A DNA stretch of 64,000 bases, from positions 9,715 through 73,714 of the forward strand of contig JAZLHJ010000055.1 in the NCBI GenBank assembly GCA_045616785.1. The letters are read 5' to 3'. This DNA comes from Lachnospiraceae bacterium (GTDB lineage: Bacteria; Bacillota; Clostridia; Lachnospirales; Lachnospiraceae). This document shows positions 1-64,000 of the stretch, piece by piece (within the stretch, counting starts at the first letter, position 1; each line of letters begins with the position of its first letter). Both the position numbers and the translations under genes were made by a program. Under the pieces are notes generated by a model. That model was not told the origin of the DNA. It did not search any database and worked only from the letters and a program-made list of their open reading frames with translations.

Positions 1-815
1 CATCGATTGTTAGATTTGTGATATTTGCACAGACAGGGTATAATCTGATTCTGTTCCCGGTGGTTCTTGTGGGAATTATCGCATTTCTTGTATCCGAAAA
101 GAGAAATCTTTCGGTTTTCCTGATATTTATCTGTGGCGGTTTTGCTTTTACCTTCTGTTCATCCCTTGCATCCAATCAGGGAATAAATGCGGTCTGCATG
201 GGAATGCCGATTATGCTCATGGGAGCAGGCATTGCGATTTATGATTATATGGAGTGCGAAGATGAAAGAAAGTCGGCTGCAAAGACGGTATTAATTTCGG
301 GAACCGTTCTTGCCTCGGTTCTTATTCTTGCAGAGATATATGTGAAGGCTGTTCATGCTTTCTGGGAACCGAGTGTGGCAAAATGCAGTAAGGTAATAAC
401 GGAAGGTCCATTGTCGGGACTTTATACTTCTGAGGATAATTATGCGAAGATTCGGGAATATATTGATGATATGACAATAGTAAAGAGGATAACGGATCCT
501 TCCGATGAGACACTTCTTATCACAGTATGCCCCTGGAATTACCTTATGCTCGGAGGCGAATACGGAACATATTCATCCTGGGTTTCTTCAACCTATGCCA
601 CGTCAAATCCAAATGAAGTTCTGCTGGGCAGACTGCAAAGCTATTATGAACTTCATCCTGATAAGATACCGCGAATAATCTATATTTCAAGAAATGATGA
701 ATGGGATTTTTCCGAATTTGACGGAAAGAGCAGGACGGATATGCCGTGGGGAAAAACGTACGAAATAATCGGTATGACATACGGTTGGACGCTCTACTAT
801 AAAGAAAATTTATAA
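1..815 (+). CDS. Polytopic membrane protein, 3' portion (5' end probably outside the window)
   Basis: The reading frame is open from the window edge, with no stop between nt 3 and the GTG at 18. The translated piece has several hydrophobic helices (LILFPVVLVGIIAFLV, VFLIFICGGFAFTF, MGMPIMLMGAGIAIY, VLISGTVLASVLILA) followed by a ~160 aa soluble C-terminal domain. No family recognised. Confidence 0.5.
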   Translation, partial: SIVRFVIFAQTGYNLILFPVVLVGIIAFLVSEKRNLSVFLIFICGGFAFTFCSSLASNQGINAVCMGMPIMLMGAGIAIYDYMECEDERKSAAKTVLISGTVLASVLILAEIYVKAVHAFWEPSVAKCSKVITEGPLSGLYTSEDNYAKIREYIDDMTIVKRITDPSDETLLITVCPWNYLMLGGEYGTYSSWVSSTYATSNPNEVLLGRLQSYYELHPDKIPRIIYISRNDEWDFSEFDGKSRTDMPWGKTYEIIGMTYGWTLYYKENL

Positions 816-856
816 AAAATTATTCTCTTTTTATGGATATTATTACAAAAAACACA

Positions 857-862
857 TAGAAT
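857..862 (+). promoter_or_regulatory. Candidate -10 box (TAGAAT) upstream of ftsH
   Basis: TAGAAT lies at 857-862, with a weak -35-like TGGATA at 834-839 (17-nt spacer), 35 nt upstream of the ftsH ATG. Only a motif match. Confidence 0.3.
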
Positions 863-896
863 AGAGAAAAATAAGAAAAAGATAAACGGTGAAAAT

Positions 897-3185
897 ATGG
901 ATAACAACATTAACGAGTTTGATAAGAATCAGGGAGGCGGAAGCGGAAACAACAGTCACGGGAACAGCGGAAACGGTAATGGCGGCGGTAATAAGAAAAG
1001 TCCCAAGGGCTCCAATATTATGCTGGTGCTTATTGCTAGCCTTCTTGTTATTCTTGCTGTAAGCTGGTTTCTTAAGAGTACAACTGCAGGAAGCAATATT
1101 GAGATAACTTACGACCAGTTTTTAACAATGCTGGAAGAAAAGAAAGTCGCTTCGGTAGAAATTACTGATACCCAACTTAATATCTATCCCGATTTAAAAC
1201 AGGTGACATCCTTTGCGGAGATGCAGCAGACCTATTACACCGGTCTTGCCGAATCCGATTCGATAATAAGCGAAAGACTGGAAAAAGCGGGCGTAGAGTA
1301 TACGCGTGAGATTCCCGACGGCTCGAGCTGGATTGTATCTCTTCTCATAAGCTACGGCATTCCGCTTCTTATTCTGTGGATTCTTCTCGGCTTTCTCTTT
1401 AGAAAAGTCGGCGGCTCCGGCGGTCCTATGGGCGTTGGAAAGAGTAATGCCAAGGTCTATGTACAGAAGGAAACGGGGATTACATTTGCTGATGTTGCAG
1501 GTGAGGATGAAGCCAAGGAATCACTTGTAGAGGTTGTGGATTTCCTTCATAATCCCGAGAAATATAATAAAATCGGTGCAAGACTTCCCAAGGGCGCGCT
1601 TCTTGTAGGCCCTCCCGGAACAGGTAAAACACTTCTTGCCAAGGCTGTTGCAGGCGAAGCAAAGGTTCCTTTTTTCTCACTTGCGGGTTCGGACTTTATT
1701 GAGCTTTATGTCGGTGTGGGTGCATCGCGTGTGCGTGACCTTTTCAAGGAGGCAGAGAAAAATGCCCCCTGTATCGTATTCATAGATGAAATTGATGCCA
1801 TCGGTCGAAGCCGTGACAGTAAGTATGGCGGCGGCAATGAGGAAAGAGAGCAGACTCTTAACCAGCTTCTTTCCGAAATGGATGGTTTTGACGGCAAAAA
1901 AGGTATCATCATTCTTGCGGCTACGAACAGACCTCAAATTCTTGATAAGGCACTTCTTCGTCCGGGACGATTTGACAGAAGAATTATCGTTGATAAACCC
2001 GATCTTAAAGGCCGTGTGGAGATTCTCAAGGTTCACAGCAAGGATGTCCTTATGGATGAAACAGTCGATCTTGATGAAATTGCACTTGCAACAAGCGGTG
2101 CGGTAGGTTCCGATCTTGCCAATATGATTAATGAGGCTGCAATCAATGCAGTTAAGGAAGGCCGCGGATTTGTATCGCAGAAGGATCTCTTTACTGCTGT
2201 TGAAGTAGTTCTTGTAGGTAAAGAGAAAAAAGACCGCATTATGAGTCAGAAGGAGCGAAGAATAGTCTCCTACCATGAAGTCGGACATGCACTCATTTCC
2301 GCACTCCAGAAGAATTCCGAGCCTGTGCAGAAAATTACAATTGTTCCGAGAACAATGGGAGCACTCGGCTATGTTATGCAGGTTCCCGAAGAAGAAAAGT
2401 ATCTTAATACAGAAGCCGAACTTCATGACATGATTGTCGGACTTCTCGGCGGACGTGCTGCGGAAGAGATTATTTTTGATACTGTTACAACAGGTGCTTC
2501 AAATGATATTGAGAAGGCTACTTCAATTGCGAGAGCGATGGTTACTCAGTACGGTATGAGTAAGAAGTTCGGTCTGATGAGCCTCGAGACAATAGAAAGC
2601 CAGTATCTTGACGGAAGAGCAGCACTTAACTGTGCAGATGTGACAGCTTCCGAAATTGATGAAGAGGTTAAGAAAATCCTTAAGGAATGCTATAAGGAAG
2701 CAAAACACCTTCTTAAGGAAAACCGTGAAAGTATGGATAAACTTGCAGAGTATCTGATTGCAAGAGAGACAATAACCGGTAAGGAATTTATGAGAATCTT
2801 CCGTGAGGTAAAGGGAATTCCCGAGCCCGAAGAGGAGAAGAAAAATCCGGAAGAAGTAAGTAATGAGGGTAATAAAGAGGAAACTCCCGTAAATGTCACT
2901 TCTGATATAACGGAGGAAAGTAAAGAGACGGAGGAAGCTCCTACAGAGGAAACACCGGAACCTGTTCCCGGAAGAGCCACGGCTCCCGGTGAGGGATGGC
3001 ATCAGCCTACCGCAAGAATATTCGGAGAAAAGCCGGCTGAATCCGAAGCGGCTGCCGGCCGCACTGTTCCCGAACCTGAAGATGATTTTGCCAGAGCGTT
3101 AAAAGAGCGTCTTTATAAAGAGAGCGTAGAGGAAAAACAGGAAGAACAGAATAAGAAAGATACAAAAGATGAATCAGACGTTTGA
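897..3185 (+). CDS. ftsH: ATP-dependent zinc metalloprotease FtsH
   Basis: 762 aa. Two TM helices flank a periplasmic-type loop. Motifs present: AAA+ Walker A GPPGTGKT, Walker B IVFIDEID, zinc-protease HEVGH. Carries a Gly/Asn-rich N-terminal tail and a ~150 aa acidic C-terminal tail. Confidence 0.97.
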
Positions 3186-5019
3186 TGTCGCAGAAGAGCT
3201 GAAAAAACTCCCGGGAAAACCGGGAGTTTATATTATGCATGACGAATTTGATACAGTTATCTATGTCGGAAAGGCCGTGAACCTGCATAACAGGGTACGG
3301 TCTTATTTTCGTAAATTCATCGGAAGAGGTCCCGCGATAGACCAAATGGTTGAGAAAATCGCCTATTTTGAATATATCGTGACTGATTCCGAGCTTGAAG
3401 CGCTTGTACTTGAGAATAATCTGATTAAGGAACACAGACCGAAATACAATACGCTTCTTAAGGACGATAAAACGTATCCGTATATCAAAGTAACTGTTTT
3501 CGAAGCGTTTCCGAGGCTTTTGTTCGCAAGAAATGTAAAGAGAGACAGATCGAGATATTTCGGACCTTATACAAACGGCGCTGCCGTAAGAGATACAATT
3601 GAGCTCCTTAACAAAGTATACGGCCTCAGAAACTGTAACAGAAATCTTCCTTCCGATATAGGAAAAGAGAGAACCTGCCTTAATTACCACATAGGCTGCT
3701 GCAGCGGTCCATGTAACGGACATATATCCCGTGAGGAATACAGAAAAAGTGTTGAACTTGCTCTTGATTTTCTGTCCGGCAATCACAGGCAGATAGAAAA
3801 GGAGCTTGAAGCCAGGATGCTTGAGGCTTCCGAAAATCTTGAATTTGAAGAAGCGTCGAGATACAGGGATCTTCTCGCAAATGTAAAGCTTGTTTCGGAG
3901 AAACAGAAGATTACAAATTCCGACGGCGAAGACCGCGATATTATTGCACTTTGTCATGAAGAAAGTGACTGTGTGGTTCAGGTCTTCTTTGTAAGAGACG
4001 GAAGACTTATCGGACGGGAACATTATTATATGACAAATGTGTCAGAAACAAGTGACGGAAAAATACTTACCGGATTTATAGAGCAGTTCTATTCCGGAAC
4101 TCCGTTTATTCCCAAAGAGTTAATGCTTCAGCATGAGATAGAGAACCCGGAACTGATAGAAGAGTGGCTTTCTTCCAAGAGAGGAACCAGGGTTCATGTG
4201 ATAATACCCAAGATCGGTCAGCGGGAAAAGCTTGTTGAGCTTGCTGCCGAAAATGCCAGAGTCGTTCTTGCAAACGACAGGGAAAGGATAAGGAGAGAAG
4301 AAGGTCGCACAATCGGTGCCGTCAAGGAAATAGCTGACCTTTTGTCTCTTTCCGAAATTACACGTATGGAGGCATTTGATATTTCCAATATCAGCGGATT
4401 TGCAAATGTCGGTTCCATGGTTGTATTTGAGAAGGGAAAACCCAAAAGAAGCGATTACAGAAAATTTAAAATTAAGACGGTTGCGGGTCCGGATGACTAT
4501 GCCTGCATGAGGGAAGTGCTCACAAGAAGGTTTGAAAGAGGAACAAGCGGTGAGGATATGTCTTCTTTTTCCAGACTTCCGGATCTGCTTATGATGGACG
4601 GAGGAAAAGGACAGGTCGGAATTGCGCTTGAGGTACTTTCGCAGCTTGGCGTTAATATTCCGGTATGCGGAATGGTTAAGGATGACAACCACAGAACAAG
4701 AGGCCTTTACTATAACAATGAGCTTGTTCCGATCGATACAAGGTCCGAGGGCTTTAAGCTGATTACAAGAATTCAGGATGAGGCGCACAGATTTGCGATA
4801 GAGTATCACAGATCACTTCGAAGCAAGGCGCAGACGCATTCGATTCTGGATGAAATACCGGGAGTGGGACCCGAGAGAAGAAAGGCACTTATGAGAAGCT
4901 TTGATTCGATTGAAGAAATTAAGATTTCTTCTCCGGAAGTGATGTCTGAGAAAGCGGGGATTCCGCTTCCTGTTTCCGAAAAGATACATGAATTCTTTCA
5001 CAAAAATGATAATATTTGA
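3169..5019 (+). CDS. uvrC: Excinuclease ABC subunit C
   Basis: 616 aa. GIY-YIG N-terminus ([26 protein letters not shown]) and C-terminal helix-hairpin-helix ([20 protein letters not shown]). The start overlaps the ftsH 3' end by 17 nt. Confidence 0.97.
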
Positions 5020-5054
5020 TATACTGTAATTTGTATATTAAGGAGGGTTATGCC

Positions 5055-5996
5055 ATGGCAGGATTAAAACTTACTGAAATAATTGAAAAAGAGAAACTTG
5101 TTAATCTGACACCTGATATTGATATCTCCAAAATCAGAATTAAACAGCCCGATATCAATCGTCCGGCACTTCAGCTTGCGGGATATTTCGAGCATTTCGA
5201 AGCAACGAGACTTCAGGTTATCGGATTCGTAGAGTACAGTTACATCAGTTCAATGTCAGAGAAGAAGAAAAGAGAAGCTCTCGAAGCTCTTTTGTCACAT
5301 CCGATCCCTGCCATTGTGTTCTGCAGAGAACTGACTCCCGGACCTGTTTTCCTTGAAATTGCCAATAAGCACGGCATTCCGGTTCTTTCAACCAAGAAAG
5401 CAACGTCAGCGTTTATGGCTGAGATAATCAGATGGATGAATGTTAAACTGGCACCGATGATTTCCGTACACGGAGTTCTTGTTGATGTATACGGCGAAGG
5501 TGTTCTTATTACAGGTGAGAGCGGAATCGGTAAATCAGAAGCAGCGCTTGAACTTATAAAGAGAGGACATCGACTTGTTACCGATGATGTCGTTGAGATA
5601 AGAAAGGTTTCCGAAGATACCCTTATAGGAACTGCACCTGATATTACCAAGCATTTTATCGAACTTCGCGGAATCGGAATTGTTGATGTTAAGACACTTT
5701 TCGGTGTATCAAGTGTACGTGATACCCAGAACATTGACCTTGTAATCAAGCTTGAGGACTGGGACAGAGACAAGGAATATGACAGACTCGGACTTGAAGA
5801 GGAATATACAGAGTATCTTGGTAACAAGGTAGTATGCCATACACTTCCCATAAGACCCGGACGAAATCTTGCAATTATCTGTGAATCAGCAGCTGTTAAT
5901 CACAGACAGAAGAAGATGGGTTATAATGCGGTTCAGGAACTTTACCAGAGAGTACAGCGTTCGCTTGCCGCAAAACGCGAGGAGGAAGAAGAGTAA
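5055..5996 (+). CDS. hprK: HPr kinase/phosphorylase
   Basis: The track ORF begins at 5016, but GGAGG at 5042-5046 precedes the in-frame ATG at 5055 (MAGLKLTEII), so 5055 is taken as the start. P-loop GESGIGKSE, then RLVTDDVVEI and ELRGIGIVDV, typical of HprK/P. Confidence 0.93.
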   Translation: MAGLKLTEIIEKEKLVNLTPDIDISKIRIKQPDINRPALQLAGYFEHFEATRLQVIGFVEYSYISSMSEKKKREALEALLSHPIPAIVFCRELTPGPVFLEIANKHGIPVLSTKKATSAFMAEIIRWMNVKLAPMISVHGVLVDVYGEGVLITGESGIGKSEAALELIKRGHRLVTDDVVEIRKVSEDTLIGTAPDITKHFIELRGIGIVDVKTLFGVSSVRDTQNIDLVIKLEDWDRDKEYDRLGLEEEYTEYLGNKVVCHTLPIRPGRNLAIICESAAVNHRQKKMGYNAVQELYQRVQRSLAAKREEEEE

Positions 5997-6931
5997 TGTC
6001 AAAATATATTTTCGGAGTTGACCTGGGTGGAACAACAGTTAAGCTTGGATTTTTTGATGAGGAAGGAACAGTTCTCGAGAAATGGGAAATCCCGACAAGG
6101 AAGGATTTTGACGGCAAATATATCCTTCCCGATATAGCAGATTCGATTCTCGCCAAGATGGAAGAGAAGGATCTGGAAAAAGAGAATGTTATCGGTGTCG
6201 GAATTGGTGTTCCCGGCCCTGTCAATGAGGAAGGCGTAATCTTCGGAGCTGCCAATCTCGGCTGGGGAACAATGAATATTAATGATGCGCTTTCATCACT
6301 TACAGGACTTAGCGTAAAAGCAGGTAATGATGCAAATGTTGCTGCTCTCGGCGAAATGTGGAAGGGCGGCGGTCAGGGATACAAGAATATGATAGCCGTT
6401 ACACTCGGAACCGGAGTGGGAGGCGGAATTATCTCCGAAGGAAAGCTTCTTGCAGGCGCAACCGGTGCAGGCGGAGAAATCGGTCATATCCATGTTGAAG
6501 ATAATGAAAGTGATGTATGCGGATGCGGTAATACAGGGTGTCTTGAGCAGTATGCTTCGGCAACCGGAATTGTAAGACTTGCCAAAAGAACGCTTGAAGA
6601 GAGCAGTATGGATTCTTCATTAAGATCTGTTGAGATATCGGCAAAGACTGTTTTTGATGCCGTAAAGGAAGGCGATGCCCTTGCAATTCTTATTGCACAG
6701 CGTTTTGGTGAGTATCTCGGAAAAGGACTGGCAGCAGTTGCCTGTGTTGTAAATCCCGAGATTTTCGTAATCGGCGGTGGTGTGTCAAAGGCCGGCCCCG
6801 TACTTCTGGATTTTATACTCGATCCGTATAAGAAATATGTATTCAGAGGAAGCCGCGACGCAAAATTTGCTCTTGCGACACTTGGGAATGATGCGGGAAT
6901 ATACGGTGCCGCAAAACTTGTGAAGGATTAA
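5996..6931 (+). CDS. glcK: ROK-family glucokinase
   Basis: 311 aa. N-terminal ATP-binding FGVDLGGTTVKLG and the ROK zinc motif CGCGNTGCLEQYAS. The ATG overlaps the hprK stop (TAATG). Confidence 0.85.
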   Translation: MSKYIFGVDLGGTTVKLGFFDEEGTVLEKWEIPTRKDFDGKYILPDIADSILAKMEEKDLEKENVIGVGIGVPGPVNEEGVIFGAANLGWGTMNINDALSSLTGLSVKAGNDANVAALGEMWKGGGQGYKNMIAVTLGTGVGGGIISEGKLLAGATGAGGEIGHIHVEDNESDVCGCGNTGCLEQYASATGIVRLAKRTLEESSMDSSLRSVEISAKTVFDAVKEGDALAILIAQRFGEYLGKGLAAVACVVNPEIFVIGGGVSKAGPVLLDFILDPYKKYVFRGSRDAKFALATLGNDAGIYGAAKLVKD

Positions 6932-6938
6932 TGTTAAA

Positions 6939-7850
6939 ATGAGTCTTGCTGCAATGAATTATCTCAGGGAGAAGCTGAAAGCAGAGAATATACTTACGGA
7001 TGAACCATTGTCTCTGCACACCTCTTTTAAGGTTGGCGGGCCCGCAAAATGTTATGCGCTTGTCGAAGATGAAGACCTTCTTGCTGATATAATTTCGTAC
7101 TTTTATAAAATAGAACAACCGTACTTTATCATCGGTAACGGAAGTAACCTCCTTGTATCCGACAAGGGATATGACGGTATTGTCATAAAGCTTTCGGGGA
7201 AACTGTGCAGTGTGGAAGCAGACGGGGACAGAATTATCTGTGGGGCAGGTGCTCTTTTATCTCAGGCAGCGCACCTTGCAATGGAGAATTCACTTACCGG
7301 GCTTGAGTTTGCATCGGGAATACCGGGCAGTATAGGCGGCGGCGTAATTATGAATGCCGGAGCTTATGACGGCGATATGTCAATGGTGGTGGACAGTGTA
7401 AATGTTATTAACCGCACCGGCGAGAAGATGGTTCTTTTCCGTGATTCGCTTGATTTCAAATACAGACAGAGCGCAATTAAGGGAAGAGGTTATATTGTTA
7501 CGAAGGTTAATCTGTCATTAAAACCTGGAGAGAAGGATTCCATAAAAAGCAGGATGGATGAGCTTTCGGCACTTCGAAGAAGTAAACAGCCGCTTGAGTA
7601 TCCGAGCGGGGGAAGCACCTTCAAAAGACCCGAAGGTCACTTTGCAGGTAAGCTTATTATGGATGCGGGGCTTTCCGGATTTACAGTCGGCGGCGCGCAG
7701 ATATCTGAGAAACACTGCGGTTTTGTAATAAATAAAGGCTCTGCAACGGCTTCTGACATTAAGAAAGTTATGGATGAAGCCACAAGAAAAGTCAGTGATA
7801 CTTTTCATGTACGACTTGAGCCGGAAGTAATACTTATTGGAGAATTCTGA
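6939..7850 (+). CDS. murB: UDP-N-acetylenolpyruvoylglucosamine reductase
   Basis: 303 aa with a FAD-binding PCMH-type N-domain (FKVGGPA.., IIGNGSNLLVSD) and a MurB C-terminal domain (GGSTFKRP, GGAQISEKHCGFVIN). Confidence 0.93.
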   Translation: MSLAAMNYLREKLKAENILTDEPLSLHTSFKVGGPAKCYALVEDEDLLADIISYFYKIEQPYFIIGNGSNLLVSDKGYDGIVIKLSGKLCSVEADGDRIICGAGALLSQAAHLAMENSLTGLEFASGIPGSIGGGVIMNAGAYDGDMSMVVDSVNVINRTGEKMVLFRDSLDFKYRQSAIKGRGYIVTKVNLSLKPGEKDSIKSRMDELSALRRSKQPLEYPSGGSTFKRPEGHFAGKLIMDAGLSGFTVGGAQISEKHCGFVINKGSATASDIKKVMDEATRKVSDTFHVRLEPEVILIGEF

Positions 7851-8713
7851 TGCGTTTTGTTATTGTTACCGGGATGAGCGGCGGAGGAAAAAGAACGGCG
7901 CTTAAGATGCTTGAGGATATCGGATTTTACTGCGTTGATAATCTTCCTGTTGCACTTATCGAGAATTTCGTGGAGCTTATTGCCACGCCTAACAGTGAGA
8001 TTTCAAAGGTCGCGCTCGGACTTGATGTAAGAGCGGGCCAATCCTTCGAAGGCGTTTCCGATATGCTTGAAGGAATAAGAAAGAACGGTTACAATTTCGA
8101 TATAATTTTCATGGAGGCAAGTGATGAAGTTCTTCTCAGAAGATATAAGGAGAGCAGGAGACTTCACCCGTTATCGCCCGAAGGAAGAGTTAAAGACGGA
8201 ATTGAGAAGGAACGTGTCATTCTCGAACCGATAAAAGCCATTTCGGACTATGTATTTGATACTTCGATGCTTCTTACAAGGGAACTTCAGGAGGAAATTG
8301 ACAGGATATATGTTAATAATGAGGAATATAACAGCCTTATGGTTAACATTATTTCCTTTGGTTTTAAGAACGGAATACCGCAGGATGCGGACCTGGTATT
8401 TGATGTCCGTTTTCTTCCGAATCCGTTTTATATTGAGGAACTTAAGCATAAGACAGGAAATGACGACGAGGTTCGTGATTATGTAATGAACTTCGGTGAG
8501 TCGAAGGTTTTTCTCGATAAACTGTCGGATATGATTCAGTTTCTGATTCCGAATTATATAAAAGAGGGTAAATACCAGCTGGTTATCGCAATCGGATGTA
8601 CCGGCGGCAAGCACAGAAGTGTTACCCTTGCAAACGAGCTGTATAAGAACCTGAAGGGGAAGGGGAAATACGGGCTTACGATCAGTCACAGGGATATTAT
8701 TACAGGGTTGTAG
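7850..8713 (+). CDS. rapZ: RNase adapter / nucleotide-binding protein RapZ (YvcJ)
   Basis: 287 aa. P-loop GMSGGGKRTA at the N-terminus and conserved C-terminal CTGGKHRSV. The start overlaps the murB stop. Confidence 0.93.
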   Translation: MRFVIVTGMSGGGKRTALKMLEDIGFYCVDNLPVALIENFVELIATPNSEISKVALGLDVRAGQSFEGVSDMLEGIRKNGYNFDIIFMEASDEVLLRRYKESRRLHPLSPEGRVKDGIEKERVILEPIKAISDYVFDTSMLLTRELQEEIDRIYVNNEEYNSLMVNIISFGFKNGIPQDADLVFDVRFLPNPFYIEELKHKTGNDDEVRDYVMNFGESKVFLDKLSDMIQFLIPNYIKEGKYQLVIAIGCTGGKHRSVTLANELYKNLKGKGKYGLTISHRDIITGL

Positions 8714-8715
8714 AT

Positions 8716-9615
8716 ATGTCTTTTTCCGGAGATGTAAAAGAAGAACTTGAAAAAGCAGTGGGGAGCGGCAGGCATTGTCAGATAGCGGAGCTTGCAATGC
8801 TCCTTACGTTTTGCGCTGAAATAACAGAAGAAAACGGCGAAAAAAGCATTGTAATAAAAGACCCGGATACCTATGCAGGCAGAAAATGCTTTACACTTTT
8901 GAAAAAAGCATATAATATAGATTCTGGGTTTTTCGGGGAAAACTTGCAGGAGGTAATAAAATCCTGTAAACTTGGTGAAAGTGACACAATTTCACCGCTT
9001 CTTATTAAGAATTCCTGCTGCAAGAGGGCAGCACTGAGGGGGGCTTTTCTCAGCGCCGGTTCAATATCGGACCCTGAGAAAGGGTATCATCTGGAATTTG
9101 TATGCGGAAGCCTTGATGCAGCAGAACGAATACTTGAACTTCTGCAGAGTTTTGAGCTTGAGGGAAGAATAGTCCTTCGTAAGAAATACCATGTTGTATA
9201 TCTTAAGGAGGGTTCGGCGATAGTCGATTTCCTAAATATTATTGAAGCTCATGTATCACTTATGAATCTGGAGAATCTGAGGATTCTTAAAGATATAGGC
9301 AATAATGTGAACAGGCGTGTAAACTGCGAAGTTGCCAACAGCATGAAGACAATCGGCGCAGCCGGTCGTCAGATAGCAGACATCAGCCTGATTCAACAAA
9401 CACGTGGACTTGATTCGCTTCCGGAGTCGCTTTTTGAGGCCGCCGAGATACGGCTTAAGTATCCGGAGGAACCGCTGCTTACGCTTGCAGGACTCATGGA
9501 TCCGCCAATCGGTAAATCGGGAATGAATCACAGGCTCAGGAAAATTTCTGAAATTGCTGAAGAAATCAGAAATGAAAGCCTTGTTCCTCGTGACAGGGAG
9601 GAAAAGTTATTATGA
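8716..9615 (+). CDS. whiA: Sporulation/cell-division regulator WhiA
   Basis: 299 aa. Characteristic MSFSGDVKEEL N-terminus, a degenerate LAGLIDADG-like core and a C-terminal HTH. Sits in the canonical position after rapZ. Confidence 0.93.
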   Translation: MSFSGDVKEELEKAVGSGRHCQIAELAMLLTFCAEITEENGEKSIVIKDPDTYAGRKCFTLLKKAYNIDSGFFGENLQEVIKSCKLGESDTISPLLIKNSCCKRAALRGAFLSAGSISDPEKGYHLEFVCGSLDAAERILELLQSFELEGRIVLRKKYHVVYLKEGSAIVDFLNIIEAHVSLMNLENLRILKDIGNNVNRRVNCEVANSMKTIGAAGRQIADISLIQQTRGLDSLPESLFEAAEIRLKYPEEPLLTLAGLMDPPIGKSGMNHRLRKISEIAEEIRNESLVPRDREEKLL

Positions 9616-9872
9616 GAAAAGAAACAGCAACAGTTATGTTGCAGAACGGACTTGAGGCGCGCCCTATTGCGGTTCTTGTTCAGCTTGCAAGTCAGTTTGA
9701 GTGCAAAGTCTATCTTGAAACCGAAGGCAAAAGAGTAAATGCCAAAAGTATTATGGGTATGATGAGCCTTGGACTCGGTGTCAATGAAAGTGTAACCATT
9801 GAGACAGACGGTGTTGATGAAGATAAGGCAGTAGAAAAGCTTGTCGCTTTTCTTAGCGGTAAAGAAGAGTAA
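9612..9872 (+). CDS. HPr-family protein, Crh-like (Ser46 region kept, no His15)
   Basis: 86 aa. NGLEARPIA replaces the GIHARPA loop of HPr (Glu at the His15 position). VNAKSIMGMMSLG keeps the HprK target Ser46 context. The protein contains no histidine at all. Its position after whiA matches B. subtilis crh. Confidence 0.85.
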   Translation: MRKETATVMLQNGLEARPIAVLVQLASQFECKVYLETEGKRVNAKSIMGMMSLGLGVNESVTIETDGVDEDKAVEKLVAFLSGKEE

Positions 9873-9883
9873 AAGGTAAAAAG

Positions 9884-9916
9884 AAAAGGGTCCGTAGGGC
9901 CTTTTTCTTTTTTTTC
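9884..9916 (+). terminator. Probable intrinsic terminator after the crh-like gene
   Basis: Imperfect hairpin AAAAGG..CCTTTT around GTCCGTAGGG, followed by a T-rich run (CTTTTTCTTTTTTTT). Confidence 0.5.
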
Positions 9917-9932
9917 GAAAGGTTATTTATAA

Positions 9933-10823
9933 ATGAAAAACAGTAAAGTGCTACTTATATACAATCCTCATTCCGGAAAGGGTAAGATAAGTAAGAATCT
10001 TCCCGATATTATTTCTGTTTTCTCGGGGCGGGGGATGGATGTTACGGCTTATCCCACAAAGCGGCGCGGCGATGCAACCCTTGTAACGAAAGAAAGAAGC
10101 AAAGATTTTGATTATTTTGTATGCGCAGGGGGAGACGGTACACTTGATGAAGTTGTTACCGGAATGATGCGGGCAGATAAGAAAGTTCCCATAGGTTATA
10201 TTCCCGCAGGTTCAACAAATGATTTTGCTCATTCAATCGGCATTCCGGATAATATGACAAGTGCGGCAAAGGCGGCATCTACAGGTAATCTCTATTCCTG
10301 TGACATAGGTTCCTTTAACAGCGGAAACTTTGTATATATCGCGGCTTTTGGTATTTTCACCGCAGTTTCCTACGACACGCCGCAGAAAATTAAAAATGTT
10401 ATCGGTTATCCCGCATACATTTTGGGTGCGATAAAGAGCCTTAGGAAAATTGAATCGCATAAGGCAAAGATTACTGTTGACGGTGAAGTTGTTAAGGGCG
10501 ATTTCCTTTACGGAATGGTAAGCAATTCAAAATCTGCAGGCGGCCTTAAGAATATTACCGGAAACAGCGTTGATCTGGGAGACGGCAGGTTTGAAGTGAC
10601 CCTGATAAGAAAGCCTGCAAATGTGTTCATTCTTGCAAAAATTATCAGATCGCTTCTTACCGGAAAGATTTGTACCAAATATGTATATACAAAGAAAGCT
10701 TCACATGTGACTGTGCAGAGTAAGGAGAGTATTCCCTGGACACTTGACGGTGAATACGGCGGAACTTATACATATTCCGAGATAAGTAATGTGCACGCCG
10801 CACTTGATTTCCTTGTAAAATAA
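9933..10823 (+). CDS. Diacylglycerol/lipid kinase family protein (YegS/DgkB-like)
   Basis: 296 aa. N-terminal LIYNPHSGKG and the catalytic-domain signature AGGDGTLDEVV of the DAGK_cat family. Confidence 0.88.
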   Translation: MKNSKVLLIYNPHSGKGKISKNLPDIISVFSGRGMDVTAYPTKRRGDATLVTKERSKDFDYFVCAGGDGTLDEVVTGMMRADKKVPIGYIPAGSTNDFAHSIGIPDNMTSAAKAASTGNLYSCDIGSFNSGNFVYIAAFGIFTAVSYDTPQKIKNVIGYPAYILGAIKSLRKIESHKAKITVDGEVVKGDFLYGMVSNSKSAGGLKNITGNSVDLGDGRFEVTLIRKPANVFILAKIIRSLLTGKICTKYVYTKKASHVTVQSKESIPWTLDGEYGGTYTYSEISNVHAALDFLVK

Positions 10824-10847
10824 AAAAAGCCCCATAAAAGGGAGGAT

Positions 10848-10872
10848 GCCGGGTAAACTTTGTTTACCCGGC
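10848..10872. terminator. Hairpin between convergent genes (possible bidirectional terminator)
   Basis: Perfect 10-bp stem GCCGGGTAAA / TTTACCCGGC with a 5-nt loop. It lies between the lipid kinase (+) and the cyclophilin (-). The flanking U-tracts are weak. Confidence 0.55.
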
Positions 10873-11022
10873 ATATATTATGAAAAAGTTTAATAAACAA
10901 TGAAGAATGCGTATTTGGAAGTACATTTGTAACTCTATAATCAGATTATAGAAATACAATGTTTCCAAATAATGTTATGTAAATTAATATTTTTTAAATG
11001 AAATGTGAACAAATTGTGAACG

Positions 11023-11550
11023 TTATCTTGAAAGCTTGTTTGGTTCGGGATATACTTCGCCAAATGTATCGACAGTAACCTTTTTCATAATTTTGTCTTC
11101 CATGGGTCTGTCTGAATAATCCGTTGCACATTCTGCAATTTCATTCACTACATCCATTCCTTCAATAACTTTTCCAAAAGCAGCATAAGAGCCGTCAAGA
11201 TGAGGCGAAGTCTTATGCATAATGAAGAACTGACTTCCTGCCGAGTTTGGCATCATCGATCTTGCCATAGACAGGACTCCTTCTGTATGCTTTAAATCAT
11301 TTTCAAATCCGTTATCGGAAAATTCTCCCTTTATGCTGTAACCGGGACCGCCCATTCCCGTTCCTTCCGGATCCCCTCCCTGGATCATGAAGCCGCGGAT
11401 AACTCTGTGAAAAATAAGTCCGTCATAAAAGCCCTTTGAAACGAGGCTGACAAAATTGTTAACAGATTCGGGTGCGATTTCAGGATAAAGCTCTGCTTTG
11501 ATAATTCCGCCGTCTTCCATTTCAAATGTTACGATAGGATTCTGTGCCAT
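11023..11550 (-). CDS. ppiB: Peptidyl-prolyl cis-trans isomerase, cyclophilin type
   Basis: 175 aa. Cyclophilin signature FHRVIRGFMIQGGDP and SMARS..PNSAGSQFFI. Confidence 0.93.
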   Translation of the reverse strand: MAQNPIVTFEMEDGGIIKAELYPEIAPESVNNFVSLVSKGFYDGLIFHRVIRGFMIQGGDPEGTGMGGPGYSIKGEFSDNGFENDLKHTEGVLSMARSMMPNSAGSQFFIMHKTSPHLDGSYAAFGKVIEGMDVVNEIAECATDYSDRPMEDKIMKKVTVDTFGEVYPEPNKLSR

Positions 11551-11605
11551 TTCTTGTCTCCTTTATATGTAAAGATTTGAATAAAGTTTATCATAGGTTT
11601 ATTTT

Positions 11606-12313
11606 GTGTTCAATATTACGTATAATCAGAATATGTGTGTGATTCTTACGGATAATCCGGCTGTTGCCGTACAGGAAAATGAAAACGGACGCGCCGTAAT
11701 CGGCGTTTACGGGAGAACTGCGCCAATTGACAGGTTCACCGGCATTATGTATCTTACAGATACCTTTCTTGTGGGAAAGAACCTTCTTGCGCTGTCCTAT
11801 GCAAGAAAAAAGAATGAGCCGATGGTGGTTGCAAAGTCAGATAGACTTCTTGTCCGCGAGACGTGCCTTTCGGATATTCCTGCGTTCTATGAGATTTATG
11901 AAGATGAGGAAATCTGTAAGTACATGGAAGGACTTCATAGAGACCCTGATGAGGAGGAAGCGTACCTGAAGAAATATATAGAGGAGGTTTATCCTTTCTA
12001 TAACTACGGTATGTGGACTTTGATATACAAAGAGACGGGAGAAATTATAGGAAGAGCCGGCCTTGAACCCAAAGGAGACAAGGCAGAACTCGGATATCTG
12101 ATTTCGAAAAAGTTCCGTGGGATGGGACTTGGAACAGAGGCTGTAAATCTTGTACTTGAATATGCGGAAGAAATGCAGCCCTCCGAGGAGATTTGTGCAA
12201 GAGTAAGAAGTGACAATGAGGTTTCCGTTCATATTCTGGAAGCGTTCTTTTTTGAAAAAGAAAAAGAAGAAAACGGGCTGATATACTACAAACTTCCTAA
12301 AAATAGAAATTGA
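11606..12313 (+). CDS. GNAT-family N-acetyltransferase (RimJ/RimL-like); start uncertain
   Basis: The C-terminal ~160 aa form a GNAT fold (IGRAGLEP..LGYLISKKFRGMGLGTEAV). The track start at 11606 is a GTG. A perfect TATAAT at 11621-11626 lies inside the N-terminal extension, so the true start may be ATG 11633 (near-leaderless) or ATG 11822 (163 aa). Confidence 0.65.
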   Translation: MFNITYNQNMCVILTDNPAVAVQENENGRAVIGVYGRTAPIDRFTGIMYLTDTFLVGKNLLALSYARKKNEPMVVAKSDRLLVRETCLSDIPAFYEIYEDEEICKYMEGLHRDPDEEEAYLKKYIEEVYPFYNYGMWTLIYKETGEIIGRAGLEPKGDKAELGYLISKKFRGMGLGTEAVNLVLEYAEEMQPSEEICARVRSDNEVSVHILEAFFFEKEKEENGLIYYKLPKNRN

Positions 12314-12338
12314 TTAGAAAATATCAAGGTGATAGAAT
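12310..12338 (+). promoter_or_regulatory. Sigma-A-type promoter candidate for the 12.4-21.7 kb gene block
   Basis: -35 TTGATT (12310-12315), 17-nt spacer, extended -10 TGaTAGAAT (12330-12338). Located 37 nt upstream of ATG 12375, which is preceded by the RBS-like AAAGGGGA. Confidence 0.5.
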
Positions 12339-12374
12339 ATCTAAATGTAAAATAATTACAAAAAGGGGAAAATT

Positions 12375-13802
12375 ATGAGAAAGAAAATTGCGTCGCTTGT
12401 GGGCTTCGTGCTTGCGGTTGCTCTTGCGTTTTGCGTTCTTCCCGGGATGACGGTAAGAGCCGACAAGACAAGTAACCAGAATGTTCTTGCTGCAAGAAAC
12501 GGTGTTGTAAGAGTAATTTATTACTCGAATACCGGAATGTTTATCGGTTCTGCCTACGGTGTAGGAACTCCGGGTGAGATGACCGATACATTTGTTACCT
12601 GTTATCACGTTGTAAATCCGTATTTCAGTAACAGTGAGAAGTATGACTGCCTGTATGTATCTACCGAGGATTCGATTCAGGATCATCTCTATAAGGTAAG
12701 CGTAATATATACAGATGCCAAGCATGATATTGCAATAATCAGAACTGATGAGAAAGTTGAAGGCAGATATGCTCTTAAGCTTGTTCCCAGTGAGTATGTA
12801 GAGCCGACAATGGGTGCGTATGTTCTTGGTTATCCCGGTATTTCCGATAATGTTACGGATGTAACTTACTATAACGGAGATTTGTCTTCTCTTCTTGAAG
12901 ACCAGACAATTACAACCGGAACAATCACAAGAACAAATGTTGTATCCGATGACGTCAGATTCTATCAGGTTGATGCCGATATCAACCATGGTAATTCCGG
13001 CGGCCCATGTGTTACGCTTGACGGATACGTAATCGGAACAAATGATGCGATTATGGCAGACTCCGAAGGCGGTAACTATCTCGGACTTGTTACCTGCGGA
13101 GATTATATTATCGATGCATTGTTTACCCTCGGAATTAAGTATGAAACAGTAACCGCTGAGGATATGGAGGGTGCTGTCGATACGACTGCAATCGCTACCA
13201 ATCCCACAGGAAACGATGTTGTGGAAATCAATCCCGATCAGGTTAAGTACGACCAGCAGCTTGAGGAGATGGAGAAGAGCAATGACAGAATGAATACTCT
13301 TCTTGTGGTTCTCATTATTGTTGTATGTGTAATCGTTGTAGCACTCATAGTTTTCATTATTGTTTTTTCAGGCAAGAACAGAAAGCTTCAGAACCAGATT
13401 GCAAGGGAAAGAGAGCAGTATATGTCAACGGGACGTACAGAGTATCGTCCGCCCGTGCCGCAGGGAAATACTTCTGCTTTTGCTCCGCCCAAGATGCCGA
13501 GAATTACAGGTCTGTCAGGTATGTATGCGAATAAGACTTTTGAAATCTCGGGTAACATGATAATGGGAAGAAGCCAGGCAAGATGCCATCTTGTATATCC
13601 TCAGAATACGCCCGGAATCAGCAATGTTCATCTTGAACTTCAGAATACCGGCGGTAAGCTTTATCTCATGGATAAAGGATCTTCCTACGGTACAGTAGTA
13701 AGAGGAACCATCAAACTTGAGGCCGGAAAACCGTATGCACTTTCTGACGGTGAAGTATTCTATCTTGCATCACCGGAGAATTCCTTCAGGGTTAATTACT
13801 GA
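12375..13802 (+). CDS. Secreted trypsin-like (S1) serine protease fused via a TM helix to a cytoplasmic FHA domain
   Basis: 475 aa. Signal peptide MRKKIASLVGFVLAVALAFCVLPGMTVRA. Catalytic triad contexts TCYHVV (His), KHDIAIIR (Asp) and GNSGGPCV (Ser). TM helix LLVVLIIVVCVIVVALIVFIIVF. C-terminal FHA signature GRSQARCHLVY..ISNVHLEL..GKLYLMDKGSSYGTVVRG. Confidence 0.85.
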   Translation: MRKKIASLVGFVLAVALAFCVLPGMTVRADKTSNQNVLAARNGVVRVIYYSNTGMFIGSAYGVGTPGEMTDTFVTCYHVVNPYFSNSEKYDCLYVSTEDSIQDHLYKVSVIYTDAKHDIAIIRTDEKVEGRYALKLVPSEYVEPTMGAYVLGYPGISDNVTDVTYYNGDLSSLLEDQTITTGTITRTNVVSDDVRFYQVDADINHGNSGGPCVTLDGYVIGTNDAIMADSEGGNYLGLVTCGDYIIDALFTLGIKYETVTAEDMEGAVDTTAIATNPTGNDVVEINPDQVKYDQQLEEMEKSNDRMNTLLVVLIIVVCVIVVALIVFIIVFSGKNRKLQNQIAREREQYMSTGRTEYRPPVPQGNTSAFAPPKMPRITGLSGMYANKTFEISGNMIMGRSQARCHLVYPQNTPGISNVHLELQNTGGKLYLMDKGSSYGTVVRGTIKLEAGKPYALSDGEVFYLASPENSFRVNY

Positions 13803-13804
13803 TA

Positions 13805-15547
13805 ATGAAACACGTTCTTTTATATCTTAAGAAATACAGAAAAGAGACAATACTGGCACCTTTATTTAAGATGCTTGAAGCTTCACTTGAATTATTTGTC
13901 CCCCTTGTAATGGCCGATATCATTGATATCGGCATTGCAGGTGGGGACAATTCTGTTGTAATACAGAAAAGCCTTGTTCTTATCGGACTTGCTTTTCTTG
14001 GACTCACAGCATCGATTACGGCACAGTATTTTGCGGCAAAGGCAGCAGTCGGATGCGCTGCCTCTCTGCGGGCCGGACTGTTTGAACATATTCAGTCTTT
14101 CTCGTGCAGTACGCTTGATAAAATAGGCACATCGACTCTTATCACAAGACTTTCGGCCGACACAGCCCAGGTACAAAACGGCGTAAATATGGTTCTCAGA
14201 CTGTTTCTGAGGTCGCCTTTTATTGTGCTCGGAGCCATGATAATGGCATTTACGGTAGACCAAAAGGGAGCTGTCATTTTTGTCGTTCTTATTCCTGCGC
14301 TCAGTATTGTTGTGTTCGGAATAATGGGAATTACAATTCCTCTTTACAGAAAAGTATCCGGGAAACTCGACAGCGTTCTTTTGTCGACCAGAGAGAATCT
14401 GTCCGGAGTCCGCGTTATCAGAGCATTCGGAAAAGAGAACGCCGAAACGGATTCATTTGACAAAAAGAATGAAATACTGACACGTGCGTCAGAAAAAGTT
14501 GGAAGAATTTCCGCTTTGCTTAATCCGCTGACGCTTGTAATTGTTAATATTGCGACAGCTGTTTTAATATATGTCGGTGCGATTCGCGTTGACTCCGGAA
14601 ACCTTTCGCAGGGACAGGTTGTGGCACTTGTCAATTACATGTCACAGATTCTTGTTGAGCTTGTTAAGCTTGCCAATCTGATTGTGACAATTACAAAATC
14701 GCTTGCGAGTGCGCGCAGAATAGAGGAAGTTTTCGGATATGAAAGTAAGGAAGACGGAGAGGTTACCGAACTAAACAAGGACGGGAATACCCCGTTTCTT
14801 TCCTTTGAAAACGTTAGCCTTAAATACAGTGAGGGGGCTGATGAAGCGCTTTCGGGTATCAGCTTTGAAGCACGTATGGGAGAAACAATCGGAATAATAG
14901 GAGGTACGGGAAGCGGAAAAAGTTCTGTTGTTAATCTGATTGCGGGTCTCTACAATGCTACAGACGGAACAGTAATGTTAGGCGGGAGAAATGCAGAAAG
15001 CGTATCCCCGGGAGTTCTTCTTCAAAACGTTTCGCTGGTTCCGCAGAAGGCTGTTCTTTTTAAAGGCACAATCCGCGAAAATCTTCTTATGGGAGCAGGA
15101 GAAAACGTAACAGAAGAAGATATTATGCAGGCACTTAAGGTATCACAGTCCTATGATTTTGTTATGGAGAAGGGGCTTGATTTTGTAGTTGAAGGTGAAG
15201 GAAAGAATCTCTCCGGCGGACAAAAGCAGAGACTTTGCATAGCGAGGGCACTCCTTCGAAAAGGCCGTGTTCTTATTCTTGATGACAGCTCTTCTGCACT
15301 TGATTATGCGACAGATGCTGCGCTCAGAAAAGCTGTTGCAGCCATGCCGGGAGACAGGATAATCGTGACTGTGTCACAGAGAACCTCTTCCGTAATGCAT
15401 GCAGACAGAATTCTTGTTCTTGATGATGGCAGACTTGCCGGTATCGGGACACATGAAAAGCTTCTTAAAAGCTGTGAAGTATACAGGGAAATCCATGAGT
15501 CACAGTTTGGAAAGGAGGAAAAACATGAAAAGCAGTCTTGTATTTAA
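13805..15547 (+). CDS. ABC exporter, fused TMD-NBD half-transporter with degenerate NBD
   Basis: 580 aa. Six-helix type-I exporter TMD, Walker A GGTGSGKSS, canonical signature LSGGQKQRL. Walker B is LILDDS (Asp instead of the catalytic Glu) and the H-loop is VSQRTS (Gln instead of His). Starts 2 nt after the protease-FHA stop. Confidence 0.9.
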   Translation: MKHVLLYLKKYRKETILAPLFKMLEASLELFVPLVMADIIDIGIAGGDNSVVIQKSLVLIGLAFLGLTASITAQYFAAKAAVGCAASLRAGLFEHIQSFSCSTLDKIGTSTLITRLSADTAQVQNGVNMVLRLFLRSPFIVLGAMIMAFTVDQKGAVIFVVLIPALSIVVFGIMGITIPLYRKVSGKLDSVLLSTRENLSGVRVIRAFGKENAETDSFDKKNEILTRASEKVGRISALLNPLTLVIVNIATAVLIYVGAIRVDSGNLSQGQVVALVNYMSQILVELVKLANLIVTITKSLASARRIEEVFGYESKEDGEVTELNKDGNTPFLSFENVSLKYSEGADEALSGISFEARMGETIGIIGGTGSGKSSVVNLIAGLYNATDGTVMLGGRNAESVSPGVLLQNVSLVPQKAVLFKGTIRENLLMGAGENVTEEDIMQALKVSQSYDFVMEKGLDFVVEGEGKNLSGGQKQRLCIARALLRKGRVLILDDSSSALDYATDAALRKAVAAMPGDRIIVTVSQRTSSVMHADRILVLDDGRLAGIGTHEKLLKSCEVYREIHESQFGKEEKHEKQSCI

Positions 15548-17261
15548 GAGAGTTCTTAAATATGTCAGGAAGCATGGTTTTTTCATTGCTCTTTCGATAC
15601 TTGCCTCTGCAATCTGTGTGGCACTTACTCTTTATGTTCCGATTCTTATCGGAAGAAGCGTTGACCTTATCATATCTGCCGGCAATGTTGATTTTGAGGG
15701 ACTAAAAAGTATTCTCGGACTTATTGTGGCAGCGGTTTTGATAAATGCCTTATCGCAGTGGATAATGAATGTTCTGTGTAACCGAATTACCTATGTTACC
15801 GTAAGGAATATCAGAAAAGATCTCTTTGCCAAAATTCAGATACTTCCGATTTCGTATATCGATTCACACTCGCACGGCGATCTCGTGAGCAGAATGATAT
15901 CGGATGTTGATACTTTTTCGGAAGGTCTTCTGATGGGATTTTCACAGCTTTTTACAGGTGTTCTTACGATAATCGGTACTCTTGTGTTTATGCTTTCCAT
16001 TAACTGGAAGATTGCAATCATTGTTGTAATTCTGACACCACTGTCACTTTTTGTTGCGGCTTTTGTGTCGAAGAAAACATACGGGATGTTCCGCCTTATG
16101 TCAAAAGAACGAGGAGAACAGACTGATTTTATAAATGAGACAATAGGTAACGAGAAGACAATAAAGGCTCTTCACTATGAGGAAAAAGCAAACGAAAAAT
16201 TCGCCCTGATAAACGAGAGGCTTAAGAAAAGTTCTCTTTCGGCAATATTCTTCTCCTCTGTCACGAATCCGTCGACGCGTTTCGTTAATTCCGTTATTTA
16301 CGCGGTTGTAGCTCTCTTTGGAGGAATGGCTGTAATATCCGGAATGTTTACAGTCGGTTATCTGACCTCTTTTCTCAGCTATGCAAACCAGTATACCAAG
16401 CCCTTTAATGAAATTTCCGGTGTTATTACGGAGCTTCAAAATGCGCTTGCCTGCGCGGGACGCGTATTTGAAATGCTTGATGAAAGTGACGTTGTTGACA
16501 TCAGCGGTGACGAACTTGAAGAAACAGACGGAACAGTGGACATTAAGAATGTATTTTTTTCCTATACGGAGGACAAACCGCTTATTGAGAATCTGAACCT
16601 TTCTGCAGGGAAAGGCGACAGGATTGCGATTGTCGGACCGACAGGCTGCGGAAAGACGACAATAATCAATCTTATTATGAGATTCTATGATGTAAAAAGC
16701 GGTGAGATTATTTTCTCGGGCAGAAATATTAAGGAGCTTAATCAGAGGAGCTATAGGAAGAATATCGGAATGGTTCTTCAGGATACCTGGCTTAAGGAAG
16801 GCACAATTCTGGATAATATCACGTTCGGAAAAGAGAATGCATCAAGGGAGGAAGCAGTAAAAGCGGCAAAAGCTGCCATGGCACATAGTTTTATAAGGCG
16901 TCTTCCCGATGGGTATGATACGTATATTACCGAAAACGGCGGAAATCTTTCGCAGGGGCAAAAGCAGCTTTTATGTATTGCACGTGTAATGCTGGCGCTT
17001 CCGGAGGTTCTTATTCTTGATGAAGCGACTTCATCAATAGATACGAGAACCGAAATGAAAATCCAGAAAGCGTTTAATACAATGATGGAAGGACGGACAA
17101 GTTTTATCGTTGCGCACCGCCTTTCAACGATAAAAGAAGCGGATCTTATCCTTGTCATGAAAGACGGTCATATTATGGAAGTAGGCAGTCACGATGAGCT
17201 TCTTTCGAAAAAGGGATTCTATCACACTTTGTATTTCAGTCAGTTTGAGGGTAATGAGTAA
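15525..17261 (+). CDS. ABC exporter, fused TMD-NBD half-transporter with consensus NBD
   Basis: The track ORF starts at 15399, but AAAGGAGG (15511-15518) precedes the in-frame ATG at 15525 (MKSSLVFKRVLKY). Walker A GPTGCGKTT, Walker B LILDEATS and H-loop VAHRLS are canonical. The signature is degenerate, LSQGQKQL. Overlaps the upstream gene by 23 nt. Confidence 0.9.
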   Translation: MKSSLVFKRVLKYVRKHGFFIALSILASAICVALTLYVPILIGRSVDLIISAGNVDFEGLKSILGLIVAAVLINALSQWIMNVLCNRITYVTVRNIRKDLFAKIQILPISYIDSHSHGDLVSRMISDVDTFSEGLLMGFSQLFTGVLTIIGTLVFMLSINWKIAIIVVILTPLSLFVAAFVSKKTYGMFRLMSKERGEQTDFINETIGNEKTIKALHYEEKANEKFALINERLKKSSLSAIFFSSVTNPSTRFVNSVIYAVVALFGGMAVISGMFTVGYLTSFLSYANQYTKPFNEISGVITELQNALACAGRVFEMLDESDVVDISGDELEETDGTVDIKNVFFSYTEDKPLIENLNLSAGKGDRIAIVGPTGCGKTTIINLIMRFYDVKSGEIIFSGRNIKELNQRSYRKNIGMVLQDTWLKEGTILDNITFGKENASREEAVKAAKAAMAHSFIRRLPDGYDTYITENGGNLSQGQKQLLCIARVMLALPEVLILDEATSSIDTRTEMKIQKAFNTMMEGRTSFIVAHRLSTIKEADLILVMKDGHIMEVGSHDELLSKKGFYHTLYFSQFEGNE

Positions 17262-17345
17262 ATTTTTTTTATGGAATTTTTATCGCATTTGTGAGAAAAT
17301 AACTCTATATATTCAGTGACAGAAGGAAAGGGGGCGCGTATAACT

Positions 17346-19583
17346 ATGGTTGTTCAGGCTTTAGACATCTTTGTTCTTGTTCTTGCCGTAGTGGTTCTGT
17401 ATATCGGCTGCTCCGTTCTCTGGTCAAAAAGCAGGAAGACAAGTGAGGTTTATCTTCTTGCAGGTCTTTGCTTTTCTTCTGCACTCTGGTCTGTCGGAGA
17501 AGGTGCAATACCTTTCATATCCGACATGTCGATTGCCAAGTATTTCCGTCTCTTAACGCCTATCGGAGTTGTATCGTATCTTGCGCTTGCTCTTGTTATC
17601 CTCTTAAGTTTCAGTAATGTTAAACGGACGATAAGAATCTGTATGGAGATATTCTCCATGTTCGGTTTTATCGTTGCTCTATTAATGATTCTCGGAAATG
17701 ATATTACCGAGGAAGTTGTTAAATTGGGATTTCTCGTGGGAAACGAGAAGAATTCTGTCTGGCCGTCGATATATACAATTTATATTTATGTGATGGTTGC
17801 CTTCATTTTTGTCATGATTATCTTCATGATAAATTCCAAAAAGAACAGTATTCACTCCTTCGGAAGAAAACTTGTTCCGGCGCTGTTTCTCATAGTAATC
17901 GGACCGACACTTAATATGATTCTTCCTGAAAACGCGACTGTAAGAATTCCTTCTGCGGTAGTGGCACAGGCTGTCAGTGCAATGATTTTATACAGAACGG
18001 TGATGTATATCTGGAAAACGAAGTTTAATCCTTCGAATATGGCAGAATATATTTACAGTTCCATGACAATACCGATTCTTGTTTTTGATGAGCTCCAGAA
18101 GCTCCACATTGTTAATAAGGCTGCGATTGATTTCTTTGAACTTGATGAGAAAAAAGTAAATGACGAAGAGTACACGATAGACGAGCTCATATCTGTTAAA
18201 GATCATGTTGATTTGTTCTTTTTTGAGGGTAACGGATATACCTTCATGACAGAAAGGGCATCTGACGGAAAGGTACCGATTAATGTTACAGTCAATAAAA
18301 TCATAGATTCCTATGAGGATCTTATCGGTTATATTGTGTCCGTTAAGGATCTTTCAAAAGAGTATGAAATGATGGGGCAGCTTAAACTGTCCAAAGAGGC
18401 GGCTGAAGTTGCAAACCGCTCGAAGAGTGCGTTTCTTGCCAATATGTCGCATGAGATTCGTACTCCGATGAATGCCATAATCGGTTTCTCTGAGCTGATT
18501 CTTAAAATGGACCCGCCGCCGGGAATTCTTGATTATGCGCGTGATATCAAGACGTCTTCGCAGAGTCTTCTTGCGATTATCAATGATATTCTTGATATTT
18601 CAAAGCTTGAATCCGGTAAGATGGAGCTTGTCTGCGGTAACTATTATCCATCCAGGCTCTATCAGGATGTCTATATGATAATTAAGACCCAGACCATGAA
18701 AAAGGATCTGAGGCTTGAGATTAATCTTGATCCGGAAATGCCTAACCAGCTCTACGGTGATAAGGTTCGAATAAGAGGAATTCTCATTAACCTTCTTAAC
18801 AATGCCGTTAAGTATACGATGGTCGGTACAATATCGCTTGATGTGAAGGTTTTGAAGAAGGAAAACGGAATTGCGTCTCTGGAATTTCGCGTAAAGGATA
18901 CAGGCTCCGGAGTAAAACCCGAAGAAATAGGCAAGCTGTTTGAAGCTTTTGCCCAGGTTGATCAGAAGGTTCATGAGGGCGTTGAAGGAACAGGTCTCGG
19001 ACTCCCGATTGTCAAGGGATATATCGATCTTATGGGCGGAACAATAAATGTTGAGAGTACCTACGGTGTCGGAACAACATTTATCGTTAATATTGACCAG
19101 AAAATTATTGATGATAAACCTATGGATTCCGCGTTTGAAGAGAAGAAGCTCGAAACGGAATACAGCATAGGAACATTAAAGATTGATAATACAAAGGTCC
19201 TTATTGTTGATGACAGCAGACTGAACCTTAAGGTTGCCGCCAATATTATGCTTCAGTACGGTCTTGAAGTGGATACGGCGCCAAGCGGGGCAGAAGCCAT
19301 TGAAAAGTGTAAGAAGTGCCAGTACAACATTGTCTTTATGGATCAGATGATGCCCGAAATGGATGGTATCGAAGCCATGAACAGAATCAGGGATATTAAT
19401 CCCGACTATGCAAAGGGCGGAAAGTCCAAGATGGTAATTCTTACAGCAAATGCAATAAACGGAATGCGTGCCGAGCTTCTTGAAAAAGGATTTGATGAAT
19501 TCCTCGGTAAGCCGATGAATTATAAACAGCTTGAAAGAATTCTCGTTCAGTTCTCACCTGAAGAGAATATCAGATATGAATAG
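17346..19583 (+). CDS. Hybrid sensor histidine kinase / response regulator (multi-TM sensor, PAS-like, HisKA, HATPase, REC)
   Basis: The track ORF starts at GTG 17316. ATG 17346 follows the purine-rich GGAAAGGGGG, so the start is ambiguous between the two. About 6-7 TM helices with very short loops. H-box [17 protein letters not shown]-box [10 protein letters not shown]-boxes KDTGSGV and [10 protein letters not shown]-terminal receiver [21 protein letters not shown]. No HPt domain seen. Confidence 0.9.
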
Positions 19584-19601
19584 CATTAGGAGTATTAACA
19601 A

Positions 19602-20969
19602 ATGAAACCCATCAGGTTCTATCTGGCAATGGGTGTGGGAAAGCTTGCGAGAACAACGCAGAGAATTCTCGGAATGAATGCAAGCTTCTTCCCCGGAAAA
19701 CTTGCCGTAAAGATTTGCCCGGATTTTTTAAGTCATGTGGGCACCCCCGAAAAACTGATTTGTGTTACGGGGACAAACGGAAAAACAACTGTTTCAAATC
19801 TTCTTGTGGATCTTCTTGCCGCTGAAGGTATTGATACAATTAACAATCATACCGGCTCTAATACTGTCGGCGGTGTTGCAACGGCTCTTCTTACCGGTGC
19901 GCGTTTCTCCGGAAAATGTAAGAAAGAATGGGGCGTTCTCGAAATCGACGAGAGAAGCTCTATGCATATTTACCCCAGAATAAAACCCGGGTATGTTTTG
20001 TGTACCAATCTTTTCAGGGATTCCATTTTAAGAAACGGAAGTCCTGAATATATTGCCGGAATCGTATCTGACAACATGTATGAGAAAACAAAGCTTATTC
20101 TTAATGCCGACGACCTCATAAGCGGCAGTGTTGCTCCTTCAAATGAGCGTGTTTATTATGGAATTAAGCAGATGGCAACAGATACAAAAGAATGCCGCAA
20201 TATTGTTAATGACTGCCAGATATGTCCGAAGTGCGCAACAAAGCTTGAGTATGAATATGTCAGATATCATCAGATCGGAAAGGCATATTGCCCGGGCTGC
20301 GGATTTAAGTCGCCAAAGCCGGATTATGAAGCAGAAGTACATGCTGATGAAGGCTTTATGTACATTACGGCAAAGGGTGAAACCGAGAAGTATAAGCTTG
20401 TCAATAACAGTATTTTTAATATTTACAATCAGCTTGCCGTAACATCTCTTCTTAGGGAAATGGGCCTTTCTTCGGATGCGATTCGTGATGGATTCTCAAG
20501 ACTTCACATCCCTGATTTCAGGTATACGAAATTCGAAGCAGGCGGAATGACTGTTGTAGATATGATGGCAAAAGAGCATAATCCGATTGCCTGCTCCGTT
20601 GTATTTGATTATGTGTCGCATGAACCCGGAGTTAAGGAAATACTGTTTCTTCTTGATGACGAAACTCCGAGGGAAAGCATGTGCTGGATTTATGACTGTG
20701 ATTACGAGAAGCTTAATTCTCCTCTTATTCGTCATATTGTTATCCCCGGAACAAGGTCGCTTGACCAGAAACTTCGTCTTCTTATTGCGGGTGTTCCCGA
20801 AGAGAAAATCAGTATCGGTATGGAGGATACGAAGGCTCCGTCATACCTTAATTTCGACGGCGCCGACACTGTTTTTGTTCTCCATCAGCACTGGAAGCCC
20901 GAGATGGATAAGAAGGTTGTCGGGATAATTCGCGAAATGCTTGAAGAAAGGGGAAAAAAGAATGAGTAA
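19602..20969 (+). CDS. Mur-ligase-family protein, MurT-like (lipid II isoglutaminyl synthase ligase subunit homologue)
   Basis: 455 aa. ATP P-loop VTGTNGKTT, a Cys4 ribbon CQICPKC..CPGCGF at the MurT position, and a C-terminal DUF1727-type domain with WIYDCDYEKL. The conserved LNDNAADGRD loop of MurT reads LLDDETPRES here. Confidence 0.8.
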   Translation: MKPIRFYLAMGVGKLARTTQRILGMNASFFPGKLAVKICPDFLSHVGTPEKLICVTGTNGKTTVSNLLVDLLAAEGIDTINNHTGSNTVGGVATALLTGARFSGKCKKEWGVLEIDERSSMHIYPRIKPGYVLCTNLFRDSILRNGSPEYIAGIVSDNMYEKTKLILNADDLISGSVAPSNERVYYGIKQMATDTKECRNIVNDCQICPKCATKLEYEYVRYHQIGKAYCPGCGFKSPKPDYEAEVHADEGFMYITAKGETEKYKLVNNSIFNIYNQLAVTSLLREMGLSSDAIRDGFSRLHIPDFRYTKFEAGGMTVVDMMAKEHNPIACSVVFDYVSHEPGVKEILFLLDDETPRESMCWIYDCDYEKLNSPLIRHIVIPGTRSLDQKLRLLIAGVPEEKISIGMEDTKAPSYLNFDGADTVFVLHQHWKPEMDKKVVGIIREMLEERGKKNE

Positions 20970-21684
20970 GATTATTTTGGAATCTTTTTTTCCTGAAGTA
21001 GCAAACCTGTATGGCGATAACGGAAATATGCGTTATCTGAAGCTTTGTATTCCGGATGCGGAAACTGTAATTGACAGACTGAACGAGGAGCCGTATTTCG
21101 TTAAGAATACGCCGTCATTTATTGCGATGAGCCCGATGTCCGAAAGGGCGCAGGAGCTTGTAATTGCAAGACTTTTCCCTTATAGGGAGAGAATTGCCGA
21201 GCTCATAGAAATCGGATGCATTTTCCTTATGACCGGAAATGCCATGGAAATTTTCTTTGACGAAATTCAGAATGAAGACGGTACAAGCATAAAAGGACTC
21301 GGCATTTTCCATTACGTTGCGAAGAGGAAAATGTTTGACAGATATAACAGACACTGTATGGGTGATTTCGGAGATATCCGTATCGTAGGCTACAAGAATC
21401 AGTTTACACATGCATACGGTGACAATTCGAAGGAGTTCTTTTTGAGTGTGACAAAGGGAGACGGAATTAACCGTGAGTCTCAGCTTGAAGGGATAAAGAG
21501 AAATAATTTTTTCGGAACTTATCTTCTCGGACCGATACTTATTCAGAACCCGAAATTCACCAAATATATCCTCTCGCTTCTTGACAGAAGTGACGTAAGT
21601 CTGCCGTTTGAGGAGACAATAATGGCTGCCTATGAGAGGCGCAGGGAAGAGTACGAAGAAATGGAATTCGGACTGTACAGTTAA
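20962..21684 (+). CDS. GatD-like (CobQ-type glutamine amidotransferase-like) subunit with substituted catalytic Cys and His
   Basis: The track ORF starts at TTG 20941. ATG 20962 (MSKIILESFF) follows the purine-rich RBS-like GAAAGGGGAAAAAAG (20946-20960) and overlaps murT-like by 8 nt. Collinear with S. aureus GatD as I recall it: NLYGDNGN, IVGYKNQ, GTYLxGPIL. It reads LMTGNA where GatD has ICGGYQ, and GTYLLGP where GatD has GTYLHGP. Confidence 0.75.
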   Translation: MSKIILESFFPEVANLYGDNGNMRYLKLCIPDAETVIDRLNEEPYFVKNTPSFIAMSPMSERAQELVIARLFPYRERIAELIEIGCIFLMTGNAMEIFFDEIQNEDGTSIKGLGIFHYVAKRKMFDRYNRHCMGDFGDIRIVGYKNQFTHAYGDNSKEFFLSVTKGDGINRESQLEGIKRNNFFGTYLLGPILIQNPKFTKYILSLLDRSDVSLPFEETIMAAYERRREEYEEMEFGLYS

Positions 21685-21705
21685 ATGCCAAATAAAATTT
21701 TTACA

Positions 21706-21737
21706 AAAAGCGTCTTGCAAAAAGACGCTTTTTTTCA
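21706..21737 (+). terminator. Strong intrinsic terminator ending the 12.4-21.7 kb block
   Basis: 11-bp stem AAAAGCGTCTT / AAGACGCTTTT with loop GCAAA, followed by a T-run. Confidence 0.85.
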
Positions 21738-21779
21738 TACATTAGGGATTAGTTTAATAATTTCTGCAGGAGGAAGTAA

Positions 21780-22343
21780 ATGCAGACCGGAGTGGAAAAA
21801 ATCGAAATTGTCCAGATACATGGTGATGAAAGCATTATTAATATGCCGGATGATTCCTGGCTTTGTAATTCTCATCCCGTAACTCTCAGAGTGAAAACAA
21901 CAATTTGCGGAGAGAATGCATCAGGACTTAAGGTGTCACTGAATCTTGCACCTCTTTTCTACAACGGAGCGAAGCTTCCCCGTATCGAGGTTCAGATTCT
22001 GGCAGGGCTGATTCCTGCCGGTGAGAACATGCTTGTTACCGAAATTCCGGTGAAAAATCCGAGACTTTGGTTCCCGGAAGAACTCGGAGACAGGAATATT
22101 TACGAGCTTATTGTAACCGTGAAGGAGCGTGGGGCTTTAGGCGGTGGAGAGGCGGCCAAAAAGATAAACGAGATGAAGCCGCTTTGTGAAGAAAGGTTTA
22201 ATATCGGACTGTGTAATGCTTGTGAGGTGCCGGGGGAATCGGGGAAATACCGTGTAAACGGTTATGATTTCAAACCGGATGAATCTGCTTACGAAAACTG
22301 TGATGCATTTATCAGCGAATGCGTCAGACTGCACATTTTGTGA
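21780..22343 (+). CDS. Small protein resembling an internal fragment of a GH2 glycosidase (beta-sandwich region only); possible gene relic
   Basis: 187 aa with a good RBS (AGGAGG 7 nt upstream). VKNPRLWFPEELGDRNIYELIVTV and ERFNIGL..YRVNGYDFKP resemble the NPxLW..G.PxLY and FGxR..xxNG segments that precede the catalytic TIM barrel in GH2 enzymes. No barrel or catalytic Glu region follows. Confidence 0.45.
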   Translation: MQTGVEKIEIVQIHGDESIINMPDDSWLCNSHPVTLRVKTTICGENASGLKVSLNLAPLFYNGAKLPRIEVQILAGLIPAGENMLVTEIPVKNPRLWFPEELGDRNIYELIVTVKERGALGGGEAAKKINEMKPLCEERFNIGLCNACEVPGESGKYRVNGYDFKPDESAYENCDAFISECVRLHIL

Positions 22344-22354
22344 AGGAGAAGAAA

Positions 22355-24580
22355 ATGGGAATCAGTTACTTTGAGAAAGAGCGAATTTTCAAGCTCGATA
22401 CCAAGAATTCGAGCTATGTGATGGGCGTTGTCGACAAGGAAAATTTCCTTGGACATGTATACTTTGGCAAGAGAATAGAAAGCGCGGATGTGGCGTATCT
22501 CATGAGAATTTATGAGCCGCCTTTTGTTCCGAGCACAAATGACAGAGACAGACTGTCTTTCCTTGATGCGTTTCCGATGGAGTTCCCGACACACGGCCTG
22601 GGAGATTTCAGAAATGATGCAATAAGCGTTAAGACAAAGGGCGGTCATACAGCACTTTCGCTTTCCGTAAAAAGTCATGAAATTTATAAAGGCAAAAAAG
22701 GCATTGCCGGACTTCCCGCAACATTCGGAAGTGAAGACGAATGCGAAAGCCTTGAGATAACACTTGCCGATGAACTTGTAGGAATTGAAGTCGTTCTTAC
22801 CTACTCCGTGTTTGAGGATTGTGACGCTGTAACAAGATCTGTCAAGGTTCGTAACTGCGGGAAGGATTCTTTTTTCCTGACAAAGGTTATGACGCTGTCA
22901 TTTGATATGGACAACGAAGACTATGACATTCTGACTCTTCACGGCTCATGGGCGCGTGAACGTCACATTAACAGGAGAAGACTTGCACCGGGATATCAGG
23001 GAGTTTCTTCGCTTCGCGGTGAAACCAGTCACCAGGAGCATTCATTCCTTGCACTTATGTCACATGGCGCCGATGAGGATAGCGGAGATGTATATGGCTT
23101 TTCATTCATCTATTCCGGAAATTTTGTTGCCGGTGTAAATGTAAATCAGTTTGATAACCTGAGAACTCTTGTCGGAATTAATCCCGAGGACTTTACGTGG
23201 AAGCTTTCGGAAGGTGAAGAGTTCCTTGCTCCCGAAGGAGTTATGGTTTACTCCGGTGAAGGAATCGGAAATATGACAAGGTCCTTCCATGACCTTTTCA
23301 GAAATCACCTGATAAGAGGTGAGTACAAGGACAGGAAGCGTCCGATTCTGATTAACAACTGGGAAGCGACTTATTTTGACTTTAATACCGAGAAGCTTAT
23401 CGGAATTGCCAAAGAAGCTTCAAAGCTCGGAATTGAAATGCTTGTTATGGATGATGGCTGGTTCGGTCACAGAAATGATGACAATTCCTCGCTCGGAGAC
23501 TGGTTTGTTAATGAATCAAAGCTTCAGGGCGGACTTTCGCATCTTGTATTCGAGGTTAACAAGCTCGGAATGAAATTCGGAATCTGGTTCGAACCTGAAA
23601 TGATTTCTCCCGACTCGAAATTATACGAAGCGCATCCCGACTGGGCGATTGCTATTCCCGGAAGAAGAGCAGGTCTTTGCCGTAACCAGTATGTACTTGA
23701 TTTATCACGTGATGAAGTTGTTGACTACACCTTCGGACAGCTTTCGAAAATTCTCGAAAGTGCGAATATCGAATATGTGAAGTGGGACATGAACAGACAG
23801 CTTGCCGACCTCGGAAGCATCTCTCTTCCCTCTGACAGGCAGGGAGAACTTTTCCACAGATACGTTCTGGGAGTATACAGACTGCAGGAAATGCTTATTA
23901 CGAAATTCCCGCACCTTCTCCTCGAGAACTGCTCCGGCGGCGGTGCAAGATATGATGCCGGAATGTTATATTACAGTCCGCAGATATGGTGCTCTGATGA
24001 TACCGATGCTGTCGAGAGACTTGAAATCCAGGAAGGCACTTCGCTTGTATTCCCGTTATCATCAATGGGGGCGCATGTAAGTGACTGCCCGAACCATACA
24101 GTCGGAAGGGTAACTCCTTTTGAAACAAGAGGATATGTTGCACTTGCCGGAACCTTTGGCTACGAGCTTGATGTAACGCGCATTCCCGAAAACGACAGAA
24201 ATCTTATTCCCGGTCAGATCAAAATGTATCACAAATACAATGACCTTGTGAGACTCGGTGATTATTACAGAATTGCTTCCTACAGCAAGAATCATGAATT
24301 TGATGCCTACATGACTGTTTCAAAAGACAAGAGTGAAGCTCTCTTTACTTTTGTCCAGGTTCTTAACAGACCCAATCAGCATTCACGCAAAGTAAAATTC
24401 AAAGGTCTTAACCCTTCTTCGTCTTACCGGCTCACCTATGTTGACGATAAGTTTGACTCATCAAAGGGCGAGATTCAGGACCGTGTTGTAAAGGGCGATG
24501 TTCTCATGAACTGCGGTCTTCTCATCGCAAACCCCTGGGGTGACTTTACCGGAAAGCTCATCTACCTTCAGGAAGTGTAA
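22355..24580 (+). CDS. Alpha-galactosidase, GH36
   Basis: The track ORF starts at 22319, but GAAGGAG precedes the in-frame ATG at 22355 (MGISYFEKE). GH36 motifs present: KWDMNR (nucleophile Asp), CSGGGARYD, WCSDDTDAVERL (acid/base). Confidence 0.93.
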   Translation: MGISYFEKERIFKLDTKNSSYVMGVVDKENFLGHVYFGKRIESADVAYLMRIYEPPFVPSTNDRDRLSFLDAFPMEFPTHGLGDFRNDAISVKTKGGHTALSLSVKSHEIYKGKKGIAGLPATFGSEDECESLEITLADELVGIEVVLTYSVFEDCDAVTRSVKVRNCGKDSFFLTKVMTLSFDMDNEDYDILTLHGSWARERHINRRRLAPGYQGVSSLRGETSHQEHSFLALMSHGADEDSGDVYGFSFIYSGNFVAGVNVNQFDNLRTLVGINPEDFTWKLSEGEEFLAPEGVMVYSGEGIGNMTRSFHDLFRNHLIRGEYKDRKRPILINNWEATYFDFNTEKLIGIAKEASKLGIEMLVMDDGWFGHRNDDNSSLGDWFVNESKLQGGLSHLVFEVNKLGMKFGIWFEPEMISPDSKLYEAHPDWAIAIPGRRAGLCRNQYVLDLSRDEVVDYTFGQLSKILESANIEYVKWDMNRQLADLGSISLPSDRQGELFHRYVLGVYRLQEMLITKFPHLLLENCSGGGARYDAGMLYYSPQIWCSDDTDAVERLEIQEGTSLVFPLSSMGAHVSDCPNHTVGRVTPFETRGYVALAGTFGYELDVTRIPENDRNLIPGQIKMYHKYNDLVRLGDYYRIASYSKNHEFDAYMTVSKDKSEALFTFVQVLNRPNQHSRKVKFKGLNPSSSYRLTYVDDKFDSSKGEIQDRVVKGDVLMNCGLLIANPWGDFTGKLIYLQEV

Positions 24581-24614
24581 AACCATATTCGGCAGAAATC
24601 ACAAACAGAATTCA

Positions 24615-24655
24615 GACAGGACCCCATTCCGCTATAGGACGGGGTCCTGTCTTTA
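24615..24655 (+). terminator. Intrinsic terminator after the GH36 gene
   Basis: 11-bp GC-rich stem GACAGGACCCC / GGGGTCCTGTC with a 15-nt loop, followed by TTTAT. Confidence 0.65.
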
Positions 24656-24662
24656 TGTGGCG

Positions 24663-24758
24663 CGTTCGCGGAGCTGCCGGTGAATAATCACATCTTTTTT
24701 CGGCTCGCGAACGTATGCCACCACCCTACAGAAAAACAGAGTTTGAGTATCGCGAACG
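24663..24758. promoter_or_regulatory. Three copies of a TCGCGAACG-type motif (one inverted), candidate operator set or RNA structure
   Basis: CGTTCGCGg at 24663-24671 (inverted, 8/9), TCGCGAACG at 24705-24713 and TCGCGAACG at 24750-24758 (45-nt spacing). This is a locally GC-rich island in an otherwise AT-rich intergenic region upstream of the epimerase operon. Confidence 0.3.
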
Positions 24759-24792
24759 AGAATTGTCTCTCCCACATGTGAAAAAAATACAC

Positions 24793-24822
24793 TTGACGGA
24801 AACGGAAAATGTGTGGCAATAT
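24793..24822 (+). promoter_or_regulatory. Promoter candidate for the epimerase-GH130-esterase operon
   Basis: -35 TTGACG (24793-24798), 18-nt spacer, extended -10 TGgCAATAT (24814-24822). Located 40 nt upstream of ATG 24863. Confidence 0.4.
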
Positions 24823-24862
24823 AAACGACAAAAATGGTTATACACTTTGGAGGGTGTTATTT

Positions 24863-26047
24863 ATGGGAATGTTAAGTGAAGTTAAGGAGAACCTTACAGG
24901 TAACATTATCCCCTTCTGGAAAGGACTGCGGGATAATGAACATGGCGGGTACTACGGGTATCTCAGCTATGATCTTGAGCTTGACAAAAAGGCGGTTAAG
25001 GGCTGCATTCTTAACAGCAGAATCACATGGTTTTTTGCAAATGCCTACAGTCTTCTGCATGACGAAAGTCTTCTGGATGAGGCAAGACACGGGTATGAGT
25101 TCCTGAGGGATTACTGTTATGACAAGGAAAACGGCGGAGTATACTGGTCGATGACCTATGACGGAAAACCGGAGGATACGACAAAGCATACCTACAATCA
25201 GGCGTTTGCTGTGTACGCACTTTCTTCGTACTACGAGGCAAGCGGCGACAAGGAAGCACTTGAACTTGCTTATAAGCTTTTTGATGTGATTGAGTCAAAA
25301 TGCACGGACGACATCGGATATCTTGAAGCTTTTGATGTGAATTTCAAACCGGCTTCAAACGAGAAGCTTTCCGAGAACGGAGTTATGGCTGCCAAGACGA
25401 TGAATACACTTCTTCATGTTTTCGAAGGATATTCCGAACTGTACAGGGTAGACCATAATGAGAAAGTCGGAAAGAGACTTGAGTTTATCATGGATACTTT
25501 TGCAGACAAGGTTTACAATCCTGAGCTTCACAGACAGGAAGTTTTCTTTGACGAGAACTATAACACGATAATCGATTTGTATTCCTACGGACATGACATC
25601 GAGACTGCATGGCTTGTTGACAGGGGGACAGAGATTCTCGGGAAAAAAGAATACATCGAGAAGATGGGAAAAATCACCGGGGACCTCACTGCCAACGTGT
25701 ACAAGGTTGCCTTTAACGGAGAAGCTCTTAACAATGAATGCGATAAGGGCGTTGTTAATACAACAAGAGTATGGTGGGTACAGGCCGAGACTGTTCTCGG
25801 ATTTCTGAACGGTTATGAGAAGTCTCCCGAGATAAAAGAGTATCTCGAAGCAGCAAAGAATGAATGGAACTACATAAAGACGCACATTATTGACAAACGT
25901 CCGGGCTCCGAATGGCTTTCCGAAGTCGATATCGATAATAATCCGACAAGCAGAAAACCTATTGTTGAACCATGGAAGTGTCCTTACCACAACGGAAGAA
26001 TGTGCCTTGAAGTAATAAAACGTGCAACCAGAATAAATCTTGACTAA
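24863..26047 (+). CDS. Cellobiose/mannobiose 2-epimerase (N-acylglucosamine 2-epimerase superfamily)
   Basis: The track ORF starts at 24809, but GGAGGG (24849-24854) precedes the in-frame ATG at 24863. The N-terminus [49 protein letters not shown] closely matches the Ruminococcus albus cellobiose 2-epimerase N-terminus as I remember it. Confidence 0.88.
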
Positions 26048-26061
26048 ACAGGAGGAGAGAA

Positions 26062-27234
26062 ATGTTACATCCGCAGTACTATGTTGAGCAGGCAAAGCTT
26101 GACAGACTTTATGCCAGAAAAAATGTGAAATCCAGCTTTTATAACGGAATCTATGACAGATATCAGTTTCCGGTTCTTACAAGAGAGCATATTCCGCTCA
26201 GCTGGAAATACGATCTTAACCCCGAGACAAATCCGTACTTCATGGAGAGACTCGGAGTAAATGCAGTAATGAATTCCGGTGCGATATACTTAAACGGCAA
26301 ATATTATCTTGTTGCAAGAATCGAAGGTGCTGACAGAAAGAGTTTCTTTGGTGTTGCAGAAAGTGACAACGGAATTGACGGCTTTAAGTTCTGGGATTAC
26401 CCGATTCTTCTTGATGATACCTGCCCTGAAGAGACAAATGTTTATGACATGAGACTTACACAGCATGAGGACGGATACATCTACGGTGTATTCTGCTCAG
26501 AGAGCAAGGATAAGACAAACCCGGATCTTTCTGCAGCAGTTGCGGCAGCGGGAATTGTCAGAACAAAGGACCTTAAGACCTGGGAGAGACTTGATAACCT
26601 TAAAACTCTTAATTCTCCCCAGCAGAGAAATGTTGTTCTTCATCCTGAATTCATCAACGGCAAGTATGCATTTTATACAAGACCGATGGATGATTTCATT
26701 GATACAGGTTCAGGCGGCGGAATCGGCTTTGGTCTTTGCGATGATATCTGCCATGCTGTTATTGGCGAGGAGATTATTACTTCAAAGAGACGTTATCATT
26801 TCATTACCGAAGCCAAAAACGGTGCAGGTGCTGTTCCGATAAAGACACCTAAGGGCTGGATTCATATTGCGCACGGCGTACGTAATACTGCAGCCGGCCT
26901 TCGCTATGTAATCTATGCTTTTGCAACTGACTTAAACGATCCTTCCAAAGTTATCGCAGAGCCTTCGGGGCTGCTTATCGGACCCCGCGGCGCTGAAAGA
27001 GTCGGCGATGTAAGCAATGTTGTATTCACAAACGGCGCAATTGCAAGAGATAACGGCGATGTATATATTTACTATGCATCAAGCGATACAAGAATGCATG
27101 TTGCAACCACAACAATTGACAAGCTTATGGACTATGTGTTTAACACACCCGAGGATCCCGGACGCTCTGTGCTCTGCGTTTCACAGAGATGCGACCTCAT
27201 AAAGAGGAATATGGAATTCCTTTCGAAGCAATGA
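26062..27234 (+). CDS. GH130 4-O-beta-D-mannosyl-D-glucose phosphorylase type
   Basis: 390 aa. Long collinear similarity to the remembered Bacteroides fragilis MGP sequence ([84 protein letters not shown]). Confidence 0.9.
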
Positions 27235-28508
27235 GAAAAAAAGTAATCCCGATTTTATTATCGCTCGTCCTTCTTACCTCATGCGCAAGCGCAAATACCG
27301 AAATACCTGCAGAGCCTGCCGAAATTACAGAGGCTCCCGCTGAAATAGGAACAGAAGATATGACAGAAAAGAAAACTGTGGCAGCGCCGCTTACGGATTA
27401 TGTATCCGAAGAGGGTTTTGCCGAGGCAGACAAATGGGGAAGCTGCGACGATACAAATCTGGCCTGCGTTATGCGAAAGGCAGAAAGCGGAGAGAAGGTT
27501 ACTGTTGCGGTCATCGGTGGTTCTATTACGCAGGGAACCATATCGAATGGCGGGAAAGACAGTGAAGTTCCGTTTAAGAAGTGTTATGCGGATTTATTTT
27601 TCGAGTGGTGGAAAGATACTTTTCCGAATGCGGAGTTTGAATTTGTCAATGCGGGAATCGGAGCAACAGATTCGTACCTTGGCGTTCACCGCGTAGGAGA
27701 AGATGTCCTTAAGTACAAGCCGGATCTTGTGCTGGTTGAATTCTCGGTAAATGATGATGGTTCATCAAACTGTAAAACAAACTATGACAATCTTGTGAGA
27801 AGAATTGCCAAAAGTGAAAGCGCACCTGCGATTATGCTGCTCTTTATGGGACAGACAAACGGTTCAAATGCCCAGAATCAGCATCAGATTGTCGGATTTA
27901 AGTATGAACTCCCGATGATAAGCTATGCAAATTACATTTCCTACGCCATGGCAAACGGAGATTTTGATGCAAAAGAGCTTTCCGGGGATGTTACTCATCC
28001 TTCGGCACTGGGACATGCGATAACAGGCGAACTTCTCTGGAAGTACATGAATAACGTTTACGAAAATCTTGACAGCTTCGGGGAAAAGAAGCCGTTTGAT
28101 TATGACAGCGTATGCGCCGAGATATATCTTGACAGCAAAATACTTGATTCAACAAGTCTTAACGTAACAGACCTCGGAACTTTTGAAGAGTCCTCTGTTT
28201 TTAACATCTATCCGTACAATTTCACCTGCAAAGACGGCGACGGAGGTCTTACCTTCGAAGTCGAAGCATCAAGAATCGGAATTATGTTCTATCGTACAAC
28301 CGATTCAAAGAGCGGACAGTTTGAAGTGTATGTTGACGGTGAGATGCAGACAAGCCTGAACGGAGATTTTACCGGTGGCTGGGGAAATTATGCCGAATGC
28401 CGAAGCGTATATTCCGGAGATGCCGGACTTCATACGGTTGAAATTCGTAAAGCAGATAACTCTGAAGGGGACGTGTTCAGTATTTTGGGTGTGCTTGTTT
28501 CTGAGTAA
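27231..28508 (+). CDS. SGNH/GDSL-type esterase lipoprotein with C-terminal beta-sandwich domain (putative acetyl-mannan esterase)
   Basis: The track ORF starts at 27189. ATG 27231 gives a lipoprotein signal, [22 protein letters not shown] blocks present: [35 protein letters not shown]. The ATG overlaps the GH130 stop (ATGA). Confidence 0.8.
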
Positions 28509-28524
28509 CACCATCAACTTAACA

Positions 28525-28570
28525 AAAGAGTCGTTAACTTTTTTAGTTAACGGCTCTTTTTGTTTTTTGT
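28525..28570 (+). terminator. Intrinsic terminator after the esterase gene
   Basis: 15-bp stem AAAGAGTCGTTAACT / AGTTAACGGCTCTTT (one G-U pair), TTTTT loop, then TTGTTTTTTG. Confidence 0.8.
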
Positions 28571-28682
28571 GTAATATGGGCTTGTTAATTGTTACCTAAC
28601 AGGGAGTTGTAACAAGTGTTAAAAAAGACGTTCGTTAATTTGTGCAAGATTTACAAAAATGCTCTGAACGCACCGAAAATGC

Positions 28683-28711
28683 TTGTAAAAAAGTGTGTAG
28701 ACGTGTACTAT
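28683..28711 (+). promoter_or_regulatory. Promoter candidate for the GH26/ABC operon
   Basis: -35 TTGTAA (28683-28688), 17-nt spacer, -10 TACTAT (28706-28711). Motif match only, in a 340-nt AT-rich intergenic region. Confidence 0.3.
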
Positions 28712-28730
28712 AGGAGTGTGCATATTTATG

Positions 28731-28755
28731 ATTTTCTCGTTGAAAACGAGAAAAT
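28731..28755. promoter_or_regulatory. Perfect 11-3-11 inverted repeat, candidate operator or 5'-UTR hairpin
   Basis: ATTTTCTCGTT-GAA-AACGAGAAAAT. It lies 20 nt downstream of the candidate -10 and 94 nt upstream of the GH26 ATG. Confidence 0.4.
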
Positions 28756-28848
28756 AGTTGTTAATCTTTTAGCTAACCACAAGATGTTGTTAATTAACAG
28801 TTAAGTAAATCAAGCAAACATGTTACTTAACACGAAAGGAAAAGCAAG

Positions 28849-30351
28849 ATGAAATTAACTAAGTTCGTTAAGTTACTTTTAGTATGCGCACCGTGTTTGT
28901 TAATCAGTGCGTGTACAGGTGATTCGGAGACGAATAATACTGCGGAAACAGAGGAACAGAAAGTGGTACTTGTATGCGAAGCTGAAAACGGAAGCTTTAA
29001 CGGAAATGTACATGCCGGATCTTCAAAGAGCGGCTTTTCCGGTGAAGGATATGCGGAAGGATTTGAAGAAGACGGGGACAGCGCTTCCATTACCGTTGAC
29101 ATCGAAGAAGACGGGTTTTATGATCTGACATTTTCATCAATGGGTTTTGGAGGATACAAAGAGAACTACGTCGACGTTGATGATGAGAGAATCGGATGTT
29201 TTCCTTCCGAGGGCGATGCATTTACAGATGCAAGCCTTTCGAGAATATTCCTGACAAAAGGACAGCATGTTGTCAAGGTCAGCAAATACTGGGGATATAT
29301 AGCTCTCGATAAGTTAACCGTTATGACAAGCAAAGAGCTCCCTGCCGATTACTTTGAATACAGCGCGAAGCTTTCGAACCCGAATGCTTCCGATAACGCC
29401 AAAAGAGTTATGAGCTTTCTTGCCGATGAATACGGCAAACACTTCCTTTCGGGACAGAATTGCGACGGCGGTCTTTACGGACATGAAAATGCGTGCCTCT
29501 GGAAAGCAACCGGAAAGTTCCCGGCGGTTCTCGGACTTGACATGATTGAGTATTCACCTTCGAGAGCAGAGAACGGAAGCGTTGGAAGAAGCATTGATTA
29601 CGCGAAAGAAGCCTGGGAGGCCGGAGCAATCGTAACAATGTGCTGGCACTGGAACGCTCCTTCAAAATATCTTACGGGAGTATGGTACAGCGGATTCTAT
29701 CAGGAGCATACGAACATAGATCTTGACAAGATTATGAACGGTGAAGATGAAGAAGGATACAATCTCCTGATTTCCGATATGGATGCCATTGCAGCCGAGC
29801 TCACAAAGCTGAAGGATGAAGATGTTCCGATCCTCTGGAGACCGCTTCACGAAGCAAGCGGCGGATGGTTCTGGTGGGGACACTGCAAGAGCGAATCTTA
29901 CATCAAACTTTACAGACTTATGTACGACAAGTTTGTTAACGAATATGAATTAAACAATCTGATATGGCTTTGGAACGGACAGGACCCCGAGTGGTATCCG
30001 GGAGATGATGTTGTCGATCTTGTCGGAACTGATATATATCCCGGTGAAAAAGTTTACACCTCACAGTTCAGCACATACGACGAGACAAGGAATTCTGCCG
30101 GCGGAAAGAAAATGGTTGTTCTTTCCGAAAACGGATGCCTCTTCGATCCGGAACTTGCAAAACGTGACGGAGCAATGTGGGGATTCTGGTGTACCTGGGG
30201 CGGTGAGTTTGTTACAAACTCCAAGACCTACAATACTTTATCGGAACAGTACACTGAAGAATATATGGTGAAAAAAGTGTATGAAGATGAAAATGTTCTT
30301 ACACTTGATGAACTTCCGGATTTGGAGGCCTATCCCATCAGAGAGGAATAG
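28849..30351 (+). CDS. Endo-beta-1,4-mannanase GH26 with N-terminal CBM35-like module; lipoprotein
   Basis: 500 aa. Lipobox LLISAC. CBM35-like segment CEAENGSFNGN..GFSGEGYAEGF..DGFYDLTF..GYIALDKLTV. GH26 catalytic signature WRPLHEASGGWFWWG. Confidence 0.9.
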   Translation: MKLTKFVKLLLVCAPCLLISACTGDSETNNTAETEEQKVVLVCEAENGSFNGNVHAGSSKSGFSGEGYAEGFEEDGDSASITVDIEEDGFYDLTFSSMGFGGYKENYVDVDDERIGCFPSEGDAFTDASLSRIFLTKGQHVVKVSKYWGYIALDKLTVMTSKELPADYFEYSAKLSNPNASDNAKRVMSFLADEYGKHFLSGQNCDGGLYGHENACLWKATGKFPAVLGLDMIEYSPSRAENGSVGRSIDYAKEAWEAGAIVTMCWHWNAPSKYLTGVWYSGFYQEHTNIDLDKIMNGEDEEGYNLLISDMDAIAAELTKLKDEDVPILWRPLHEASGGWFWWGHCKSESYIKLYRLMYDKFVNEYELNNLIWLWNGQDPEWYPGDDVVDLVGTDIYPGEKVYTSQFSTYDETRNSAGGKKMVVLSENGCLFDPELAKRDGAMWGFWCTWGGEFVTNSKTYNTLSEQYTEEYMVKKVYEDENVLTLDELPDLEAYPIREE

Positions 30352-30354
30352 CGA

Positions 30355-31053
30355 ATGAACAAGGGAAACGGAGTACCAAAAAAGGAAACAGATCCGTATG
30401 CGAAGAAAAAGAAGATAAACCCGTTCAGTCCCGAAAGTACCTTCATGGCGATACTTACCAAGATAGGACAACTCCTGATACTGAATGTTTTGTGGGTTAT
30501 AAGTATTATTCCGATAATAACCTTCGGAACGGCGACGTGCTCTTTTTACTACTCGGTAATGAAGAGCATAAGACGAGGCAGAAGCTATCCGGTGCTTGAG
30601 TACTGGAACTCTTTCAAAAGGACTCTGGGGAACGGAGTGATACTTACAATCGGGTTCGGAGCTCTGACAGCAGCACTGCTCTATATGAGAAACATGGCAG
30701 TTTCGCTTGGCAGCGACAGAGGGAAACTCCTGAACGGAATTTATATAGCAATACTTGCGGTGATTGCATGCATACTGGTATATCTTTTCCCGGTTCTTTC
30801 AAGGTTTACCATGAAGCTTTCACAGATGATAAAGCTTTCACTGGTTATGGCAATAAGGTTTTTGCCGTTTACAATTTTGATAATCGCGGGAACGGCGGTG
30901 CTCATCTGGGCGTGGTTCTACTTTCTGCCGATTCCGCTTATCCTTGTATGGCCGGGGGCGTGGATGTACACATGCACATTCCTTATAGAAAAAGCCTTAA
31001 GGAAATACATGCCGCCCCCAAAAGAAGGCGATGACGCCTGGTATTACGAATAA
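30355..31053 (+). CDS. DUF624 (YesL-like) integral membrane protein
   Basis: 232 aa. LILNVLWVISIIPIITFGTATCSFYYSVMKSIRRG is typical of DUF624. About 6 TM helices. C-terminal PPPKEGDDAWYYE tail. Confidence 0.75.
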   Translation: MNKGNGVPKKETDPYAKKKKINPFSPESTFMAILTKIGQLLILNVLWVISIIPIITFGTATCSFYYSVMKSIRRGRSYPVLEYWNSFKRTLGNGVILTIGFGALTAALLYMRNMAVSLGSDRGKLLNGIYIAILAVIACILVYLFPVLSRFTMKLSQMIKLSLVMAIRFLPFTILIIAGTAVLIWAWFYFLPIPLILVWPGAWMYTCTFLIEKALRKYMPPPKEGDDAWYYE

Positions 31054-31082
31054 TGTTTTGACAGAAAAGGTATGGTAAGAAA

Positions 31083-34076
31083 ATGAGTTTTCTAAAAGAA
31101 ATGAAAAAAGGAATTGCATCTGTTCTTTCGCTTTCTCTTGTTCTCGGGCTTGTATTTGCGTGTGACACCGTCAGTGTCGAGGCAGCAACACTTACAAGAG
31201 ATGAGGCGAAAGAAATCGTAAGTACTTATTCCGTTTCGGATGAGGTTCCGGGATACAATGAGTATCTTGAAATGCATAAGAATGCTTTGCGCCCGAATAA
31301 AACCATTGAGATTCCGGCAGACACATATACATCATATTCTGAAAAAGAAAACGAAGTAACACCGGAGAAGTATCTCGATTTCGAAGGAATGAGCGGCTGC
31401 AGCGTACTTACCACCGAGACGGGTCTTATCGAGTTTGAAGTGAATGTGCCTGAAACCGGACTTTATAAAGTTGAGTTTGAGTATTATCCGGTTGCCGGTA
31501 AGAACTCGGAAATACAGAGAAGCATTTTCGTTGACGGAAAGCTTCCTTACGGAGAGCTTTCACTTATCGAGTTCCCCAGAATCTGGTCTACCGATGTTGC
31601 ACAGGATGCTTTTGCAGCGGGCCATGAAGAAATCTTCTGGCACAAGGATGTTCAGGGAAATGACATGAAGCCTACTTCAATTGAAATTCCCGAGTGGATT
31701 ACAAGCGAGCTTCATGACAATAACGGTTATATTACCGAGCCGCTTTGTCTTTTCCTTGAGAAAGGCACACATACAATTTCGGTAAACTCACAGCGTGAGC
31801 CGATGCTTCTTCACAAGATTGTTCTTACCAATTCCGAAGAAGTGGAAAGTTATGAAACAGTAAAGAAAGAATGGGATGCTATGGGAACGCAGAACACTTC
31901 CGGAATCGAAGTTGTGATTCAGGGCGAGGATGCAGCAAAAACATCATCTCAGATGCTTTATCCCAAGCAGGATCAGTCAAGCCCTGCCGTATATCCTTCA
32001 AGTCCCAAATCGCTTCTTAACAATACAATCGGCGGAAGCAGCTGGTCACATGCGGGACAGTGGATTGAATGGAATTTCAGAGTGCCGGAAAACGGCTACT
32101 ACAATATCTCTCTTTTCGATAAACAGAATTTTATGAGAGGTATTTATGTATCAAGAAAAATCAGTATTGACGGAAAGGTTCCTTTTTCGGAACTTGAAGA
32201 TTACGGATTCACTTATGATTCCGGTTGGAGAACAGATGTCCTTTCCGATGCGAGCGGAAATCCCTACAGCTTCTATCTTGAAGAGGGTGAGCACACAATC
32301 AGAATGGAAGTTGTTCTCGGTGATTTCTCTGAAGTAATTGCAAATGTTCAGGACTGTGTATCACAGCTTAATGCAATCTACAGAAAGATTATCAGAATTA
32401 CAGGCGTAAGCCCTGACTCTTACAGAGATTATCAGATTGAGGCTTCTCTTCCGAATCTGAACGGCGAGCTTGTTGCCGTAAGAGACCAGCTTGATGAAGC
32501 AATTCTTGATCTTAGAGCTGCAGCAGGAAGAACGTCCGATAAGGAAACGGTTCTTATCACAATGAGAGATCAGCTTAACGATCTTATTGAAGATGAGGAA
32601 TACTTTGTAAAAGTCATTTCCACATACAAGACAAATGTAAGAGCGTGCGGTACCTGGATTACACAGGTTATCGACCAGCCGCTTCAGGTAGACAAAATTA
32701 CTGTTTACTCACCTGATGTTGAGACAAATGAAAGAAGCAATTCTTTCTGGGCGAAATTCAAATACGAAATAGCAAGACTTTTCTATTCCTTCGTAATTGA
32801 TTACAACTCACTCGGCGCAACAGAGGAAAATGAGGAAAACAAGTCAATTACCCTTTGGATCGGAACAGGACGTGACCAGGCGAACGTAATCAGATCACTG
32901 ATTGATGAATCCTTTACAAGCGTGTACGGAGTAAACGTTAATGTACAGCTCGTGGATATGAATACACTTCTTCGTGCAGAACTTGCCGGTGAAGGACCTG
33001 ACGTGGCAATTCAGGTTGCCAATACAAACGGTATTGCGGGTGCGGTTCTGAATACCGGAAATGACACTCCTGTCAACTACGGACTCAGAAATGCGGTACT
33101 TGATTTAACGCAGTTTGATGATTTCGATGAAGTAACAAAGAGGTATTACGACAGTGCTCTTACGGCATTTTCGTTTAACGGTGCAACTTATGCACTTCCT
33201 GAGACACAGACCTTCCCGGTTATGTTCTACAGAAAAGATATCATCAACGATCTTGGAATTGAAATTCCGAAGACCTGGGATGAGGTAAAGGTTGTAATGT
33301 CAATACTTGCCAAGAACCAGATGGAATTCGGAATGCTTCCGTCGGAACAGATATATGCGATGCTTCTTTATCAGAACGGCGGAGAGTATTACAACGAAAA
33401 CGGAATAAGCTCGGCACTTGATTCCGACATAGCGGTAAACACCTTTAAGGAGTACTGCGAATACTATACCGAATACGGTCTTGATAAGACGACAAGTGTG
33501 GAAGAAAGATTCCGTACAGGTGAGTGTCCGATTATTATTGCCGACTACACGGTTTACAACAATCTTGAAGTATCTGCTCCCGATATTGCGGGACTGTGGG
33601 ACTTCACAATGGTTCCCGGAACAGTTCAGGCTGACGGAACAATTGATTACTCGGTAGGATGTACAGGGCTTGCAAGTATGATAATGGCCGATACCAAAGA
33701 GCCTGAAGCATGCTGGGAATTCCTCAAGTGGTGGACAAGTGCTGAGGTACAGACACTGTTCGACAGAGAAATGGAATCACTTATGGGTTCTGCTGCGAGA
33801 GTAGCGACAGCCAATATCGAAGCTTTCGAGAACATGCCATGGCCGGTTGACACATACGAATCACTTGCAGAAGCATTTACCTGGGTTAAAGGTATTCCGC
33901 AGGTTCCCGGAGGATATTACTCCTGGCGAAATGTTAACAACGCCTTCTACACGGTTACAACAGATACCGATACGGCATCACCGAGAGAAGAGCTCATGGA
34001 CAAAGTTTTATACATTAATGATGAGATTACATACAAGCGAAAAGAGTTCAATTTGCCAACGCTTGAAGATATTTAA
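31083..34076 (+). CDS. Giant extracellular ABC solute-binding protein: signal peptide, two CBM-like beta-sandwich modules, helical linker, family-1 SBP domain
   Basis: 997 aa. Signal peptide with AXA-type site (VSVEAA). Two internally similar modules (ETGLYKVEFEYYPVAGKNSEIQRSIFVDGKLPYGEL and ENGYYNISLFDKQNFMRGIYVSRKISIDGKVPFSEL). The C-terminal ~420 aa are SBP-like (ITLWIGTGRDQANVIRSLIDE.., PDVAIQV, FSFNGATYALPETQ). Confidence 0.75.
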   Translation: MSFLKEMKKGIASVLSLSLVLGLVFACDTVSVEAATLTRDEAKEIVSTYSVSDEVPGYNEYLEMHKNALRPNKTIEIPADTYTSYSEKENEVTPEKYLDFEGMSGCSVLTTETGLIEFEVNVPETGLYKVEFEYYPVAGKNSEIQRSIFVDGKLPYGELSLIEFPRIWSTDVAQDAFAAGHEEIFWHKDVQGNDMKPTSIEIPEWITSELHDNNGYITEPLCLFLEKGTHTISVNSQREPMLLHKIVLTNSEEVESYETVKKEWDAMGTQNTSGIEVVIQGEDAAKTSSQMLYPKQDQSSPAVYPSSPKSLLNNTIGGSSWSHAGQWIEWNFRVPENGYYNISLFDKQNFMRGIYVSRKISIDGKVPFSELEDYGFTYDSGWRTDVLSDASGNPYSFYLEEGEHTIRMEVVLGDFSEVIANVQDCVSQLNAIYRKIIRITGVSPDSYRDYQIEASLPNLNGELVAVRDQLDEAILDLRAAAGRTSDKETVLITMRDQLNDLIEDEEYFVKVISTYKTNVRACGTWITQVIDQPLQVDKITVYSPDVETNERSNSFWAKFKYEIARLFYSFVIDYNSLGATEENEENKSITLWIGTGRDQANVIRSLIDESFTSVYGVNVNVQLVDMNTLLRAELAGEGPDVAIQVANTNGIAGAVLNTGNDTPVNYGLRNAVLDLTQFDDFDEVTKRYYDSALTAFSFNGATYALPETQTFPVMFYRKDIINDLGIEIPKTWDEVKVVMSILAKNQMEFGMLPSEQIYAMLLYQNGGEYYNENGISSALDSDIAVNTFKEYCEYYTEYGLDKTTSVEERFRTGECPIIIADYTVYNNLEVSAPDIAGLWDFTMVPGTVQADGTIDYSVGCTGLASMIMADTKEPEACWEFLKWWTSAEVQTLFDREMESLMGSAARVATANIEAFENMPWPVDTYESLAEAFTWVKGIPQVPGGYYSWRNVNNAFYTVTTDTDTASPREELMDKVLYINDEITYKRKEFNLPTLEDI

Positions 34077-34094
34077 GGAAGGAGGAAGACAAAA

Positions 34095-35048
34095 GTGGCT
34101 AAAGAAAACAAACCGGAAGAGCTTTCATACGATGCCGTTGCGATTGCAAAGAGACAGGCTAAGCTCGGATACAGAATAAAGAAAAGCAAAGCTTCCTATT
34201 TCATGATTGCACCATATTTCATTCTTTTCTTCTTCTTTACGGTGCTTCCGGTATTAATATCAATGGGTCTTTCGTTTACCTATTTCAATATGCTTGAATG
34301 GCCGACCTTTAACGGCTGGGACAATTATGTGAAGCTTTTCCTTGAGGACGATATCTTCCTTATCTCTCTCAAGAACACACTTATCTTTGCAGTTATTACA
34401 GGACCTGTAAGTTACCTTCTGTGTCTTTTGTTCGCATGGATAATCAATGAGTTCTCAAGCAAGGTAAGAACAGTACTTACACTTATCTTCTATGCTCCTT
34501 CAATCTGCGGTAACGCATACATGGTTTGGAGCCTTATCCTTTCATCCGACAGATACGGATACTTAAACGGTCTCCTTATCAAACTCGGAATACTTGATGA
34601 ACAGAAGCTCTGGATGCAGGATCCCAATTACATTCTTCCCTGCCTTATCGTAGTTCAGCTCTGGCTTTCACTTGGAACAGGTTTCCTTTCCTTCATCGCC
34701 GGACTTCAGACAGTAGACAAGAGCCTTTACGAGGCAGCTGCACTTGACGGTGTTAAGAACAGATGGCAGGAACTTTGGTATGTAACACTTCCCGCAATGA
34801 AGCCTCAGCTTATGTTCGGTGCGGTTATGCAGATTACACAGTCCTTTGCAGTAGCTGATATCTCCATTCAGCTCGCCGGTAATCCGTCTGTTAACTACGC
34901 GGGTGCAACGGTTGTTACCCACCTTCTCGATTATGGTTCAACGCGATTTGAAATGGGTTATGCTTCCGCAATAGCAACTGTTCTGTTCCTTCTCATGGTA
35001 GGAACCAACAAGCTTGTTCAGAAGCTTCTCGGAAGGGTAGGTGAGTAA
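34095..35048 (+). CDS. Carbohydrate ABC transporter permease (MalF/LplB-like)
   Basis: 317 aa, GTG start after AAGGAAGGAGGAAG. Six TM helices and an EAA-type loop (LYEAAALDGVKNRWQELWYVTLP). Confidence 0.9.
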   Translation: MAKENKPEELSYDAVAIAKRQAKLGYRIKKSKASYFMIAPYFILFFFFTVLPVLISMGLSFTYFNMLEWPTFNGWDNYVKLFLEDDIFLISLKNTLIFAVITGPVSYLLCLLFAWIINEFSSKVRTVLTLIFYAPSICGNAYMVWSLILSSDRYGYLNGLLIKLGILDEQKLWMQDPNYILPCLIVVQLWLSLGTGFLSFIAGLQTVDKSLYEAAALDGVKNRWQELWYVTLPAMKPQLMFGAVMQITQSFAVADISIQLAGNPSVNYAGATVVTHLLDYGSTRFEMGYASAIATVLFLLMVGTNKLVQKLLGRVGE

Positions 35049-35050
35049 TT

Positions 35051-35950
35051 ATGGCTAAAGTAAGATCCGAGCTTCCCAAGAAATTTCATTTCTGGAATAA
35101 ACCCAGAGAGAAAAAGCTTAACCGTTCAATTGCAGGTAACTCGCTTCTTTTCGTAATAATGGGTATATGCGGAGTATTCATGGCGCTTCCTCTTGTCATG
35201 ATTATCAACAACTGTCTGAAACCTCTTGATGAGATTTTCCAGTATCCGCCCAAGATTTTTGTAAGAAATCCATCCTTTGAGAACTTTACCGATTTGTTCA
35301 TGATAATGAATGATTCCTGGGTTCCGTTCTCAAGATACATTTTAAATACAATAATTATTACCGGTTTCGGAACACTTGGACATGTTATTCTTGCTTCGCT
35401 TGCGGCTTATCCCCTTGCCAAGCATGATTTCCCCGGCAAAAAAATACTTTTCAACATGGTAGTTTTGTCGATGATGTTCTCGTGGACAGTAACACAGATT
35501 CCGAACTACATGATTATCAGCTGGCTCGGAATCAATAATAATTACCTTGCGCTAATTCTTCCGGCCTGCTCGTTCGGTATGGGTCTTTACCTTATGAAAC
35601 AGTTCATGGAGCAGCTTCCTTCCTCCCTTATGGAATCTGCGAGACTTGACGGAGCGAGTGAATGGCACATTTTCTGGAAAATAGTAATGCCGAATGTTAA
35701 GCCCGCATGGCTGACACTGGCAATTTTCCAGTTCCAGCAGATGTGGGGCAATACAGGTTCGATGTTCCTTCGTGATGAACAGCTCAAACCTCTTCAGTTT
35801 GCCCTGCAGCAGATTTCGGCCGGCGGTACTGCGAGAGCAGGTGCTGCCGCTGCCGTAACCTTTGTTATTGCAGCAGTACCTATTATATTCTTCCTTTGCT
35901 GTCAGAGTAATGTCCTTGAGACAATGACAACATCAGGAATGAAGGATTAA
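35051..35950 (+). CDS. Carbohydrate ABC transporter permease (MalG/LplC-like)
   Basis: 299 aa. EAA loop LMESARLDGASEWHIFWKIVMP. Starts 2 nt after the upstream stop. Confidence 0.9.
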   Translation: MAKVRSELPKKFHFWNKPREKKLNRSIAGNSLLFVIMGICGVFMALPLVMIINNCLKPLDEIFQYPPKIFVRNPSFENFTDLFMIMNDSWVPFSRYILNTIIITGFGTLGHVILASLAAYPLAKHDFPGKKILFNMVVLSMMFSWTVTQIPNYMIISWLGINNNYLALILPACSFGMGLYLMKQFMEQLPSSLMESARLDGASEWHIFWKIVMPNVKPAWLTLAIFQFQQMWGNTGSMFLRDEQLKPLQFALQQISAGGTARAGAAAAVTFVIAAVPIIFFLCCQSNVLETMTTSGMKD

Positions 35951-35960
35951 GGAGGCGGGC

Positions 35961-37481
35961 ATGAAGATTAGAAAGCTTTTAATCAAAACAGCTGCCTTTG
36001 CACTTGCCTTCGGAATTACTTTTTCAGCAACTGCCGGAGATGCCTACGCAGCCGAAATACCTTACGATACATACAATTATGATTACAGGGAGAACATAGT
36101 ACTGACACCTGCGGCATACGTTCCGATGGGCAGTATAACAGGTCTTTCTGTAGGGGCCGGTGATTTCTACGAGCCTCAGGATATGTGTATTGCTCCTGAC
36201 GGAAATGTTTACATAGCAGATACCAAGAATAACAGAATTGTTGTTCTTGATAAGGAAATGAAAAGCTGCATCCAGATTCTTGACAGCTTTGACCGCGAAG
36301 GAACTGCAGACAGTTTCAATCAGCCCTACGGAGTATGTGTTTCAGAGAATGAACAGCTTTATGTAGCCGATTCCGGAAACAAGAGAATTGTTGTTCTGGA
36401 GCTTGACGGTTCATTCGTTAAGATAATTGACAATCCGCAGTCGGAAATCCTTGAAGAAGGTTTTGATTTCGTACCTCTTAAGGTTACGGTTGATTATGCA
36501 GACCGTGTATATGCAATAGTTAAGAACGCATTTGAAGGAATTCTCGTTTTTGAGAGTAACGGAGATTTCACAGGATACTTCGGAACAATCGAAGTTAAGA
36601 TTACTCTCTGGGAGAAGTTCTGGAGAAAGCTTGCAAGTAAGGAAGAGAGAAGCAAACAGCAGCTCTTCATTCCTACGGAGTTTACCGGAATTGATGTTGA
36701 CTCTGACGGATTTATCTATGCTTCGAACCTTGATTCGGAAGGAATTCAGGGAGTAAGAAGACTTAATCCTCAGGGAAAAGATGTAATCCAGAAGGGTGAA
36801 AACGCAAATGTCGGAGGCGACATTGTTGTAGGAACCTACGGTGATTTCGGCGGACCTTCCGAATTTACCGATGTTGTATATCGTGATAAAGGAATTTACT
36901 CCTGCCTCGACCGAAAGAGAGGAAGAATTTTTACCTACGATAAGGAAGGAAATCTTCTCTATATATTCGGAGGACTCGGAACGCAGGAAGGAACCTTTAC
37001 AACACCTGTTGCGATTGAGAGCGTTGGCAACAAGATTCTTGTAATGGATGCCTACTACAGTGCAATTCTTGTTTTTGAAGAAACGCAGTACGGTTCCCTC
37101 ATAAATGAAGCTGTAGGACTTCGATACGACGGTGATGAAACTCTTGCAATTGAGAAATGGCAGGAAGTTTTAAGACTTGATGAGAACAATGAGCTTGCAA
37201 ACTCCGGTATCGGAAAAGCATATTTGACAGCCGGTGATAACAAGACGGCAATGCACTATCTTGAAATCGGAATGAACAGGAAGTATTACTCGATAGCCTG
37301 GAAGCGATACAGAAACGAAATTATGGCCGAGAACCTTAACTGGATAATGACGGTTCTTCTGGTACTGATAATCGGACTGTTCGTATACAGCAAGTTCTTT
37401 AAGAAAAAAGTTAAGGCTTTGAGAGCCGAAAAGAAAAAGCAAAGAGGCAAGGACAAGGAAGAGAAAGGAGGGCTTACCTGA
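35961..37481 (+). CDS. Secreted NHL-repeat beta-propeller protein with TPR-like segment and C-terminal membrane anchor
   Basis: 506 aa. Signal peptide (..ATAGDAYAA). NHL-type repeats (GNVYIADTKNNRIVVLD, QLYVADSGNKRIVVLE, ILVMDAYYSAILVFE). Helical LAIEKWQEVLRLDENNELANSGIGKAYL.. segment, TM helix WIMTVLLVLIIGLFVY, and a Lys-rich tail. Confidence 0.75.
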   Translation: MKIRKLLIKTAAFALAFGITFSATAGDAYAAEIPYDTYNYDYRENIVLTPAAYVPMGSITGLSVGAGDFYEPQDMCIAPDGNVYIADTKNNRIVVLDKEMKSCIQILDSFDREGTADSFNQPYGVCVSENEQLYVADSGNKRIVVLELDGSFVKIIDNPQSEILEEGFDFVPLKVTVDYADRVYAIVKNAFEGILVFESNGDFTGYFGTIEVKITLWEKFWRKLASKEERSKQQLFIPTEFTGIDVDSDGFIYASNLDSEGIQGVRRLNPQGKDVIQKGENANVGGDIVVGTYGDFGGPSEFTDVVYRDKGIYSCLDRKRGRIFTYDKEGNLLYIFGGLGTQEGTFTTPVAIESVGNKILVMDAYYSAILVFEETQYGSLINEAVGLRYDGDETLAIEKWQEVLRLDENNELANSGIGKAYLTAGDNKTAMHYLEIGMNRKYYSIAWKRYRNEIMAENLNWIMTVLLVLIIGLFVYSKFFKKKVKALRAEKKKQRGKDKEEKGGLT

Positions 37482-38116
37482 TGCTGAAAAAGTATTTTTC
37501 GAAAGACAAATGGCTTTATGCATTACATACGGTGAGTCATCCTGCTGATGGATATTACTGGATTCGCCATAAAGAAAGAGGAAGCGTTCCGATAGCTGTT
37601 CTTCTTGTTATGCTGTTTTCCATCAGTTTTTCAATTAACAGAATTTCTGCCAGCTTTATTGTAAATGATATTGATCCTCTTTCAGTAAATACCATTACAG
37701 AGCTTTTTGCAGTACTTCTTCTGTATTTTCTGTTCTGTGTAGGTAACTGGTCAATCACCTGTCTTATGGGAGGTGAAGGTCGACTGAAGGATATAGCCAT
37801 TGCAATCGGCTATGCGATGATTCCGCTTATTATCTGTTTCAATATCGGAACATTGTTCAGTCAGTTCGTTGCACAGAATGAGGAAGCATTTTATTGGATG
37901 ATAATTGCCATCGGTATTGCGTATGCGATTTTCATGGCATTGATCGGAATAATGGAAGTTCATAACTATTCAATAGGTAAAACACTTCTTGTTATTCTGC
38001 TTACGTTTGTTGCAATGTTTATCATTATATTCATTGTTTTGTTGTTTGTTGATCTTATTAACCAGGTATACAGTTTCTTCTACAGTATTTATCAGGAACT
38101 GATATTCAGGGCATAG
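37481..38116 (+). CDS. Yip1-domain-like polytopic membrane protein
   Basis: 211 aa with five predicted TM helices in the bacterial YIP1-family arrangement. The ATG shares one nt with the upstream TGA (TGATG), and an internal RBS AAAGGAGGG precedes it. Confidence 0.7.
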   Translation: MLKKYFSKDKWLYALHTVSHPADGYYWIRHKERGSVPIAVLLVMLFSISFSINRISASFIVNDIDPLSVNTITELFAVLLLYFLFCVGNWSITCLMGGEGRLKDIAIAIGYAMIPLIICFNIGTLFSQFVAQNEEAFYWMIIAIGIAYAIFMALIGIMEVHNYSIGKTLLVILLTFVAMFIIIFIVLLFVDLINQVYSFFYSIYQELIFRA

Positions 38117-38126
38117 GAGGAGAGTC

Positions 38127-40709
38127 ATGCAGAAAGGTAAGAAAATTTTACTGTTTGTAATCATTGCGGTACTCCTCGTTGTAGTTGCCTGGTTTGGTTA
38201 CTATCTTTTACATTACGTATTCTATAACGAGTACAAGGATGATCTTTCAAGCTATGAATATGAGGAAGGAACAGAATTCACTCCGATAAAAGAGAATGTA
38301 TCCGATGTTGAAGGAATGGTTCTTGCAGCTCAGAATGATTTCCTTAAACTCTATGTGGATAAGAAAACGGCAAACATTGCTGTTGTTGATAAGAGAAACG
38401 GACAGATTACTTATTCCAATCCGGTTCTTGCGGACGAAGATGCGATTGCAAGTAACACCAACAAGAATTATTTAAAGAGTCAGCTTCTTCTCGATTATTT
38501 CAATCTTTCGAGAACAGAAGGAACTCTTGATTCATATTCATACTGTACATCTCTTGAGAACCAGCTCGAGATTGAATCGATTTCGTCGGGTGTTCGTTTT
38601 ATCTACACAATAGGAGATTTAACAAGCGCTACCGGAATTGTTCCTCAGTACATCTCACAGGCCAAACTTGATGAGATATGCAGTCTTCTTCCTGAAGATG
38701 AAGGAAAGTTCATCAGAAAGAAATTCGTTGAAAGTGATGTTGCCGAAGGGTATCTTGAAATGCTCGAAGCAACAATGAACGGAAAGAGCCAGCTTCGTAA
38801 ACTTAACACATATTTCGAAGAAGCAGGTTTTACACAGGAAGATTACAACATCGAAATGGCGGGTTCGGGAGCAGATGACGCAATTCCTGTTTCCTTTGTT
38901 GTTCCTCTTGAATACAGACTTGACAATGAATCACTTGAAGTTTCGATTCCGGCAGATCATATCGTTGAAAACGGCGGTGGTTACATTTATAAGATTCAGC
39001 TTCTCAGATTCTTTGGCGCAGCCCATAACGATGAAGACGGATATATTCTTGTTCCGAACGGATCGGGCTCAATTATCTATTTCAATAACGGTAAATCAAC
39101 CGCTGATAACTATAGCGAATATGTATACGGAATTGATCCTCTTGCCGCAGAATATACTGTAAAAGAGAATACAGTCAATGCAAAGATGAGTCTCTTTGGT
39201 ATTTTCCGAAACAGGAGTGCAATCTTTGCAACAATTGAAGACGGTGCTGCCAATTCAATGGTTTCCGCATCGGTTTCAGGTAAATATAACGAATATAACA
39301 ATGTTTATCCTACCTTTGTTATGAGAGGAAGCGAAAGACTTGCGATGTTCGGAACAACCGGTAATGAAGCAGATCTTCCTGTTATCGAGACTAATTTCTA
39401 CGATATGAATATGACGGTAAGATATTCGATGCTTAACGGAGAAGAAGCTTCGTATTCAGGTGCTGCCAATTATTACAGAAACAGACTTATCAGAGAAGGA
39501 GTACTTACTCCCCTCGATAAGAACGATAAAAATGTTCCGCTTTTCTATGATTTAATCTGCGGAGCAGGCGAGACAAAGTTCTTCCTCGGTTCACAGTATG
39601 ACGGTCTTGCTGATATGACAACCTTTGAAGAAGCTGAGTCGATAGTTAAGGATCTTGCTCTTAACGGCGTATCTTCTCAGAACGTAAATGTTCAGGGTTG
39701 GATGAACGGTGGCTATTACCATGATGCCGTACGTAAAATCAGCGTTCCGTGGTCACTTGGCGGAAAAACCGGACTTGAGGATTTAAGTAAAACTGTTGAA
39801 GCAAACGGAGGATCGCTTTTTGTTGATGTAGCATTCCAGAAGGTTTCCGAAGCAGATGATTCTTATCCTGTTTCAAATGAGACTGCAAGATATTATGCGA
39901 GCGGTTATGTTGCGGAGTTCGGACTTGTAAATCCCGCAACCTTAAGACAGACCTCGGGACTTGGATATGATGCGAACAGATTCTACCTCGTGTCTCCCAA
40001 ATTCCTTGTAAGGTATGTTGATAAGTTCAATCGCAAGATTGATAAGTATAATGTGACAGGCGTGTCATTAAGAGACCTTGGATCTGAGATTCATTCCGAT
40101 AAGAAGAGAACAAATGTTATCGACAGAGAAGCAGCACTTGACGTAGTTGAGGGATGCCTCGGAAGAATTGAAGAAACAACATCAAAGGTTATGGTAAACG
40201 GCGCAAATGATTATGCATTTAAATATGCTGATGCGATATCGAATGCTCCGCTTACAGACAATAATTATTACATAGTTGATGAAACAATTCCGTTCTACGA
40301 GATGCTGATTCACGGATGCATTGAGTATTCCGGAGATGTAATAAATCTTAATGATTCCGGAAACCGTGATGATATTGTACTCGAGCTTATCGAAAACGGT
40401 GCATCACCGCATTTTGTATTCACCAAGAAGAATGCAAGTGAAATTAAGAACACGGCACTTAATAATTTCTATGCAACAACCTATGACAACTGGAAGATTG
40501 ATGCTCTTACAATTTACAACAGAGTTAATTCGGTACTTTCGGAAGTAAGTGACGCATATATTATTAGGCATGAAATTCTTGAAAGCGGTGTAACGCTTAT
40601 TAAGTACAGTAACGGAAAGATAATATATGTAAATAAAACTGACTATCCTGTTTATGTTGACGGAATGACAGTTCCGGAACATGGATGTGTGCTTGGAGGT
40701 GACAAGTAA
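38127..40709 (+). CDS. N-terminally anchored 860-aa extracytoplasmic protein of unknown function (DUF5696-like from memory)
   Basis: Single N-terminal TM helix (ILLFVIIAVLLVVVAWFGYYLL), followed by a large soluble body with no motif of a characterised glycoside hydrolase family that I can recognise. The stop overlaps the next permease start (TAATG). Confidence 0.7.
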   Translation: MQKGKKILLFVIIAVLLVVVAWFGYYLLHYVFYNEYKDDLSSYEYEEGTEFTPIKENVSDVEGMVLAAQNDFLKLYVDKKTANIAVVDKRNGQITYSNPVLADEDAIASNTNKNYLKSQLLLDYFNLSRTEGTLDSYSYCTSLENQLEIESISSGVRFIYTIGDLTSATGIVPQYISQAKLDEICSLLPEDEGKFIRKKFVESDVAEGYLEMLEATMNGKSQLRKLNTYFEEAGFTQEDYNIEMAGSGADDAIPVSFVVPLEYRLDNESLEVSIPADHIVENGGGYIYKIQLLRFFGAAHNDEDGYILVPNGSGSIIYFNNGKSTADNYSEYVYGIDPLAAEYTVKENTVNAKMSLFGIFRNRSAIFATIEDGAANSMVSASVSGKYNEYNNVYPTFVMRGSERLAMFGTTGNEADLPVIETNFYDMNMTVRYSMLNGEEASYSGAANYYRNRLIREGVLTPLDKNDKNVPLFYDLICGAGETKFFLGSQYDGLADMTTFEEAESIVKDLALNGVSSQNVNVQGWMNGGYYHDAVRKISVPWSLGGKTGLEDLSKTVEANGGSLFVDVAFQKVSEADDSYPVSNETARYYASGYVAEFGLVNPATLRQTSGLGYDANRFYLVSPKFLVRYVDKFNRKIDKYNVTGVSLRDLGSEIHSDKKRTNVIDREAALDVVEGCLGRIEETTSKVMVNGANDYAFKYADAISNAPLTDNNYYIVDETIPFYEMLIHGCIEYSGDVINLNDSGNRDDIVLELIENGASPHFVFTKKNASEIKNTALNNFYATTYDNWKIDALTIYNRVNSVLSEVSDAYIIRHEILESGVTLIKYSNGKIIYVNKTDYPVYVDGMTVPEHGCVLGGDK

Positions 40710-41626
40710 TGAAAAAGAAAAAGAAAATGTCCCTTACAACTAAGCGCAGTATTACGGGATACATGTTCATACTACCGTGGCTTGTAGGATTTATAGCATT
40801 CTATGCAAGAAGCCTTTTCATGTCGATTCAGTTCTCTTTATCTGAACTGACAGTTAATCCCGGTGGTGGATACTCACTTAAATGGGTAGGCCTTGATAAC
40901 TTCTTTTATGCCTTCCGTGGTCATGCAAGTTTCAAACAGGTGCTTACGTCTTCAGTCGGAAATATGCTTATTGATGTTCCGTTGATTACATTTTTCTCCC
41001 TGTTTATGGCACTTCTTCTTAATAAGAAATTCAAGGGAAGAACGCTTGTCAGAGCAATTTTCTTCCTCCCGGTTATTCTTAATTCCGGAGCCATTCAGGA
41101 TGCACTCGATCTTGCAAGAAACATGATGAGCGGCGGTATTTCAAGTGCCAGTGCCGAAATGGCAGAGGCAGCTGCAGGTTCCGGAGTAAGCATCGATTAT
41201 TATATACAGATGTTCTCCGCACTCGGTCTTCCCGATCGGATTATCGAATATGTCGCGGGAGCCGTCGGGCGAATAAGTGAGATAATAAATGCTTCCGGTG
41301 TTCAGATTATTATTTTCATAGCTGCTCTTCAGTCGATCCCCGGTTCCATGTACGAGGTTGCGAAGATAGAAGGAGCTACGGCATATGAAACATTCTGGAA
41401 GGTAACCTTCCCGATGGTTATGCCTCATATAATTACAAATGTTGTGTACACCGTAGTTGACAGCTTTGCTGATTCGGAAGTTGTTGAACTGGCATATAAA
41501 ACAGCGTTTACCTATAACGATTACGGTTTAAGTTCTGTATTCAGTATAGTTTCGACAGTTGTAACGTGTCTGATACTGATTCTGGTATGCAGGTTCATTC
41601 AGAAACGAACGTTCTACTATAACTAA
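40709..41626 (+). CDS. Carbohydrate ABC transporter permease (second system, MalF-like)
   Basis: 305 aa. Six TM helices and EAA loop MYEVAKIEGATAYETFWKVTFP. Confidence 0.9.
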   Translation: MKKKKKMSLTTKRSITGYMFILPWLVGFIAFYARSLFMSIQFSLSELTVNPGGGYSLKWVGLDNFFYAFRGHASFKQVLTSSVGNMLIDVPLITFFSLFMALLLNKKFKGRTLVRAIFFLPVILNSGAIQDALDLARNMMSGGISSASAEMAEAAAGSGVSIDYYIQMFSALGLPDRIIEYVAGAVGRISEIINASGVQIIIFIAALQSIPGSMYEVAKIEGATAYETFWKVTFPMVMPHIITNVVYTVVDSFADSEVVELAYKTAFTYNDYGLSSVFSIVSTVVTCLILILVCRFIQKRTFYYN

Positions 41627-41643
41627 GAAAGGAGAGAGAAGAA

Positions 41644-42651
41644 ATGGATAATACTAAGACTTCCAAAAGGTCACTTAAACAGTACATTTCAAACCTTAAG
41701 GAAGACAGACAGTTTGCCAATGACAGAAAACGCTGGGCTTCAAACGTCAAGAAATTTGTCCTCGGTCTGTTCAAATTAATTATCATTGTAGGAATTTGTT
41801 ACGTTATCCTTGGTCCTGTTCTCGGCATGATCAGCAGTTCTTTTTTCTCCAATGAAGATAATTACAACCCGATGGTATATCTGATACCTCAGAACCCCAC
41901 GATCGAAAGATATCAGATGGCTATCAAGTATCTGAATTACGGCAAGACAATGACGTCTTCCCTGTTATACTCTCTTTCACTTATGGCACTTCAGGTGTTT
42001 GTGTGCTCGATGGTAGGATACGGATTTGCCAGATACAAGTTCCCTTTTAAGAATATTCTTTTTGCATGTGTGGTTATCATGATTGTTATTCCCACACATA
42101 CAATCATGCTTCCTCTTTATATGACCTTTGCCAAATTTGATGTCTTCGGAATAATCAAACTGGTAAACGGCGGCGAGGCGGTGAACCTTCTGGGAACGAC
42201 GATTCCGATGTATATTCTGACGTTGTTCGGATGCGGACTCAGGTCAGGACTTTACATCTATATCTTCAATCAGTTCTTCAGAGGTCTGCCTAAAGAAATC
42301 GAGGAAGCTGCATTTGTTGACGGCGCAGGTACATGGTATACTTATTTCAGAATTATGCTTGTAAATGCAATCCCTTCTGTTATTACCGTGGCAATATTCT
42401 CCATGGTATGGCAGTATAACGATACATTTTATGCGAAATTGTTTGTGATTAGTGATGATGTGGTTATCAGTAAAAAGATTTCCACAATCGAGGCATCGAT
42501 TTCCAACGTAGAGAGAATTCTCGATCCCGCTATTTTGGAAATATATCTTGATGCCGGAATTGTGCTTGTCATGATACCGATAGTCATCATCTATATCGCT
42601 CTTCAGAAACAGTTTATAGAAGGGGTAGAGCGAAGCGGTATTGTCGGATAA
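41644..42651 (+). CDS. Carbohydrate ABC transporter permease (second system, MalG-like, N-terminal extension)
   Basis: 335 aa. EAA loop EIEEAAFVDGAGTWYTYFRIMLVNA. Confidence 0.9.
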   Translation: MDNTKTSKRSLKQYISNLKEDRQFANDRKRWASNVKKFVLGLFKLIIIVGICYVILGPVLGMISSSFFSNEDNYNPMVYLIPQNPTIERYQMAIKYLNYGKTMTSSLLYSLSLMALQVFVCSMVGYGFARYKFPFKNILFACVVIMIVIPTHTIMLPLYMTFAKFDVFGIIKLVNGGEAVNLLGTTIPMYILTLFGCGLRSGLYIYIFNQFFRGLPKEIEEAAFVDGAGTWYTYFRIMLVNAIPSVITVAIFSMVWQYNDTFYAKLFVISDDVVISKKISTIEASISNVERILDPAILEIYLDAGIVLVMIPIVIIYIALQKQFIEGVERSGIVG

Positions 42652-42699
42652 GTACGGCGAGCTCACAAGAACACTATTCAACTATTATCAATAAGGAGG

Positions 42700-44610
42700 A
42701 TGAAAAAGTTGAAGGCAAAAAAAATCATGGCATTCCTTCTTGCTTCAGCAATGACCATTGCTATGGTCGGCTGTGGAGAAGAGACTGCAACCACAACAAC
42801 CGGCACTGAGCCTGCTACAACAACAGATGTAGCTGAGCCCGCTGCTACAACGGATGTGACCACTACTACCACAGAGGTTACACCTGAACCCGCAACACCT
42901 GAAAGCTATGCTGCAAGCATTGACTTCGCAGATGGTTCTGTAAGCTTTATCGGTGTTGACAAATCAGTAAATTCTGCAGCAGGTGATTTCACATTTGCAG
43001 CAGAGGATGGCGCACTTGTAGTTACACCTGCAGGTGGAATGCCTTTCGTAGCTATTCAGATGGATGCACTTCTCGGAGATGCAATTGCTGATGTTGCAAC
43101 CGTAGAAATGAGCATCGGAATTAAGAATGACGGTGACAAGTTCTATTCTGCATCAGGTAATGTTTATTCATTCCTTGGTGAAGACAATAACAAGTACAGC
43201 GCTCCCTGGTCTGTATATCTCGAGACAGCCAATCCCAAGAGAGTATCTGTAGCCCTTTCCGAAGCTGCATGTGCAGGTAACTACCTTGTAGTTTCAATGG
43301 AAAGCGATACAGCTGCAGAGTACAAGGGACTTGGCCAGACAAGCCTTATCATTGATGATATTGCATTCCTTGATGCAAGCGGTAATCTTCTTGCTGCTGA
43401 TTCTTCAGCAGAGTTTGCAGCTCCTGCAACAGGCGAAGACAGAAGCAACCTCTTTGGTATCAAAGATGCAGTTGTTGTTGAAGGTCTTGCAGGAAAAGGC
43501 GGAGCATGGTCACAGCTTGGTGACGGAATTACCGAAGATGAGTTTGCAGCTCTTCAGGTACCCGGTTCCGTAATTGAGATTTCTTACGCATCTACAACAG
43601 GAAATATGTGGGTTGTAATGCCTGATTCAGCAGCAGGCTGGATGAGAGTAGGCGTAGGTGACTGGGATGGCTCAGGTCAGCAGTACGCATATACAAACGG
43701 TTCTAAGAATATTGCACAGGTAACATATGAGCAGCTCGCAGCAGTTCTTGGTGATGACGCTTCTACATGGGGTCAGCGTATCCAGTGTGAGTCAGACGGT
43801 GACTTTGAAATCTTCTCAGTAAAGATTGGTCAGCAGGCTCCTAACTACTGCCTCACAGGTGTAGTTGATGCAGCTCTTGCAGGCAAGGGCGGCGGCTGGT
43901 CACAGCTCGGCGACGGACTTTCAGAGGAAGCAGTTGCAGCACTTACAACTCCCGGATCTGTAGTAGAAATCAACTACACATCAGCTACCGGCGAGTGCTG
44001 GATTGTAATGCCTGATTCAGCAGCAGGCTGGATGAGAGTAGGCGTTGGTGATTTCGATGGTTCAGGTCAGGAATATGCTTTATATGATGGAAGCAAGTGC
44101 TACATTACCTATGATCAGATTGCAGCAGTTTGCGGCGACGATCCTACAACATGGGGCGCTCGTATCCAGGTAGAAGCTACTTCAGACTTCGAAGTATTCT
44201 CAGTTAAGATTGGTCAGGGAACAGAATTCGTTCCTAATAATAAGATTGTTGATGCCGGACTTACAGGTAAGGGCGGCGGCTGGTCACAGCTCGGTGACGG
44301 ACTTTCAGAGGAAGCTGTAGCAGCTCTTCAGACTCCCGGATCTGTAATCAATATCTCTTATACATCAGCTACCGGCGAGTGCTGGATTGTAATGCCTGAT
44401 TCAGCAGCAGGCTGGATGAGAATTGGTGTAGGTGATTTTGACGGTTCAGGACAGGGATATGCAGTTTATGACGGTTCTACATGCCAGATTACCTATGATA
44501 TGATCGCAGCTTACTGCGGTGATGATCCTACAACATGGGGTTCTCGTATCCAGGTAGAAGCTACTTCCGATTTTGAAGTATTTGGTGTAACAATCGGACA
44601 GACCGAATAA
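42700..44610 (+). CDS. Surface lipoprotein: Thr-rich stalk, one beta-sandwich-like domain, then three tandem 128-130 aa repeat domains of unknown family
   Basis: 636 aa. Lipobox AMVGCG. Linker EETATTTTGTEPATTTDV..TTTTTEV. Three repeats share GKGGGWSQLGDG..PGSV..Y.S.TGE.W.VMPDSAAGWMR.GVGD.DGSGQ.YA..DGS...TY...AA..GDD..TWG.RIQ.E...DFE.F.V.IGQ. Confidence 0.8.
   Translation: MKKLKAKKIMAFLLASAMTIAMVGCGEETATTTTGTEPATTTDVAEPAATTDVTTTTTEVTPEPATPESYAASIDFADGSVSFIGVDKSVNSAAGDFTFAAEDGALVVTPAGGMPFVAIQMDALLGDAIADVATVEMSIGIKNDGDKFYSASGNVYSFLGEDNNKYSAPWSVYLETANPKRVSVALSEAACAGNYLVVSMESDTAAEYKGLGQTSLIIDDIAFLDASGNLLAADSSAEFAAPATGEDRSNLFGIKDAVVVEGLAGKGGAWSQLGDGITEDEFAALQVPGSVIEISYASTTGNMWVVMPDSAAGWMRVGVGDWDGSGQQYAYTNGSKNIAQVTYEQLAAVLGDDASTWGQRIQCESDGDFEIFSVKIGQQAPNYCLTGVVDAALAGKGGGWSQLGDGLSEEAVAALTTPGSVVEINYTSATGECWIVMPDSAAGWMRVGVGDFDGSGQEYALYDGSKCYITYDQIAAVCGDDPTTWGARIQVEATSDFEVFSVKIGQGTEFVPNNKIVDAGLTGKGGGWSQLGDGLSEEAVAALQTPGSVINISYTSATGECWIVMPDSAAGWMRIGVGDFDGSGQGYAVYDGSTCQITYDMIAAYCGDDPTTWGSRIQVEATSDFEVFGVTIGQTE
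43462..44601 (+). repeat. Three in-frame tandem DNA repeats (periods 390 and 384 nt) inside the lipoprotein gene
   Basis: Copies lie at about 43462-43833, 43861-44217 and 44245-44601. TGGTCACAGC recurs at 43507, 43897 and 44281. Copies 2 and 3 share an identical ~59-nt run (ACATCAGCTACCGGCGAGTGCTGGATTGTAATGCCTGATTCAGCAGCAGGCTGGATGAGA) at 43978 and 44362. Confidence 0.9.
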
Positions 44611-44629
44611 CAAGGAGGAGAAATTTAAA

Positions 44630-46057
44630 ATGAAATTATCTAAAAGAGTACTTGCTCTTGGACTTAGCCTTTCAATGATTGCCGGTCTGAGCGCATGTGG
44701 CGAGGAGACAACAACCACAACCACAACAGATACTACTTCAACCACTACTACAACAACAGTAGACACACCTGCTGCTACAACAGAAATTGCTCCTGCAGCA
44801 CAGACAAGAACAATTCGTATCGGTACCTGGTATGATCATTTCTACGACAGTACCATGAGCGGTATCGAAGATAACCCTAACGTAACAGATCCTGAGCGTG
44901 ATCAGATGATGTTTGATAACCTCAAAGAGATTGAGCAGAAATACAACGTTAAGATTGAGTTTGTAAACCTTACATGGGATGGTGTTCAGGAATCAATCAA
45001 TACTTCAATTCTTGCAGGAACTCCTGACTGTGATATTTATGAGGCAGAACTTTCATTCGGTATTCCTGCTGCTCTTAACGGATATGCAATTGACCTTACA
45101 ACAATTCTTCCTGAAGATGACGATCTTCTTACAGATCAGATCAATGTTAATCAGGTTGACTGTGGTCTGAATGACGGTTCGGTATACCTCTTCCAGCATA
45201 ACGCAGCAGAGAATGCAGTAGCAGGTACATACATGCTTGCATTCAACGCAGATATGCTTGATGAAGCAGGTCTTGAGAATCCTAACGACCTTTATGCAAG
45301 AGGCGAATGGACATGGGATAAGTGGAGAGAGTACCTCCTTGCTCTTACCCAGGATACAAACGGCGATGGCATTACTGATGTTTACGGATATGGTTCAAGA
45401 TTTGACTTCCTTATCTACAACCTCACAATGTCTAACGGATGTACAATCGCCGGAAGTGACAAAGAGAACTTAAGCAGCGCTGAAGTTGGTGAAGTTCTTG
45501 ATTTCATGTACAACCTCTACAATGTCGATAAGGTTGCTCGTCCTTGGAATGCAGATGACTTCAACGATAACCAGAACGCTTACTATGATGGTAAGGTTGC
45601 TTCTTGGATTACCGCTGCATGGATTTCTGCTTCTAACGGTAACAACGATGCTGCTCTTCCTTTCGAGCAGATCTGGTGTCCTTGGCCCATCGGACCTTCA
45701 GGAAATCAGGATACCAACAAACTTAAGAACGTATCTTCAGGTAATGCATGGTTCATTCCTACAGGTACCGAAGATCCCTACTTCGTTTACAAGGTATTCT
45801 ATGATTGGAGAAACTGGTACCATGATGACATCGAACTCCGTGATGCTGATATGACATGGTGGGAGGATTCAGCTCAGACTGAAGAGAACTACGCTGTTAT
45901 GGAATATCTCGGAAGCAGAGGCGCATTCGACCTTTGGAATGCACTTGGTCTTGAGTGGGATTTCACAGAAATCTTAAATGGTACAATGACTGCAGCTCAG
46001 TTCCAGCAGACCTGGAAGCAGAGCGTTCAGGATGCTCTTGATAACTACTTCAAGTAA
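44630..46057 (+). CDS. ABC transporter solute-binding lipoprotein (family 1, carbohydrate)
   Basis: 475 aa. Lipobox GLSACG, a Thr-rich linker (EETTTTTTTDTTSTTTTTTVD), then an SBP fold (IRIGTWYD.., KIEFVNLTWDG, TPDCDIYE). Confidence 0.88.
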   Translation: MKLSKRVLALGLSLSMIAGLSACGEETTTTTTTDTTSTTTTTTVDTPAATTEIAPAAQTRTIRIGTWYDHFYDSTMSGIEDNPNVTDPERDQMMFDNLKEIEQKYNVKIEFVNLTWDGVQESINTSILAGTPDCDIYEAELSFGIPAALNGYAIDLTTILPEDDDLLTDQINVNQVDCGLNDGSVYLFQHNAAENAVAGTYMLAFNADMLDEAGLENPNDLYARGEWTWDKWREYLLALTQDTNGDGITDVYGYGSRFDFLIYNLTMSNGCTIAGSDKENLSSAEVGEVLDFMYNLYNVDKVARPWNADDFNDNQNAYYDGKVASWITAAWISASNGNNDAALPFEQIWCPWPIGPSGNQDTNKLKNVSSGNAWFIPTGTEDPYFVYKVFYDWRNWYHDDIELRDADMTWWEDSAQTEENYAVMEYLGSRGAFDLWNALGLEWDFTEILNGTMTAAQFQQTWKQSVQDALDNYFK

Positions 46058-46105
46058 GACCTGATAAGTTTTTGTAGATAATTCTGCAATAGTAGTAATG
46101 TGTGC

Positions 46106-46150
46106 AATACCCGTATCCGTATGGGTACGGGTATTTGTATACATTTTTTT
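46106..46150 (+). terminator. Intrinsic terminator after the SBP gene
   Basis: 10-bp stem AATACCCGTA / TACGGGTATT around TCCGTATGGG, followed by TGTATACATTTTTTT. Confidence 0.65.
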
Positions 46151-46191
46151 GGAAGAAAAAGCAGTACATAACCGTATTTTTTGAGGTGAAA

Positions 46192-46827
46192 ATGTTTAGA
46201 AGCGATACACTTTTTGCAAAAATAATGAACACCGTGGCAGATGTTCTGTTCATCGGAATTCTCTGGGTGATTATGTCAATTCCGATTATTACCGCGGGAG
46301 CAGCCGGTACGGCCGCCTACTATGCAATGGCAAAGTGTGTACGTCACAATACGGGTTATATTTTCGGAGAGTTCTGGAAATCATTTAAGCAGAATTTTAA
46401 GCAAAGCTTACCACTTACCATTATTTTCTGGTTATCGATGGTGATCGTTGCTTTGGATATCTGGTATGTATGGAACAATACGGGAAAGTTCTATGATGCA
46501 ATGTTCGTAATTCTATTGTTTGTTGCGTTCATAATAATGGGACTTTGTATGTATGTGTGTCCTGTACTGTCGAGGTTTAACAAGAAGAATCTGGATGTTC
46601 TTAAGACTTCACTTTTCATGTTCTTTAAGTTTCTGCCTCTGACTGTTCTGGGTGTGGTTGTGTTTCTTGGAATGCTGATAGGTATATTCCTTATGCCTTG
46701 GGGAATATTTGTTTTTCCCGGTGCATATGTTTTCCTTCTGTCGCTTCCGATGGAGAGAATATTGAAAAGAATGCTTCCGCCTGTTGAAGAAGGCAGTGAG
46801 GAAGCACAGAAATGGTATTATCAGTAA
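46192..46827 (+). CDS. DUF624 (YesL-like) integral membrane protein, second copy
   Basis: The track ORF starts at 46102 and spans the terminator. GAGGTG precedes the in-frame ATG at 46192 (MFRSDTLFAKIMN). VLFIGILWVIMSIPIITAGAAGTAAYYAMAKCVRHN is typical of DUF624. C-terminal PPVEEGSEEAQKWYYQ tail. Confidence 0.75.
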   Translation: MFRSDTLFAKIMNTVADVLFIGILWVIMSIPIITAGAAGTAAYYAMAKCVRHNTGYIFGEFWKSFKQNFKQSLPLTIIFWLSMVIVALDIWYVWNNTGKFYDAMFVILLFVAFIIMGLCMYVCPVLSRFNKKNLDVLKTSLFMFFKFLPLTVLGVVVFLGMLIGIFLMPWGIFVFPGAYVFLLSLPMERILKRMLPPVEEGSEEAQKWYYQ

Positions 46828-46842
46828 ACACAGGTGGTGATT

Positions 46843-47865
46843 ATGGTGAATAAGTCAGTGACAATGAAAAGCATAGGTGAACTTCTCGGAGTTAGTACAG
46901 TTACCGTTTCGAAGGCTCTCGGTGATAAGGAAGGCGTTTCAGAGGAACTCAGGGCAGTTATCAAAGGAAAAGCCGACGAACTCGGATATGTATATTCATC
47001 TTCCAAGGGCGCAGGAAACAGACGTCCTGGATCTTCGAACATTATCGGAGTTATCGTAGCAAGCAACTATGTTGATATGTCTTCGTATTCTTTTTACCTG
47101 AATATGTATCACAGCGTAATTCTTGAACTTGCTGAAAAAGGGTATTCCGGAATTATGGAGATTATTACCGATAATATGCGAAGCGAGCTGATTATGCCGA
47201 CGGCGCTTCTTGAGAATAAGGTTGACGGAATCATTGTTCTCGGACAGCTCTCCACTGATTATGTAAAAAAAGTAATGTCCTACGGAAAGCCTGTTACTCT
47301 TCTTGATTACTATGACAGTGAACTTGAAACTGACAGTGTTGTCACTGATAACGTCCTCGGGACATATCAGCTTACCGAATACTGCATTAAGAAAGGCCAC
47401 AGGAAAATAGCTTTTGTCGGAAGCATAAATGCAACCTGTTCTATTCTTGACAGATATCTTGGATACTACAGAGCACTTGTGCAGAATGGAATTAAGGTTC
47501 CGGAAGATTATGTTATAGAAGACAGGGATGAAAAACTTCTGAATTATTCGGAAATGCTTCTTCCGAAGGATATGCCTACCGCGTTTGTGTGTAACTGCGA
47601 TGAAGTGGCATATCTTGTTATGGATCAGCTTAAGAAAAAAGGCTATCGCGTACCGGAAGATATTTCTGTAGTAGGATTTGATAATTACACATTCCTTGAT
47701 TACACCTCGGTTAATCTTACAACCGTTGCCGTTGATGTTCGAATGATGGCAAAGGAAGCGGTAAAGCTTCTTGTAAGACAGGTTGAAAAGGGAGAAAAGA
47801 GCAATACAAGAAGGGTCATTAGCGGAAAACTGATAATTCGGGATTCTGTTAAAGATATAAATTAG
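46843..47865 (+). CDS. LacI-family transcriptional regulator
   Basis: N-terminal HTH MKSIGELLGVSTVTVSKALGDKEGVSEELRAVI plus a periplasmic-binding-protein-like sugar-binding core. The start could be GTG 46834, ATG 46843 or GTG 46846. Confidence 0.9.
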   Translation: MVNKSVTMKSIGELLGVSTVTVSKALGDKEGVSEELRAVIKGKADELGYVYSSSKGAGNRRPGSSNIIGVIVASNYVDMSSYSFYLNMYHSVILELAEKGYSGIMEIITDNMRSELIMPTALLENKVDGIIVLGQLSTDYVKKVMSYGKPVTLLDYYDSELETDSVVTDNVLGTYQLTEYCIKKGHRKIAFVGSINATCSILDRYLGYYRALVQNGIKVPEDYVIEDRDEKLLNYSEMLLPKDMPTAFVCNCDEVAYLVMDQLKKKGYRVPEDISVVGFDNYTFLDYTSVNLTTVAVDVRMMAKEAVKLLVRQVEKGEKSNTRRVISGKLIIRDSVKDIN

Positions 47866-47896
47866 CGTATAAGGCCAATGGCCTGGGAGGAGAAAA

Positions 47897-48922
47897 ATGA
47901 GCAGAGTTAAAATGTTGAACTGCCCGGAGGTACCTAATATTCCTTGGCAGGAGAAACCGGAGAAAATTGTAGGAGCACCCATTTGGAGATATTCGGAAAA
48001 TCCGATTATTGACCGTAATCCGGTTGAGAATGTTGCAAGAATTTTCAATAGCGCTGTAATGCCTTATGAAGGTGAGTTTATCGGCGTATTCAGAGGCGAG
48101 CAGACAAACGGTATTCCTTATATTTATCTTGGACACAGCAAGGATGCCATTCATTGGGATTTTGACAAGAATAAGATTCCTTTCAAGGATGAAGATGGCA
48201 ATGATTTTATGCCCAGATATGCATACGATCCCCGTCTTGTTAAGGTAGAAGATACATATTATATCATCTGGTGTCAGGATTTCTACGGAGCATCAATCGG
48301 TATCGCAAAGACTCAGGATTTCAAGAGCTTTGTACGTATTGAGAATCCTTTTATTCCTTTCAACAGAAATGCAGTTCTTTTCCCGAGAAAGATTAACGGC
48401 AATTATGTTCTTTTAAGCCGTCCTTCTGATTCCGGACATACACCTTTTGGTGATATTTTCTTGAGTGAGAGCCCTGATATGGTTTACTGGGGCAAGCACA
48501 GACATGTTATGGGACGTTCAGGCAACTGGTGGGAGTCAGTTAAGATCGGCGGAGGTGCAGCACCTATTGAGACTTCCGAAGGATGGCTTCTTTTCTACCA
48601 TGGTGTATCAGGAACCTGTAACGGTTTTGTATACAGCATCGGCGGAGCTATTCTTGATATTGACAATCCTTCAAAGGTTCTCTACAGATGTGAGAATTTC
48701 CTTATTACTCCCGAGAACTGGTATGAGGAGAGAGGTTTTGTTCCCAATGTATGTTTCCCTTGCGCTACCATTCATGATCCCGCAACAGGAAAGATCGCTC
48801 TTTACTACGGATGCGCAGACAGCTATGTAAGTCTTGCATTCTGTGAAATCGATGACATTGTTGATTACATTAAGGGACACAGCAAACTTTCAGAGGAAGA
48901 TACCGAAATCGGAAAGAGATAA
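47897..48922 (+). CDS. GH130 beta-1,4-mannooligosaccharide phosphorylase type
   Basis: 341 aa, RBS GGGAGGAG. The short-form GH130 layout (PIWRYSENPIIDRNP..IFNSAVMPYEGEF..FRGE) differs from the 390-aa Man-Glc phosphorylase type at 26062. Confidence 0.85.
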   Translation: MSRVKMLNCPEVPNIPWQEKPEKIVGAPIWRYSENPIIDRNPVENVARIFNSAVMPYEGEFIGVFRGEQTNGIPYIYLGHSKDAIHWDFDKNKIPFKDEDGNDFMPRYAYDPRLVKVEDTYYIIWCQDFYGASIGIAKTQDFKSFVRIENPFIPFNRNAVLFPRKINGNYVLLSRPSDSGHTPFGDIFLSESPDMVYWGKHRHVMGRSGNWWESVKIGGGAAPIETSEGWLLFYHGVSGTCNGFVYSIGGAILDIDNPSKVLYRCENFLITPENWYEERGFVPNVCFPCATIHDPATGKIALYYGCADSYVSLAFCEIDDIVDYIKGHSKLSEEDTEIGKR

Positions 48923-48941
48923 AGGTATGGTTTGATTGCGG

Positions 48942-48971
48942 CGGGGAGCAGCCAATGCTCCCCGTTTTTTT
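48942..48971 (+). terminator. Strong intrinsic terminator between GH130 and the esterase-manA pair
   Basis: Stem CGGGGAGCA / TGCTCCCCG (9 bp, 5-nt loop) followed by TTTTTTT. The RBS GGAGG for the next gene starts immediately after the T-run. Confidence 0.85.
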
Positions 48972-48981
48972 GGAGGCTTAT

Positions 48982-50202
48982 ATGGAATATGAAGTTCATC
49001 CCGAAAAGGGAATGATTAACAGAGGAAACTGGGCAAGGCTCAAGGAAGTAATGAGAAGAGCCGAAGCAGGTGACAGAATTACAGTCGGTTTTATCGGCGG
49101 TTCAATAACGCAGGGAGCAGTTGCTTCTTATCATTCAAACTGCTACGCGCATCTTGTATTCGAATGGTTTGAGAAGACCTTCCCGAAGTCGGCGTTTACC
49201 TATGTCAATGCCGGAATCGGAGGTACATCATCTCAGTTTGGTGTGGCAAGAGCAGACAGAGATCTGCTTGTATATGTTCCGGATATTGTGTTTATCGAGT
49301 TCTCCGTAAATGATTCGAATGATGATTTCCATGCGGAGACATATGAAGGTCTTGTCAGAAGAATATACGGGGCAAATGTTAAACCGGCAGTTATTCTGCT
49401 TCATAATATTATGTACAACACAGGTGATACTGCAGAAGAAAAGCACAGCATGATCGGAAAGCATTATAACCTGCCGTGCATTTCCATGCGCCCTACCTTA
49501 TATGAAGAAATAAGAAAAAAGAATATTAACGCACGTGAAGTGACACCCGATGACCTTCACCCGAACACCGTCGGACATGCAATTGTTGCCTCGGTAATAA
49601 ATGATTTCCTTTATAAAGTTTACGAGAACAGATATGAAGATGAGGACGGTCTTTCGGATAGCGGATTTGTTGGCGGAGTTCCCATTCAGGGTGTAAAAGG
49701 TGAGAAAGCAGATTCGCCTGCAGATGAGATAAAGCTTCCTTCGCCTGTTACAGGGAACAGATATGAGAATTCAAGAAGAATCCAGAACGGAATATTCTTC
49801 TCAAATTCCGCCGCCGACAGTTTTGAATCACACGGCTTTATCCCCGATGAACATTTCCAGCGTCATCTTTATGAGTTTGCAAGAAACGGCTGGAGTGCAG
49901 CAAACAAAGGAGAAAGCATACGTTTCACGGCAAAAGCCTCCTGCCTTGCTGTTCAGTTTATCAGAACAGTAACACAGCCTGCTCCGATATGCGAAGCCGT
50001 AATAGACGGAGACAGCGAAAACGCGATTGTTCTCGATGCCAATTTTGACGAGACCTGGGGGGACTGCCTCTATTTGAAAAACCTTCTTGTCTCTGACGAG
50101 GTAAAGGAACACACAGTAGAAATAAAAGTAACAGAAACACATGAAAATGATGCATCAAGGTTCTACCTTGTATCTCTTATAGCATCATTCGGAGATAAAT
50201 GA
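48982..50202 (+). CDS. Cytoplasmic SGNH/GDSL-type esterase with C-terminal beta-sandwich domain (paralogue of 27231-28508)
   Basis: The track ORF starts at 48955, inside the terminator. GGAGG (48972-48976) precedes the in-frame ATG at 48982 (MEYEVHPEKG). SGNH blocks present: [34 protein letters not shown]. No signal peptide. Confidence 0.8.
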   Translation: MEYEVHPEKGMINRGNWARLKEVMRRAEAGDRITVGFIGGSITQGAVASYHSNCYAHLVFEWFEKTFPKSAFTYVNAGIGGTSSQFGVARADRDLLVYVPDIVFIEFSVNDSNDDFHAETYEGLVRRIYGANVKPAVILLHNIMYNTGDTAEEKHSMIGKHYNLPCISMRPTLYEEIRKKNINAREVTPDDLHPNTVGHAIVASVINDFLYKVYENRYEDEDGLSDSGFVGGVPIQGVKGEKADSPADEIKLPSPVTGNRYENSRRIQNGIFFSNSAADSFESHGFIPDEHFQRHLYEFARNGWSAANKGESIRFTAKASCLAVQFIRTVTQPAPICEAVIDGDSENAIVLDANFDETWGDCLYLKNLLVSDEVKEHTVEIKVTETHENDASRFYLVSLIASFGDK

Positions 50203-51140
50203 TGGACATAATTAAAGTAAAACCCTTATTCCGCGAGAATATCTGGGGCGGAGAACGACTCAAAACAGAATTCGGATATGAAATTCCGAGTAAGACCACC
50301 GGAGAGTGCTGGGGCGTAAGTGCACACGCAAGCGGTGACTGCTCACTTGAAGCACCTTACGAGGGTAAGACCCTTTCATCCCTCTGGAAAGACAATCCCG
50401 AGCTTTTTGGCCGCACGGAAGCACCCGCATATGATTTCCCGCTTCTTATGAAAATAATCGATGCCAAATCCGACCTCAGCATTCAGGTTCATCCAAACGA
50501 TGAATATGCAAGGTCCAAAGAGCACTGCCCCTACGGAAAAACAGAATGCTGGTATGTACTTGATGCACTTCCCGGCTCAACACTTGTTGTAGGGCACAAT
50601 GCGGCTACCCGTGAAGAACTTACTTCCATGATAGAAAACGATGAATGGAAAGAACTTATCCGTGAGGTTCCTGTAAAAGCAGGCGACTTCATTCAGATTG
50701 ACCCCGGAACCGTTCATGCAATCAAGGGCGGAATTCTTCTGTATGAGGCACAGCAGAGCAGCGATATCACCTACCGCCTCTATGACTACGGAAGACTTTG
50801 GAACGGCAAACCGCGTGAACTTCACATCGACAAGAGTATCGACGTAATTACGGTTCCCGCCAAAGATTCTTCGGAAGCAGTTGTATCTGCCGCAAATCTT
50901 CCGGCCAACTGCCTTAACAACCTTATCACCTGTGATTATTACAAAGTTTGGAAAGTAAATGTCTCCGGAAATGGCTTTTCATTTTGCCTTCCGTCCTCCT
51001 TTCTTATTATAAGTGTCATTTCCGGAGAAGGTTTCATCGGTACAACCCCTGCTTCCAAAGGTGACCACTTTATTATTCCTTCCGGATATGGTACAGTAGC
51101 CCTTAGTGGTGATATGGAACTGATTGCCACTGCAGAATAA
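50199..51140 (+). CDS. manA: Mannose-6-phosphate isomerase, class I (Firmicute short type)
   Basis: 313 aa. ENIWGGERL, LSIQVHPND, ECWYVLDA and GTVHAIKGG metal-binding cupin motifs. The ATG overlaps the esterase stop (ATGA). Confidence 0.9.
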   Translation: MMDIIKVKPLFRENIWGGERLKTEFGYEIPSKTTGECWGVSAHASGDCSLEAPYEGKTLSSLWKDNPELFGRTEAPAYDFPLLMKIIDAKSDLSIQVHPNDEYARSKEHCPYGKTECWYVLDALPGSTLVVGHNAATREELTSMIENDEWKELIREVPVKAGDFIQIDPGTVHAIKGGILLYEAQQSSDITYRLYDYGRLWNGKPRELHIDKSIDVITVPAKDSSEAVVSAANLPANCLNNLITCDYYKVWKVNVSGNGFSFCLPSSFLIISVISGEGFIGTTPASKGDHFIIPSGYGTVALSGDMELIATAE

Positions 51141-51195
51141 GAGAAAGTGTGAATCCACGTTTTGGCGAGAGGATTTTTAAGGAAGGGTAATTGAA

Positions 51196-52386
51196 ATGAT
51201 AGTACAGAAGTATAAGGATATGCTGAATAAGAAATCAGTAATCAGAGAGATGTCGGAGTTTGCGACAAGAAGGGGCAAGGAAATCGGATACGAGAACGTG
51301 TTTGATTACAGCCTGGGAAATCCGTCTGTAGCTGTACCGCAGGGATATACTGACAGTCTTGTGAACATGCTTAAGGAGAAGGACGGAATGAGCCTTCACG
51401 GATACAGTCCGACAATGACGCTTCCGGCTGCAAGAAAGGCCGTTGCCGATAACCTGAATAAGAGATTCGGGATGGATTATAAGCCTGAGCATATTTTTAT
51501 GACGAGCGGGGCAGCAGGTGCAATTGCTCATGCGGTAAGGCTTGTGTCTGAACCGGGAGATGAGATAATTACGTTTGCTCCTTATTTCCCTGAATATAAT
51601 CCTTATATTAATCTGACGGGAGCAAGCCTTAAGGTGGTTCCTGCAAATACCGTTGACTTCCAGATTAACTTTGAAAAGTTTGAAGAGATGATGAATCCGA
51701 AGGTTATGGCGGTGCTTGTAAATACACCTAATAATCCGACGGGAATTGTATATTCCGAGGAGACACTTGAGAAGCTTTCACGTATTCTTAATGAGAAGCA
51801 GGAAGAATACGGACATGAGATTTTCCTTATTTCAGATGAACCGTACAGAGAAATTGTTTTTGACGGCAAAAAAGTACCATTCACCGCAAAATACTATGAT
51901 AATACAATTACCTGCTATTCGTGGTCGAAATCACTTTCGATTCCCGGTGACCGTATAGGTTACGTAGCCGTTAATCCGAGATGCAAAGAGGCTGAAACTC
52001 TTGCAATGATGTGCGGCCAGATAAGCAGAGGAATAGGTCATAACTGTCCGACAGGAATTGTACAGCTTGCTGTTTCTGAGTGTATCGATCTTACCTCGGA
52101 TCTTTCCGTATATGAGACAAATATGAATATCCTTTACGATGAACTTGTAAGTCTTGGATTTACTGTCGTAAGGCCGGGCGGAACCTTCTATATTTTCCCG
52201 AAGGCACTTGAAGAGGATGCTACCGCTTTTTGTAAAAAAGCACTTAAGTATGATTTGATACTTGTTCCCGCAGACAGCTTCGGATGCCCCGGATATTTCA
52301 GAATGGCATACTGTATTGACACTGATAAAGTAAGAAGATCGCTTCCTGCACTTAGAGAGTTTGTCTTGAAGGAATATGGCAAATAA
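51196..52386 (+). CDS. Pyridoxal-phosphate-dependent aminotransferase, class I/II (aspartate aminotransferase-like)
   Basis: 396 aa. NTPNNPTG and the PLP-lysine context YSWSKSLSIPGDRIGY. Confidence 0.85.
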   Translation: MIVQKYKDMLNKKSVIREMSEFATRRGKEIGYENVFDYSLGNPSVAVPQGYTDSLVNMLKEKDGMSLHGYSPTMTLPAARKAVADNLNKRFGMDYKPEHIFMTSGAAGAIAHAVRLVSEPGDEIITFAPYFPEYNPYINLTGASLKVVPANTVDFQINFEKFEEMMNPKVMAVLVNTPNNPTGIVYSEETLEKLSRILNEKQEEYGHEIFLISDEPYREIVFDGKKVPFTAKYYDNTITCYSWSKSLSIPGDRIGYVAVNPRCKEAETLAMMCGQISRGIGHNCPTGIVQLAVSECIDLTSDLSVYETNMNILYDELVSLGFTVVRPGGTFYIFPKALEEDATAFCKKALKYDLILVPADSFGCPGYFRMAYCIDTDKVRRSLPALREFVLKEYGK

Positions 52387-52460
52387 TTGTGCAATTTGCA
52401 TAAGAGCCATTGTACAAAGCAGCAAATAGTAGGCAATCGTACGAAATTTGTTACAAATGT

Positions 52461-52489
52461 TTGACTTTTGCTTTTTTTTGCGATATGTT
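52461..52489 (+). promoter_or_regulatory. Promoter candidate for the Ala/Lys-rich protein gene
   Basis: -35 TTGACT (52461-52466), 17-nt spacer, -10 TATGTT (52484-52489). Confidence 0.35.
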
Positions 52490-52562
52490 GTTGAAGATAA
52501 GCTGAAAGCTTGTAAATGTAGGGAAAATGTGATATGGACATGTGTGAAGGGAGAATTTGGAC

Positions 52563-52979
52563 ATGGCAGACGTTAAGAAAGTAAGTGTTAAACCTGTAGC
52601 TAAGGCAGCTGCATCTGCAGTAAAGCCCGCTGAGGCAGAAGTTAAGAAAGAAGTTGCAGCAGCAGTTAAGAAAGAAGTTGCAGCAGTTAAGAAGGAAGCA
52701 GCTAAGGCAGCTCCCGCAAAGAAGGCAAGTGCTAAGAAGGCAGAGAAGAAAGCTGAGCCTGCAGCAAAGAAGGCAAGTGCAAAGAATACAATTACTCTTG
52801 AGTTCAAGGGTAACAAGTACACAGAGGCTTCTCTTGTTCAGAGTGCTAAGGATGTATGGGTTTATGACCTTGGAAAAGATATTAAGGATTTCAAGAGTGT
52901 TGATCTTTTTGTTAAGCCTGAAGACAACACTGTATACTATGTAATCAACGGTGATGTTACCGGAGGATTTGCTCTTTAA
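52563..52979 (+). CDS. Small protein with histone-H1-like Ala/Lys-rich N-terminal half and compact conserved-looking C-terminal domain
   Basis: The track ORF starts at TTG 52557. ATG 52563 follows GAAGGGAG. The N-terminal ~85 aa are almost only A/K/E/V/P (VKKEVAAAVKKEVAAVKKEAAKAAPAKKASAKKAEKKAE). The C-terminal ~55 aa (TITLEFKGNKYTE..VYYVINGDVTGGFAL) look globular. Confidence 0.7.
   Translation: MADVKKVSVKPVAKAAASAVKPAEAEVKKEVAAAVKKEVAAVKKEAAKAAPAKKASAKKAEKKAEPAAKKASAKNTITLEFKGNKYTEASLVQSAKDVWVYDLGKDIKDFKSVDLFVKPEDNTVYYVINGDVTGGFAL
52641..52705 (+). repeat. Short tandem coding repeat (about 21-24 nt unit, GTTAAGAAAGAAGTTGCAGCAGCA)
   Basis: Three successive imperfect copies encode VKKEVAAA / VKKEVAA / VKKEAA. 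Confidence 0.7.
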
Positions 52980-53005
52980 TTCCCAAAGAGTTACAGAATG
53001 TTATG

Positions 53006-53038
53006 ACCACACATGGGTAATCCGTGTGTGGTTTTTTA
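53006..53038 (+). terminator. Intrinsic terminator
   Basis: Stem ACCACACA / TGTGTGGT around TGGGTAATCCG, followed by TTTTTT. Confidence 0.8.
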
Positions 53039-53071
53039 TATTTATTTTACATTTTTATCATACGATTCGTG

Positions 53072-53100
53072 TTGACATACTTCTCCTTCGGTGATAACTT
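53072..53100 (+). promoter_or_regulatory. Sigma-A promoter candidate of the hrcA-dnaK operon
   Basis: Perfect -35 TTGACA (53072-53077), 17-nt spacer, extended -10 TGaTAACTT (53092-53100). CIRCE follows 14 nt downstream. Confidence 0.5.
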
Positions 53101-53114
53101 AATACTTGTAAGTG

Positions 53115-53141
53115 TTAGCACTCCAAACACATGAGTGCTAA
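53115..53141. promoter_or_regulatory. CIRCE operator (HrcA binding site)
   Basis: TTAGCACTC-N9-GAGTGCTAA is an exact match to the CIRCE consensus. It lies 31 nt upstream of the hrcA start. Confidence 0.95.
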
Positions 53142-53171
53142 CAAGACCGGATTACAACAGTAGGTGTGCAG

Positions 53172-54212
53172 ATGGCTGAGACGGTTTTAGATGAACGCAA
53201 AATGAAAATTCTGCAGGCGATAATTCGAAATTACCTTGAAACCGGCGAACCTGTCGGAAGCAGGACAATTTCGAAATTTACCGACCTCAATCTCAGTTCT
53301 GCAACAATCAGAAATGAGATGGCAGATCTTGAGGAACTGGGATATATTCTTCAGCCGCATACATCTGCCGGAAGAATTCCTTCCGATAAAGGCTACAGGC
53401 TTTATGTAGATGAGCTTATGGCTGAGAAGGAAAAAGAAGTTACCGGAATGAAGGAGATGCTTCTTGAAAAAGAAGACAAGATGGAAAGGCTTCTCCAGCA
53501 GGTAGCAAAGGTTCTTGCAAGCAGCACGAATTATGCTACGATGATATCTTCTCCTCAGATAATCGGTACAAAGCTGAAATTTATTCAGCTTACAAGAGTC
53601 GATAAGGCACAGCTTCTTGCCGTTATCGTAGTTGAAGGCAATATAATTAAGAATCAGATGATTCCCGTTACTGAAGAAGTTAAGGATGAAGATATTCTTA
53701 AGCTTAACATTCTTCTTAATACACAGCTCGGAGGTCTTACAATCAATGAGATAAGCCTCGGAAGAATAGCTGCCCTTAAGCAGCAGGCGGGAATATTCAG
53801 CGGTATTATAGGAGATATCATTGATGCGGTTGCTGAAGCAATTAAGCCGGATGATGATATGGAAATATATACCAGCGGAACCAACAATATTTTCAAATAT
53901 CCCGAGCTTGCAGAGAAACAAAGAGCAAGCGAGCTGATAACTGCTTTCGAAGAGAAACAGGAACTCAGCCAGATTGTTCAGGAGACGCTTTCCGATGAAG
54001 GAAGTACCGGTATTCAGGTATATATCGGTGATGAGACACCGTCTTCAACAATGAAGGATTGCAGTATTGTTACAGCTACTTATGAGATCGGGGACGGTAT
54101 GAAGGGAACAATCGGAATAATCGGTCCCAAGAGAATGGATTACGAAAAAGTTGTAAGTAACCTGAAAACGGTTATGAACCAGCTTGAGAACATATATGGT
54201 AAGTCTAATTAA
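53172..54212 (+). CDS. hrcA: Heat-inducible transcription repressor HrcA
   Basis: The track ORF starts at GTG 53166 and the ATG is at 53172. LDERKMKILQAIIRNYLETGEPVGSRTISK is a winged-helix N-terminus typical of HrcA. Confidence 0.95.
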   Translation: MAETVLDERKMKILQAIIRNYLETGEPVGSRTISKFTDLNLSSATIRNEMADLEELGYILQPHTSAGRIPSDKGYRLYVDELMAEKEKEVTGMKEMLLEKEDKMERLLQQVAKVLASSTNYATMISSPQIIGTKLKFIQLTRVDKAQLLAVIVVEGNIIKNQMIPVTEEVKDEDILKLNILLNTQLGGLTINEISLGRIAALKQQAGIFSGIIGDIIDAVAEAIKPDDDMEIYTSGTNNIFKYPELAEKQRASELITAFEEKQELSQIVQETLSDEGSTGIQVYIGDETPSSTMKDCSIVTATYEIGDGMKGTIGIIGPKRMDYEKVVSNLKTVMNQLENIYGKSN

Positions 54213-54229
54213 GTAAGGGGTGTTTTAAT

Positions 54230-54856
54230 TTGGAAGAAAAAGAATTAAACGAAGAACTTAACAAAGATGCTGAAGAGGTAAAAGAAGAAACCGAAGAGAA
54301 AGCAGCAGAGAGCAGCGAAGAGACAGAAAAAGCCGAAGAAACAAAAGCGGAAAAAGAAACCAAAGGAAAGTCTTCTTCGAAAGAAGGAAAGAAATCCAAA
54401 AAGACAGATAAAAAGTACGATCAGATGAAGCAGCAGATAGCCGATCTTCAGGACCAGGTCAAGAGACAGTGGGCTGAGTTCGATAACTTCAGAAAGCGTA
54501 CTGAAAAAGAGAAATCTGCCATGTTCGAAACAGGCGCAAAGAGCATCATCGAGAAAATCCTACCGGTCGTGGATAATTTCGAAAGAGGTCTTGAGACTGT
54601 TCCTGAAGAAGAGAAGGGAACACCTTTTCATGAAGGCATGGAGATGATATATAAGCAGCTTATCAACGAGCTTGAAAAGGTGGATGTTAAGCCCATCGAT
54701 GCAGTAGGAAAAGAATTCGATCCCGATTTCCACAATGCAGTCATGCAGGTTGAGAGCGATGAATTTGAGACAGGCTTTGTAGCAAAGGAACTTCAGAAAG
54801 GTTACACCTATCGCGATTCAGTAGTAAGACACAGTATGGTTGCAGTAGTACAGTAA
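54230..54856 (+). CDS. grpE: Nucleotide exchange factor GrpE
   Basis: 208 aa with a TTG start. Acidic N-terminus, then QVKRQWAEFDNFRKRTEKE and a C-terminal beta-domain (FDPDFHNAV). Confidence 0.93.
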   Translation: MEEKELNEELNKDAEEVKEETEEKAAESSEETEKAEETKAEKETKGKSSSKEGKKSKKTDKKYDQMKQQIADLQDQVKRQWAEFDNFRKRTEKEKSAMFETGAKSIIEKILPVVDNFERGLETVPEEEKGTPFHEGMEMIYKQLINELEKVDVKPIDAVGKEFDPDFHNAVMQVESDEFETGFVAKELQKGYTYRDSVVRHSMVAVVQ

Positions 54857-56764
<1,908 letters not shown>

Positions 56765-56806
56765 TAAGATTTAAAGGAATCTGACACTTGTCAGGCGGTG
56801 TATAAA

Positions 56807-57997
56807 ATGGCAGAAGAGAAACGTGATTATTATGAAGTCCTTGGAGTAGCAAGGTCTGCGGATGAAAATGAAATAAAGAAAGCCTATCGTGTGCTTGCGA
56901 AGAAATATCATCCAGATATGAATCCCGGTGATAAGGAAGCGGAGAAGAAATTCAAGGAGGCTTCCGAAGCTTATGCCGTTCTCAGCGATCCTGAGAAGAG
57001 AAAACAGTATGATCAGTTTGGCCACGCTGCCTTTGATGGCAGCGGAGCCGGCGGATTTGGCGGATTTGATTTTGGCAGTATGGATTTCACGGAAATGTTC
57101 GGAGACATTTTCGGAGACCTTTTTGGCGGCGGTTTTGGAAGCAGAGGCGGAAGAAACGGTGGTCCTTCAAAGGGTGCAACAGTAAGAAGCAGTATCAGAA
57201 TCACCTTTGAAGAAGCTGCATTCGGTGCAGAAAAGGAGCTTGAAATTCCGTACAAAGAAGAGTGTACATGCTGTCACGGAACCGGTGCAAAGCCCGGAAC
57301 AACTCCCGTAACCTGTACAAGATGCGGAGGAAAAGGACAGGTAGTTATTTCCTCTAACAGCTTTTTCGGTCTCGTAAGAAATGTCCAGACATGTCCGGAC
57401 TGCGGAGGTACCGGAAAGCAGATTAAAGATAAATGTTCGGAATGTTCCGGAAAGGGATATAAGGATTCCAAGAAGAAGATTATGGCATCTGTTCCTGCAG
57501 GAATTGATAACGGTCAGGCATTCCGTATTTCGGAAATGGGCGAACCCGGAGTTGCAGGAGGCCCGAGAGGCGATCTTCTTATTGAATGTCAGGTGCTTTC
57601 GCATCCTACATTTATGCGTGAAGGTGTAAATATCTATTCTACAGTTCCGATTTCGTATGCCATTGCGGCACTCGGCGGAGAAGTACTTGTAAATACTCTT
57701 GAGAATAAGCCTTCAAGCAGAATTGCATATACAATCAAACCCGGAACCAAGACAGATACACGCGTCGTTCTTAAGAAGAAGGGAATTCCTTATGTAAGAA
57801 ATAAGGAGCAAAGAGGAGATCACATCGTAACATTTGTGATTGAAACGCCCGAGAAGCTTTCATCCGAAGCGAAGGAACTTCTTATGAAATTTGATGAATT
57901 AACAGGTGACAGTCTTCATGAGGTAGACAGAATTACAAAAGGAAAACCTCCGAAGACACCGTCAGGTACAACCAAGAAAAAGAAAAAGTTCTTTTAA
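56807..57997 (+). CDS. dnaJ: Molecular chaperone DnaJ
   Basis: The track ORF starts at GTG 56798 and the ATG is at 56807. J-domain [22 protein letters not shown], a G/F region and four CxxCxGxG zinc-finger repeats. Confidence 0.96.
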
Positions 57998-58003
57998 CAG
58001 ACA

Positions 58004-58032
58004 GCTCCACCGCACGGTGGAGTTGTTTTTTG
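58004..58032 (+). terminator. Intrinsic terminator after dnaJ
   Basis: Stem CTCCACC / GGTGGAG with loop GCAC, followed by TTGTTTTTT. Confidence 0.75.
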
Positions 58033-58097
58033 TACAAAATGCCGTTATACTATTTGCGGGCATTTATGCGAAATGAAGTAAAGAAAAGAGGAATACC

Positions 58098-59087
58098 ATG
58101 AAGTGGGTCAGATTTAAATTAAAAACATTAACGGATGCAGAAGATATAGTAATTTCTTCGATGTACGATATCGGACTTCTCGGCGCGCAGATAGAAGATA
58201 ATGTTCCGCTTACCTCTCTTGAAAAGGAGCAGATGTTTGTTGACATTCCTCTTGAGAGCGGAGAAGATGACGGAACTGCTTTCCTTAGTTTCTTCGTTGA
58301 AGAAGATGAGGACGGACTCCTTACTCTTTCTGATGAAAAGGTGACGAAGGAGGAAGTTGAGAGAAGAATAAAAGAAGAGATGAAGTCTCTTTCTGAATTT
58401 ATGGAGGTTGGCGAAGGTTCGATTGCCATAAGCGAAACAGAAGACCTTGACTGGATTAATAACTGGAAGAAATATTTCCATCAGTTCTATATCGACGATC
58501 TTCTTGTAATTCCTTCATGGGAAGAGGTAAAGCCTGAGGATAGGGGTAAGAAGATTCTTCATATCGACCCGGGTACTGCTTTCGGAACGGGAATGCATGA
58601 GACGACGCAGCTTTGTGTAAGACAGATTTGGAAGTATATGAACGGTGACACAAACCTTCTTGATATCGGAACAGGAAGCGGTATTCTTGCCATTGTTGCA
58701 CTTATGTACGGAATTAAGCATGCCGTAGGAACGGACCTTGACCCATGTGCAATTACTGCCTGCGGCGAGAATATGGAAGTGAACGGAATCGGCAGTGATA
58801 AATTCGAAGTCATGATTGGAAATCTTATCTCTGACAGTGAAGTGCAGGATAGAGTCGGCAGGGAGAAATATGACATTGTTGTCGCAAATATTCTTCCCGA
58901 TGTTCTTGTTCCCCTTATGCCTGCTGCAAAAGCGTGCCTCAAAAAGGGCGGAGTATATATTACCTCCGGTATTATCGAGGGAAAAGAGAACCTTGTTGCG
59001 GATACAATGCGCTCTGCAGGACTTGTTGTTGATGAAATAACCTCTCAGGGAGAGTGGAGATGTGTAACCGGACATCTTCCCGAATAA
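58098..59087 (+). CDS. prmA: Ribosomal protein L11 methyltransferase
   Basis: 329 aa. SAM motif LLDIGTGSGILA and the PrmA N-terminal domain. Canonical position after dnaJ. Confidence 0.92.
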   Translation: MKWVRFKLKTLTDAEDIVISSMYDIGLLGAQIEDNVPLTSLEKEQMFVDIPLESGEDDGTAFLSFFVEEDEDGLLTLSDEKVTKEEVERRIKEEMKSLSEFMEVGEGSIAISETEDLDWINNWKKYFHQFYIDDLLVIPSWEEVKPEDRGKKILHIDPGTAFGTGMHETTQLCVRQIWKYMNGDTNLLDIGTGSGILAIVALMYGIKHAVGTDLDPCAITACGENMEVNGIGSDKFEVMIGNLISDSEVQDRVGREKYDIVVANILPDVLVPLMPAAKACLKKGGVYITSGIIEGKENLVADTMRSAGLVVDEITSQGEWRCVTGHLPE

Positions 59088-59090
59088 ATT

Positions 59091-59837
59091 ATGTATCAGT
59101 TTTTCGTAGACAGAAGTGAAATTGACGAAAAGAATAACAGAGTAATACTTTGCGGCGAAAATTACAATCATCTGATAAATGTTCTCAGGATTACAAAGGA
59201 TGAGGAATTTGCGGTAAGCAACGGAGAAGATATGCGTGAGTACAGATGCAGTCTTTTATCGGCGGATGGTGACGTTGCTGTCTGCGAGATAAGATTCATC
59301 AAGGAAAGCGATATTGAGCTTCCTGTTAAAGTTCACCTGTATCAGGGAATCCCAAAAGGCGATAAGATGGAGCTTATCATTCAGAAAATGGTTGAGCTCG
59401 GAGTGTATGATATTACGCCCGTTGCCATGTCGCGCTGTATCGCAAAGCTTGATGATAAGAAAGAGAAGAATAAAATAAGCAGATGGAATGCCATATCCGA
59501 AGCTGCTGCAAAACAGAGCAAGAGAAAAATCATTCCCACTGTAAGAAATCCTCTTTCCTTCAAAGAAGCAATAAGGGAAGCATCTTCAAGTACCGTAAGA
59601 TTGATTCCGTATGAACTGTCTGAAGGAATGGACAGGACAAGAAGTATTCTGAAAAGCTTAAAAAACGAAGATGAGATTTCTTTTTTTATAGGACCGGAAG
59701 GCGGAATATCGGAGGAAGAAATCGAATATGCAAGGGCCGCAGGATTCGAACCGGTTACTCTCGGCAAAAGAATACTCCGGACTGAAACAGCCGGACTTAC
59801 TTTGATGGCTTTTATAATGTACGAAACAGAAGGTTGA
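59091..59837 (+). CDS. rsmE: 16S rRNA (uracil1498-N3)-methyltransferase
   Basis: 248 aa. PUA-like N-domain and SPOUT C-domain (IGPEGGISEEEI..LGKRILRTETA). Confidence 0.92.
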   Translation: MYQFFVDRSEIDEKNNRVILCGENYNHLINVLRITKDEEFAVSNGEDMREYRCSLLSADGDVAVCEIRFIKESDIELPVKVHLYQGIPKGDKMELIIQKMVELGVYDITPVAMSRCIAKLDDKKEKNKISRWNAISEAAAKQSKRKIIPTVRNPLSFKEAIREASSSTVRLIPYELSEGMDRTRSILKSLKNEDEISFFIGPEGGISEEEIEYARAAGFEPVTLGKRILRTETAGLTLMAFIMYETEG

Positions 59838-59840
59838 GAA

Positions 59841-60995
59841 ATGGAATGCTATTTTGACAATTCGGCCACAACGCGCTGCTACCCCGAAGCGGCAGAGCTT
59901 ATGATGAAGGTGTACACAGAGGATTACGGCAATCCTTCGAGCCTTCATATAAAAGGTGTTGAGGCAGAGAAATATATAAGATATGCGAAGAGCGAAATTG
60001 CGCGCTCGCTTAAGTGTGAGGAACGTGAAATCCTGTTTACCTCCGGCGGAACCGAATCTGATAACCTTGCGCTTATCGGAACAGCCATGGCGAAGAAAAG
60101 AACGGGAAATCACATCATTACAACAATGGTTGAACATCCTGCGATTCTTGAGACTTGTGCTTACCTTGAGAAACAAGGATTCAGAATAACTTATCTGCAT
60201 GTAAATGACAAGGGTGTCATAAATCTTGATGAACTCAGGAAAGAAATGACAGGCGATACAATTCTTGTATCAATCATGCATACCAATAATGAAATAGGAT
60301 CCGTTATGCCGATTAAGGAAGCATCGGAAATAGTAAAGGGAATTAATCAGGATGCTGTTTTCCATGTTGATGCTGTTCAGGGGTACGGGAAAGCACCGAT
60401 TTATCCGAGGAGAATGGGCATTGACCTTCTTTCCGTAAGCGGTCATAAAATACACGGACCCAAAGGAATCGGATTCTTATATATTTCGGACAAGGTAAGG
60501 TTACTTCCGATAATATACGGAGGCGGGCAGCAGGGCGGAATGAGATCGGGAACCGAAAATGTTCCCGCAATAGCAGGTCTTGGAAAAGCAGTCGAAATGT
60601 GCTTTACGGATTTTGAAGATAAGATTTCGTATCTCAGGTCACTTAGGAGCTATTTCCTCGAAAGATGCTCCGAACTTGAGAACGTTCATGTGAACGGGCC
60701 CGGTGAAAATGAGGGTGCACCGCATGTTGTAAGTCTGTCGGTGCCGGGAATAAGGGCTGAGGTTCTTCTCCATACACTTGAGAACGAAGGAATATATGTT
60801 TCGTCGGGATCTGCCTGCGCTTCCAACAAGCCTTCGGTATCGGTAACGCTTAAGGGAATTCAGGTACCGAGAGAATACCTTGATTCGACTGTTCGTTTCA
60901 GCTTTTCTTTTCTTAATACGAGAGAAGAAATAGATTATGCTTTCGAAGTGCTGGGGAGAGTTCTTCCGTCACTTAGAAAATACACAAGAGGATAG
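59841..60995 (+). CDS. Cysteine desulfurase (NifS/IscS class, NifZ-like partner of ThiI)
   Basis: 384 aa. PLP-lysine context SGHKIHGPKGIG and active-site Cys in SSGSACAS. Immediately upstream of thiI, as with B. subtilis nifZ. Confidence 0.9.
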   Translation: MECYFDNSATTRCYPEAAELMMKVYTEDYGNPSSLHIKGVEAEKYIRYAKSEIARSLKCEEREILFTSGGTESDNLALIGTAMAKKRTGNHIITTMVEHPAILETCAYLEKQGFRITYLHVNDKGVINLDELRKEMTGDTILVSIMHTNNEIGSVMPIKEASEIVKGINQDAVFHVDAVQGYGKAPIYPRRMGIDLLSVSGHKIHGPKGIGFLYISDKVRLLPIIYGGGQQGGMRSGTENVPAIAGLGKAVEMCFTDFEDKISYLRSLRSYFLERCSELENVHVNGPGENEGAPHVVSLSVPGIRAEVLLHTLENEGIYVSSGSACASNKPSVSVTLKGIQVPREYLDSTVRFSFSFLNTREEIDYAFEVLGRVLPSLRKYTRG

Positions 60996-61000
60996 AAATC

Positions 61001-62182
61001 ATGTTTAATACTTTTCTTATAAAATATGCGGAAATCGGAATAAAGGGCAAGAACAGATACCTTTTCGAGGATGCACTTGTTTCAAGGATAAGGGAAACCT
61101 TAAAAAGAATAGACGGTAAGTTTGATGTATATAAAAACGTCGGAAGAATTTATGTCGATGCAAAATCCGATTTCGATTATGACGAGCTTATAGGTGAACT
61201 TGGTACTGTATTCGGAATATCAGGAATATGTCCTGCTGTTTATTATGAGGATGAAGGCTTTGAAAAGCTTTCAAGGGATATAGTTTCTTTTATGGACAGA
61301 GTATATCCCGATAAGAATAAGACATTTAAGGTATTTGCAAGAAGAGCAAGAAAGAATTATCCGATGGAATCACCGGAAATTGTTGCAAAGCTCGGTGCTG
61401 CCATTCTTGAAGCTTTTCCGGAATTTAAGGTTGATGTTCATCATCCCGAGATTGAACTTAACGTGGAAATCCGTGAGAAAATCTGTGTATATTCCGAGAT
61501 TATTCCGGGACCGGGAGGAATGCCGCTCGGAACAAACGGAAAGGCCATGCTTCTTCTCTCGGGAGGAATCGATTCACCTGTTGCGGGTTATATGATATCC
61601 AAAAGAGGAGTCGGAATCGATGCAACCTATTTCCATGCACCTCCGTATACCTCCGAAAGAGCAAAACAGAAGGTTGTCGACCTTGCAAGGATTATTAGTC
61701 GCTATACAGGACCGATTACACTGAATGTAATTAATTTCACGGATATTCAGCTCCATATCTATGACCGTTGTCCGCATGATGAACTTACGATTATTATGAG
61801 AAGATACATGATGATGATTGCCGAGAAGATAGCAAGAGAAAGCGACTGTCTCGGACTTATTACCGGCGAGAGTATCGGTCAGGTCGCTTCACAGACAATG
61901 CATTCGCTTGCATGTACGGATGACGCGTCAAGCCTTGCAGTATACAGACCGCTTATCGGATTTGATAAAAATGACATTGTTGCCATATCCGAGAAAATCG
62001 GATCGTATGAGACTTCTATTCTTCCTTTTGAAGACTGCTGCACAATATTTGTGGCAAAGCACCCGGTAACGAAGCCGATTCTTAAAGTAATTAAGGACCA
62101 TGAGAAGAGCCTGTTTCCTGAAATTGACGACATGGTAGACAAAGCCATCCGTGAAAGGGAAGTAATTCACGTAAAGTATTAG
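61001..62182 (+). CDS. thiI: tRNA 4-thiouridine synthase ThiI
   Basis: 393 aa. THUMP N-region and PP-loop LLLSGGIDSPVA. Confidence 0.93.
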   Translation: MFNTFLIKYAEIGIKGKNRYLFEDALVSRIRETLKRIDGKFDVYKNVGRIYVDAKSDFDYDELIGELGTVFGISGICPAVYYEDEGFEKLSRDIVSFMDRVYPDKNKTFKVFARRARKNYPMESPEIVAKLGAAILEAFPEFKVDVHHPEIELNVEIREKICVYSEIIPGPGGMPLGTNGKAMLLLSGGIDSPVAGYMISKRGVGIDATYFHAPPYTSERAKQKVVDLARIISRYTGPITLNVINFTDIQLHIYDRCPHDELTIIMRRYMMMIAEKIARESDCLGLITGESIGQVASQTMHSLACTDDASSLAVYRPLIGFDKNDIVAISEKIGSYETSILPFEDCCTIFVAKHPVTKPILKVIKDHEKSLFPEIDDMVDKAIREREVIHVKY

Positions 62183-62195
62183 TCGTGAATAAAAA

Positions 62196-62226
62196 AAGCA
62201 GAGCCCGAAAGGCTCTGCTTTAAAAA
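62196..62226. terminator. Bidirectional intrinsic terminator between thiI and the minus-strand HPr-like gene
   Basis: Stem AGCAGAGCC / GGCTCTGCT with loop CGAAA, flanked by an A-run upstream and a T/A-run downstream. Confidence 0.85.
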
Positions 62227-62240
62227 TCTTCGAAAATGAT

Positions 62241-62471
62241 TTAAACTGTGTAATCCTTAAGGATTGCAAGAACATCATCAACATTTTCCTCAGCATGGAT
62301 GTTAAGGTCGATGGGCTTTGAAAGATCCAGTGAGAAGATACCCATAATGGATTTTGCATCGATAACATATCTGCCGGAAACTAAATCGAAATCATAATCA
62401 AATTTGGTGATTTCGTTTACGAATGATTTTACTTTGTCAATTGAATTTAAAGAAATCTTAACTGTTTTCAT
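62241..62471 (-). CDS. Divergent HPr-fold protein lacking the His15 loop
   Basis: The track ORF extends to 62501, but GGGAGG precedes the in-frame ATG at 62471 (MKTVKISLNS), giving 76 aa. DAKSIMGIFSLDL resembles the Ser46 region of HPr. The His15 loop is replaced by LNSIDKVKSF. Confidence 0.7.
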   Translation of the reverse strand: MKTVKISLNSIDKVKSFVNEITKFDYDFDLVSGRYVIDAKSIMGIFSLDLSKPIDLNIHAEENVDDVLAILKDYTV

Positions 62472-62567
62472 TTTGTTTTCCTCCCTTTCTTTACTACACA
62501 CTCATCTTAAGGTTTGGAAGGGGAAAAGTCAACATTAAATTATTAACGTAAATAACAGGAGAAACCG

Positions 62568-63923
62568 ATGAAAAGTGTAGCTTTTCACAACCTTGGATGT
62601 AAGGTTAATACTTATGAGATGGATGTTATGCTCGGAAATCTCGAAAAAGCGGGCTATAAGCTTGTTGATTTTGAACAAAAAGCTGACATATATATCATAA
62701 ATACATGCACCGTAACGAATATTGCCGACAGAAAAAGCAGGCAGATTCTGCACAGAGCAAGGAAAGAGAATCCTGACGGTGTGGTCGTTGCGGTCGGCTG
62801 TTATGTGCAGAACGGACTTGACGATCCGTCAAAGGATGATGCTGTCGATATAGTAATAGGCAATAACCGCAAGAATGAAATTGTCCGAATAATCGAAGAG
62901 TATTTGAGGGACCGTAAGGTAAGTGATAATGTTGCTGACATTGCGCATGAAGAGCGGTTCGAGGATATGACTCTTATATCTACTGCGGAGCATACAAGGG
63001 CTTTCATCAAAATTGAAGACGGCTGTAACCAGTTCTGCAGCTACTGCGCCATTCCTCTTGCAAGGGGCCGCGTAAGAAGCAGGGACGCCGAGAAAATCAT
63101 AGAAGAAGTCAGGGGAATTTCCGAGAAAGGATATCGCGAGGTTGTGCTTACCGGAATTCACGTAAGCTCTTACGGACTTGATTTCCTTGGGCTTAAAAGC
63201 GCAGATTATGAAGATGCATGCAGGGCCGGCTTCCTTCTTAACCTTATAGACAGAATTGCAGAAATTCCGGGAATTGCAAGAATAAGACTCGGTTCTCTTG
63301 AACCGAGGATTGTGGATACGGAATTCGCAAGAAGACTTGCCGCAAATCCCAAGGTATGTCCGCACTTTCATCTGTCTCTCCAGAGCGGCTGCGACGAGAC
63401 ATTAAGGAGGATGAACCGCCACTATGATACAAACAGGTTTGAAGAGGGAACAAAAGCTCTTCGCGAGGCTTTCGGAGGGAAGGTTGCAATAACGACTGAC
63501 GTGATTGTCGGTTTCCCCGGAGAGGATGAACGTGAATTTGAAGAAAGCTTCTCTTTTCTTGAGAAAATCGGATTCTATGAAATGCATATCTTCCGCTATT
63601 CGAGACGGAAGAATACGCCTGCCGACAAAATGAAGAATCAGGTCAGGGAAGAAGACAAGGCACTTAGAAGTGACAGGGCGATTGAGCTGTCGGAACGCTT
63701 TTCAAAAGAGTACAGGGCACGCTATATCGGAAATGAAATGGAGCTTCTTCTTGAAGAAGAAATCACAGTGGGCGATAGGAAATATTTTGTCGGACATACA
63801 ATGGATTACGTAATGGGAGCAGTGGACGGACAAGGCTTCAAAGCGGGGGATATTGTAAAGGGACGAGCTGTGTCTTTCCTAAGAGATGACCTTCTTTCGG
63901 TTGAAAACGCTTCTTATATTTGA
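62568..63923 (+). CDS. mtaB: Radical-SAM methylthiotransferase, MtaB (YqeV) type
   Basis: 451 aa. UPF0004 N-domain (FHNLGCKVNTYE), radical SAM CNQFCSYCAIP and a C-terminal TRAM-like domain. Confidence 0.85.
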   Translation: MKSVAFHNLGCKVNTYEMDVMLGNLEKAGYKLVDFEQKADIYIINTCTVTNIADRKSRQILHRARKENPDGVVVAVGCYVQNGLDDPSKDDAVDIVIGNNRKNEIVRIIEEYLRDRKVSDNVADIAHEERFEDMTLISTAEHTRAFIKIEDGCNQFCSYCAIPLARGRVRSRDAEKIIEEVRGISEKGYREVVLTGIHVSSYGLDFLGLKSADYEDACRAGFLLNLIDRIAEIPGIARIRLGSLEPRIVDTEFARRLAANPKVCPHFHLSLQSGCDETLRRMNRHYDTNRFEEGTKALREAFGGKVAITTDVIVGFPGEDEREFEESFSFLEKIGFYEMHIFRYSRRKNTPADKMKNQVREEDKALRSDRAIELSERFSKEYRARYIGNEMELLLEEEITVGDRKYFVGHTMDYVMGAVDGQGFKAGDIVKGRAVSFLRDDLLSVENASYI

Positions 63924-63972
63924 TAATATTAACGATAGGTATGCCCAAGGTGGCAAACTTTTGGAGGGTTAT

Positions 63973-64000
63973 ATGGCAGATTTAACAAACACACAATTTT
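63973..64000 (+). CDS. Start of an unidentified gene (truncated by the window end)
   Basis: GGAGGG (63963-63968) is followed by ATG 63973 (MADLTNTQF..). Only 9 codons are visible. Confidence 0.3.

Follow-up and report, generated by a model that had tools for sequence, protein, structure and literature searches.

The six genes described here are probably a composite of three separate units placed side by side, one of which would be a glutamine-independent pair of amidation proteins using ammonia. They lie in a window of 64 kb, by which we mean the whole stretch of Lachnospiraceae DNA that was analysed. Judging from sequence comparison, two of the units appear to be conserved. Unit A consists of a protease-FHA protein and a pair of ABC half-transporters, and unit B of a MurT-like ligase and a GatD-like partner, here called pseudo-GatD. 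The third unit, a hybrid histidine kinase, seems to be lineage-specific. The three would have been inherited independently and would follow one another head to tail on the leading strand, in the chromosome of an uncultured member of the Lachnospiraceae, quite possibly read as one long transcript, yet not forming one conserved machine.

Layout of the block

Six open reading frames on the plus strand span positions 12375-21684 of the 64-kb window, and the features of the block are as follows.

12310..12338, plus strand: sigma-70-like promoter candidate (TTGATT, 17 nt, TAGAAT and a TG extension; 9/12 plus TG)
12375..13802, plus strand: membrane-anchored S1 (trypsin/HtrA-like) serine protease with FHA domain (Pfam Trypsin_2 4.7e-18, FHA 3.6e-10)
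13805..15547, plus strand: ABC exporter half-transporter A, degenerate ATP site (ABC_membrane and ABC_tran; PF00664, PF00005)
15525..17261, plus strand: ABC exporter half-transporter B (ABC_membrane and ABC_tran; PF00664, PF00005)
17346..19583, plus strand: hybrid sensor histidine kinase (multi-TM N-terminus with a weak 7TM match, HisKA, HATPase_c, Response_reg)
19602..20969, plus strand: MurT-like Mur ligase (Mur_ligase_M and MurT_C; E = 7e-59 to S. aureus MurT)
20962..21684, plus strand: pseudo-GatD (class I glutamine-amidotransferase fold; no Pfam family match)
21705..21736, no single strand: bidirectional intrinsic terminator (12-bp stem between an A-run and a T-run; terminator scan positive on both strands)

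The gene anatomy is as the initial annotation described it. The six genes are indeed co-directional and closely packed, with junctions that match exactly (+2, -23, +84, +18 and -8 nt, in order), and all of its domain calls hold in Pfam searches. The strong terminator said to close the block is also there: at 21705-21736 the sequence AAAAAGCGUCUU-gcaaa-AAGACGCUUUUU is followed by a T-run, and the fold has -15 kcal/mol and z = -5.7, with equally stable structures in 0 of 200 shuffles. The promoter-like element proposed at the other end is present at 12310-12338 (9/12) but is not statistically distinctive: the region has 35 promoter-like matches vs 28.4 +/- 5.1 in shuffles, which is no enrichment, and the candidate is therefore no more than plausible. 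Moreover, the GNAT gene before the block (11606-12313) has its stop codon overlapping the candidate's -35 hexamer, and no terminator was found between this gene and the block, so that read-through from upstream is possible.

It had also been claimed that the block has no internal hairpin followed by a T-run. This is true of strong ones, since the hairpin/T-run scan found no strong terminator within the six genes, but weak intragenic matches do occur at 14277, 14779 and 16048. The promoter scan found nothing at 9/12 or better in either the 84-nt gap before the kinase or the 18-nt gap. For the 84-nt gap, where a promoter of its own had been considered, this outcome is compatible with the initial annotation; the same gap folds no better than shuffles.

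The block thus has the traits expected of an operon, being co-directional, with short gaps, a promoter-like site and a terminator at its ends and no strong terminator inside, and its spacing makes co-transcription of all six genes plausible. Nearly all genes of the window are on the plus strand, and strong intergenic plus-strand terminators recur every 3 to 17 kb or so. A run of co-directional genes with one terminator in 9 kb is therefore usual for this DNA and does not set the block apart. It is flanked upstream by a housekeeping region (murB-rapZ-whiA ... DAGK, PPIase, GNAT) and downstream by a mannan-utilisation cluster and GH36.

Unit A: a protease-FHA protein and an asymmetric exporter

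The protease-FHA protein has, in order, an N-terminal signal-like segment, an extracytoplasmic protease domain, one TM helix (about residues 305-330) and a cytoplasmic FHA domain; at least 480 clusters have this protease-TM-FHA architecture. The S1 triad H78/D118/S208, with S208 in GNSGGP, is invariant among 29 homologues (PF13365, 4.7e-18). The FHA residues G398-R399, S416 and H419 are likewise invariant in 29 sequences (PF00498, 3.6e-10) and are predicted to form a phosphopeptide-binding face.

The trypsin fold, the invariant His-Asp-Ser triad and GNSGGP are shared with S1 proteases of the HtrA/DegP/MarP type. However, the protein has no PDZ domain (no Pfam match), and it carries a C-terminal TM helix plus FHA domain that those families lack. 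In NCBIfam it reaches 24-54 bits with the HtrA/DegP models, whose cut-offs are 350-800, and all HtrA/MarP matches fall far short of theirs. A different likeness is to FhaB/FipA Rv0019c, an actinobacterial membrane-anchored FHA adaptor, in which a TM helix is also followed by a cytoplasmic FHA domain with canonical phospho-threonine-binding residues; the NCBIfam match to FhaB_Rv0019c is weak (E = 1.5e-4) and well below its cut-off. Actinobacteria also provide cases of an FHA-regulated exporter and an FHA adaptor, namely the Rv1747 FHA-ABC exporter and FhaA-MviN. What resembles them here is an FHA domain adjoining an ABC exporter, seen at the level of genes. The difference is that this FHA domain is fused to an extracytoplasmic S1 protease, on a polypeptide separate from the exporter.

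The asymmetry of the exporter, noted in the initial annotation, is confirmed: one consensus and one degenerate ATP site are split across the two chains. Half-transporter A has the Walker B LILDD-S (catalytic Glu to Asp) and the H-loop SQR (His to Gln). Half-transporter B has a canonical Walker B (LILDEA) and H-loop (AHR) and a degenerate signature, LSQGQ, which completes the single degenerate ATP site of the pair. Among solved structures, half-transporter A comes closest to 9x46_A and TM287 (of the 3qf4_A/B pair), and half-transporter B to 9x46_B and TM288. The degenerate-site pattern is kept in two relatives, L086 and L035. In all this the pair resembles the heterodimeric type IV exporters of the TM287/288 type, with two adjacent half-transporter genes, each encoding ABC_membrane and ABC_tran, and a degenerate site to which one chain contributes its Walker B and H-loop and the other its signature. 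BmrCD, LmrCD, EfrCD and PatAB are further heterodimeric exporters with one degenerate nucleotide-binding site. Unlike these, the pair described here is preceded, in one Lachnospiraceae clade, by a protease-TM-FHA gene, an association that to our knowledge is not known for characterised heterodimeric exporters.

Within this clade the association is regular. The ABC pair (58-65% identity) directly follows the protease-FHA gene in six out of six orthologous Lachnospiraceae loci, these being all loci with a protease-FHA orthologue of at least 46% identity and enough downstream DNA. Among about 70 more distant protease-FHA loci no orthologous ABC pair adjoins the gene; four of them have only weak ABC matches (20-41% identity) elsewhere in the locus. 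In our opinion, a Ser/Thr kinase encoded elsewhere in the genome may phosphorylate a partner protein at which the FHA domain docks, and this docking would position or regulate the protease outside. The exporter itself could be the FHA partner.

The hybrid kinase

The kinase was called an orphan, and rightly so, since no response-regulator or Hpt gene adjoins it; it has no Hpt domain of its own either. It combines HisKA, HATPase_c and a receiver in one chain, as do hybrid kinases of the BarA/TorS/ArcB type, but it differs from them in the absence of Hpt and in an N-terminal multi-TM sensor region that is unrelated to those families, and all its matches to them are below the equivalog cut-offs. 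Among 165 related loci there is no orthologue, and only this species has such a kinase at this position. The closest match, a hybrid kinase whose core is 39% identical, is encoded in L166, where it stands in another context, among the seven genes that separate units A and B. The kinase thus looks like a lineage-specific insertion in a variable gap between the two units.

The idea that this kinase and the FHA domain form a signalling link is not supported. FHA domains bind phospho-threonine made by Hanks-type kinases, while histidine kinases make phospho-His and phospho-Asp, and the proposed link is therefore biochemically mismatched. Between position 1 and about 41.6 kb of the window, the annotation contains no Hanks-type kinase.

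Unit B: a MurT/GatD pair with a lost glutaminase site

The MurT-like gene is directly upstream of the pseudo-GatD gene, with an overlap of 8 or 4 nt, in 80 of 80 species genomes, a sample from 426 matching species; this overlap of start and stop codons between intact reading frames is conserved. At 50% identity, the relatives of pseudo-GatD with E of 1e-30 or better form 149 clusters. Several cluster representatives are fusions of a MurT-like with a pseudo-GatD protein, about 700 aa long. The neighbours of the pair vary by lineage (aspS-mnmA / rlmN-stp-prkC-rsgA; rnpA-yidC-jag; serine dehydratase; others). One locus, L076, has a tandem duplication of the family, with the second pair more divergent.

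The nearest known system is the lipid II isoglutaminyl synthase MurT/GatD (S. aureus SA1708/SA1707; S. pneumoniae; S. pyogenes; PDB 6gs2, 6fqb, 9sq9), which also has overlapping genes, murT then gatD. The MurT-like protein shares with MurT the central and C-terminal Mur-ligase domains (MurT_C, DUF1727, PF08353, 5e-20), GTNGKT, E108 and the Cys4 zinc ribbon. Its P-loop VTGTNGKTT and LEIDE (with the Mg-binding Glu108) are conserved in 79 of 79 family members; GTNGKTT, E108, D110, E111, N130, R133, D134 and R138 are essentially 100% conserved, and the equivalents of the ribbon residues C202, C205, C224 and C226 are conserved in 78-79 of 79. Asp349 of MurT completes an inter-subunit catalytic triad with GatD, and the D349N variant is inactive when lipid II amidation is assayed in vitro in the standard way (PMC6113224). 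In the window the equivalent residue is Ser, and the triad-completing Asp is thus absent; in the family it is Asn in 67, Ser in 5, Thr in 5 and Asp in 1 of 79, that is, Asn, Ser or Thr in 77/79. The position of MurT R348 is Glu in 79/79. The DNAAD motif, implicated in stem-peptide recognition by S. aureus MurT (PMC6113224), is not conserved either.

For the partner protein, the initial annotation's term pseudo-GatD, meaning a catalytically dead glutaminase, appears to be correct as far as residues can tell. Aligned with S. aureus GatD (E = 9e-14), it has Gly in place of the nucleophile C94 and Leu in place of the catalytic H189, and the oxyanion-hole glycines G60 and G95, as defined in PMC5871853, are Met and Asn (the invariant Asn93). 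Gly92 is invariant in 28 aligned relatives, in which position 189 is Leu or Ile; in the family at large C94 is replaced by Gly or Ser and H189 by Leu, Ile or Val. Among the best 150 cluster representatives (50% identity), Cys does not occur at the nucleophile position (Gly 132, Ser 13), and a single one has His at position 189. The R128 equivalent (R127) and the GP..NP stretch of the MurT interface are retained, and both are invariant. Although the aligned sequences are only 43-66% identical to the query, 28 columns do not vary at all and another 24 hardly do. The AlphaFold model (pLDDT 94.6) has 6gs2_A, 6h5e_A and 5n9m_A as top Foldseek matches, S. aureus GatD being the best with a TM-score of 0.82. 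According to this model the protein would share with GatD the class I amidotransferase fold and the extra C-terminal helix; the GP..P interface and R128 are common to both in the alignment. Unlike the known synthase, the family has lost the inter-subunit triad and both oxyanion glycines, and has an invariant Glu for R348.

The NCBIfam equivalog scores are low. With the MurT models they are 227.4 and 165.8 bits, where 800 is the cut-off, and with the GatD models 58.8 vs 450 and 54.6 vs 400 bits. Together with the active-site losses, these scores argue that the pair cannot be glutamine-dependent; on sequence grounds a dependence on glutamine is excluded, and one on ATP is likely. There is a precedent for such a state. 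The S. aureus GatD-C94G variant loses glutamine-dependent lipid II amidation and keeps the NH3-dependent reaction, for which GatD is still required, although S. aureus MurT/GatD does not use ammonia at neutral pH (PMC3266927).

The most likely function of unit B, as we read its sequences, is thus amidation of a peptidoglycan precursor independently of glutamine. The MurT-like protein would still use ATP to activate a carboxylate, for which the D-iso-glutamate of lipid II is the most likely candidate. Pseudo-GatD, unable to hydrolyse glutamine, would serve as its obligatory structural partner, and the amide nitrogen would most likely come from free ammonia. Free ammonia is abundant in gut and rumen habitats.

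Alternative explanations

According to the initial annotation, the six genes may be one integrated operon for envelope stress or remodelling, which would couple signal perception through the kinase and FHA domain with ABC export and a modified lipid II tailoring step. Besides the tight spacing, the single promoter-like site and the single strong terminator, certain relatives do speak for this. L086, a metagenomic relative, has protease-FHA, ABC-A, ABC-B, a CheC/CheX-receiver gene, the MurT-like gene and pseudo-GatD, and thus five of the six genes in unchanged order. L035 has ABC-A, ABC-B, the MurT-like gene and pseudo-GatD with gaps of at most 34 nt, the ABC pair being 34 nt from the MurT-like gene with nothing between and no protease. 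In one clade unit B adjoins stp-prkC, a source of phospho-threonine signals, and in three lineages the gap between units A and B contains a receiver-domain signalling protein. Judging from L086 and L035, the block may go back to an ancestral operon that insertions broke up later, and the expectation that homologues would be co-localised holds for L086; it fails for the kinase, whose position is empty of orthologues in all relatives, the gap gene being unrelated in L086 and absent in L035. Besides the window, only three related lineages have units A and B close to each other, and the number of unrelated genes separating them is 0, 1 or 7. In L083/L166 the seven separating genes include a minus-strand gene and regulators (two repressors). 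Three other unit A lineages (L084, L085, L087/L088) have no unit B within 8 to 10 kb. Conversely, within 10 kb of unit B in the 80 genomes there is no protease-FHA gene and no kinase orthologue (one weak generic match), and the ABC pair is found once, in L035; 77 of the 80 loci match no unit A gene, and two of the other three have only a weak, unrelated ABC match. The A-B adjacency is patchy and confined to a narrow Lachnospiraceae clade, and unit A is linked at least as firmly to the unrelated GNAT gene, which lies within 5 kb in 7/7 loci, on either strand. Synteny of the flanking unrelated genes (GNAT, PPIase and DAGK upstream, GH36 downstream) is as strong as that between units A and B, or stronger, and an inherited neighbourhood therefore explains the layout. 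Given also that FHA domains do not read histidine-kinase phosphorylation, we regard one integrated operon as improbable. Order beyond background synteny is kept only for the MurT-like/pseudo-GatD pair (80/80) and for the protease-FHA gene with the ABC pair (6/6); a single functional module of six genes is not supported, and the protease-FHA gene keeps company with the exporter genes rather than with MurT/GatD.

As to unit B, it may be argued that the pair is a re-purposed Mur-type ligase, in which pseudo-GatD presents another amine (an amino acid, an amino-acid amide or a polyamine) or the MurT-like protein uses another carboxylate acceptor. The old active site is indeed replaced by new invariant residues (T91-G92-N93 and E96 of pseudo-GatD, E348 of the MurT-like protein), of which N93 and E348 might together accommodate another nucleophile and so count against ammonia. 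Besides, the glutamine-sequestering arginine (R127) remains invariant although glutamine hydrolysis is impossible, the DNAAD motif is not conserved, and the divergent second pair in L076 would fit a change of substrate. Yet the simplest precedent, the C94G variant, amidates with NH3 without any new chemistry (PMC3266927), the difference in DNAAD may be due to nothing more than stem peptides with meso-DAP in place of Lys, and no gene for the supply of a special substrate is conserved beside the pair. We therefore consider re-purposing a serious but rather unlikely alternative. That pseudo-GatD, or the whole pair, is a decaying remnant without function is far less credible still, despite the loss of every catalytic element of the glutaminase and the failure of the window protein to match any Pfam family. 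Decay is difficult to reconcile with 149 clusters and 426 species genomes, with so many invariant columns at 43-66% identity, with intact reading frames and their conserved overlap, with the fusion proteins, with a confidently predicted fold, or with the 100% conservation of the catalytic residues in the MurT-like partner.

Significance

Our preferred reading remains that of separate units side by side, with unit B as an amidation pair using ammonia, and in our opinion the novelty lies in unit B. It represents a widespread MurT/GatD pair in which the glutaminase site has been lost across the family while the machinery of the ATP-dependent ligase remains intact.

Products of the six genes

The MurT-like ligase and the pseudo-GatD, encoded by the last two of the six genes listed below, belong to a family that is a new form of the known MurT/GatD system; the protease-FHA protein, the ABC pair and the kinase are further members of already known kinds. 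The domains that the initial annotation assigned to all six products were upheld, and the gene junctions (+2, -23, +84, +18 and -8 nt) are identical to those it gave.

Features of the six-gene block
12310-12338: sigma-70-like element TTGATT-17-TAGAAT with TG in front, score 9 of 12
12375-13802, +: protein 1, protease-TM-FHA
13805-15547, +: protein 2, ABC exporter
15525-17261, +: protein 3, ABC exporter
17346-19583, +: protein 4, hybrid histidine kinase
19602-20969, +: protein 5, MurT-like ligase
20962-21684, +: protein 6, pseudo-GatD
21705-21736: bidirectional intrinsic terminator hairpin, -15 kcal/mol, z = -5.7, 0/200 shuffles equally stable

Protein 5 matches S. aureus MurT across 395 residues (E = 7e-59). 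Protein 6 resembles GatD by sequence (E = 9e-14), and S. aureus GatD is the best structural match of its model (pLDDT 94.6, TM-score 0.82). Proteins 2 and 3 form a heterodimeric ABC exporter of the TM287/288 type. In chain A, Walker B reads LILDD-S and the H-loop SQR; chain B combines a degenerate signature (LSQGQ) with canonical LILDEA and AHR. Between them the chains make one degenerate and one consensus ATP site, a pattern kept in orthologues of the pair. Protein 4 combines a multi-TM N-terminus with HisKA, HATPase_c and receiver domains; it lacks an Hpt domain, and a partner gene was not found nearby.

Protein 1 begins with a signal-like N-terminus, followed by a trypsin-fold protease, a single TM helix and, at the C-terminus, an FHA domain. 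The catalytic triad of the protease (H78/D118/S208) and the FHA residues G398-R399, S416 and H419 are invariant among 29 homologues, and the architecture is common in Clostridia (at least 480 clusters, every one with Trypsin_2 and FHA). Judged from this N-terminus, from the single helix and from the positive charges that come after it, the protease would face the exterior and the FHA domain the cytoplasm. The FHA domain would probably dock on a threonine-phosphorylated membrane partner, for which the adjacent exporter is one candidate, and docking would link the external protease with Ser/Thr-kinase signalling in the cytoplasm. This is the weaker of the mechanisms that we propose; it is drawn by analogy with the FHA adaptors known in actinobacteria and with Rv1747, an FHA-regulated exporter, and the only sequence link of protein 1 to these adaptors is an NCBIfam match to FhaB_Rv0019c that falls below threshold. 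FHA domains bind phospho-threonine made by Hanks-type kinases, not two-component His/Asp phosphorylation. Hence the "kinase/FHA signalling" which had been proposed for the block is chemically mismatched.

Conservation of the gene set

The six genes had been proposed as a possible single envelope module. We analysed synteny from two independent anchors, the GatD-like protein and the protease-FHA. For the first, one genome per GTDB species was scanned, 426 species matched, and the best 80 loci were taken with a 10 kb flank each. In all 80 of these a MurT-like gene lies directly upstream of the GatD-like gene; within the same flanks the protease-FHA is near it in none, the kinase in none (bar one weak generic match), and the orthologous ABC pair in a single locus, L035. 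For the second anchor, the ABC pair (58-65% identity) directly follows the protease-FHA in six out of six loci (L083-L088), these being the ones with a protease-FHA orthologue of at least 46% identity and enough downstream DNA. No orthologous ABC pair was found beside the gene in about 70 more distant protease-FHA loci, four of which have ABC matches that are weak (20-41% identity) and lie at other places in the locus. Orthologues of the kinase were sought in 165 related loci, with only generic 34-39% kinase-core matches. Both anchors thus lead to two conserved units, unit A (protease-FHA and ABC heterodimer) and unit B (MurT-like and GatD-like), of which A is clade-restricted and B widespread; the kinase is lineage-specific. 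Consequently, one conserved module of six genes is not supported.

The two units lie close to each other in four lineages, all from one Lachnospiraceae clade, in the order A then B throughout. Within 8 to 10 kb of unit A, unit B is absent in L084, L085 and L087/L088.

What lies between unit A and unit B
This stretch: hybrid kinase
L086: an unrelated CheC/CheX-receiver gene
L035: nothing, 34-nt gap; no protease
L083/L166: seven genes, including a minus-strand GH53, LacI and TetR regulators, a 39%-identical hybrid kinase, MMPL and MntP

As a neutral-synteny control we used a functionally unrelated GNAT gene, which is found within 5 kb upstream of unit A, on either strand, in 7/7 loci. Other flanks recur as well (PPIase and DAGK upstream, GH36 downstream). 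The A-B linkage is therefore no stronger than the background collinearity of the clade. In L084 a mobile element directly follows the ABC pair (15184-19914: HTH regulator, tyrosine integrase, NikA-like protein, primase zinc ribbon, VapE-like protein), hence the region downstream of unit A appears insertion-prone. In our opinion, the layout is most simply read as a chromosomal neighbourhood that was inherited and whose gap is variable and prone to insertion. In this one clade the MurT-like/pseudo-GatD pair may be expressed together with the asymmetric exporter and the FHA-tethered surface protease.

Locus L086 keeps five of the six genes. In the place of the kinase it has a CheC/CheX-phosphatase-like protein with a receiver domain (15025-16332), which is unrelated to the kinase; a BlaI/BlaR1 beta-lactam-sensing pair (Penicillinase_R / Peptidase_M56, 18824-20624) follows the pseudo-GatD. 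We also rejected ABC exporters upstream of the MurT-like gene as a general pattern, since the orthologous pair occurs there in L035 only; the ABC gene two genes upstream in locus L005 is unrelated (24% identity). Other neighbours of unit B differ by lineage (rnpA-yidC-jag, serine dehydratase, polysaccharide deacetylase and others). One "uncultured Clostridia" group of about 25-33 loci (e.g. L009:1701-12914) has aspS-mnmA upstream of the pair and rlmN-stp-prkC-rsgA downstream, that is, a cell-wall-sensing kinase operon with a PP2C phosphatase (stp) and a PASTA Ser/Thr kinase (prkC). In nine other loci a divergently transcribed polysaccharide-deacetylase gene is immediately upstream.

Transcription signals and surroundings

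The strong terminator reported at 21706 is convincing. It is absent from the output of the built-in terminator scan, probably because the stem was extended into the T-run there, and it was confirmed both by folding and by a separate custom scan. No strong terminator was found inside the block by scan or folding, and the 84-nt gap before the kinase holds no promoter match of 9/12 or better and folds no better than shuffles. The element described as promoter-like and good is present and plausible but not distinctive, matches of 9/12 quality being about as many in shuffled sequence (28.4 +/- 5.1) as in the region (35). The -35 hexamer shares bases with the stop codon of the GNAT gene upstream; between that gene and the element no terminator was found. 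A gathering scan with Rfam returned zero matches over the whole window; the block is thus not explained by a riboswitch or leader.

Nearly all genes of the 64 kb are on the plus strand, and strong intergenic plus-strand terminators (9908, 21729, 28557, 46144, 48965, 53032, 58026) come only every ~3 to 17 kb; both points make "one promoter, one terminator" less significant. Co-transcription of the six genes in this species is plausible, and it says little about function. For annotation in general, close packing of genes between a promoter and a terminator should not be taken as evidence of a functional module where a Firmicute genome has a strong strand bias.

Upstream, a strong hairpin at 10846-10874 (13-bp stem, 7 G-C pairs) is a second bidirectional-looking terminator; it separates the convergent DAGK (+) and cyclophilin PPIase (-) genes, the latter being the only clear minus-strand gene in its part of the window. 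A 265-aa ORF at 18-815, with no Pfam match at E = 1e-5 or better, precedes ftsH-uvrC-hprK-ROK-murB-rapZ-whiA. Downstream, a 187-aa ORF at 21780-22343 has no Pfam match; two contigs of the same species, L001 and L002, conserve it. We found no similarity that would make it a DUF624 protein like the neighbour at the equivalent position in L035. Its end overlaps by 25 nt the long-ORF start (22319) of a GH36 alpha-galactosidase, a gene that as called in L001 starts ~36 nt downstream of 22319. From 22319 to 41626 extends a large mannan/galactomannan-utilisation cluster (GH36, an N-acylglucosamine-2-epimerase-like protein, GH130, a GDSL esterase, GH26 with CBM35, DUF624, an unusually long solute-binding protein of 997 aa, permeases, an NHL-repeat protein, a Yip1-domain protein and an 860-aa DUF5696 protein). 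Between 28.6 and 46.1 kb no strong plus-strand terminator was found.

A MurT/GatD branch that has lost its glutaminase

Compared with S. aureus GatD (S. aureus numbering), protein 6 has C94 replaced by Gly, H189 by Leu, G95 by Asn and G60 by Met. R128, which in GatD captures glutamine (PMC6113224, PMC5871853), is kept as R127, as read from a pairwise HMMER alignment and an alignment with 28 relatives. All 28 have T-G-N in place of I-C-G and L/I-G-P in place of H-G-P. Among the best 150 cluster representatives (50% identity; 1.84 billion proteins) the nucleophile position is never Cys (132 Gly, 13 Ser, 2 Ala, 2 Asn), and His stands at the H189 position in a single representative. In protein 5, D349 aligns to Ser; in 79 partner MurT-like proteins this position is Asn (67), Ser (5), Thr (5) or Asp (1), and the Arg before it has become an invariant Glu. 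The loss is thus not a private defect of the protein studied here.

The residues of the ligase are conserved at ~100% in the MurT-like proteins (GTNGKTT, E108, D110, E111, N130, R133, D134, R138 and the four zinc-ribbon cysteines), and the MurT-contacting stretch of GatD (G190, P191, N196, P197) is invariant in the 28-relative alignment. The elements of the glutaminase have been lost, those of the ligase and the interface have been retained, and pairing is obligatory. Purifying selection thus maintains the family as a two-subunit ATP-dependent ligase unable to use glutamine.

Some pseudo-GatD domains occur in single-chain proteins, C-terminal in P0241 (728 aa), P0259 (730 aa), P0263 (698 aa) and P0343 (758 aa) and N-terminal in P0386 (667 aa); the catalytic Cys is absent in all five. 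Judged from their size of ~700 aa, these are presumably fusions of the two subunits. Locus L076 (10748-12576; Frisingicoccus sp. MAG, NZ_DBGCTU010000045.1) has a second pair directly downstream of the first, the only second MurT/GatD copy seen among the 20-kb loci. It is a tandem duplication with divergence, and more degenerate: the MurT-like protein is shortened to 372 aa, with P-loop GTKGKTT and no zinc ribbon, and the pseudo-GatD is 43% identical to protein 6 with the same TGNAME and GTYLLGP motifs.

At least 426 species carry the branch, which forms about 150 clusters at 50% identity; they are gut and rumen Clostridia (Lachnospiraceae, Oscillospiraceae, a CAG-245-like group) and some Bacilli/Erysipelotrichaceae. 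Genomes with pseudo-GatD include Sporobacter termitidis DSM 10068 (NZ_FQXV01), OZ007016.1, OW818648.1, CAXXEF010000001.1 and SVOB01000001.1. The names given in databases are "hypothetical protein" or "CobQ-like amidotransferase", and no NCBIfam or Pfam model captures the family above threshold. We found no description of a natural glutaminase-dead GatD or of a clostridial MurT paralogue in the searchable literature, which is not proof of absence.

Possible reaction

The habitats of the carriers (gut, rumen and digester anaerobes) are rich in ammonia. We favour the view that unit B is an ammonia-dependent lipid II amidase, with an acceptor and a nitrogen donor that we infer. The MurT-like subunit would phosphorylate the alpha-carboxyl of lipid II D-iso-Glu, free ammonia would attack the acyl-phosphate, and pseudo-GatD would act as an obligatory scaffold or gate. 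The preference comes from a precedent: Münch et al. made the C94G mutant of S. aureus GatD, the same Cys-to-Gly change as the natural replacement, and found that glutamine-dependent lipid II amidation was lost, NH3-dependent amidation at pH 8.5 was intact, and GatD was still required with ammonia supplied (PMC3266927; also PMC6085368). Three features suggest the chief alternative, a re-purposed ligase working with another amine or acceptor: new invariant residues have appeared at the old active site (N93 and E96 of pseudo-GatD, E348 of the MurT-like protein), R127 is retained, and the DNAAD motif is not conserved. The C94G precedent still makes us prefer ammonia-dependent amidation. Taking both together, we see evenly balanced chances that the family is a large unrecognised branch of peptidoglycan amidation without glutamine hydrolysis, which either amidates lipid II directly from ammonia of the environment or the cytoplasm, with pseudo-GatD as an obligatory pseudo-enzyme scaffold, or puts another amine on the stem peptide.

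Implications

To our knowledge, MurT/GatD has been studied biochemically and structurally only in pathogens whose glutaminase is active. The efficiency of lipid II cross-linking is controlled by amidation of the second residue of the stem peptide, which also affects sensitivity to lysozyme, defensins and beta-lactams; this amidation further decides host NOD recognition of released muropeptides, muramyl-dipeptide with D-iso-glutamine being the NOD2 ligand. Surveys counted "murT-gatD" as widespread in Clostridiales and did not distinguish the glutaminase-dead clostridial branch (PMC6085368). If these abundant commensals amidate from free ammonia, or add something else, their wall chemistry would be tied to nitrogen availability in the gut, and the repertoire of microbiota-derived immune ligands would change. 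The pair would then be a natural example of a pseudo-enzyme retained purely as a partner subunit and, if a different amine is attached, commensal peptidoglycan would carry an uncatalogued modification.

Follow-up and report, generated by a model that had tools for sequence, protein, structure and literature searches.

A MurT/GatD-like family of gut and rumen Clostridia predicted to work without glutamine hydrolysis

The two-gene locus and its ligase subunit

The window that we analysed, a 64,000-nucleotide (64-kb) stretch of a Lachnospiraceae bacterium contig, carries two overlapping genes that resemble murT and gatD. The murT-like gene was confirmed as an open reading frame at 19602..20969 (+ strand) encoding 455 amino acids; direct reading of the sequence places a Shine-Dalgarno-like AGGAG at 19588..19592 (+), 9 nt 5′ of its ATG, and the reading frame upstream, a hybrid histidine kinase by Pfam assignment, ends at 19583. 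The gatD-like gene occupies 20962..21684 (+) and encodes 240 amino acids from the ATG at 20962. Its reading frame is open already from a TTG at 20941, but the ATG is the more plausible start; the purine-rich AAGGGGAAAAAAGA lies just 5′ of it, and the gene then overlaps the murT-like stop by 8 nt. A tblastn search found no second murT/gatD-like locus in the 64-kb window.

The only significant Pfam domains of the MurT-like protein are MurT_C (5e-20) and Mur_ligase_M (1e-5), and the same search finds no N-terminal UDP-MurNAc-binding Mur domain. Compared with PDB chains by HMMER, the protein matches S. aureus MurT (7q8e_A/6gs2_B) at E=7e-59 and 203 bits; when S. aureus MurT is compared with the streptococcal MurTs it reaches 226 and 208 bits, and judged by these scores the MurT-like protein is as close to it as they are. 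Scores against the NCBIfam MurT equivalogs NF052464 and NF045635 (227 and 166 bits) fall below the cutoff of 800, and the best score among the NCBIfam models for MurC, MurD, MurE and MurF is about 34 bits, their cutoffs exceeding 200.

To describe conservation we use a close set, the 120 nearest homologues (45-99% identity), and a wide set of 149 representatives of clusters at 50% identity. The ATP P-loop GTNGKTT (19770..19790, +; amino acids 57-63), which includes the equivalents of S. aureus K59 and T60, is invariant in all 120 close homologues. So are the Gly and Asn of T-G-S-N-T (19851..19865, +), whose Asn corresponds to S. pneumoniae MurT Asn85, a contact of the acceptor carboxylate (PMC6085368), and the Glu, Asp and Glu of E-I-D-E-R-S (19941..19958, +), which correspond to the Mg/ATP glutamate (S. 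aureus E108) and to D110/E111. The GatD-interface ‘negative gate’ loop, F-R-D-S-I-L-R-N-G-S (20013..20042, +), is the equivalent of S. pneumoniae MurT 135-143 and has the family consensus RDSI[QHL]RNAH, with R, D and R invariant (120/120); it retains the equivalents of Asp136 and Arg140, both functionally important according to mutants (PMC6085368), and has substitutions at those of Asp139 and Glu143. In the Cys4 zinc-ribbon insertion, CQICPKC ... CPGCG (20214..20303, +), three of the four cysteines are invariant and the fourth is present in 109 of the 120 aligned sequences. The positions invariant in the close set include the P-loop, N85, E108/D110/E111, R133/D134/R138, N264/N267 and W352. 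Among them are the residues whose importance mutants have demonstrated in S. aureus (T60, E108, N267) and S. pneumoniae (N85, D136, R140; PMC6085368, PMC6113224). Judged from these alignments, all known ATP, Mg, acyl-phosphate and acceptor-carboxylate residues of MurT are present.

The segment that meets the GatD active site is altered. At 20649..20708 (+), LLDDETPRESMCWIYDCDYE stands in place of the canonical LNDNAADGRD349TSWIYDADFE, whose Asp349 (Asp355 in S. pneumoniae) faces the GatD active site in the canonical complex. An earlier note on this DNA, aligned by eye, had concluded that this aspartate is lost, and formal alignments agree: Asp349 of GRD349TSW is matched by Ser359 of PRESMCW, which Glu358 immediately precedes. 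Throughout the close set position 348 is Glu (120/120), and position 349 is Ile, Asn or Ser and in no case Asp (0/120). The DNAAD motif has become DD followed by a variable loop, which a comparison between clades shows to be four residues shorter in the window’s clade. The blocks that the note listed as retained, namely NLYGDNGN, GTYL.GP, WIYD.D.E, the P-loop GTNGKTT and the Cys4 ribbon, are all present.

The former glutaminase site of the GatD-like protein

The GatD-like protein has no Pfam match at E<=0.01 and scores 59 and 55 bits against the NCBIfam GatD equivalogs NF052463 and NF045636 (cutoffs 450 and 400). HMMER aligns it to S. aureus GatD (5n9m/6gs2_A) at E=1e-13 and 55 bits, compared with 146-165 bits for canonical GatDs against one another; it has diverged from its canonical counterpart about three-fold more than the MurT-like protein has. 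Its AlphaFold2 model (pLDDT 95) finds GatD chains of MurT/GatD entries as its top nine Foldseek matches, drawn from three solved complexes (TM 0.76-0.83), with human CPS1 (5dot) also among the matches, distantly.

Three segments that carry glutaminase chemistry in canonical GatD are changed. The first, LMTGNAME (21226..21249, +), stands where the nucleophile elbow T-I-C94-G-G-Y-Q would be. The earlier note had Cys94 replaced by Thr; the cysteine is indeed absent, but both HMMER and a MAFFT alignment with S. aureus and S. pneumoniae GatD put Gly92 at its position and the Thr one position before. In the same segment Gly95 is replaced by Asn93, Gly96 by Ala and Gln98 by Glu96. In the close set the elbow has Gly in 117 of 120 sequences (Ser in the other 3), Asn in all 120 and Glu in 119; in the representatives Gly is found in 131/149, the remainder having Ser, Ala or Asn and none Cys (0/149), and Asn in 139/149. 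A nucleophile Cys is thus absent from all 269 sequences inspected. In the second segment, the former His loop GTYLLGPIL (21514..21540, +), His189 has become Leu189 as the note proposed, and the Gly-Pro and hydrophobic MurT-contact stretch is retained, G190 and P191 being about 95% conserved in the representatives. Position 189 is Leu, Ile or Val in 120/120 close homologues, and His in a single one of the 149 representatives. The third segment, AMSPMSE (21124..21144, +), replaces the oxyanion strand F-I-G-G-G-S-D, with Gly60 changed to Pro and Asp63 to Glu; the family consensus is YMGPMTE, from which the window differs at two positions. The Glu equivalent to Asp63 is found in 120/120 close homologues and 93% of the 149 representatives. 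Of the two oxyanion-hole glycines, Gly60 is Pro, Ser or Ala in the family (Pro in the window) and Gly95 is Asn (120/120). These two losses, Gly60 to Pro and Gly95 to Asn, add to the substitutions that the note had listed.

Nowhere in the GatD-like family alignment is there a conserved Cys or His column, nor a class-I Cys-His-(Glu/Asp) triad with a G-x-C-x-G elbow, and formal alignment to characterised GatD and MurT places no Cys/His pair at the catalytic positions. Because the nucleophile Cys, the His and the oxyanion hole, with both its glycines, are all missing, class-I glutaminase chemistry is excluded as far as sequence can tell, in agreement with the note’s view that glutamine hydrolysis looks impossible.

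Other features of the site are kept. NLYGDNGN (21004..21027, +) corresponds to S. aureus N15-N22, including Y17 and D19, with N, L, Y/F, G, D/E and N conserved; in canonical GatD this loop forms a cap over the active site and a plug in the ammonia path (PMC6085368; PMC5871853). Within FDRYNRH (21334..21354, +), HMMER alignments to both GatDs equate Arg127 with Arg128 of S. aureus and Arg142 of S. pneumoniae, which captures glutamine (PMC5871853; PMC6085368). This Arg is invariant in a 44-sequence alignment and present in 93% of the representatives. New conserved sets, T-G-N-A-x-E and G-P-M-T/S-E, occupy the former active site, and a comparison across clusters at <=50% identity puts the Asn at 95 in 10th and the Glu at 63 in 11th place for conservation among 231 columns; the Glu at 98 is also one of the best conserved. 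The GatD-like alignment contains 17 invariant columns, down to 43% identity. We read the old active site as rewritten rather than eroded. The new Asn/Glu set together with the retained glutamine-capturing Arg suggests a re-tooled ligand cleft, which argues against the note’s suggestion that GatD is kept as a mere structural pseudo-enzyme; the GatD-like protein is probably more than that.

Extent of the family and its neighbourhoods

The family with these changes spans at least 318 GTDB species and, when grouped at 50% identity, about 345 clusters; its hosts are all Clostridia-type, most are uncultured, and their genomes come from anaerobic rumen, gut and digester habitats. One host available as an isolate is Porcipelethomonas ammoniilytica Sanger_90 (L058). 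The substitutions occur in all 120 closest homologues and in the 149 representatives, with rare exceptions per position; this recurrence rules out chance or sequencing error as their source, and a family of such depth and breadth rules out a peculiarity of one genome. In 86 of 86 loci examined the murT-like gene lies directly upstream of the gatD-like gene in the same orientation. Two sequences, P0122 and P0144, read through as MurT-linker-GatD fusions, and three further matches (P0259, P0262, P0330) are of fusion length, judged by length alone. The note’s impression that the pair looks functional is supported, as it is intact and conserved across the family. The genes around it mostly vary from locus to locus and are not specific to the cell wall.

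One neighbour recurs. Of about 81 distinct genome loci, 13, which belong to two clades, encode a diaminobutyrate-2-oxoglutarate transaminase immediately downstream of the pair; its score is 605 bits with PRK09264 (cutoff 438) and 581 bits with the ectB model TIGR02407 (cutoff 552). A reverse search starting from the transaminase finds the pair upstream in every sufficiently flanked locus of its closest subclade. Two deep-branching pairs, with 33-39% identity at MurT and the same motifs, have the transaminase gene in other arrangements: aspartokinase-like, ectB, murT, gatD (locus L108) and ectB, murT, gatD, alanine-racemase-fold gene (locus L164). Overall, the 2,4-diaminobutyrate (DAB)-forming enzyme is a neighbour of the pair in three gene orders, spread over four deep lineages. 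Among the loci examined it is absent nearby from about 68 of the 81 and from three relatives of L108, and none is encoded in this 64-kb window. On other gut contigs the same transaminase adjoins a different carboxylate-amine ligase, ATPgrasp_ST, and elsewhere it also adjoins teichoic-acid-type genes.

Candidate reactions of the complex

The family shares its two-gene order and folds with the canonical MurT/GatD complex (EC 6.3.5.13) of S. aureus, S. pneumoniae and S. pyogenes (PDB 6gs2, 6h5e, 7q8e, 6fqb, 9sq9). Like canonical MurT, the MurT-like protein has the central domain, Cys4 ribbon, MurT_C domain and all ATP, Mg and acceptor residues; like canonical GatD, its partner has the fold, the loop that caps the site, the hydrophobic contact stretch with its Gly-Pro and the Arg that captures the substrate. 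In contrast to the canonical complex, GatD Cys94, His189, Gly60 and Gly95, MurT Asp349 and the DNAAD motif are all replaced, an Asn and two Glu are newly conserved in the GatD-like protein and Glu348 in the MurT-like protein, and both proteins score far under the NCBIfam equivalog cutoffs. On this evidence from sequence we consider the pair a functional MurT/GatD complex that does not depend on glutamine. In the literature searched we found no published description of such a family.

We propose that the MurT-like protein would activate the α-carboxylate of D-iso-Glu as an acyl phosphate, with lipid II as the acceptor that we infer, and that the attacking nucleophile would be a preformed amine rather than ammonia released from glutamine. 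L- or D-2,4-diaminobutyrate is the best candidate, given the gene for a DAB-forming transaminase next to the pair in those four deep lineages; that the nucleophile is such a diamino compound we hold tentatively, as somewhat short of an even chance. The re-tooled and more acidic cleft at the GatD/MurT interface, or its vicinity, would be the binding site of DAB, and the product would be a D-Glu-α-(diamino acid) branch, comparable to those of type-B or diamine-substituted peptidoglycans. We assume the same chemistry for the window’s clade, which has no adjacent transaminase and a MurT loop four residues shorter. The earlier note’s alternative of another substrate gains unexpected support from the transaminase linkage.

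Substituents on the D-Glu α-carboxyl are known: type-B cross-links are made through D-Orn, D-Lys or DAB, and Gly or D-Ala-amide also occur there. Schleifer and Kandler, and Kamio, reportedly described such substitution, including by cadaverine or putrescine in Selenomonas and Veillonella. To our knowledge, no genes for it have been identified so far. These peptidoglycans contain an amide of the D-Glu α-carboxyl with an amine other than ammonia, which is the chemistry predicted if DAB is the nucleophile. That the family is the missing enzyme joining DAB to the D-Glu α-carboxyl in lipid II, with the GatD-like protein as the subunit that binds and presents the diamino acid, is possible but rather doubtful. 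A type-B scheme with DAB has been shown (PMC11382707). For most genera of the Lachnospiraceae and Oscillospiraceae no peptidoglycan type is on record.

The family also resembles the amino-acid-adding Mur ligases, especially the diamino-acid-adding MurE, in its ATP-dependent acyl-phosphate chemistry and its central and C-terminal domains; it differs from them in lacking the UDP-binding N-terminal domain, in its obligatory GatD-type partner and in scoring at best about 34 bits against the MurE-type NCBIfam models. The MurT motif that is altered here has been discussed beside the D(D,N)P(N,A) motif with which MurE recognises the L-Lys that it adds (PMC6113224). Against DAB, the GatD site of the canonical complex lies at least about 20 Å from that of the acyl phosphate, and ammonia is believed to be the sole molecule that passes from one to the other (PMC6113224; PMC6085368); simple diffusion would not carry a diamino acid over from the GatD cleft. 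In addition, the linkage of the transaminase gene could have another cause, for example DAB at stem-peptide position 3.

Free ammonia is the foremost alternative nucleophile. In this case the pair would be an ammonia-dependent lipid II iso-glutaminyl synthase that amidates D-iGlu with NH3/NH4+ from the ammonia-rich cytoplasm of a gut or rumen bacterium, the GatD-like protein being kept for MurT folding and function; we take this as a serious possibility, at well under an even chance. The acidic cleft, which has gained Glu in place of Gln98 and MurT Glu348, may then capture and deprotonate NH4+ and feed it into the old ammonia path, and the gate or plug loop NLYGD.GN is conserved. Ammonia-dependent carbamoyl phosphate synthetase (CPS I; human CPS1, PDB 5dot) keeps a Cys-less glutaminase-like domain and takes its nitrogen from free ammonia. 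Although CPS I belongs to a different synthetase family with a fused domain, it too has kept the amidotransferase fold after losing the nucleophile, an analogy of principle rather than homology of the systems, and the same human enzyme is among the fold matches of the GatD-like model. The reading, already offered in the earlier note, has an experimental precedent: with GatD-C94G as its partner, S. aureus MurT no longer amidates lipid II from glutamine but still does so from NH3 at pH 8.5, and without GatD it is inactive whichever donor is supplied (Münch et al. 2012, PMC3266927). The Cys-to-Gly substitution is identical to that of the family, and the MurT catalytic residues are all intact here. 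That plain ammonia can suffice without a new pocket counts against DAB. However, in the C94G mutant His189, the oxyanion hole and Asp349 are all still present, whereas the cleft of the family is wholly remodelled with new residues fixed, and at pH 7.5 the S. aureus enzyme has no activity with NH3 or NH4Cl (PMC3266927). Ammonia also leaves unexplained both the transaminase linkage in three gene orders and the retained amino-acid-capturing Arg, and the MurT ‘negative gate’ has two or three acidic residues fewer, not more. The note’s argument from an ammonia-rich habitat fits the sources, as the genomes of the family were all obtained from anaerobic habitats (gut, rumen or digester), but is not specific.

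It is improbable that the ligase acts on a target other than lipid II, such as a DAB-containing envelope polymer or small molecule, or that the GatD-like protein is a non-hydrolysing ligand sensor that regulates it. The retained Arg and new conserved pocket would fit binding without catalysis, the replaced DNAAD motif is implicated in stem-peptide recognition (PMC6113224), the variable neighbourhoods do not point to the cell wall, and the transaminase elsewhere sits beside teichoic-acid-type genes and ATP-grasp ligases. However, the MurT-like protein matches true MurT as closely as streptococcal MurTs match that of S. aureus, and the kept acceptor-carboxylate Asn and the absence, as in MurT, of a UDP-binding domain favour the same lipid-linked acceptor. 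Far less probable still is a GatD-like protein that remains a glutaminase through non-canonical residues (Thr91 or a Glu), or whose catalytic residues are misaligned: the Thr before the old Cys is conserved (115/120) and the glutamine-capturing Arg kept, but HMMER and MAFFT place the catalytic positions identically, the family has no conserved Cys or His, the oxyanion-hole glycines have become Pro and Asn, and S. aureus C94S and C94G are inactive (PMC6113224). That the pair is decaying or non-functional, as lost catalytic residues and scores far under the equivalog cutoffs might suggest, is scarcely credible and is refuted by conservation, with intact reading frames in at least 318 species in strict synteny, the 17 invariant GatD-like columns down to 43% identity, invariant MurT catalytic residues and natural fusions.

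In staphylococci, streptococci and mycobacteria, MurT/GatD is essential and serves as a drug target. An intact ligase joined to a dead, re-tooled glutaminase implies a second nitrogen-feeding route, or a different amine, in dominant gut and rumen Clostridia, and the bacteria of this family probably modify their wall precursor with something besides glutamine-derived ammonia. If DAB is the nucleophile, hundreds of uncultured gut and rumen Clostridia would have an unrecorded type-B-like or D-Glu-branched peptidoglycan, and their innate-immune ligands, through position-2 chemistry and NOD1/NOD2, would differ from the textbook ones. The family also offers a clean natural experiment on the conversion of an amidotransferase subunit into a pseudo-enzyme or a neo-functionalised partner. 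Automated pipeline labels are inconsistent, one member being called ‘lipid II isoglutaminyl synthase (glutamine-hydrolysing)’ and others ‘hypothetical protein’, and metabolic reconstructions of these taxa may therefore err at the amidation step.

Catalytic positions of the MurT/GatD-like pair

The pair comprises two co-oriented ORFs, located where the earlier note had put them. An AGGAG ribosome-binding site lies 9 nt 5′ of the murT-like gene (19602-20969, 455 aa). The gatD-like ORF is open from a TTG at 20941, and its likely start is the ATG at 20962 (240 aa), which follows a purine-rich stretch and overlaps the murT-like TAA stop by 8 nt. Pfam assigns the Mur-ligase central and MurT C-terminal domains to the MurT-like protein and nothing to the GatD-like protein. 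The best NCBIfam matches are the MurT and GatD equivalog models, but the scores fall far under the curated cutoffs (227 versus 800 bits and 59 versus 450 bits, respectively). Among solved structures, the MurT-like protein matches S. aureus MurT (E=7e-59) and the GatD-like protein matches S. aureus GatD (E=1e-13). An AlphaFold2 model of the latter has a pLDDT of 95, and its nine best PDB matches are all GatD chains, from the S. aureus, S. pneumoniae and S. pyogenes complexes (TM 0.76-0.83). The divergence from the canonical partners is asymmetric. The MurT-like protein scores 203 bits against S. aureus MurT, near the 226 and 208 bits between S. aureus MurT and two streptococcal MurTs, whereas the GatD-like protein scores only 55 bits against S. 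aureus GatD, far from the 146-165 bits that canonical GatDs show among themselves.

The earlier note proposed that the glutaminase triad appears erased in both subunits. Placement of the catalytic positions by HMMER and by MAFFT, which agree, confirms this with a correction of one residue: the nucleophile Cys94 is indeed absent, but the residue aligned with it is Gly92 of LMTG92NAME and not the proposed Thr, which lies one residue before. S. aureus His189 aligns with Leu189, as had been proposed, and the Asp of GRDTSW (MurT Asp349, counted along the alignment) is opposite Ser359 of PRESMCW, preceded by a Glu; the sequence blocks that the note described as retained are all present. In addition, both glycines of the GatD oxyanion hole, Gly60 and Gly95 (crystal structure; PMC5871853), are replaced, by Pro and Asn, respectively. 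The alignments place no Cys/His pair at the catalytic positions, and when an alternative nucleophile was sought elsewhere in the GatD-like protein, no conserved Cys or His column was found. Because the catalytic residues are gone and no such column exists, class-I glutaminase chemistry is excluded as far as sequence can tell, and the note's view that glutamine hydrolysis looks impossible stands. No second murT/gatD-like locus occurs within the 64-kb window, and no canonical murT-gatD pair lies within 8-10 kb on either side of the pair in the 86 loci examined.

Upstream of the pair in the window are ABC exporters and a hybrid histidine kinase gene (17316-19583; 7TM sensor, HisKA, HATPase and receiver domains) that ends 18 nt before the murT-like gene. 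The gap contains no clear terminator, and co-transcription is possible; the kinase is not a conserved neighbour in the related loci examined. Downstream, a 187-aa ORF (21780-22343) lies between the gatD-like gene and a GH36 alpha-galactosidase gene, whose start (22319) it overlaps by 25 nt. It has no Pfam or NCBIfam match and could be either the remnant of a gene or a mis-start of its GH36 neighbour. Across the window (1-64000, ~43% GC), the + strand holds nearly all long ORFs, and 31 of the 32 2-kb bins have a positive GC skew, a bias consistent with a long stretch of leading strand in a Firmicutes chromosome.

A Cys-less family with a conserved cleft

The Cys-less pair is a family and not an accident of one genome. 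Searching with the GatD-like protein retrieved 259 homologues, of which the top 120 span 45-99% identity; in these 120 the Cys position is Gly in 117 and Ser in three, and the His position is Leu, Ile or Val. When 1.84 billion cluster representatives were searched with a profile, 345 clusters (50% identity) passed a threshold of E<=1e-30; the best 149 of the 345 representatives include none with the Cys and one with the His. This one (P0352), with His at the old His189 position (…TTLHGPFLV) but no Cys (…VTGNAAD…), could represent an intermediate state or a reversion. When one genome per species was scanned for a peptide pattern specific to the family, at least 318 GTDB species proved to carry it; this count is a minimum, since the window's own sequence does not conform to the pattern. 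The carriers at the 80 loci listed are named as Lachnospiraceae, Oscillospiraceae, Acutalibacteraceae, Clostridia or Bacilli and come from rumen, from human, mouse, rabbit and other guts, and from digesters; all are uncultured genomes except one, the cultured Porcipelethomonas ammoniilytica. Database entries label members 'hypothetical protein' or 'CobQ-like glutamine amidotransferase family enzyme', and one IMG protein (P0394, in the same 90% cluster as P0006) is labelled 'lipid II isoglutaminyl synthase (glutamine-hydrolysing)'. Annotation pipelines that carry EC 6.3.5.13 over to this family are probably in error.

If the GatD-like protein were a pure scaffold, its dead site should drift. 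We gauged constraint by amino-acid conservation, the divergence being too deep for dN/dS, and ranked 231 columns across representatives no more than 50% identical to one another. The replacement residues are instead among the most conserved, with Asn (position 95) in 10th and Glu (position 63) in 11th place and both Gly (position 94) and Thr (position 93) within the top 32. The former Gln98 is now Glu or Asp in 147 of 149 representatives. One glutamine-contacting residue is kept: the window's Arg127 aligns with S. aureus Arg128 (PMC5871853) and S. pneumoniae Arg142 (PMC6085368), an Arg defined by crystal structures and inactivating when mutated to alanine, and it is invariant in a 44-sequence alignment and present in 93% of representatives. 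On this pattern the active site has been rewritten, not eroded, and the cleft still looks like a ligand site.

In sequence, the other subunit is an intact ATP-dependent ligase of the MurT type. Across 120 MurT-like homologues (>=48% identity), nearly all residues defined by mutagenesis or structure are invariant: the P-loop Lys and Thr, the acceptor-carboxylate Asn (S. pneumoniae Asn85), Glu108 and the Asp-Glu pair, Asn264 and Asn267, the Trp needed for GatD binding, and the interface-loop Arg-Asp and Arg (S. pneumoniae Asp136 and Arg140). Three zinc-ribbon cysteines are likewise invariant, and the fourth is present in 109 of the 120. The position of Asp349 never holds Asp, and the one before it is always Glu (120/120). 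The DNAAD motif of MurT has changed to Asp-Asp and a variable loop, which is four residues shorter in the window's clade; this motif has been discussed beside the MurE consensus that recognises L-lysine (PMC6113224).

We predict that the two proteins still function as partners. The murT-like gene lies directly 5′ of the gatD-like gene on the same strand in all 86 loci, and the surrounding genes otherwise differ between lineages. Two homologues, P0122 (724 aa, 'Candidatus Merdinaster equi') and P0144 (728 aa), are read-through MurT-linker-GatD fusions with linkers of roughly 25-40 residues, and three further representatives of fusion length (P0259, P0262 and P0330; 698-758 aa), recognized by length and profile match alone, match the GatD profile at their C-terminal end. 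Such single-chain fusions would be handy constructs for biochemistry or structure work.

Linkage to a diaminobutyrate transaminase

Clustering of neighbouring genes revealed no third gene conserved family-wide, only lineage-specific housekeeping synteny (by eye, presumably aspS or mnmA upstream and rlmN, a PP2C phosphatase, a PASTA kinase, rsgA and rpe downstream). One neighbour alone both recurs and is informative: a class-III aminotransferase, found immediately 3′ of the pair in 13 of ~81 distinct genome loci (gap 14-292 bp). It exceeds the curated cutoffs for diaminobutyrate-2-oxoglutarate transaminase, an enzyme of 2,4-diaminobutyrate (DAB) formation (PRK09264, 605 versus 438 bits; ectB TIGR02407, 581 versus 552 bits). 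In a neighbour-joining tree of MurT and GatD, the linked loci form two neighbouring clades, one of which has the window's clade as its sister, so that the adjacency was probably ancestral and then lost in the window's clade. A reverse metagenome search starting from the transaminase found the pair directly upstream at every sufficiently flanked locus of the closest subclade. Two further, distant pairs, at loci L108 and L164, are only 33-39% identical at MurT, yet have the family motifs and lack the Cys and His. Their gene orders are aspartokinase-like gene, transaminase, murT-like, gatD-like (L108) and transaminase, murT-like, gatD-like, alanine-racemase-fold gene (L164). The linkage occurs in four deep lineages and three gene orders, which is hard to explain by inheritance alone. 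A DAB transaminase is absent nearby in most lineages, including the 64 kb of this window and three relatives of L108, and no specificity-determining position was found, the cleft residues being the same in linked and unlinked clades.

Some further observations concern these loci. An origin of the high-GC L108 in Actinobacteria with a DAB-containing type-B wall was considered and rejected, as its relatives are Oscillospiraceae and Clostridiales MAGs. The L164 GatD-like ORF (L164:2875-3723, 280 aa) contains an internal direct duplication of ~45 residues (…FLITGNADMIYMGSMPDS…FLITGNALEIFG…), which could be an assembly artefact or real. Metagenome locus L159 holds a truncated MurT-like remnant (3933-4922, 327 aa) with the Cys4 ribbon and no P-loop directly 5′ of a DAB transaminase, followed by genes that we take by eye to be teichoic-acid-type (LicD-, TarI- and TarJ-like). 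On abundant human-gut contigs of a very common gut organism (L110-L148, up to 718 kb), the transaminase has no ligase nearby and is flanked by what we presume, by eye, to be glycyl-tRNA synthetase-like and pyruvate phosphate dikinase-like genes. On seven metagenome contigs (L151-L155, L158 and L165), a transaminase of the same subfamily is followed, in place of the pair, by a different carboxylate-amine ligase, of the 'sugar-transfer associated ATP-grasp' type (ATPgrasp_ST, PF14397). This suggests that gut Firmicutes differ in the ligase by which DAB is joined to envelope polymers.

Candidate nucleophiles and known relatives

By sequence, the pair descends from MurT/GatD and would work in a like manner. 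What the sequences show is an intact ATP-dependent ligase and its obligatory GatD-fold partner, which has a re-tooled, conserved cleft and no means of glutamine hydrolysis. The acceptor would be unchanged from MurT, namely the alpha-carboxylate of D-iGlu on lipid II, given the ortholog-level similarity, the retained acceptor Asn and the lack of a UDP-binding domain. As nucleophile we tentatively favour a preformed amine, with DAB the best candidate; such an amine would account for the transaminase linkage, for the more acidic cleft with its retained carboxylate clamp and for the changed MurT motif. It presupposes that the remodelled complex can carry a diamino acid as far as the acyl phosphate and that, in lineages without the linkage, DAB is made from a gene elsewhere.

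Free ammonia as the nucleophile is a serious contender, only somewhat less likely than the amine. The S. aureus GatD C94G mutant, which carries the very substitution seen in the family, loses glutamine-dependent amidation but can still amidate with NH3 at pH 8.5, and MurT by itself has no activity (PMC3266927), which would explain why a dead GatD is kept. However, the S. aureus enzyme is inactive with NH3 or NH4Cl at pH 7.5 (PMC3266927), and ammonia leaves the transaminase linkage, the retained Arg and the fixed new residues all unexplained. A hybrid, in which ammonia amidates a DAB-containing stem peptide, is possible. A different acceptor, or a sensor role for the GatD-like protein, is unlikely; a cryptic glutaminase is very improbable with no conserved Cys or His column, and a non-functional pair is scarcely credible beside such conservation.

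Compared with glutamine-hydrolysing MurT/GatD, the pair lacks Cys94, His189, the oxyanion hole and MurT Asp349 and falls below the curated family cutoffs. It should not be filed as EC 6.3.5.13. Its nearest precedents in principle are the engineered S. aureus C94G complex and ammonia-dependent CPS I, which has a Cys-less glutaminase domain. For the addition of an amine such as DAB, the nearest chemical precedents are peptidoglycans substituted at the alpha-carboxyl of D-Glu; we know of no identified enzymes for this substitution. A full-text literature search found no description of a Cys-less GatD or of an amine-adding MurT, and in a recent review the peptidoglycan type is given as unknown for most genera of Lachnospiraceae, Ruminococcaceae and Oscillospiraceae (PMC11382707). 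The archaeal 'MurT-like' genes described in a pangenomic study of pseudomurein represent a different situation, as there the GatD partner is missing.

Follow-up and report, generated by a model that had tools for sequence, protein, structure and literature searches.

The window (the whole 64,000-nucleotide stretch of Lachnospiraceae DNA analysed) contains a mannan locus in which eight genes are arrayed in the order giant solute-binding protein (SBP), PermA1, PermA2, NHL, Yip1, DUF5696, PermB1 and PermB2 (Table 1). Direct reading of the sequence confirmed the open reading frames, lengths and junctions originally described for the central trio, i.e. 10 nt between PermA2 and NHL, a 1-nt overlap of the NHL stop and Yip1 start codons (TGATG), 10 nt between Yip1 and DUF5696, and a 1-nt overlap of the DUF5696 stop and PermB1 start codons (TAATG); Pfam searches matched all three family assignments. 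Across related loci the translationally coupled NHL/Yip1 and DUF5696/PermB1 junctions are kept tight, with medians of -1 and -0.5 nt, respectively.

Table 1. Features of the mannan locus and its eight-gene cassette, in window coordinates.
Feature	Position	Strand	Remarks
GH36 alpha-galactosidase	22319-24580		
Intrinsic-terminator-like hairpin, strong	28524-28560	+	16-bp stem then T-run; closes upstream unit
GH26 + CBM35 endo-mannanase	28849-30351	+	Pfam GH26 E=8e-66, CBM_35 E=7e-13
Giant solute-binding lipoprotein	31083-34076	+	997 aa; Pfam SBP_bac_1 at residues 603-890
PermA1, CUT1-type ABC permease	34095-35048	+	Pfam BPD_transp_1
PermA2, CUT1-type ABC permease	35051-35950	+	Pfam BPD_transp_1 E=1e-16; positional orthologues
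NHL gene	35961-37481	+	ORF of 506 aa
Yip1 gene	37481-38116	+	ORF of 211 aa
DUF5696 gene	38127-40709	+	ORF of 860 aa
PermB1, CUT1-type ABC permease	40709-41626	+	Pfam BPD_transp_1
PermB2, CUT1-type ABC permease	41644-42651	+	Pfam BPD_transp_1 E=2e-13; synteny as PermB1
Lipoprotein with three CBM65 modules	42700-44610	+	Pfam CBM65_1, three stretches, E=1.6e-48
Small solute-binding lipoprotein	44630-46057	+	475 aa; Pfam SBP_bac_1 E=2e-15

The cassette genes are very likely co-transcribed, since no terminator-like site above shuffled expectation lies between the strong hairpin upstream of GH26 and the cassette end; no terminator comparable to that hairpin was found inside 28849-47865. The cassette operon probably starts between the hairpin and GH26. 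The GH26 protein has a lipoprotein-type N-terminal signal (...LLISAC) and was seen in close loci only, and is a locus-specific partner outside the universal cassette; the locus also encodes GH130, an epimerase, GH36, esterases and LacI. Every close locus with flank has the CBM65 lipoprotein (N-terminus ...MVGC), whereas among the distant loci L172 alone gave a match, which was weak and partial; the protein, whose gene is inserted between those of PermB2 and the small SBP, is a surface glycan binder specific to this lineage. In most cassettes a counterpart of the small SBP (453-476 aa) is encoded 3' of PermB2 or 5' of the giant SBP; the small SBP probably serves the B permease pair as its binding protein. 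The giant SBP has an N-terminal extension of about 580 residues, with no family assignment, followed by an SBP_bac_1 domain, its closest solved SBP being Lin1841 (E=2.7e-13). In Paenibacillus, Chloroflexota and other loci, an orthologue of 956-1124 aa stands at the equivalent place in the array, and tblastn alignments cover query residues 107-997 even in Chloroflexota. No NBD (ATPase) gene was found in any sampled cassette. Gram-positive CUT1 systems that share an MsmK/MsmX-type ATPase normally lack an NBD gene of their own; the ATPase for the cassette would be supplied from elsewhere in the genome.

The 506-residue protein matches the Pfam NHL domain (E=5e-17, 61 bits; cut-off 20) and NHL proteins in the PDB; its residues 365-449 match consensus-TPR proteins of the PDB, with a sub-threshold Pfam TPR_11 match at residues 394-424. 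Hydropathy analysis gives it a cleavable signal peptide, a C-terminal TM helix (residues 462-480) and a Lys-rich tail, predicted to be cytoplasmic; an N-terminal signal peptide is present in every NHL protein examined. The 211-residue protein matches Yip1 (E=3e-15, 56.8 bits against 28.6) and has five hydrophobic segments, corresponding to five predicted TM helices. All of this agrees with the original description of a C-terminally anchored NHL propeller with a TPR-like segment and a five-TM Yip1 protein. The treatment of the trio as three separate proteins holds for the three reading frames in the window, but not for every locus: in L167-L171 and L173, one ORF of 671-751 aa encodes both NHL and Yip1, and its product aligns colinearly with the window NHL and Yip1 proteins joined end to end. 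Judged from these alignments, the window proteins are the N- and C-terminal halves of a split NHL-Yip1 membrane protein, and their fusion in distant lineages implies that they act as one membrane protein, which would carry its extracytoplasmic beta-propeller and TPR arm on a membrane base of six helices.

Comparison of gene neighbourhoods reveals strict conservation of the array. NHL and Yip1 are colinear in 71/71 related genome loci with enough flank, as are PermB1 and PermB2 in 70/70, and the eight-gene array is complete in all 55 close loci with both flanks, usually with a small SBP nearby. In each of these 70 close loci, and in 11 of the 12 distant ones, PermB1 follows DUF5696; the contig of the twelfth distant locus stops about 160 bases past DUF5696. 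The same order is shared by Paenibacillus vini, Anaeromicropila herbilytica, several metagenomic Clostridia and two Chloroflexota; in these distant cassettes each gene best matches its positional counterpart (DUF5696 identity 23-47%), and the PermA1 positional orthologue is 41-93% identical in every locus having the A half. The proposed association of the trio with giant SBPs and ABC permeases is thereby borne out in close and distant loci alike, with synteny extending across two phyla. The description of the trio as lying between two sugar importers needs revision, however, because both permease pairs and the giant SBP are co-inherited with it as one unit; the trio lies at the core of a single, ancient cassette of eight genes, co-inherited across Bacillota and Chloroflexota. 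The eight-gene form is not obligatory, as indicated by the one sampled case of a reduced locus (L168), which has neither A permeases nor a giant SBP. Nor is the cassette mannan-specific, because distant copies adjoin GH94/PF10091/GH3 genes, GH31/fucosidase/pectate lyase genes, or no CAZyme genes.

The 860-residue protein is assigned to DUF5696 (Pfam PF18952, E=9e-190, residues 238-852), a family of 4,688 clusters at 50% identity that was unmentioned in the literature searched, and which, contrary to the original prediction, is not Firmicute-restricted, Chloroflexota members having been found. In agreement with the predicted single N-terminal TM helix and large extracytoplasmic body, hydropathy places one TM helix at residues 7-25, and an N-terminal hydrophobic anchor is present in 83 of 87 DUF5696 proteins, a pattern pointing to a type-II-anchored ectoprotein. 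The AF2 model (pLDDT 90.3, pTM 0.87) shows an extra N-terminal region ahead of a (beta/alpha)8 barrel that is flanked by two beta-sandwiches, the second at the C-terminus. Its best Foldseek match is ZgGH129/DagB (5opq; E=2e-34, TM 0.68), followed by NagBb (E=1.6e-27, TM about 0.69), GH101 (E=1e-17 to 1e-21) and GH36-type enzymes (E about 1e-13 to 1e-15). Independently of the model, hmmsearch of PDB sequences with the DUF5696 profile gave GH129-type matches (E=1e-8 to 8e-8), and hhalign aligned DUF5696 with NagBb over 554 columns (98.6%, E=1.2e-14). Thus, the statement that the protein has no recognisable CAZy signature stands for single-sequence and Pfam searches, which gave none, but profile and fold comparisons reveal a GH129-like architecture with the (beta/alpha)8 glycosidase fold that had been suggested as worth looking for. 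The model and profiles together identify DUF5696 as a remote homologue of GH129/GH101 glycosidases, the homology being at superfamily level, rather than membership of a characterised enzyme family.

The nearest characterised systems are thus NagBb, the Bifidobacterium bifidum alpha-N-acetylgalactosaminidase, and DagB/ZgGH129, the Zobellia galactanivorans 3,6-anhydro-D-galactosidase. The predicted DUF5696 fold and GH129 (PMC5698469) have in common the two sandwiches flanking a barrel (TM about 0.68-0.70), a GW..G motif after barrel strand 2 and a (V/I)P(F/L)Y..(L/V).H motif. Despite these similarities, identity is merely 12-14%; DUF5696 has in addition the TM anchor and a further stretch of about 200 residues, and, whereas the characterised GH129 enzymes are soluble and not encoded inside ABC transporter operons, DUF5696 is anchored and encoded in such an operon. 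The GH101 endo-alpha-N-acetylgalactosaminidases and GH36 alpha-galactosidases share the barrel superfamily by fold, but have different accessory domains and match more weakly than GH129.

In the model, the catalytic face of the barrel bears a conserved pocket. Near-universal residues W525, S657-D658, R667, N694, Y696 and N740 come after predicted barrel strands, D337 is near-universal and modelled in the N-terminal sandwich, and E756 is near-universal as Glu or Asp. The NagBb nucleophile region aligns, with low column confidence, within about 2 residues of D650, which is at the end of the homologous strand and is invariant in the mannan-type subfamily, although about 30% of the wider family have another residue there. 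The position of the NagBb acid/base, Glu478, aligns, again with low confidence, to G692-N694 (G-(A/G)-N, with N694 92% conserved), so that DUF5696 has no Glu there. The catalytic residues cannot therefore be mapped with confidence from the alignments, and equivalence of the nucleophile to that of NagBb is uncertain. In DagB an Asp is supplied by the N-terminal domain and the acid/base is elsewhere than in NagBb (PMC5698469), hence the lack of a Glu478 equivalent is no argument for inactivity.

Several reported systems resemble parts of the cassette. In the Bacillus ABC exporter YknWXYZ, the Yip1-family subunit YknW reportedly modulates how the complex assembles (PMC4887032). Like YknW, the cassette Yip1 is a polytopic Yip1-domain protein encoded with ABC genes; YknWXYZ, however, belongs to the MacB-type exporters and includes a membrane fusion protein, whereas the partners of the cassette Yip1 are CUT1 importer permeases, and the cassette Yip1 has an NHL-TPR ectodomain joined to it, genetically or physically. 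By functional analogy only, the cassette may be compared with Bacteroidota Sus systems (SusCD, SusG, SusE/F), in which a surface glycosidase-fold protein and glycan-binding lipoproteins are encoded with a transporter and presumably work next to it, though it has neither SusC/SusD homologues nor an outer membrane, and DUF5696 is kept in every glycan context, whereas the surface enzyme family of Sus-like loci varies with the glycan. The enzyme set of the window locus is also that reported for the Roseburia intestinalis mannan locus (MnBP/MPP1/MPP2), which is said to comprise a surface GH26 mannanase, GH130 phosphorylases, an epimerase, GH36, esterases, LacI, an SBP and two permeases. The Roseburia system reportedly relies on a single permease pair with an SBP of ordinary size, without NHL, Yip1 or DUF5696, in contrast to the two permease pairs, 997-residue SBP and trio of the window.

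With respect to the role of DUF5696, its nearest structural relatives (GH129, GH101 and GH36) are retaining alpha-glycosidases; together with the mannan locus (GH26, GH130, epimerase, esterases, GH36) and the subfamily-wide invariance of D650, this raises the possibility of a surface alpha-galactosidase that acts ahead of uptake to remove alpha-1,6-galactose from galactomannan or from oligosaccharides derived from it, with NHL-Yip1 a mere membrane tether. We consider this improbable, given that the cassette also occurs in the non-mannan and CAZyme-free settings described above, that the locus already encodes a GH36 alpha-galactosidase and that DUF5696 has no significant GH36 profile match (hhalign probability 0.9% with the GH36 of the window). 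An inactive pseudo-glycosidase, acting as a glycan-binding platform or as a structural dock, e.g. for the giant SBP, and hence as a generic transporter part, would account for the presence of DUF5696 whatever the glycan context, for the G-(A/G)-N sequence at the Glu478 position and for the loss of the putative nucleophile D650 in part of the family. It too seems unlikely, in that the near-universal D337, D658 and E756(D), with R667, N694, Y696, N740 and W525, resemble a maintained active site, superfamily acid/base positions are known to shift, and the residue-level NagBb alignment is of low confidence.

Some bacterial NHL propellers, such as that of PknD (among the PDB matches), are extracellular sensor domains, and the trio might accordingly serve envelope remodelling or extracellular glycan sensing or signalling, unrelated to uptake and merely co-transcribed with two ordinary importers. 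Strict gene order and overlapping stop/start codons in two phyla make this very unlikely, as does the B permease pair directly 3' of the trio wherever the sampled contig reaches, reduced L168 included; furthermore, Pfam searches of the sampled loci found no kinase, GGDEF or DNA-binding output domain fused to any trio protein.

On balance, we lean towards a tandem CUT1 ABC glycan importer of a distinct class, conserved since ancient times, with the trio as its obligate accessory subunits and probably as a membrane-proximal station that processes glycans or passes them to the transporter. The surface role linked to an importer that was originally proposed fits the predicted topology, while the physical complex itself is something we infer. 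In the locus described here, the lipoprotein GH26 would cleave mannan at the cell surface, and the fragments would be held by the giant SBP and the CBM65 lipoprotein; the NHL-Yip1 subunit would place DUF5696 beside the permeases, where it may trim, debranch or pass on oligosaccharides at the membrane face. The products would be imported via the A and/or B transporter, between which there may be a division of labour, and delivered to the cytoplasmic GH130, epimerase, GH36 and esterases. The characterised relatives of DUF5696 all cleave alpha-glycosidic bonds, whereas the cassettes adjoin genes for different, mainly beta-linked glycans, such that a generic, possibly non-catalytic, role fits as well as that of an enzyme. 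The eight-gene cassette, as yet unstudied, is old and is present in two bacterial phyla.

The three genes lie within a long plus-strand gene run, and their reading frames (see the table) fall exactly where the original prediction had placed them, as do their junctions as read from the sequence: 10 nt after PermA2, TGATG, 10 nt, and TAATG into PermB1. TGATG and TAATG are each 1-nt overlaps in the window, and the 10-nt gap between PermA2 and the NHL gene holds a GGAGG-type ribosome-binding site. The families proposed for the trio were all recovered above their Pfam cut-offs, i.e. NHL (PF01436, two stretches, E=5e-17, 61.3 bits versus a cut-off of 20), Yip1 (PF04893, E=3e-15, 56.8 bits versus 28.6, model positions 3-172 of 173) and DUF5696 (PF18952, E=9e-190, 632.7 bits versus 25.6, model positions 2-610 of 612). 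The NHL protein also matches NHL domains in the PDB (phmmer), including those of Thin (E=1.7e-23), TRIM71 (E=1.3e-20) and PknD (E=5e-14); its proposed TPR-like segment, sub-threshold in Pfam, is borne out by PDB consensus-TPR matches over residues 365-449. Hydropathy agrees with the proposed topologies. The NHL protein starts with a cleavable signal peptide and ends in a C-terminal TM helix with a Lys-rich tail, and the Yip1 protein has five hydrophobic segments, read as TM helices. The DUF5696 protein has a sole TM helix, which lies at its N-terminus behind the residues MQKGKK and should leave the body of the protein facing outward.

Positions in the window of the trio and of the features discussed with it
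Feature	Position	Product (aa)	Location
Trypsin-like protease with C-terminal FHA domain	12375-13802		upstream
Hybrid histidine kinase with 7TM N-terminal region	17316-19583		upstream
GH130 ORF	26062-27234		
GDSL esterase ORF	27189-28508		
Strong terminator	28524-28560		between GDSL esterase and GH26 genes
DUF624 (YesL-like) four-TM protein	30355-31053		before giant SBP
Giant SBP	31083-34076	997	
Giant SBP, N-terminal region	31083-32800	~580	
NHL protein	35961-37481	506	10 nt after PermA2
Yip1 protein	37481-38116	211	
DUF5696 protein	38127-40709	860	
3xCBM65 lipoprotein	42700-44610		between PermB2 and small SBP
DUF624 (YesL-like) four-TM protein	46102-46827		after small SBP
hrcA-grpE-dnaK-dnaJ heat-shock operon	53166-57997		downstream of glycan locus

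The genes surrounding the trio form a beta-mannan utilisation locus. Its upstream part encodes a GH36 enzyme, an epimerase, a GH130 enzyme and a GDSL esterase; the last two ORFs, as listed, share 46 nt, and the true start of the esterase is probably a codon further downstream. After the terminator come, in order, a GH26+CBM35 lipoprotein, a DUF624 protein, the giant solute-binding protein (SBP), PermA1, PermA2 and the trio, followed by PermB1, PermB2, the 3xCBM65 lipoprotein, a small SBP of 475 residues, the second DUF624 protein, a LacI regulator, GH130, a GDSL esterase and phosphomannose isomerase. The heat-shock operon further on is ordinary housekeeping context, and the FHA-domain protease and hybrid histidine kinase upstream have no relation to the cassette.

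Plant glycans enter Gram-positive bacteria of the gut, rumen and soil through ABC importers, for which the parts known are an SBP, two permeases and an ATPase. By Pfam, the set of a family-1 SBP with two BPD_transp_1 permeases that marks a CUT1 importer occurs twice here, as the giant SBP with PermA1/A2 (the A pair) and as the small SBP with PermB1/B2 (the B pair). The A and B permeases are 23-24% identical and are old paralogues. Neither the window cassette nor any sampled cassette has an ABC_tran (ATPase) gene by Pfam, as is usual for Gram-positive CUT1 systems, which commonly share an MsmK/MsmX-type ATPase. Among solved structures, the SBP domain of the giant SBP is closest to Lin1841 (PDB 5ysb, E=2.7e-13), a beta-1,2-gluco-oligosaccharide binding protein. 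For the N-terminal region of the giant SBP, Pfam gives sub-threshold hints only (Golvesin_C, GH115_C, CBM_35); this extension is kept as far as Chloroflexota, with query residues 107-997 covered in tblastn. The 3xCBM65 lipoprotein looks like a surface glycan-binding protein with a SusE/F-like role.

The prediction that the trio recurs beside a giant SBP and ABC permeases is upheld by the gene neighbourhoods of both close and distant relatives. Relatives of the 860-residue protein are encoded by at least 575 stretches among 185,579 species-representative genomes (one genome per species), and synteny was followed by tblastn of the window proteins in the best 80 of these, all of Lachnospiraceae type. 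Every such locus with enough flank carries the same colinear block: NHL and Yip1 stand upstream of DUF5696 in 71 of 71, PermB1 and PermB2 downstream in 70 of 70, and the array from the giant SBP to PermB2 is complete in 55 of 55. The junction lengths are also kept (median -1 nt for NHL/Yip1 and -0.5 nt for DUF5696/PermB1). Of the close loci with enough flank, all but two carry the DUF624 protein before the giant SBP and only some the one after the small SBP; neither was matched in the distant cassettes. The 3xCBM65 lipoprotein is present in the Lachnospiraceae-type loci, and among the distant cassettes has a weak partial match in one (L172) only.

When 1.84 billion representatives were scanned in full with HMMER, 4,688 DUF5696 clusters (50% identity) passed E<=0.001, and 2,729 of them E<=1e-30; the family is therefore large. 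Twelve members, 23-47% identical, were located by exact-protein look-up as a distant sample, and the presence of Chloroflexota among them contradicts the suggestion that the family is restricted to Firmicutes. In Paenibacillus vini and two related metagenomic contigs the order is small SBP, giant SBP, two permeases, NHL, Yip1, DUF5696 and two permeases, next to GH26, a GH2 mannosidase or GH5+CBM46. Anaeromicropila herbilytica has LacI and the nine cassette genes among unrelated housekeeping genes. Two Chloroflexota loci (L169 and L170) keep the same order beside GH94, PF10091 'Glycoamylase', GH3 and GH35/42, which suggests a beta-glucan-type substrate there, and a further locus (L171) keeps it with a ROK regulator as sole neighbour and without CAZymes. 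In a reduced form (L168, Logan SRR20986782 contig, 7821-14689), fused NHL-Yip1, a 938-residue DUF5696 protein and the B pair occur without the giant SBP and A pair, close to pectate lyase, GH31, fucosidase and GHL6 genes, suggesting that the tightest link of the trio is to the B pair. In tblastn, every gene of the distant loci finds its best match in the window gene at the corresponding position, the N-terminal extension of the giant SBP included, and the array is therefore one ancient unit. A mannan-specific role for the trio is ruled out by the distant cassettes that adjoin non-mannan CAZymes or none, and the range of glycan contexts argues for a generic step over a mannan-specific reaction.

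The NHL and Yip1 domains share one ORF, 671-751 residues long, in six of the sampled distant loci (L167-L171 and L173). Alignment shows these fused ORFs to be colinear with the window NHL and Yip1 proteins set end to end, in the order signal peptide, propeller, TPR-like segment, TM helix, short basic cytoplasmic linker and Yip1, with the start of Yip1 conserved as HP.DG(F/Y)(W/Y). It follows that the 1-nt overlap between the two window genes either was left by a split or preceded a fusion; whichever it is, the two products should join as a single six-helix membrane protein.

The DUF5696 protein had been described as having no recognisable CAZy catalytic signature, a description that holds for single-sequence and Pfam searches but not for profile and fold comparisons, which point to GH129. 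Thus, all 39 distant members searched against Pfam (E<=1) match DUF5696 and no glycoside hydrolase family, a single-sequence search of NCBIfam gave no enzyme family, and phmmer found no GH129 chain among PDB sequences, i.e. no significant direct sequence similarity. A first AF2 model (44 close sequences, pLDDT 65) had poor barrel loops and already indicated GH129; with 87 diverse sequences a better model was obtained (pLDDT 90.3, pTM 0.87), in which the TM helix is followed by an extra N-terminal region, a beta-sandwich, a predicted (beta/alpha)8 barrel (about residues 470-805) and a C-terminal beta-sandwich. Foldseek against the PDB gave DagB/ZgGH129 of Zobellia galactanivorans (E=2e-34, TM 0.68) and NagBb of Bifidobacterium bifidum (E=1.6e-27, TM about 0.69-0.70), then GH101 (1e-17 to 1e-21) and GH36-type enzymes (about 1e-13 to 1e-15). 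Two lines of sequence evidence independently bear this out: a profile built from 107 diverse members matches the ZgGH129 and NagBb sequences (hmmsearch, E=1e-8 to 8e-8), and hhalign against NagBb recovered from gut metagenome contigs gave 98.6% probability over 554 columns. Against the GH36 family of the window the hhalign probability was 0.9%, which is not significant, and GH36 motifs were therefore left out of the analysis. DUF5696 has in common with GH129 its fold, domain architecture and profile-level homology; because single-sequence and Pfam similarity are absent and structural alignments with GH129 show 12-14% identity, it is a remote sister family of the GH129/GH101 glycosidases and not a member.

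Almost all members of the family have D337, W525, S657-D658, R667, N694, Y696, N740 and E756 (Asp in Chloroflexota), with D658 present in 94%; most but not all also keep D650, D567, D718 and H729, D650 being invariant in the mannan subfamily and present in 68% family-wide. In the model, W525, D650, S657-D658, R667, N694, Y696 and N740 come after the C-terminal ends of barrel strands, the usual active-site face. The NagBb nucleophile D435 (D486 in DagB) falls on L648, two residues before D650, which comes after the homologous predicted strand; the stretches AYLD435 and GVSLRD650 thus align to within two residues at low column confidence. The NagBb acid/base E478 aligns, also at low column confidence, to G692-N694, which holds no Glu. 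The global and local hhalign alignments are both of low confidence in the catalytic region, and a NagBb-based assignment of nucleophile and acid/base was dropped for this reason. DagB homologues keep only one of the two NagBb catalytic residues, that matching D435 (PMC5698469), hence the missing Glu in DUF5696 is not decisive. For activity, DagB also needs an Asp that the partner monomer contributes through its N-terminal domain (PMC5698469), and by analogy D337, which lies in the N-terminal sandwich of the DUF5696 model, could play the role of DagB D202. From its sequence and model, DUF5696 may be an active enzyme or a binding pseudo-enzyme, and we favour neither reading.

The comparisons establish a co-inherited cassette in which NHL-Yip1 is a split or fused membrane protein and DUF5696 an outward-facing, membrane-anchored, GH129-like one. 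It may be that the NHL-Yip1 subunit positions DUF5696 beside the permeases, where it would trim, debranch or pass on oligosaccharides bound by the giant SBP, which would then be taken up by one importer, A or B, or by both. YknW, which belongs to the Yip1 family, reportedly modulates the assembly of another ABC transporter (PMC4887032). The Yip1 component is all that the four-component YknWXYZ system and the cassette have in common: YknWXYZ has a MacB-type permease, ATPase and membrane fusion protein, whereas by Pfam the partners in the window are BPD_transp_1 permeases, without a membrane fusion protein. The SusC/SusD pair of Bacteroidota Sus-like PULs is absent from the Pfam-scanned ORFs of window positions 12375-57997. 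A bolder reading, which we think unlikely, is that the eight gene products form one integrated super-complex, an ABC glycan importer of a new architectural type for bacteria that lack an outer membrane. NHL-Yip1 and a GH129-like ecto-enzyme would bridge its two heterodimeric permease pairs, and the giant SBP would hold a long oligosaccharide whose cleavage or threading would be mechanically coupled to uptake. Such a super-complex would correspond in function to the SusCD-SusG utilisome of Bacteroidota, and would be common to lineages ranging from Lachnospiraceae and Paenibacillus to Chloroflexota.

In the literature searched we found no mention of DUF5696 or of the combination of Yip1/NHL and ABC transporter genes, and a 2026 paper on mannan use by Bacillota does not mention the trio genes. 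The cassette components have hitherto been annotated as domains only, and we rate an ABC importer with this accessory module as undescribed before. The cassette is a widespread variant that adds three strictly co-inherited membrane proteins to the importer, one of which, DUF5696, has a glycosidase fold that escapes standard annotation. Its wide distribution, its conservation across phyla and its connection with the use of fibre in Lachnospiraceae make the module of interest, as does the fact that the hypothesis can be tested directly in carriers that grow in culture. Should the trio process substrate at the membrane or deliver it there, this would explain how its carriers handle large or decorated oligosaccharides, and CAZyme surveys of butyrate-producing Lachnospiraceae would gain a new glycosidase-like family.
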